Of a stretch of 15,763 bases of DNA, positions 1 through 15,763 are shown in pieces. Source of the DNA: Promethearchaeota archaeon (GTDB lineage: Archaea > Asgardarchaeota > Lokiarchaeia > Sigyniarchaeales > SOKP01); contig JBHLOI010000070.1 in the NCBI GenBank assembly GCA_048940645.1, positions 1 through 15,763 on the forward strand, written 5' to 3'. The notes below the pieces were generated by a model. It saw only the letters and a list, made by a program, of their open reading frames with translations, was not told where the DNA came from and did not search any database. How positions within the stretch are numbered: position 1 is the first letter of the stretch; each line of letters begins with the position of its first letter. A program made the position numbers and the translations under genes.

Positions 1-216
1 ACCATGTTCCCAGGAATTAAAGAACGTTTAACTAAGGAAATTAAAGAACAAATTCCTGAGAGTGTTGATGTAAAAATCATTGCTCCACCAGAACGTATGT
101 ATTCCGTTTGGATAGGTGGCTCAATCTTAAGTTCATTGAAAACATTCCACCGAATGTGGGTTACTAGACGCGAGTATAAGGAGATGGGCCCCCAAGTAAT
201 ACACCGATGCTTCTAA
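1..216 (+). CDS. Actin (Asgard/lokiactin-type), C-terminal fragment; the gene starts upstream of the window
   Basis: The frame is open from base 1 (ACC ATG...). [14 protein letters not shown]...[42 protein letters not shown] aligns with the C-terminus of eukaryotic actin (TMYPGIADRMQKEI...[48 protein letters not shown]). It is not MreB/FtsA-like. Confidence 0.96.
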
Positions 217-268
217 TGGGACAGTCTCCCACATTTTTTTTAGAAATTTTTTATTTTCCTTTTTTTTA
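217..268 (+). terminator. Putative terminator of the actin gene
   Basis: A TGGGA-cagtc-TCCCA stem-loop (217-231) follows the TAA directly, then T8 (234-241) and further T-tracts to ~268. Confidence 0.65.
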
Positions 269-393
269 TTATTGAAAAGTACAGCAATAATTCTACTAAT
301 TCAGCTCTGCTGAAGTTTTTTTAGAAAAATCATATTAACAAGGCATTAAGCAAATTCTTTAGAAGATGAAGGTTATAGATACAAACGAGTAAA

Positions 394-401
394 TTTATAT
401 C
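394..401 (+). promoter_or_regulatory. Putative archaeal TATA box for the 422..928 gene
   Basis: TTTATATC, preceded by purine-rich GAGTAAA, starts 28 nt before the ATG at 422. This fits a leaderless or short-leader transcript, but AT-rich DNA makes it weak evidence. Confidence 0.4.
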
Positions 402-421
402 AGAGGTTATTCTTAAATATA

Positions 422-928
422 ATGGTACAGAATTTGATAAAATTTAGCAAAAAACGTAGTATCTATTTCTTTTTATTTATAATGATTAGTTTATTTTGCA
501 TTTTCCCCTTTATCAAAGCTAGCACACAACAAACAAATCAAATCACTTGTACTTCACCAACATCTAACACATCATTGAAGCCTGGTGATAATACATATAT
601 TACATGGAGTACAGAAGGAGGAATTGAAATAATTAAGATCGATATCTATAAAGGTAGTGTTTTAAAATACGATATAGAAGAAACAAATAATGACGGTTCT
701 TTTTTATGGCGTGTTCCTTATAGTATAGAACCAGGGCCTGATTGGAGAGTTAAAGTTAGTGATTATTTTGATGAAGGAACTTATGATTTGAGTGATTATT
801 TTGAGATTACTCAAGAATTTACCATAATTGATATATTTGGTATACTTGGTATACTTGGTATAATTGGTATTATAGTTTTGGGAGTTGTTGGAGTAATTAT
901 ATTAATAAGAATTAATAAGAAGAAATAA
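422..928 (+). CDS. Membrane-anchored surface protein with a Kre9/KNH-like (Ser/Thr-rich GPI-anchored family) Ig-fold domain
   Basis: N-terminal signal peptide (KKRS + hydrophobic stretch + IKA). Domain pattern ITCTSP..G....ITW....IKIDIYKG....NDGSFLW.VP..I.PG.DWRVKVSD....D.SDYFEI. C-terminal Gly-rich transmembrane helix followed by RINKKK. Confidence 0.75.
   Translation: MVQNLIKFSKKRSIYFFLFIMISLFCIFPFIKASTQQTNQITCTSPTSNTSLKPGDNTYITWSTEGGIEIIKIDIYKGSVLKYDIEETNNDGSFLWRVPYSIEPGPDWRVKVSDYFDEGTYDLSDYFEITQEFTIIDIFGILGILGIIGIIVLGVVGVIILIRINKKK
839..874 (+). repeat. In-frame 9-bp tandem repeat encoding GIL-GIL-GII-GII in the TM anchor
   Basis: GGTATACTT GGTATACTT GGTATAATT GGTATTATA. Confidence 0.85.
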
Positions 929-1098
929 AAAAGAATTAAAATCTGAATCTGAATCGAATACACTAAATAAAAAAAAAGATATAGCATTAATTCATATCGT
1001 AAATTTTAATTTACATGATGGGATATTAATTTTTATTGAAAATATTAAGCTTTTAATTTCCTAACTTTTCAAAATTAAGAAAAAAGAGATTAATCTTT

Positions 1099-2073
1099 AT
1101 GCCTGAAAGTGGAACTATCTTATATGATTTAAATAAAGTGTTTATTCCTTGCCGGACAGTATTAGAAATGGAGGCATTAACTGCCTTATTCCTTGAATAT
1201 TATAATTATGATGAGATAAAAGAAATACCAAGAAGTCAACCCTCGAGCCATAGACTTATAGAGGTTTTCAGAGTCATCGAGTGCGAACCGTTAGAAAGGA
1301 TAATTGAATATTTTATTGATGTTGTTGTCAGTAAATTAAAACCGATTGTCATGTATGAAAGGGATCATCATGATCGATTTCGAATGGGCAATGTAGTAGC
1401 TTATACACAAACACGAGTTTGTTTGTATTTAGCACTACATAGATTAAAGTTAAAATTTTTGCTTATAAAGCATTTCATGGATAAATTTAAAGAGAATAAT
1501 TATAAATTGGATTTATCAGAAGATCAAAAAGGATTAGGCGCACACAACTTTCTTTTTGCGTTTTATAACGACTATTATAAGAAGAATATGATGAATCTTA
1601 AATTAATGCTTTCAACTAAGCGCGTTTCCGATAGAGTAAGTCAATTAATGGATACCTCAAAAACTATTACAAATGAAGATATTATTAATGCAGTAACTTT
1701 CAAAAAATTTTTGGATGATAAAAATAGAATCAAATTCATCATGAAAGAAATTAAAGCTTCGTTATTTGTGTGTAAAGTTATGTTTGCCAATATGGATGTA
1801 TTCACACCTTTCACGATTGCCAAAGAAACTATGATTGATGCGGAGGAGATAATGATAAGTCAAGATTTTATCCCTGAATTAATTCCTGCTATATCTACTT
1901 GCATTGTAGAGGAAAATATGAATCAGCTTGAAGATTGCTTTAGAGCTTATGAATTTATGATGAATCGTGTTTTAGAAGGGATTAATAATGCGGTTGATAT
2001 TGCTTCTGGAGGTCAAATAAATCTTGGCTTGGAAGATACAATCTATAACACTGGAAATGTTTTTGAATTATAA
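1099..2073 (+). CDS. Hypothetical protein, 324 aa, soluble, probably alpha-helical
   Basis: Long ORF in AT-rich DNA with an ATG start and a TAA TAA double stop. No motif, signal peptide or TM segment recognised. Confidence 0.85.
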   Translation: MPESGTILYDLNKVFIPCRTVLEMEALTALFLEYYNYDEIKEIPRSQPSSHRLIEVFRVIECEPLERIIEYFIDVVVSKLKPIVMYERDHHDRFRMGNVVAYTQTRVCLYLALHRLKLKFLLIKHFMDKFKENNYKLDLSEDQKGLGAHNFLFAFYNDYYKKNMMNLKLMLSTKRVSDRVSQLMDTSKTITNEDIINAVTFKKFLDDKNRIKFIMKEIKASLFVCKVMFANMDVFTPFTIAKETMIDAEEIMISQDFIPELIPAISTCIVEENMNQLEDCFRAYEFMMNRVLEGINNAVDIASGGQINLGLEDTIYNTGNVFEL

Positions 2074-2092
2074 TAAAAAGATCTTTGAATAA

Positions 2093-2410
2093 TTAGAGTT
2101 TATGAGTTGATTTTTGTTTAAGATCCTTCAATTTGTCTTTAAGTATTTCTCCATAAGGAATACCTACTTCAATATCAGAATGTCTTAGTCTACGAAGAAA
2201 TTTCGGTAATCCTTGCTCATTTAAAATTAATTCTAAAAAATTTTGATAAAACCCATCAATATTATCTAAAGCTAAATTAAAGTAAAACTCATTTCCATTA
2301 TCGGAAAGAGTGATATTTAAAATTTCCAGCAATCCAGTTACGGATTGCCTTATTTTTTCGAAATTTTTCGAAGCTTGTTCCACTGATTCGATATCAGTTT
2401 TTTTTTCCAT
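2093..2410 (-). CDS. Hypothetical protein, ~105 aa
   Basis: Converges on 1099..2073 with a 19-bp gap. The ATG at 2410 is preferred over the TTG at 2413. Amphipathic helical pattern; TATA-like element upstream. Confidence 0.7.
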   Translation of the reverse strand: MEKKTDIESVEQASKNFEKIRQSVTGLLEILNITLSDNGNEFYFNLALDNIDGFYQNFLELILNEQGLPKFLRRLRHSDIEVGIPYGEILKDKLKDLKQKSTHKL

Positions 2411-2448
2411 CAATATAAATACATCTCTAAGTAAAGGTAAACTTTCAA

Positions 2449-2460
2449 AATTTATAAATT
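2449..2460 (-). promoter_or_regulatory. Putative TATA box for the 2093..2410 gene
   Basis: The palindrome AATTTATAAATT contains TTTATAAA about 40-48 nt upstream of the start codon. Confidence 0.35.
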
Positions 2461-2774
2461 ATCTCAATTTCAGACATTTATGTTATCATATTACGATCAA
2501 TAATTTTAAATCCCTATATATGAAATTCATAAATTGATAATATAGAGTTAACAATCTTATTAATATTATGTCATAATTTGAAAAAAAATTAATTAATCAT
2601 TAAAGAGATAGTTAAAAATGATCGGAATTGATCGCTAAAATAGAACAAAACTACCTTAAACGATCACCAAATAAGAAGAAATTAATGAAATAGAAAAAAA
2701 ACAATTAAAAAAATAGCGAATTACGATCTTTTAGTATTTTAAACACATTTCTAATCTGAATTCCCTATTTTGAA

Positions 2775-3194
2775 TTATTTAATGATATCCGTTATAAAGC
2801 ATGTTTCTACTATTTTTATCCCTTTAATTTGAGAAATTTTCTCTTCAATTAAGGGATTTATTTGCTCAATTGAAGTAATTTCAACCTTTAACATGAGACC
2901 ACAGTCTCCACTTAATCGCCATATATCTGTTATTTCTCCAATTTCTCTTAATTCACTTATAATTCGTTTAACATCTTTTAAATCAGGTACAATTTTAATC
3001 GTAGCAAAGGTTTTCGGCTTATTATTCAAATTGAAATCAATTGTGAATTTTCGAATTATCCCTTTTTCAATTAGATTCTTAACTCTTCTTCTTACGGTCG
3101 CTTCAGTTTTACCAATGCTATGAGATATTTCGTTAAAAGAAACTCTACTATTTTCTTTTAATATTTTTAAAATACTTTTATCTATTTCATCCAT
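2775..3194 (-). CDS. Lrp/AsnC family transcriptional regulator
   Basis: N-terminal wHTH (MDEIDKSILKILKENSRVSFNEIS..IGKTEATVRRRVKNL.EKGIIRKFT) plus a C-terminal RAM domain (..RLSGDCGLMLKV...IKGIKIVET). Confidence 0.95.
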   Translation of the reverse strand: MDEIDKSILKILKENSRVSFNEISHSIGKTEATVRRRVKNLIEKGIIRKFTIDFNLNNKPKTFATIKIVPDLKDVKRIISELREIGEITDIWRLSGDCGLMLKVEITSIEQINPLIEEKISQIKGIKIVETCFITDIIK

Positions 3195-3396
3195 TTTTAT
3201 TTTTATTCAACAAACAATCAAACTCTTATATTATAAAAAAAAATCTTATTGTTTATCAAGTTATGTAAAATCATAATAAATATTTTTTTTAATTTTTTAG
3301 AAAAATTAAAAAAATAATAAGAAAAGACAAAAAAATAGATTTGAAAGAAGAATTCTAAGTTTTTAATAACTATTTATGACTTTATTTATTTCATAC

Positions 3397-6300
3397 TCAA
3401 TATTCAATTAACTTTCTTTCAATAATAGAATTAATTTGAGATATAATTTGCTCATCTGTAAAATGCTTTATCACCAGAGCTTGGTTAGTACAAGTTGCTC
3501 CACATACTCCACATCCTTTACATAATACTTGGTTTATTTCAATTTCATCTAGATCGTTCTTATAAATAGCATTATAAGGACAAACTGTTAAACAAACTTC
3601 ACACCCTGTACATAATTTTTTATTAAATTCAGGTAAACTTGATGTTGCACCCTCAACTGAGGCTTTAGCATTCATTAAAGGTATTAAAGCTCTAGATGCG
3701 GCTCCAAGAGCTTGACTTATTGACTCTTTAATGTTTTTAGGACATTGAGCGGTTCCACAAATAAAAATACCATCCGTCGCAAAATCAACAGGTCTTAATT
3801 TTGGATGAGCTTCAAAGAAGAATCCGTGACTATCTACCGGGACTTTTAACATTTCAGATAATTTTTTATTTTCTTCCCAAGCTATCAAGGGGGTTGCTAA
3901 TACTATTTTATCTACCTCCAAATCAAAATTAACTCTTGTAAGAAAATCTTTAACGTTTATTGATAATTTTCCCCCCTTATTTTTCAAATACGGTCGGTCA
4001 TTTGCCAAATATTGTATAAAATTAATTCCTTTTTCTCTAGCTTTTCTATATTCAATCTCTTCTTCATATGATACTCTGATATCCCGATATAATATAAAAA
4101 TTTGAGAATTTGGATATAACTTTTTGACGATTAAAGCATTTTTTATTGATTCAGAACAACAAGTCAATGAACAATAAGTCCTTCCTTCTTCTTCACGAGA
4201 ACCTACACATTGAATAAAAGCTATTTTTTCACCATCTTTCAAGTGATTACTTCGAATTAGATTCTCGAATTCTAAATTAGTGAAGATATTTTTACTTTTT
4301 TCATACTTATAAAATCCCTTTGGTTTAAATTCTTGTCCTCCCACAGCAACAATAATGGTGCCAACATTAATATCCTTTAAGACTCCATCCTGACCAATGC
4401 TTACTTTAAAATCCCCTATTGAACCCTTTACAGAATTAACTAAAGAGGATGTAAGTACTTCTATATTTGGATTGGTTCTTATAGCTTGAATCATTGGAGT
4501 TAAAATTTGCTCTGGAGGAGTTTCATCAGGATCAATACTATGTAAGTTTCGGATAAATCCACCAAGTTCTTCATCCCGCTCAACAAGAAATACTCTGAAT
4601 CCTTTTTTAGCGATTGCTAGTGAAGAGGTCATACCAGTTATACCTCCCCCTATAACTAAAGCAGAAGGTAATACATTAACTTCTATATCGTACAATGGTT
4701 CTACGAGTCTTGCTTTTGATACGGTCATTAAAATCTGCTCTTTTGCTTTTTGAGTAGCTCTTTCAGGTTCAGACATATGAACCCAACTAACTAATTCTCT
4801 TATACTAGCAAATAAAACTAAATAGGGATTTAGACCTACTTTAGCACATGTGGCTTGGAATAGTGGAAGATGGGTTCTCGGAGTACATGCTGCAATAATA
4901 ACTCTATTTAAGTCATATTTTTTAATTGCTTCTTGAATACTTCTTTGCGACTCTTCAGAGCAGGTATATAAATTTCTTTCAACATAAATTATTTCATGAA
5001 TAGTTTGAATTTCTTCTGCTATTTTTTCTACATCTACGAAATCAGCTATATTTGAACCACAATGACATATAAAAACCCCAATTCGAAGTGGATCTTCACG
5101 CAAAACTTTTTTTTCAAAAATCTCCTCTTTTTCTTCTTCTATGGCCTTTAATGAAGTTCTGCTAACCGCTCTACTGGCTGCTCCACTGGCTTCTGCAACG
5201 GACGTTGAAATATCTTCTGGACCATGAGCACACCCGCATACATAAATTCCTGGAACGTTTGTTTCGATATTGTTAAATGGCACTGTTGATTCTACAAAAC
5301 CATATTCATCCATATTAACTCCAAGAATTTGGTTTAATTTGTTTGATCCTCTGCTAGGAATAACTGCTGGAAAGAGAACTACCATATCCACAGTTTCAAA
5401 TTTAACTTCACCTGATTCAAAATCAATGTGTTTTATTATTAAATTCTTTGTTTCAGGAACCTCATATATTTTGTTAGGTAATCCTTTGATATAATGTACC
5501 TTATAGTCTGATTTAGCTCTTTCAATAAATTCATTATGATTTTTTCCAATAGTTCGTAAATCATTATAATAAACCTCAATTTCAGCGTCTGGATGGTGTT
5601 CCATAGTCATTATTGCTTCTTTTGTAGCATACATACAACAGATTTTAGAACAATATGGATTTAAACCAATATTCCTCGATCCAACACATAAAATAAAACC
5701 TATCTTGTGAGGATGTTTATTATCTGAAGGCCGTAATATTTCTCCTTTAGTTGGTCCTGATGCACACATTATTCGTTCATATTCCATGGATATAATGACA
5801 TTTGAATATTCTCCATAACCATACCTACTTAACGAGCTTACATCCATTAAGTCAAAACCACAAGCATTAATGATAGAAGCAACCTCGATTTCAATTTCTT
5901 GTGGTTTTTGCTCAAAATCTACTGCATGAGTTGGGCAAAATTTTTCACATACTTTACATGTACCATTTTTAAAATAAATACAATTATCTTCATCTATCAG
6001 ATAAACAGCAGGAACTGCCTGAAGGAAAGGAATATATGCCGCGCCTCTTTTAATAAGTCCTTGGTCAAATTCAGAAGGAAACTTTTTATATGGACATTTT
6101 TTTGCGCAAGTTCCACATGATGTACATTTTGAAGCGTCAATATAACGAGGTTTGCATAGAATTTTTACTTTAAAGGCAGAGCCATTATTAATAGGGTCTA
6201 CTTTTTGTACTTCTGAATAAGTTAAAAGTTTAATTCGAGGATGACGTGCACATTCGACCATTTTAGGTGCTAAAATACATATTGAGCAATCTAAAGTGGG

Positions 6301-6462
6301 AAAAGTTTTATCTAATTGGGCCATTTTACCTCCTATTGATGGAGATCTCTCCACTAAATAAACAAACTCACCTTGATCTGCAAGATCTAAGGCGGCAGAA
6401 ATCCCTGCTACACCTCCCCCAATTACCAAAATTTGGTTTTCATAACTCTTATTTCGTATCAT
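3397..6462 (-). CDS. hdrA: Double-module HdrA-like FAD/Fe-S protein (~1000-aa, BamE-like architecture), 1021 aa
   Basis: Module 1: VIGGGVAG, LDKTFPTLDCSICILAPKM, inserted 2x[4Fe-4S] ferredoxin, CVGSR...YCSKICCMYATK. Module 2: RIGVFICHCG...CS...ACTPRTH, VIGGGITG, CVGSR...YCSLTCC, EAHPKLRPVDFATDGIF, C-terminal 2x CxxCxxCxxxC. Confidence 0.93.
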   Translation of the reverse strand: MIRNKSYENQILVIGGGVAGISAALDLADQGEFVYLVERSPSIGGKMAQLDKTFPTLDCSICILAPKMVECARHPRIKLLTYSEVQKVDPINNGSAFKVKILCKPRYIDASKCTSCGTCAKKCPYKKFPSEFDQGLIKRGAAYIPFLQAVPAVYLIDEDNCIYFKNGTCKVCEKFCPTHAVDFEQKPQEIEIEVASIINACGFDLMDVSSLSRYGYGEYSNVIISMEYERIMCASGPTKGEILRPSDNKHPHKIGFILCVGSRNIGLNPYCSKICCMYATKEAIMTMEHHPDAEIEVYYNDLRTIGKNHNEFIERAKSDYKVHYIKGLPNKIYEVPETKNLIIKHIDFESGEVKFETVDMVVLFPAVIPSRGSNKLNQILGVNMDEYGFVESTVPFNNIETNVPGIYVCGCAHGPEDISTSVAEASGAASRAVSRTSLKAIEEEKEEIFEKKVLREDPLRIGVFICHCGSNIADFVDVEKIAEEIQTIHEIIYVERNLYTCSEESQRSIQEAIKKYDLNRVIIAACTPRTHLPLFQATCAKVGLNPYLVLFASIRELVSWVHMSEPERATQKAKEQILMTVSKARLVEPLYDIEVNVLPSALVIGGGITGMTSSLAIAKKGFRVFLVERDEELGGFIRNLHSIDPDETPPEQILTPMIQAIRTNPNIEVLTSSLVNSVKGSIGDFKVSIGQDGVLKDINVGTIIVAVGGQEFKPKGFYKYEKSKNIFTNLEFENLIRSNHLKDGEKIAFIQCVGSREEEGRTYCSLTCCSESIKNALIVKKLYPNSQIFILYRDIRVSYEEEIEYRKAREKGINFIQYLANDRPYLKNKGGKLSINVKDFLTRVNFDLEVDKIVLATPLIAWEENKKLSEMLKVPVDSHGFFFEAHPKLRPVDFATDGIFICGTAQCPKNIKESISQALGAASRALIPLMNAKASVEGATSSLPEFNKKLCTGCEVCLTVCPYNAIYKNDLDEIEINQVLCKGCGVCGATCTNQALVIKHFTDEQIISQINSIIERKLIEY

Positions 6463-6476
6463 TTTATTCTCACATC

Positions 6477-6899
6477 CTAATGTTCTATATTAAATGGTCC
6501 TAATGTAATTAGTTGCTCTGTAAAATCTTTTACTATATCTGCAAACTTTGCCCCTTCTGCCGATGAAACCCATTCTAATCTAAGTCTTTCTGGTTCAATT
6601 CTTAAAAGTTCAAGTAACTTTTGAGTTTTCTTAATTTGTTCCTGAGCTTTTTCATTTCCCGAAAGATAATGGCAATCTCCGATATGGCAACCACATACCA
6701 AAACTCCATCACCACCACGATTAAAAACATCAAGTATTAAAGATGGCTCGATTCTACCGGAACACATTACCCTTATTATTCTAATAGTGGGAGGATATTG
6801 AAAACGGCTTACTCCTGCTAAATCAGCTCCAGCATAACCACACCAATTACATAAAAATGTAATTATTTTAGGAATAAATTCTTCTTGATTTTGATCCAC
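6477..6899 (-). CDS. mvhD: MvhD/FlpD-type [2Fe-2S] hydrogenase delta subunit, 140 aa
   Basis: FLCNWCGYAGADLAG, IRVMCSGR, GCHIGDCHY..GN, ERLRLEWVSSAEG. GTG start with SD GAGGTGA upstream. Confidence 0.95.
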   Translation of the reverse strand: MDQNQEEFIPKIITFLCNWCGYAGADLAGVSRFQYPPTIRIIRVMCSGRIEPSLILDVFNRGGDGVLVCGCHIGDCHYLSGNEKAQEQIKKTQKLLELLRIEPERLRLEWVSSAEGAKFADIVKDFTEQLITLGPFNIEH

Positions 6900-6905
6900 A
6901 TTTAT

Positions 6906-6912
6906 TCACCTC
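6906..6912 (-). promoter_or_regulatory. Shine-Dalgarno site GAGGTGA for mvhD
   Basis: The minus strand reads AAGAGGTGAATAAATGTG, with 8 nt between GAGGT and GTG. Confidence 0.7.
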
Positions 6913-6913
6913 T

Positions 6914-9900
6914 TTATCTTAAATATGCTTGAACCATAGCGGTTAATTGTTGATTTGTAAAATGTTTTAAAGATATGGCCCCAACAGGGCAAACACCTTC
7001 ACAAGAGCCGCACCCTTTGCACAAAGCTGGAAGGATTCTAGATTTATATCGGATTAAACTTACAGATGGAACTACTGAATCCAGTATAGCTTTAAATTCA
7101 CTTATAGTCTCAATCACCTCTATAGCATCATATATACATGTATCCCGACATTCCCCGCAACCTATACATTTTTCTTCTTCAATTTCTGCAGTTGATCCTA
7201 TAATTTTCATTTTATCTTTGGATAAAATTGTACCTGCTCTGGCAGCTGCTCCTTTTGCTTGGGCAATTGTTTCATTGATAAATTTTGGCCATTGAGCTGT
7301 TCCACATAAGAAAATTCCATCAGTAGCAAAATCAAGAGGACGCAATTTAACATGTGCTTCTAGGAAAAATCCATTTTGTTCAAGAGGAACTTTTAACATC
7401 TGGGATAATTCTTTATTTTCTGTTGGCAAAAAGGCAGCACTCAATACAATAAGATCTGGTTTAATAACTATTTGTTCATTTAAACAAGAATCATTTACAG
7501 TAACCATCAACTTGCTGTTTATAATATTAACCTCGGGTTCGAGTTTTTCATCATATCGGATAAAAATAACCCCTTTTTCTCTAGCTTCCCGATAATAATC
7601 CTCCTTGAAACCATAAGTTCTAACATCTCTATATAGAATGCAAATATTAATATTAGGGTATTTCTCTTTTAACTTTAAAGCATTTTTTAATGCAACAGAA
7701 CAACATATTCTATTACAATTAGGTCGTTTTTCATTTCTAGAACCAACACATTGAATCATTACTACTGTTTTCGCATCTACTTCGTTTAAAACGATTTTTT
7801 GTTCCAATTCTTGTTGAGTTAATATTCTTTCATCTTTTCCATACATATATTCCATTGGAATATATTCTGTTCCACCTGTAGCAACTATGATTACTCCAGA
7901 ATCAAGTTGTTTTTTTTCACCATTTTGATTCACTGTAATTAAAAAATTTCCAACGAATCCTTGTATATCTTCAATAGTCGCATTTGTGAATATTTTAATT
8001 TTATCGTGATTTAAAATTTGATTAATAAGTTTTCCGAGATATTCTTGAGGATCCCCACCTTCTAAAAGATAATGTATCTTTCTCACAAATCCGCCAAGCT
8101 CTTTTTCTTTTTCAATCAAATAAACATCAAAGTCTTGATTTGCTAATTCTAATGCGGCATTCATTCCAGCTATTCCACCACCTATTACTAGTCCAGAGTT
8201 TGTAACCTCTACAGATGTTTCATATATGGGTTCTAACAGTTCAGCTTTGGAAACATTCATCGCAACAAGGTCTTTTGCTTTTTCTGTTGCGTCTTCAGGT
8301 TTGGACATATGAACCCAAGAACATTGTTCCCTAATATTAGTTAATTCGAATAAATAAGGATTTAAACCCGCTTCTCGGATTGTATTGTGGAAAAGGGATT
8401 CGTGTGTTCGAGGAGTACACGAAGCTACAACAATCCTATTTAATTTATGTTCTTTTATTATTTGTTTTATTTTATCTTGGGTATCTTGGGAGCAAGTATA
8501 CAAATTTTCTTCGGTATAAACGACATTAGGAAGAGTTTTTGTAAACTCTACTACTTCAGGGACATTTACAATCCCGCCGATGTTTATCCCACAGTGGCAA
8601 ATAAATACTCCAATCCTAGCTTCTTGATTTTCAATTGGAACTTCAGGGGGATATTCTTTTATAGTTGTTAATGTATTTCTTTCAGTAGAAAGCAATGAGG
8701 AGACTTTTCCAGCAGCACCACTTGCTTCTGCTACTGTTTCAGGAATATCTTTAGGACCAGAACAAGTTCCACATACAAAAATCCCTGGCTTATTTGTTTC
8801 CATAGGATTAAATATATTTGTATAATAAAAATTATATTTATTGAGATTAACTCCCAATTTTTTACTCAAATCAATAATAGAATTCGAAGGTTGTAAACCT
8901 ATAGAAAGAACAACCATATCAAAATTTTCTATTAATACTTTCCCAGTTTCAGTATTTTCATAAGCTATAATTAAATTTTTCGTATGCGGATTTTCATCAA
9001 TCAACGCAATTTTTCCTCTTAAGAATTTGATCCCTAATTCTTGAGCTCTTTGATAATATTCCTCAAATCCTTTTCCATAAGCTCTTATATCAATAAAAAA
9101 AATGTGACAATCAATATCTGATTCATGCTCTTTTGCAATTATTGCTTCTTTAATTGCATACATACAACAAACTGCTGAACAATAATCATTACCTATTCTT
9201 CGATCTCTTGAACCAATACATTGTATCCATGCTAATTTTTCTGGTACTTTTCCGTCGGAAGGCCTTAATACATGACCTATAAAAGGTCCAGATGCGCTCA
9301 ATATTCGTTCAAATTCGGAACTTGTTATTACATTCGGAAATCGCCCATATCCATACTGTTTTAGAGATAATGGGTTATAGAGCGTAGATCCTTGAGCAAT
9401 GATTATTGAACCGACATTTAAAGGAATCAATTCTTCTTTTTGAGCAAAATCAATAGCTCTTGCTTCACATATATATTCACATAACCGGCAACCTAAACAA
9501 ATTGTTCTATCTATAGAGGGTAATTTTGGAATAGCTTGTGGATATTTAATATAAATGCTTTTACGTTTTCGCAATCCCTCATCATATTCACTTAAAGTTT
9601 CAATCGGACACCAGCTTGAACATAGTCCACAACCCGTACATTTATCTTCATTAATATATCTTGGATACTTTTTTAACATTACATTGAAATTTCCTACTGT
9701 ACCTTCTACCTTCTCAATTTCAGCTTGAGTAATGATTTGAATGTTTGGATGTCGACCCACCTCTACTAATTTAGGACTTAAAATGCACATTGCACAGTCA
9801 TTTGTAGGAAATGTTTTATCCAATTGACTCATTATTCCGCCTATAGCGGAAGAACTTTCTACCAAGAAGACTTTAAACCCTAATTCTGCCAGATCTAATG

Positions 9901-9976
9901 ATGTTTGTATCCCGGCAATTCCCCCCCCTAGTACTAATACTGCTCCTACTTTATTCTTAGATTCAATTATACTCAT
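6914..9976 (-). CDS. hdrA: Double-module HdrA-like FAD/Fe-S protein (BamE-like architecture), 1020 aa
   Basis: VLGGGIAG, LDKTFPTNDCAMCILSPK, inserted ferredoxin, CIGSRD...YCSAVCCMYAIK; then RIGVFICHCG...SCTPRTHE...NIREQCSWVH, VIGGGIAG, CVGSR...CNRICC, EAHVKLRPLDF, C-terminal ferredoxin. ATGA overlap with the upstream gene. Confidence 0.93.
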   Translation of the reverse strand: MSIIESKNKVGAVLVLGGGIAGIQTSLDLAELGFKVFLVESSSAIGGIMSQLDKTFPTNDCAMCILSPKLVEVGRHPNIQIITQAEIEKVEGTVGNFNVMLKKYPRYINEDKCTGCGLCSSWCPIETLSEYDEGLRKRKSIYIKYPQAIPKLPSIDRTICLGCRLCEYICEARAIDFAQKEELIPLNVGSIIIAQGSTLYNPLSLKQYGYGRFPNVITSSEFERILSASGPFIGHVLRPSDGKVPEKLAWIQCIGSRDRRIGNDYCSAVCCMYAIKEAIIAKEHESDIDCHIFFIDIRAYGKGFEEYYQRAQELGIKFLRGKIALIDENPHTKNLIIAYENTETGKVLIENFDMVVLSIGLQPSNSIIDLSKKLGVNLNKYNFYYTNIFNPMETNKPGIFVCGTCSGPKDIPETVAEASGAAGKVSSLLSTERNTLTTIKEYPPEVPIENQEARIGVFICHCGINIGGIVNVPEVVEFTKTLPNVVYTEENLYTCSQDTQDKIKQIIKEHKLNRIVVASCTPRTHESLFHNTIREAGLNPYLFELTNIREQCSWVHMSKPEDATEKAKDLVAMNVSKAELLEPIYETSVEVTNSGLVIGGGIAGMNAALELANQDFDVYLIEKEKELGGFVRKIHYLLEGGDPQEYLGKLINQILNHDKIKIFTNATIEDIQGFVGNFLITVNQNGEKKQLDSGVIIVATGGTEYIPMEYMYGKDERILTQQELEQKIVLNEVDAKTVVMIQCVGSRNEKRPNCNRICCSVALKNALKLKEKYPNINICILYRDVRTYGFKEDYYREAREKGVIFIRYDEKLEPEVNIINSKLMVTVNDSCLNEQIVIKPDLIVLSAAFLPTENKELSQMLKVPLEQNGFFLEAHVKLRPLDFATDGIFLCGTAQWPKFINETIAQAKGAAARAGTILSKDKMKIIGSTAEIEEEKCIGCGECRDTCIYDAIEVIETISEFKAILDSVVPSVSLIRYKSRILPALCKGCGSCEGVCPVGAISLKHFTNQQLTAMVQAYLR

Positions 9977-10737
9977 TTAATCTCTCCTCCCTCTTTAATA
10001 AATATTGCAGTTTTATCCTTGATATTAAATGTTATTTTATGCTCATCATTCAATGTAATAAGATGTTCCATAACTTTTTCTGGAGGAATTGACAACATAC
10101 TTGAAATCTCTTCTGCTGATAAACCTTTTTCTTCAATTTGATTTTGAATCTTAACTTTAAGTAATTCAGTTTCTATTATTTCATCTAGTATTATTTCAAA
10201 TTTCTCCTCAGGAATTTTTTCATTATAAACGTTTTCAATTTCAACTAAATCTCTTTCTCTACTAATTAACCATCTGAGTCTAAAGTCAGAACATATTTGT
10301 TTGGCATAAAATAAACGCTTTCTCAAATCTCTATCAGACCTAACAGGTGAAGCTCCTAATGTTAACATTTCTTCAGTAAATTCAGTAATTAAATCTGCAA
10401 ATTTTCTCCCCTCTGCGGCAGATACCCATTCAAGCCGTAACCTTTTTGGCTCGAACCCAATTTTTTCAAGTATCTTTTTAGTCATTAAAACTTTATATTT
10501 TGTATGATAATTTCCTGAAAGATAGTGGCAATCTCCAGGGTGACATCCCGTTACTAATACTCCATCTAAACCCCTTTCGAACGCTGTTATTATAAAAATT
10601 GGATCAATTCTTCCGCTACACATTACTCTAATTATCCTAAGGTTTGGTGGATAGTTAAGTCGTGAAACACCTGCAAGATCAGCACCTGCATATGAGCACC
10701 AATTACATAAAAATCCTAAAATTTTAGGCTGATACAT
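9973..10737 (-). CDS. mvhD: MvhD-type [2Fe-2S] subunit with a C-terminal extension ending in a putative winged HTH, 254 aa
   Basis: Residues 1-130 carry FLCNWCSYAGADLAG, RVMCSGR, GCHPGDCHY and RLRLEWVSAAEG. About 120 extra residues end in GLSAEEISSMLSIPPEKVMEHLITLNDEHKI. The start directly abuts the upstream stop (TAAATG). Confidence 0.9.
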   Translation of the reverse strand: MYQPKILGFLCNWCSYAGADLAGVSRLNYPPNLRIIRVMCSGRIDPIFIITAFERGLDGVLVTGCHPGDCHYLSGNYHTKYKVLMTKKILEKIGFEPKRLRLEWVSAAEGRKFADLITEFTEEMLTLGASPVRSDRDLRKRLFYAKQICSDFRLRWLISRERDLVEIENVYNEKIPEEKFEIILDEIIETELLKVKIQNQIEEKGLSAEEISSMLSIPPEKVMEHLITLNDEHKITFNIKDKTAIFIKEGGEIK

Positions 10738-12444
10738 TTAAACACCCTTCTCTAATAATCCTTTTGATATTGCATATATTTGTTCAAATATTTGAGGATC
10801 CTTAAAGTGTTTTATCGAAATCGCATTTAAAGGACAGCTTGCTCCACATACTCCACAACCCTTACAAACAGCTGAAATAATAGTGGATTTTAATCCTTTT
10901 TCTGTTCTTTCAATTTGTATTGCATTATATGGACAGATCATTTCACATGCCCCGCATCCAATACACATTTCAGAATCAACAGTAGCAATGGCGCCCTCTA
11001 CTTGAATTTCTTTATGAGATAAAATTGTACTTGCTCTTGATGCCGCAGCATAACCTTGAGTTATAGCTTCTGTAATATCTACAGGCCATTTTGCTGAACC
11101 CCCTATGTATATTCCGTCCGTAGCAAAATCATTGGGACGTAATTTTACGTGAGCTTCTAAAAAGAATCCGTTGGCTCCTAATGGAACTTTTAATAACTGA
11201 GCTAATTCTTTATTATCATCGTTAGCAACTAGAGGAGTAGATAATACTAATAAATCATAAGGAATTATTATATAATCTCCCATGTATTCATTAAATACTT
11301 TTATAAGATTTTCTTCTATAGAAGGTAATTTATCAAGATCGTATTTTATAAAGATTATTCCTTTTTCTCTTGCAGTTCTATAATATTTTTCATAATTAGT
11401 CCCGGGAGTGTATAAATCTCTAAATAATATCGTTACATTTGCACCAGGGTTTTTATCTTTAATAATTAAAGCATTTTTTAAAGCAGTCATACAACAAACA
11501 CTTGAACAATAAGGTCTTTCGTCAATACGAGAACCTACACATTGTATCATTACAATATTGTTGGCATCTACTTCATTATTTTTTAATTTAGATTCTAATT
11601 CGTACTGTGTTATTCTTAATTTACCGTCATATTCAAAAAACTTAAAAGGAGTAAAAAGCGAGGCCCCTACAGCTACTATAATTACTCCTACTGTTAAATT
11701 AATAATATTATCATTTTGTTCAATTTCTATTTCATAATTCCCAACGAAACCCTCAATGCTTTTTACTCTAGCTGGTTTATGGACTTCTAAATTCGGAGCA
11801 TTTTGAACTTTATTCTTAATATCCTCGATTAATTCTGAAGCCTCTGTATCATAAGGAAATAGTTTATAGAGTAAATTTAGTCTTCCACCTAATTCATTCT
11901 CCTTTTCAACAAGATATGTTTTGAAGCCCTGTCTACTTAAATTAAGTGCTGCACTCATTCCTGAGATTCCGCCACCAATTATTAAAGCAGTAGGGGTTAC
12001 ATCAATCGTAATCATTTCTAAAGGTTCTAATTTTGTGGCTTTAGCCACTCCCATGGCAATCAGATCTATTGCTTTCTCGAATGCTTCTTTAGGATATTTC
12101 ATATGAACCCAAGTACATTGATCTCTAATATTAACAAAATTAAAGAGGTAAGGGTTTAGTCCCGCTTCTAAAATGCATTCACGAAATAAAGGTTCATGCG
12201 TTCTAGGAGTACAAGCAGCCACAACTACGCGATTTAAATCATACTCTTTTATAGCTTTTTTAATGCTGGATAAACCTATTTCTGAACATGTATATAAATT
12301 ATCTTCAGCATATGCCACATTTGGTAATTTCTTCACATATTTAACAAGCTCTTTACAATTTATTAATCCTCCAATATTGGAACCACAATGACAAACAAAG
12401 ATCCCTACTCTAACTTCTTTTTCATTTTTTTCTTCAACCGACAT
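10738..12444 (-). CDS. hdrA: Short single-module HdrA-like FAD/Fe-S protein, 568 aa
   Basis: RVGIFVCHCG...CS...ACTPRTHE, IIGGGISG, CVGSR...YCSSVCCMTALK, EAHVKLRPNDF, C-terminal 2x[4Fe-4S]. It lacks DKTFPTxDCxxC and the inserted ferredoxin. Confidence 0.92.
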   Translation of the reverse strand: MSVEEKNEKEVRVGIFVCHCGSNIGGLINCKELVKYVKKLPNVAYAEDNLYTCSEIGLSSIKKAIKEYDLNRVVVAACTPRTHEPLFRECILEAGLNPYLFNFVNIRDQCTWVHMKYPKEAFEKAIDLIAMGVAKATKLEPLEMITIDVTPTALIIGGGISGMSAALNLSRQGFKTYLVEKENELGGRLNLLYKLFPYDTEASELIEDIKNKVQNAPNLEVHKPARVKSIEGFVGNYEIEIEQNDNIINLTVGVIIVAVGASLFTPFKFFEYDGKLRITQYELESKLKNNEVDANNIVMIQCVGSRIDERPYCSSVCCMTALKNALIIKDKNPGANVTILFRDLYTPGTNYEKYYRTAREKGIIFIKYDLDKLPSIEENLIKVFNEYMGDYIIIPYDLLVLSTPLVANDDNKELAQLLKVPLGANGFFLEAHVKLRPNDFATDGIYIGGSAKWPVDITEAITQGYAAASRASTILSHKEIQVEGAIATVDSEMCIGCGACEMICPYNAIQIERTEKGLKSTIISAVCKGCGVCGASCPLNAISIKHFKDPQIFEQIYAISKGLLEKGV

Positions 12445-12584
12445 TATAATTTTATCCTCTTTTAATTATTTCTGCTTTTTTTGTTACCGTTCTACTTATT
12501 TCACCAACCAACCGATGTACATCCATTTGATCAAAATTTTAAGCATAAATTCTTTATAAGATTTTACCATTTAGCGGCAGCTTT

Positions 12585-14324
12585 TTAATCTAAATATGAT
12601 TTATTCATAGTTAATAATTGTCGTAAAGTGAAATGTTTCAGTGATAAGGCTTCCTCTGGACATACATCGACACAAATACCACATCCATTACATACTGCTG
12701 GAAGAACTTTCGATTTATAGCGAGTTAAATTATATGTTAGTTTTGATATATCTCTTATTGCTTTTAGCCCTGATTGAGTTTCAATGATTTCTATAGCATT
12801 GTAAGCACATGAATCCCTACAATTTCCACATCCAGTGCACAATTCCTCATCTATTTCAGCAATAGAACCTACAATATTGATTTTATCTTTTGATAAAATC
12901 GTGCCTGCTCTTGCAGCAGTTCCTAATGCTTGAGAAGTTGTCTCATTAATAAATTTTGGCCATTGTGCAGCTCCACATAAGAAAATTCCATCAGTTACAA
13001 AATCAAGTGGCCTTAATTTAACATGTGCCTCTAAGAAAAATCCATTTTTATCAAGAGGAACTTTAAGTATTTGTGATAATTCTTTATTTTCTGATGGTAA
13101 AAAAGCAGAACTTAATACTACCAAATCTGTATTAATTTTTATTAGCTCATTTAATAGAGTATCATTTATTGTAATTGTCAATTCTTTATCATCGATTTCT
13201 ACTGTTGGTTCAAAGCCTTCATCGAATCGAATAAAAATAACTCCTTTTTCCCTTGCCTTATTGTAATAATTTTCTTTAAAGCCATATGCCTGTATATCTC
13301 TATAAAGAATACAAATATTTATTTTACTATTTTCCTCTTTTAATTTTAAAGCATTTTTAATTGCCTCCAAACAGCAAATTCTACTGCAATTAGGACGTTC
13401 TTCATTTCTAGATCCTACACATTGGATCATAGTGACTGTTTTCGCACTTACTTCATTTGAGACTATTTTTTGTTCAAGTTCTAATTGAGTCAAAATTCGC
13501 TTATCCATTCCATATAAGTATTCTTTTGGTTTGTACTCTCTTCCTCCAGTCGCCACTATTACCACTCCTGTATCGATTTTTTCTTGTTTATTATTTTGTT
13601 TTATTATAGCTGAAAAATTTCCAATGAAACCATGTAATTCATCTATTGTTGCATTAGTAAAAACTTTAATTTTCTTATGATTTTCAACTTGTTCGATAAG
13701 ATTTCTGAGGAATTCTTTAGGATTTCCCTCACCTAAAACATAATGAATTTTCCTTACAAGTCCTCCAAATTCTTTTTCCCTTTCAACTAAATAGGTATCA
13801 AAACCTTGTCGCCCTAAGCTAAGAGCTGCTGTTAATCCCGCTATTCCACCACCGATTATTAATGCAGAATGAGTAATATCAACTGTAGTTTCATAAATTG
13901 GTTCAAGAAGTTTGACTTTTGAAACGTTTACTGCAATAAGATCTCTTGCTTTGTCCATAGCCCTTTCAGGTTCAGACATATGCATCCAAGAACATTTGTC
14001 TCTAACATTTACTAACTTAAACAAATATGGGTTTATTCCAGTTTCTCTAATTGTATTCTGGAAAAGATTTTCATGCGTTCTAGGTGTACAAGACGCTATT
14101 ACAATCCGATCTAAATTATATTCCTCTATTGCATTTTTAATACCGGTTAGTCCTGGTTCTGAGCATAAGTACAAATTATCTTCAGAATATTCAACATCAG
14201 GCAATGTCCTGGCAAAATTCGCAAGTGCTTTACAATCTAAAATACCTCCTATATTTGAGCCACAGTGACAAACGAAAACACCTATTCGTATAGTTTCCTC
14301 TTTACTGTTTACTTTTTCAAACGT
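12585..14324 (-). CDS. hdrA: Short single-module HdrA-like protein, ~579 aa; start extended from 14204 to a probable ACG at 14324
   Basis: The frame is open to 14330 and reads ACG-F-E-K-V-N-S-K-E-E-T-I-R-I-G-V-F-V-C-H-C-G-S-N-I-G-G...R-T-L-P-D-V-E-Y, so the conserved CHCG motif precedes the TTG at 14204. SD GAGGT lies at 14338-14334. The product call is secure; the exact start is inferred. Confidence 0.85.
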   Translation of the reverse strand, partial: TFEKVNSKEETIRIGVFVCHCGSNIGGILDCKALANFARTLPDVEYSEDNLYLCSEPGLTGIKNAIEEYNLDRIVIASCTPRTHENLFQNTIRETGINPYLFKLVNVRDKCSWMHMSEPERAMDKARDLIAVNVSKVKLLEPIYETTVDITHSALIIGGGIAGLTAALSLGRQGFDTYLVEREKEFGGLVRKIHYVLGEGNPKEFLRNLIEQVENHKKIKVFTNATIDELHGFIGNFSAIIKQNNKQEKIDTGVVIVATGGREYKPKEYLYGMDKRILTQLELEQKIVSNEVSAKTVTMIQCVGSRNEERPNCSRICCLEAIKNALKLKEENSKINICILYRDIQAYGFKENYYNKAREKGVIFIRFDEGFEPTVEIDDKELTITINDTLLNELIKINTDLVVLSSAFLPSENKELSQILKVPLDKNGFFLEAHVKLRPLDFVTDGIFLCGAAQWPKFINETTSQALGTAARAGTILSKDKINIVGSIAEIDEELCTGCGNCRDSCAYNAIEIIETQSGLKAIRDISKLTYNLTRYKSKVLPAVCNGCGICVDVCPEEALSLKHFTLRQLLTMNKSYLD

Positions 14325-14336
14325 TTTTTCTCAACC

Positions 14337-15596
14337 TCATCTATCTTTCCGAGCTAATAATAACTCCTCCTTTTTTTCAACTGAAGACTTCATCATATTT
14401 GCAATTAAATTTGTTAAGTCAGAGACTTCTAACTTGATTTCATCAGCTATATACTCTTTTTTCTCTTGTAACATGCAATTATAATGAATTTGGCATTTTG
14501 GACATGTAGTTACCAATAAGTCAGCAACATTCTTTGCTTCTTTTATTCTATCAAGCTGTAAAGCCTTTGATAAATCATTACAATTTATAAAACAACTTAC
14601 TCCACAACACATAGAATTTTCTCTTGTTCTTTGCATTTCATTAAAATCAATTCCGTGTTTTTTCATCGAATTTAGGATATCTCTTGGAGGAGAATAAACT
14701 TTCATATGTCTTCCTAATCTGCAAGGATCGTGATAAGTAACTGCCTGATTAGGAGAATCTAAAAATTCAAATTGACTATTTTTGATTTTATCAGCAATTA
14801 ATTCTGTAAGATGAATTACTTCAAAATTGACATTTACATATTTAGGATAGTCTATTTTTAGCGTTCTATAACATTCAGCACACGTAGTTACGACAGTTTT
14901 TATACCTAATTCATTAATTTTATTTACATTATGGATCGCTAATTTTTTAAAAATGTTAAAATATCCCTTCCATAAGGCGTCATGACCGCAACATTTCATA
15001 TTTTCAATAATTACAGGCGGTTGTTTAAGAATTTCGGTTAAAATCTTTATTCCATTCTTGGCAATTTCTACTAGGTTTAATTGCAAATTACTAAATACAA
15101 CATCTAAAATTGGTAGGCATCCAAAGAAATATGCAACATTTCTTTTTTTAGATTTTTTATAATTTTTTGGCATTAAATCAGTGGGTACTTTAAGGCCTGA
15201 TGAATAATTTGCTTGTATTTCAGAGATAAGAGTGATAATTCCATGATGTGTTTCTTCATATTTGATTCCCTTATCTATTAATAACCTTCTAGCGGATTTT
15301 ATGAATTCAATAAAATCTATATCTTGAGGACAAGATTCCTTACACTTTCGGCAAGTTAAACAATATTTAAGAACACTTTCATCTAAAATTTGATTTTTTG
15401 CTCCTAATACTGCTAATTTAGTCATTTCATGTGGATTTAAAGGGAATTGTTCTGCAATAGGACAACTTGAAGTGCACATTCCACATTGGAAACACGCTAA
15501 AATACTTTTTGCTTCTTCAATTTTGGATAATTCTTTAATTAAATCTGTATCAAAATCAGAACTTTTAATGGTATTCTGTATTTTATTATCTGAAAT
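14337..15596 (-). CDS. HdrD/BamD-like Fe-S protein (2x[4Fe-4S] ferredoxin plus two CCG domains), ~419 aa; start extended from 15479 to a probable ATT at 15596
   Basis: The frame is open to 15599 and completes the first cluster motif CFQCGMCTSSCP, so the listed ATG is inside the motif. Also CLTCRKCKESCP, YFFGC...KCCGHD...TTCAEC and YHDPCRLGR...MCCG...TTCPKC. Confidence 0.88.
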   Translation of the reverse strand: MSDNKIQNTIKSSDFDTDLIKELSKIEEAKSILACFQCGMCTSSCPIAEQFPLNPHEMTKLAVLGAKNQILDESVLKYCLTCRKCKESCPQDIDFIEFIKSARRLLIDKGIKYEETHHGIITLISEIQANYSSGLKVPTDLMPKNYKKSKKRNVAYFFGCLPILDVVFSNLQLNLVEIAKNGIKILTEILKQPPVIIENMKCCGHDALWKGYFNIFKKLAIHNVNKINELGIKTVVTTCAECYRTLKIDYPKYVNVNFEVIHLTELIADKIKNSQFEFLDSPNQAVTYHDPCRLGRHMKVYSPPRDILNSMKKHGIDFNEMQRTRENSMCCGVSCFINCNDLSKALQLDRIKEAKNVADLLVTTCPKCQIHYNCMLQEKKEYIADEIKLEVSDLTNLIANMMKSSVEKKEELLLARKDR

Positions 15597-15602
15597 AATT
15601 CA

Positions 15603-15609
15603 TCACCTT
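15603..15609 (-). promoter_or_regulatory. Shine-Dalgarno site AAGGTGA for the first operon gene
   Basis: The minus strand reads TAAGGTGATGAATTATTTCA, with 8 nt between AAGGT and the ATT at 15596, the same spacing as for mvhD at 6899. Confidence 0.6.
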
Positions 15610-15763
15610 ACTGAAAAGATTTTATCTCAAATAAAACACTCAAAAACAAAATATACTATTAGTTTTTTTTCTATTTTACAAGTAAATTTAAAAGAAATTA
15701 AAATATTTAAATGCAATGATCGATTCCGACAATAAAAACACAAAAAAATTTTCGATCACAATA

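Follow-up and report, generated by a model that had tools for sequence, protein, structure and literature searches.

The closest described systems are built from the same few subunits. In the MvhAGD-HdrABC complexes of hydrogenotrophic methanogens (PDB 5ODC, 8RVU, 7BKB), HdrA is a homodimer of complete subunits together with a hydrogenase or Fdh. FlxABCD-HdrABC is known from Desulfovibrio and syntrophs, and its presence in Asgards, Prometheoarchaeum MK-D1 among them, is already on record (Imachi et al. 2020, PMC7015854). In ANME, HdrAs that complement one another occur in tandem or as fusions, in some cases alongside HdrD-like proteins (Chadwick et al. 2022, PMC9012536), and HdrA proteins have been classified into type II and A12 forms (Lyu et al. 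2025, PMC12054007). BamDEF is the core of the benzoyl-CoA reductase of class II, Bam[(BC)2DEFGHI]2, of Geobacter metallireducens, in which an extension of BamF binds BamI (preprint 10.64898/2026.04.10.717634).

Here we analysed, in a Loki-type Asgard archaeon, a window of 15,763 nt that forms an entire contig and in which positions 3397-15596 hold a 12-kb block of seven co-oriented genes, all on the minus strand. On the sequence evidence we favour, on balance, the reading that these genes are an accessory cassette with its own promoter, most likely encoding a soluble HdrA-type flavin-based bifurcating or confurcating assembly. The architecture of this assembly would most likely follow that of the BamDEF core and of type II HdrA clusters from ANME and methanogens, and the assembly would most likely be fed by modules encoded elsewhere.

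Gene content and HdrA modules

The data show which genes the block contains, their motifs and folds, its place in the genome, its accessory status and how far it is conserved; domains were assigned with Pfam and NCBIfam profiles. The first gene, hdrD-like (14337..15596; 419 aa; Pfam CCG 4.6e-21), encodes a fused HdrC and HdrB, the N-terminus aligning with HdrC from residue 7 and the C-terminus with HdrB, with two ferredoxin-type CxxCxxCxxxC (cubane) motifs and two complete CCG motifs. Since no in-frame ATG, GTG or TTG lies 5' of the first cluster motif, its start is most likely the ATT at 15596. The Shine-Dalgarno-like AAGGTGAT (15602..15609, minus strand) that precedes it is invariant at three orthologous loci. 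Two A12-type half-HdrA genes follow, hdrA578 (12585..about 14321, the start being approximate; "579" in the earlier note) and hdrA568 (10738..12444), which belongs to the stand-alone A12 lineage. They are succeeded by a long MvhD gene (9973..10737; 254 aa; Pfam FlpD 8.3e-55), the type II fused hdrA1020 with an A6-type N-module and an A12-type C-module (6914..9976), a short MvhD gene with a GTG start (6477..6899; 140 aa; Pfam FlpD 4.9e-53), and a second type II fused HdrA gene of a different lineage, hdrA1021 (3397..6462). Successive genes are spaced by 15, 140, 0, -4, 14 and 14 nt. The coordinates and shared orientation given in the earlier note were thereby reproduced, and a recount of motifs returned its numbers unchanged, with 6 GxGxxG (FAD) motifs, 26 [4Fe-4S]-type sites and 2 MvhD [2Fe-2S] sites. 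No hydrogenase, Fdh, Flx, FrhB, MetVF or AOR gene was found within 3397-15596, and the claim that no input enzyme is encoded in cis holds to that extent; the accompanying "no hdrB/hdrC" was too strong, because HdrD is itself a fusion of the two.

Six FAD modules were counted, as in the earlier note, but they are not equivalent: two are A6-type, with the Cys197 CxxC and an inserted ferredoxin domain, and four are A12-type. The N-modules of the fused HdrAs align to residues 146-511 of 5ODC HdrA, including the CxxC at 194/197, the inserted ferredoxin domain, E356 and K409. The C-modules and both stand-alone HdrAs match residues 2-155 and 506-648 and lack both the CxxC and the inserted domain; hdrA578, for instance, consists of an N-terminal FeS domain, a FAD/TrxR domain and a C-terminal ferredoxin domain. 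Each fused HdrA has 7 cluster sites and 2 FAD and, by the logic of published structures, only these two proteins would contain a complete bifurcation path. All six modules have the four-Cys TrxR cluster, and because all six also keep equivalents of K409 and E356, unlike BamE, the A12 modules may be catalytically active rather than mere scaffolds. In the tree, hdrA578 is the sister of the C-half of hdrA1020 (SH-aLRT 100), and one A12 gene of the cassette was derived from a type II gene by de-fusion. The canonical type II clade is the sister of hdrA1020; hdrA1021 groups with two simpler relatives, G006 and G046.

Two of the genes have no canonical start codon, the contig is broken at both ends, and the genome's abundance of HdrA loci makes redundancy possible, all of which could point to an assembly artefact or to decaying redundant paralogues without a function of their own. 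We consider this highly improbable. An independent 73-kb contig from another species (L044) has the genes in the same order, and a JGI metagenome contig (L048) preserves part of this order, so that misassembly, which the earlier note listed as a possible refutation, is unlikely. Internal stops are absent, every FAD and cluster ligand is intact and is conserved at 72-86% identity in the L044 species, and the odd hdrD-like start is kept together with its Shine-Dalgarno-like motif in three sequences.

An accessory insertion beside a Flx-Hdr cluster

Because the window is the entire contig, the view that the operon is bounded upstream had rested on only 167 nt. The last 77 nt (15687..15763) are an exact and unique match to the reverse complement of the frhB-like end of contig C45, and both G018:C19 and the single contig L044 are collinear with the joined sequence, which confirms the join. 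At the other end, a 77-nt overlap with the tail of contig C50 places the 3' end of a lokiactin gene at 1..267 (plus strand); the gene starts on C50, where its ORF matches Pfam Actin (2.9e-108) and is 97% identical to G018, in agreement with the Asgard host proposed earlier. These exact end overlaps, sister-genome synteny and the 73-kb contig together put the conserved Asgard Flx-Hdr cluster upstream of the operon, co-oriented with it and separated from it by 579 nt; the arrangement is the same in L044. Past 15763 the genes run, in the same orientation, frhB-like, flxA, flxB, flxC, mvhD and further hdrA genes. An hdrB and an hdrC on contig C32 probably continue this cluster, by an inferred join, giving the NAD(P)H-linked set hdrC, hdrB, hdrA, mvhD, flxC, flxB, flxA, frhB-like. 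In a sister genome these flanks are present and the block is missing; it is therefore a 13-kb accessory insertion between the frhB-like gene and lokiactin, its far flank. Most sister genomes lack the cassette and run the canonical cluster without it.

A promoter-like block, GGAATCGATCATTGCATTTAAATA, with the archaeal TATA-like TTTAAATA (15704..15727, minus strand), precedes the start of the hdrD-like gene by about 105 nt. It is nearly invariant in the window, L044 and a further locus, L047, while the surrounding intergenic DNA diverges; its match to the archaeal TATA consensus suggests a promoter. Two oligo-T runs (3308..3335, minus strand), 60-90 nt past the last stop codon, resemble archaeal terminators and may act as one, and T-runs also follow the upstream frhB-like gene. 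In L047 it is an unrelated ABC permease gene that precedes the hdrD-like gene and its promoter block, and an frhB-like gene is absent from the nearest 1.1 kb. The conserved TATA-like block, the 579-nt spacer and this second genomic context, along with the Shine-Dalgarno-like motif, suggest that the cassette is probably its own transcription unit. The operon had been called self-contained, with co-transcribed Hdr or input genes beyond 15763 named as what would overturn this. Such neighbours exist, co-oriented and close by, and self-containment holds only for the interior of the operon, which has no input gene; the refutation is nevertheless partial, because the promoter block, the spacer and L047 point to a separate transcript.

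It is possible, though we think it rather unlikely, that the cassette is instead an add-on to the adjacent Flx-Hdr-FrhB cluster, co-regulated or co-assembled with it, with FlxABC (NAD(P)H) and FrhB-like modules as inputs; counting the inferred C32 part, the two would jointly span ~27 kb and comprise 18 genes in one orientation. The position of flxC-flxB-flxA-frhB-like in both species would suit such an arrangement, as would the 71.5% identity of hdrA568 to the A12 gene of the neighbouring cluster, the placement of hdrA1020 next to canonical type II proteins, and a long MvhD with the same tail in both gene sets. However, the cassette has its own conserved signals behind the T-runs, its hdrD-like gene and promoter block occur in L047 behind the ABC permease gene, sister genomes have the cluster alone, and the relatives G006 and G046 are located in other contexts.

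Electron entry and proposed mechanism

An input-free cassette recurs in at least 3 contexts, which leaves some room for an operon that is truly self-contained. The stand-alone A12-type HdrAs would then oxidise F420H2 or NAD(P)H at an exposed FAD, by direct entry as proposed for HdrA2 of Methanosarcina, or the complex would do no more than pass electrons between ferredoxin and an HdrD-level couple; three consecutive HdrA dimer units could even perform two-stage bifurcation. Both the direct use of F420H2 and bifurcation in two steps have been put forward as hypotheses (PMC12054007), the flavin-site residues and TrxR cluster are retained in all six modules, and hdrA578 has been kept at 72% identity (L044 comparison) after its duplication. 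Against this, a motif scan found no second dinucleotide-binding motif in the A12 modules, which also lack Cys197 and the inserted ferredoxin domain, and no structure is known to show hydride entering directly at HdrA. The related G046 operon has a GltD-bearing HdrA at the A12 position, then an FrhB-like gene, suggesting that the lineage normally needs such modules. We therefore regard full self-containment as doubtful.

For a bifurcating or confurcating assembly fed from elsewhere, we infer subunit pairing, redox partners and reaction direction as follows. Each fused HdrA would be a pseudo-heterodimer. Its A6-type N-module, carrying the bifurcating FAD as well as the Cys194/Cys197 CxxC and an inserted ferredoxin domain with two clusters, would be the low-potential exit, probably to ferredoxin. 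The A12-type C-module would supply the N-terminal-domain cluster and the C-terminal ferredoxin domain, where mid-potential electrons would enter via the MvhD [2Fe-2S]. The high-potential branch would leave by the TrxR-domain cluster to the HdrD-like subunit, which, since both non-cubane cluster motifs are kept, probably reduces or oxidises a disulfide/thiol couple, or else passes electrons on to a carrier, for example ETF. As its mid-potential partner the assembly would probably use a module of FrhB-like or Flx type encoded outside the operon. The genome has at least 12 FrhB-like genes and at least 14 HdrA loci, besides three NiFe hydrogenase loci and two EtfAB pairs; one FrhB-like and one Flx-type module are encoded immediately upstream. 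The two extra A12-type half-HdrAs, without a low-potential exit, would probably be additional electron-collecting or connecting units. One HdrD per two fused HdrAs, and four A12-type modules to two A6-type, is a poor fit to a simple BamDEF stoichiometry.

It is plausible that both MvhD proteins dock donors encoded elsewhere. The long one is a FlpD/MvhD protein with a 125-aa tail, the alignment giving an MvhD domain at 1-130, a conserved linker and an acidic winged-helix tail at ~186-250. The winged helix read from the sequence earlier is confirmed by the AF2 model (pLDDT 85) and by Foldseek matches to ArsR/SmtB-type winged helices. These matches, sub-threshold Pfam matches to HTH_5 and PF0610-like, and a short palindrome, ATCGAT, in the cassette promoter could suggest a redox-sensing transcription factor that binds DNA through the winged helix and tunes hdr expression by its [2Fe-2S] state. 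Such a role is very unlikely. The tail is acidic (net -5, pI 4.9; neutral to acidic in 16/20 homologues), acidic residues outnumber basic ones in the putative recognition helix PEKVMEHLITLND, the genome shows no enrichment of ATCGATCAT (25 found vs 47 expected), and the gene always lies within hdrA operons, translationally coupled to its neighbours. By analogy with BamF, and judging from its charge, the tail would rather dock the mid-potential partner, as BamF docks BamI.

Comparison with known systems

In the published literature searched we found no characterised system with this gene order, as the earlier note had supposed, and the likeness to BamDEF that it proposed was borne out. In a comparison with the published cryo-EM description of the Geobacter complex, the fused double HdrAs, with two FAD domains and 7 [4Fe-4S] sites (E1-E7 of BamE), resemble BamE, the HdrD-like (fused HdrBC) high-potential subunit resembles BamD, and the MvhD-type adaptor that exceeds the usual length by >100 aa and has a winged helix resembles BamF. 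The cassette, however, lacks genes for the AOR-type BamBC and the HydABC-like BamGHI. Its second FAD module has Lys where BamE has Gln, its HdrD keeps both CCG motifs intact where BamD has a modified distal cluster, its MvhD has Cys where BamF has Sec, and it has two fused HdrAs and two extra half-HdrAs with only one HdrD.

The type II (A3/A4) clusters of ANME and Methanosarcinales with an extra type I HdrA and HdrD (PMC9012536, PMC12054007) also have multiple hdrA genes per cluster. They share with the cassette the complementary loss of Cys197 and of N- or C-terminal domains, the presence of K409 and E356 in both halves, MvhD and occasional HdrD-like proteins. Those clusters usually include FdhB/FrhB, a non-catalytic molybdopterin protein and HdrBC, whereas the cassette has no input gene; their hosts use CoM-S-S-CoB, whereas this host is an Asgard without a known heterodisulfide. 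The cassette further differs in its 2 A6-type to 4 A12-type modules and in the A12 gene derived by type II de-fusion. With FlxABCD-HdrABC, which is the conserved cluster directly upstream, it has HdrA and MvhD building blocks in common, but it lacks flxABC and has HdrD in place of separate HdrB and HdrC. By sequence the closest solved relatives are the MvhAGD-HdrABC structures (E-values of 1e-201 for HdrA, 2e-49 for MvhD and 8e-16 for HdrC), with identical cofactor-binding residues, although the cassette has asymmetric fused and half units without a hydrogenase in place of a homodimer. The parts are thus of known types, namely a BamE-like type II fused HdrA, an A12-type half-HdrA, a BamF-like long MvhD and an intact HdrD, and it is their combination that is unusual and lopsided.

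Gene content and the two kinds of HdrA module

The MAG that holds the window comprises 3.83 Mb in 126 contigs and is 89.6% complete, and the window is the whole of one of these contigs (C10, 15,763 nt). Positions 3397-15596 are filled by seven minus-strand ORFs. By Pfam and NCBIfam matches the first gene transcribed encodes an HdrD-like protein that combines two ferredoxin-type motifs with two CCG domains; it is followed, in this order, by genes for two HdrAs of ~570 aa each (hdrA578 and hdrA568), an MvhD (FlpD, 184 bits) with a 125-aa tail, a double HdrA of 1020 aa (hdrA1020), an MvhD of 140 aa and a double HdrA of 1021 aa (hdrA1021); the intergenic spacers along the operon are 15, 140, 0, -4, 14 and 14 nt. 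An earlier note, made from the sequence alone, had described a seven-gene operon with six FAD modules, and its cluster estimate is matched exactly by our count of six GxGxxG, 26 [4Fe-4S]-type and two MvhD [2Fe-2S] motifs; since gene coordinates, domain matches and motif count all agree with it, that observation is confirmed. An Lrp/AsnC gene, with two oligo-T runs before it, lies downstream of the operon. The downstream flank also holds a 168-aa protein with a weak Kre9/KNH Ig-like match (422-928, plus strand) and ORFs of 324 aa (1099-2073, plus strand) and 106 aa (2093-2413, minus strand) with no Pfam match, the 324-aa gene being 86% conserved at the same position in the sister genome G018.

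The 1020- and 1021-aa proteins each contain two GxGxxG motifs and two sets of TrxR-cluster cysteines, and thus two TrxR-like FAD domains per polypeptide, and the NCBIfam HdrA2 and HdrA models match them over three stretches. Modules were typed by residue-level alignment to the HdrA numbering of 5ODC (the methanogen MvhAGD-HdrABC structure) and by an alignment of the six window modules. The N-halves of both fused proteins correspond to 5ODC HdrA residues 146-511 and keep the Cys194/Cys197 CxxC and the inserted two-cluster ferredoxin domain, while lacking the N-terminal FeS domain and the C-terminal ferredoxin domain. Their C-halves and both ~570-aa HdrAs are the exact complement, with N-terminal, TrxR/FAD and C-terminal ferredoxin domains and with neither the CxxC nor the inserted domain. 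The equivalents of E356 and K409, which lie at flavin N5, are found in all six modules (both halves of both fused HdrAs and the stand-alone HdrAs), as is the four-Cys TrxR cluster. The module set is thus two of the A6 type to four of the A12 type.

Type II and A12-class HdrAs are published classes (PMC12054007), and a complementary tandem or fused HdrA pattern has been described in ANME and Moorella (PMC9012536). With all three features of the class found in them, hdrA1020 and hdrA1021 can be assigned on sequence to type II (fused A6+A12, A3/A4-class). The stand-alone hdrA578 and hdrA568, which map to positions 1-232 and 318-644 of the HdrA2 model, are classed by the published description as putative A12-class type I HdrAs (PMC12054007). 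Judged by the wiring of HdrA and BamE (10.64898/2026.04.10.717634), a complete bifurcation path would exist only in the two fused HdrAs.

Both adaptors are MvhD/FlpD proteins (PF02662), with 184.5 and 178.8 bits against a Pfam cutoff of 22.3, and comparison with solved chains gave a match to 5ODC_D at E = 2.3e-49. A model of the long MvhD, built from an alignment of 20 homologues (pLDDT 85), shows the MvhD fold (Foldseek TM 0.89 to 5ODC_D), then a helical linker that is conserved, and then a winged helix, for which Foldseek finds ArsR/SmtB-type domains with probability 1.0 and an rmsd of 1.2-1.7 Å over 56-60 columns (E ~0.03). With a net charge of -5 and a pI of 4.9 this tail is acidic, and 16 of the 20 homologues have a neutral to acidic one. 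BamF too exceeds MvhD in length by more than 100 aa, and its wHTH holds BamI (10.64898/2026.04.10.717634). The acidic character and the BamF precedent lead us to interpret the tail as a probable docking element rather than a DNA binder. A rule that would always place the long MvhD between two HdrA units and reserve the chain end for the short one fails, because short MvhDs also stand between HdrAs in the window and in G006 and G046, two genomes with simpler related operons.

Genomic setting and origin of the cassette

C10 ends in 77 nt that match, exactly and in reverse complement, the final 77 nt of contig C45, and its first 77 nt are the end of contig C50; both overlaps are unique in the bin, and k-mer overlaps of this kind occur at 108 of the 252 contig ends of the assembly. 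In operon orientation the contig order is C45, C10, C50. The co-oriented genes of C45 are an A12 hdrA, a long mvhD, a type II hdrA, an mvhD, and flxC-like, flxB-like (Fer4_22), flxA-like (FAD_binding_6, NAD_binding_1 and DHODB Fe-S) and frhB-like genes, the stop of the last lying 579 nt from the hdrD-like start. A third contig, C32, ends with the start of the C45 A12 gene together with an A6 hdrA and hdrB-like and hdrC-like genes, and from this split gene, there being no k-mer link, we infer that C32 joins C45. The neighbour cluster on C45 and C32 is FlxABCD-HdrABC, which has been reported in MK-D1 and other Asgards (PMC7015854) and is conserved across the genus and order, two closed genomes included.

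In the sister genome, contig G018:C19 is collinear with C45 (75-89% amino-acid identity in the main collinear segments) and has, 155 nt beyond the frhB-like gene, an Lrp gene followed by a 324-aa gene and a 97%-identical gene. The latter is actin (Pfam Actin 2.9e-108) and ends at about position 267 of the window. Points that lie 155 nt apart in the sister genome are 12,994 nt apart in the scaffold studied here. The cassette is an accessory insertion in a variable slot between frhB-like and actin, and an orthologue of its HdrD-like protein with more than 60% identity was found in two of the 41 other genomes of the genus. The lokiactin gene itself is split over the C50/C10 break (window 1-267 and G000:C50:8846-9852).

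An independent 73-kb contig of another species, Promethearchaeota archaeon 9R3_44 (L044), carries the same arrangement in one piece: flxC, flxB, flxA, frhB-like, a spacer, HdrD (75% identity to the window), two A12 genes (72% and 81%), long MvhD (82%), type II (86%), MvhD and a last type II gene (78%). This confirms the C45-C10 join and excludes the possibility, raised in the earlier note, that the tandem paralogues are a misassembly. A metagenome scan with the HdrD-like query gave two short contigs only. One JGI contig (L048) has HdrD, A578-like and A568-like genes in the same order; in another (L047) the same hdrD-like gene is preceded by a 700-nt spacer and an ABC permease gene, and no frhB-like gene lies within 1.1 kb.

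In a maximum-likelihood tree of A12-type modules (24 rows), hdrA568 falls within the clade formed by the stand-alone A12 genes from the canonical cluster. The hdrA1020 C-half is placed as sister to canonical type II genes, and the C-half of hdrA1021 with the type II genes of G006 and G046. The sister of the hdrA1020 C-half is hdrA578 with its L044 orthologue (SH-aLRT 100; 65% identity), a placement arguing that hdrA578 is a de-fused partial duplicate of its neighbour hdrA1020, older than the split of the two species. The relative in G006 consists of HdrD, A12, MvhD and type II genes, and that in G046 of HdrD, a 782-aa GltD-bearing (type III-like) HdrA, MvhD, type II, MvhD and FrhB-like genes. 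These simpler relatives, taken with the module tree, indicate that the cassette is a mosaic expansion of a four-gene core. The 782-aa HdrA-like protein of G046 (locus L027 on contig C9, 14615-16963) has a GltD/DPD-type Fer4_20 plus Pyr_redox_2 NAD(P)H module in the place of the A12 HdrAs. With NAD(P)H- and FrhB-type modules included, the G046 operon is a version of the cassette with built-in input.

The HdrD-like protein, start codons and transcription

The HdrD-like protein has CxxCxxCxxxC motifs at residues 35 and 79, CCG at 202 and 330 and CxxC at 239 and 365, with both CCG motifs complete; it aligns to HdrC from residue 7 and, at its C-terminus, to HdrB. By these alignments it qualifies as a fused HdrC+HdrB CCG protein. 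The earlier statement that hdrB and hdrC are missing is thus true only formally: the operon has no separate genes for them, but the HdrD-like protein itself combines the two.

The hdrD-like gene has no in-frame ATG, GTG or TTG ahead of the first Fe-S motif (window 15594-15609, minus strand), and ~40 conserved N-terminal residues that align to HdrC lie upstream of the first ATG. In three independent sequences AAGGTGAT is followed 5 nt later by ATT (window), ATA (L044:9990-10006) or ATT (L047:1135-1152). An assembly error is rejected because the feature is common to all three, and the initiation codon is probably a real AUU/AUA, which may keep the amount of HdrD low. In G006 and G046 the orthologues, which are more distant, have an ATG start. 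A canonical start is also absent from hdrA578 (14321-14345, minus strand), where an ATG that shares bases with the hdrD-like stop (ATGA) misses the frame by one base and directly precedes an A6 run; A5 would restore the frame. Its counterparts in L044 and L048 have a normal ATG and a different junction. The hdrA578 start could reflect a homopolymer error, a strain polymorphism, a frameshift, or an ATA start after GAGG.

Comparison of the window with L044 shows little conservation of the frhB-hdrD spacer (57% identity), apart from blocks within its final 200 nt. Two elements hardly vary among the window, L044 and L047: a 24-nt block (15727-15704) that ends in TTTAAATA, with a TATA-like box at 15704-15711, and the SD-like AAGGTGAT (15609-15602). 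The conserved block, the SD-like motif, the T-runs after frhB-like, and the retention of the block in L047, where the Flx-FrhB neighbour is missing, favour a separate transcription unit with its own predicted promoter. A regulon around the palindromic ATCGATCAT in the promoter was dropped, with 25 occurrences in the genome against 47 expected from composition. The spacer between hdrA578 and hdrA568 (12445-12584) measures 140 nt in the window, against only ~70 nt in L048 and ~21 nt in L044. Its additional ~115 nt, which are AT-rich and contain TATA-like strings, might act as an internal promoter.

Proposed electron flow and comparison with known systems

Asgard archaea are thought to live by syntrophic electron disposal; many Hdr-type complexes are encoded in their genomes, but to our knowledge none of them has a known substrate or has been purified. 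On the model of HdrA (5ODC) and BamDEF, each fused HdrA with one MvhD would form one bifurcating unit, in which the MvhD [2Fe-2S] cluster and the C-terminal ferredoxin domain would carry mid-potential electrons to the FAD of the N-module. The high-potential electron would then pass via the TrxR cluster to HdrD, and the low-potential electron via the CxxC, the cluster of the N-terminal domain and the inserted ferredoxin domain to ferredoxin. The electron donor would be encoded outside the operon, and genome-wide candidates include the neighbouring Flx set, at least 12 FrhB-like genes and three NiFe hydrogenase loci. The genome also has two EtfAB pairs, to which HdrD may pass its electrons. For an amino-acid fermenter that lives in syntrophy (PMC7015854), the confurcating direction may well be the one in use.

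Both orphan A12 proteins, hdrA578 and hdrA568, are without a low-potential exit and may serve as collecting or connecting units, and their intact FAD sites would leave room for direct hydride input. A more elaborate arrangement, which we consider improbable, would be a chain of three HdrA dimer units (A578/A568, HdrA1020 and HdrA1021) leading through two MvhDs to the single HdrD with no classical input enzyme. The half-HdrA FADs, being exposed, would accept hydride directly from F420H2 or NAD(P)H, and two serial bifurcations would reach an unusually low potential or run in reverse for syntrophic electron disposal. If true, the lineage of archaea closest to eukaryotes would have a self-sufficient machine for multi-stage bifurcation.

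Loki-type genomes have a large, partly accessory repertoire of HdrA modules. A hotspot between an frhB-like and an actin gene gains and loses entire bifurcation cassettes, and the fusion and de-fusion of HdrA halves give rise to new types of subunit. The HdrA family is greatly expanded in the 3.8-Mb genome studied here, which has at least 14 HdrA loci (on contigs C11, C13, C20, C28, C31, C32/C45, C54, C58, C70, C77, C94 and C107), many of them arranged as HdrD-like, type II HdrA and MvhD genes. At G000:C11:136800-142650, behind another HdrD-like gene, an open frame of 1657 aa, also conserved in four or more sister genomes, resembles a type II HdrA whose N-module is interrupted by a ~490-aa insert; this may be a fused HdrA that has gained a GltD-type (type III-like) insertion. 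Compact, intact and without a cis-encoded input enzyme, the cassette is a convenient target for heterologous expression to define the role of asymmetric type II HdrA cores and orphan A12 halves, which bears on ANME and methanogens too.

The building blocks, and multi-HdrA clusters with HdrD, are known from ANME and methanogens (PMC12054007, PMC9012536) and from Geobacter (10.64898/2026.04.10.717634). For ANME-1, clusters in which several hdrA genes stand without any other functional gene have been mentioned as unexplained (PMC12054007), and multiple hdrA and mvhD copies have been noted in Asgards (PMC11227280); our literature search found no description of this gene order, the 2:4 module set or such an accessory cassette in Asgards. 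Unlike membrane-bound, methanophenazine-dependent HdrDE, the window has no cytochrome b subunit HdrE and no other membrane or cytochrome gene, and the best NCBIfam match of the HdrD-like protein is TfrB, at 152.9 bits far under the cutoff of 385. The comparison with class II benzoyl-CoA reductase follows the text of the preprint (10.64898/2026.04.10.717634), since BamE, BamF and BamD were not among the PDB sequence or Foldseek matches. The AOR-type BamB/BamC and the HydABC-like BamGHI are absent from the operon and from the 10 kb upstream. The second FAD site of that enzyme has Gln and is non-bifurcating, whereas all modules of the window have Lys; BamD has a disrupted or modified distal non-cubane cluster, whereas both CCG motifs of the HdrD-like protein are intact; and BamF has Sec, whereas both MvhDs have Cys in their CNWC motif. 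The flxA (FAD/NAD-binding), flxB and flxC genes of FlxABCD-HdrABC are absent from the cassette and present in the neighbour cluster on C45, and in contrast to MvhAGD-HdrABC no NiFe hydrogenase subunits accompany the hdrA and mvhD genes of the cassette, the large-subunit loci being on C94, C85 and C31. With defining partners absent or defining residues different in each case, the cassette is distinct from the Bam, Flx-Hdr and Mvh-Hdr systems.
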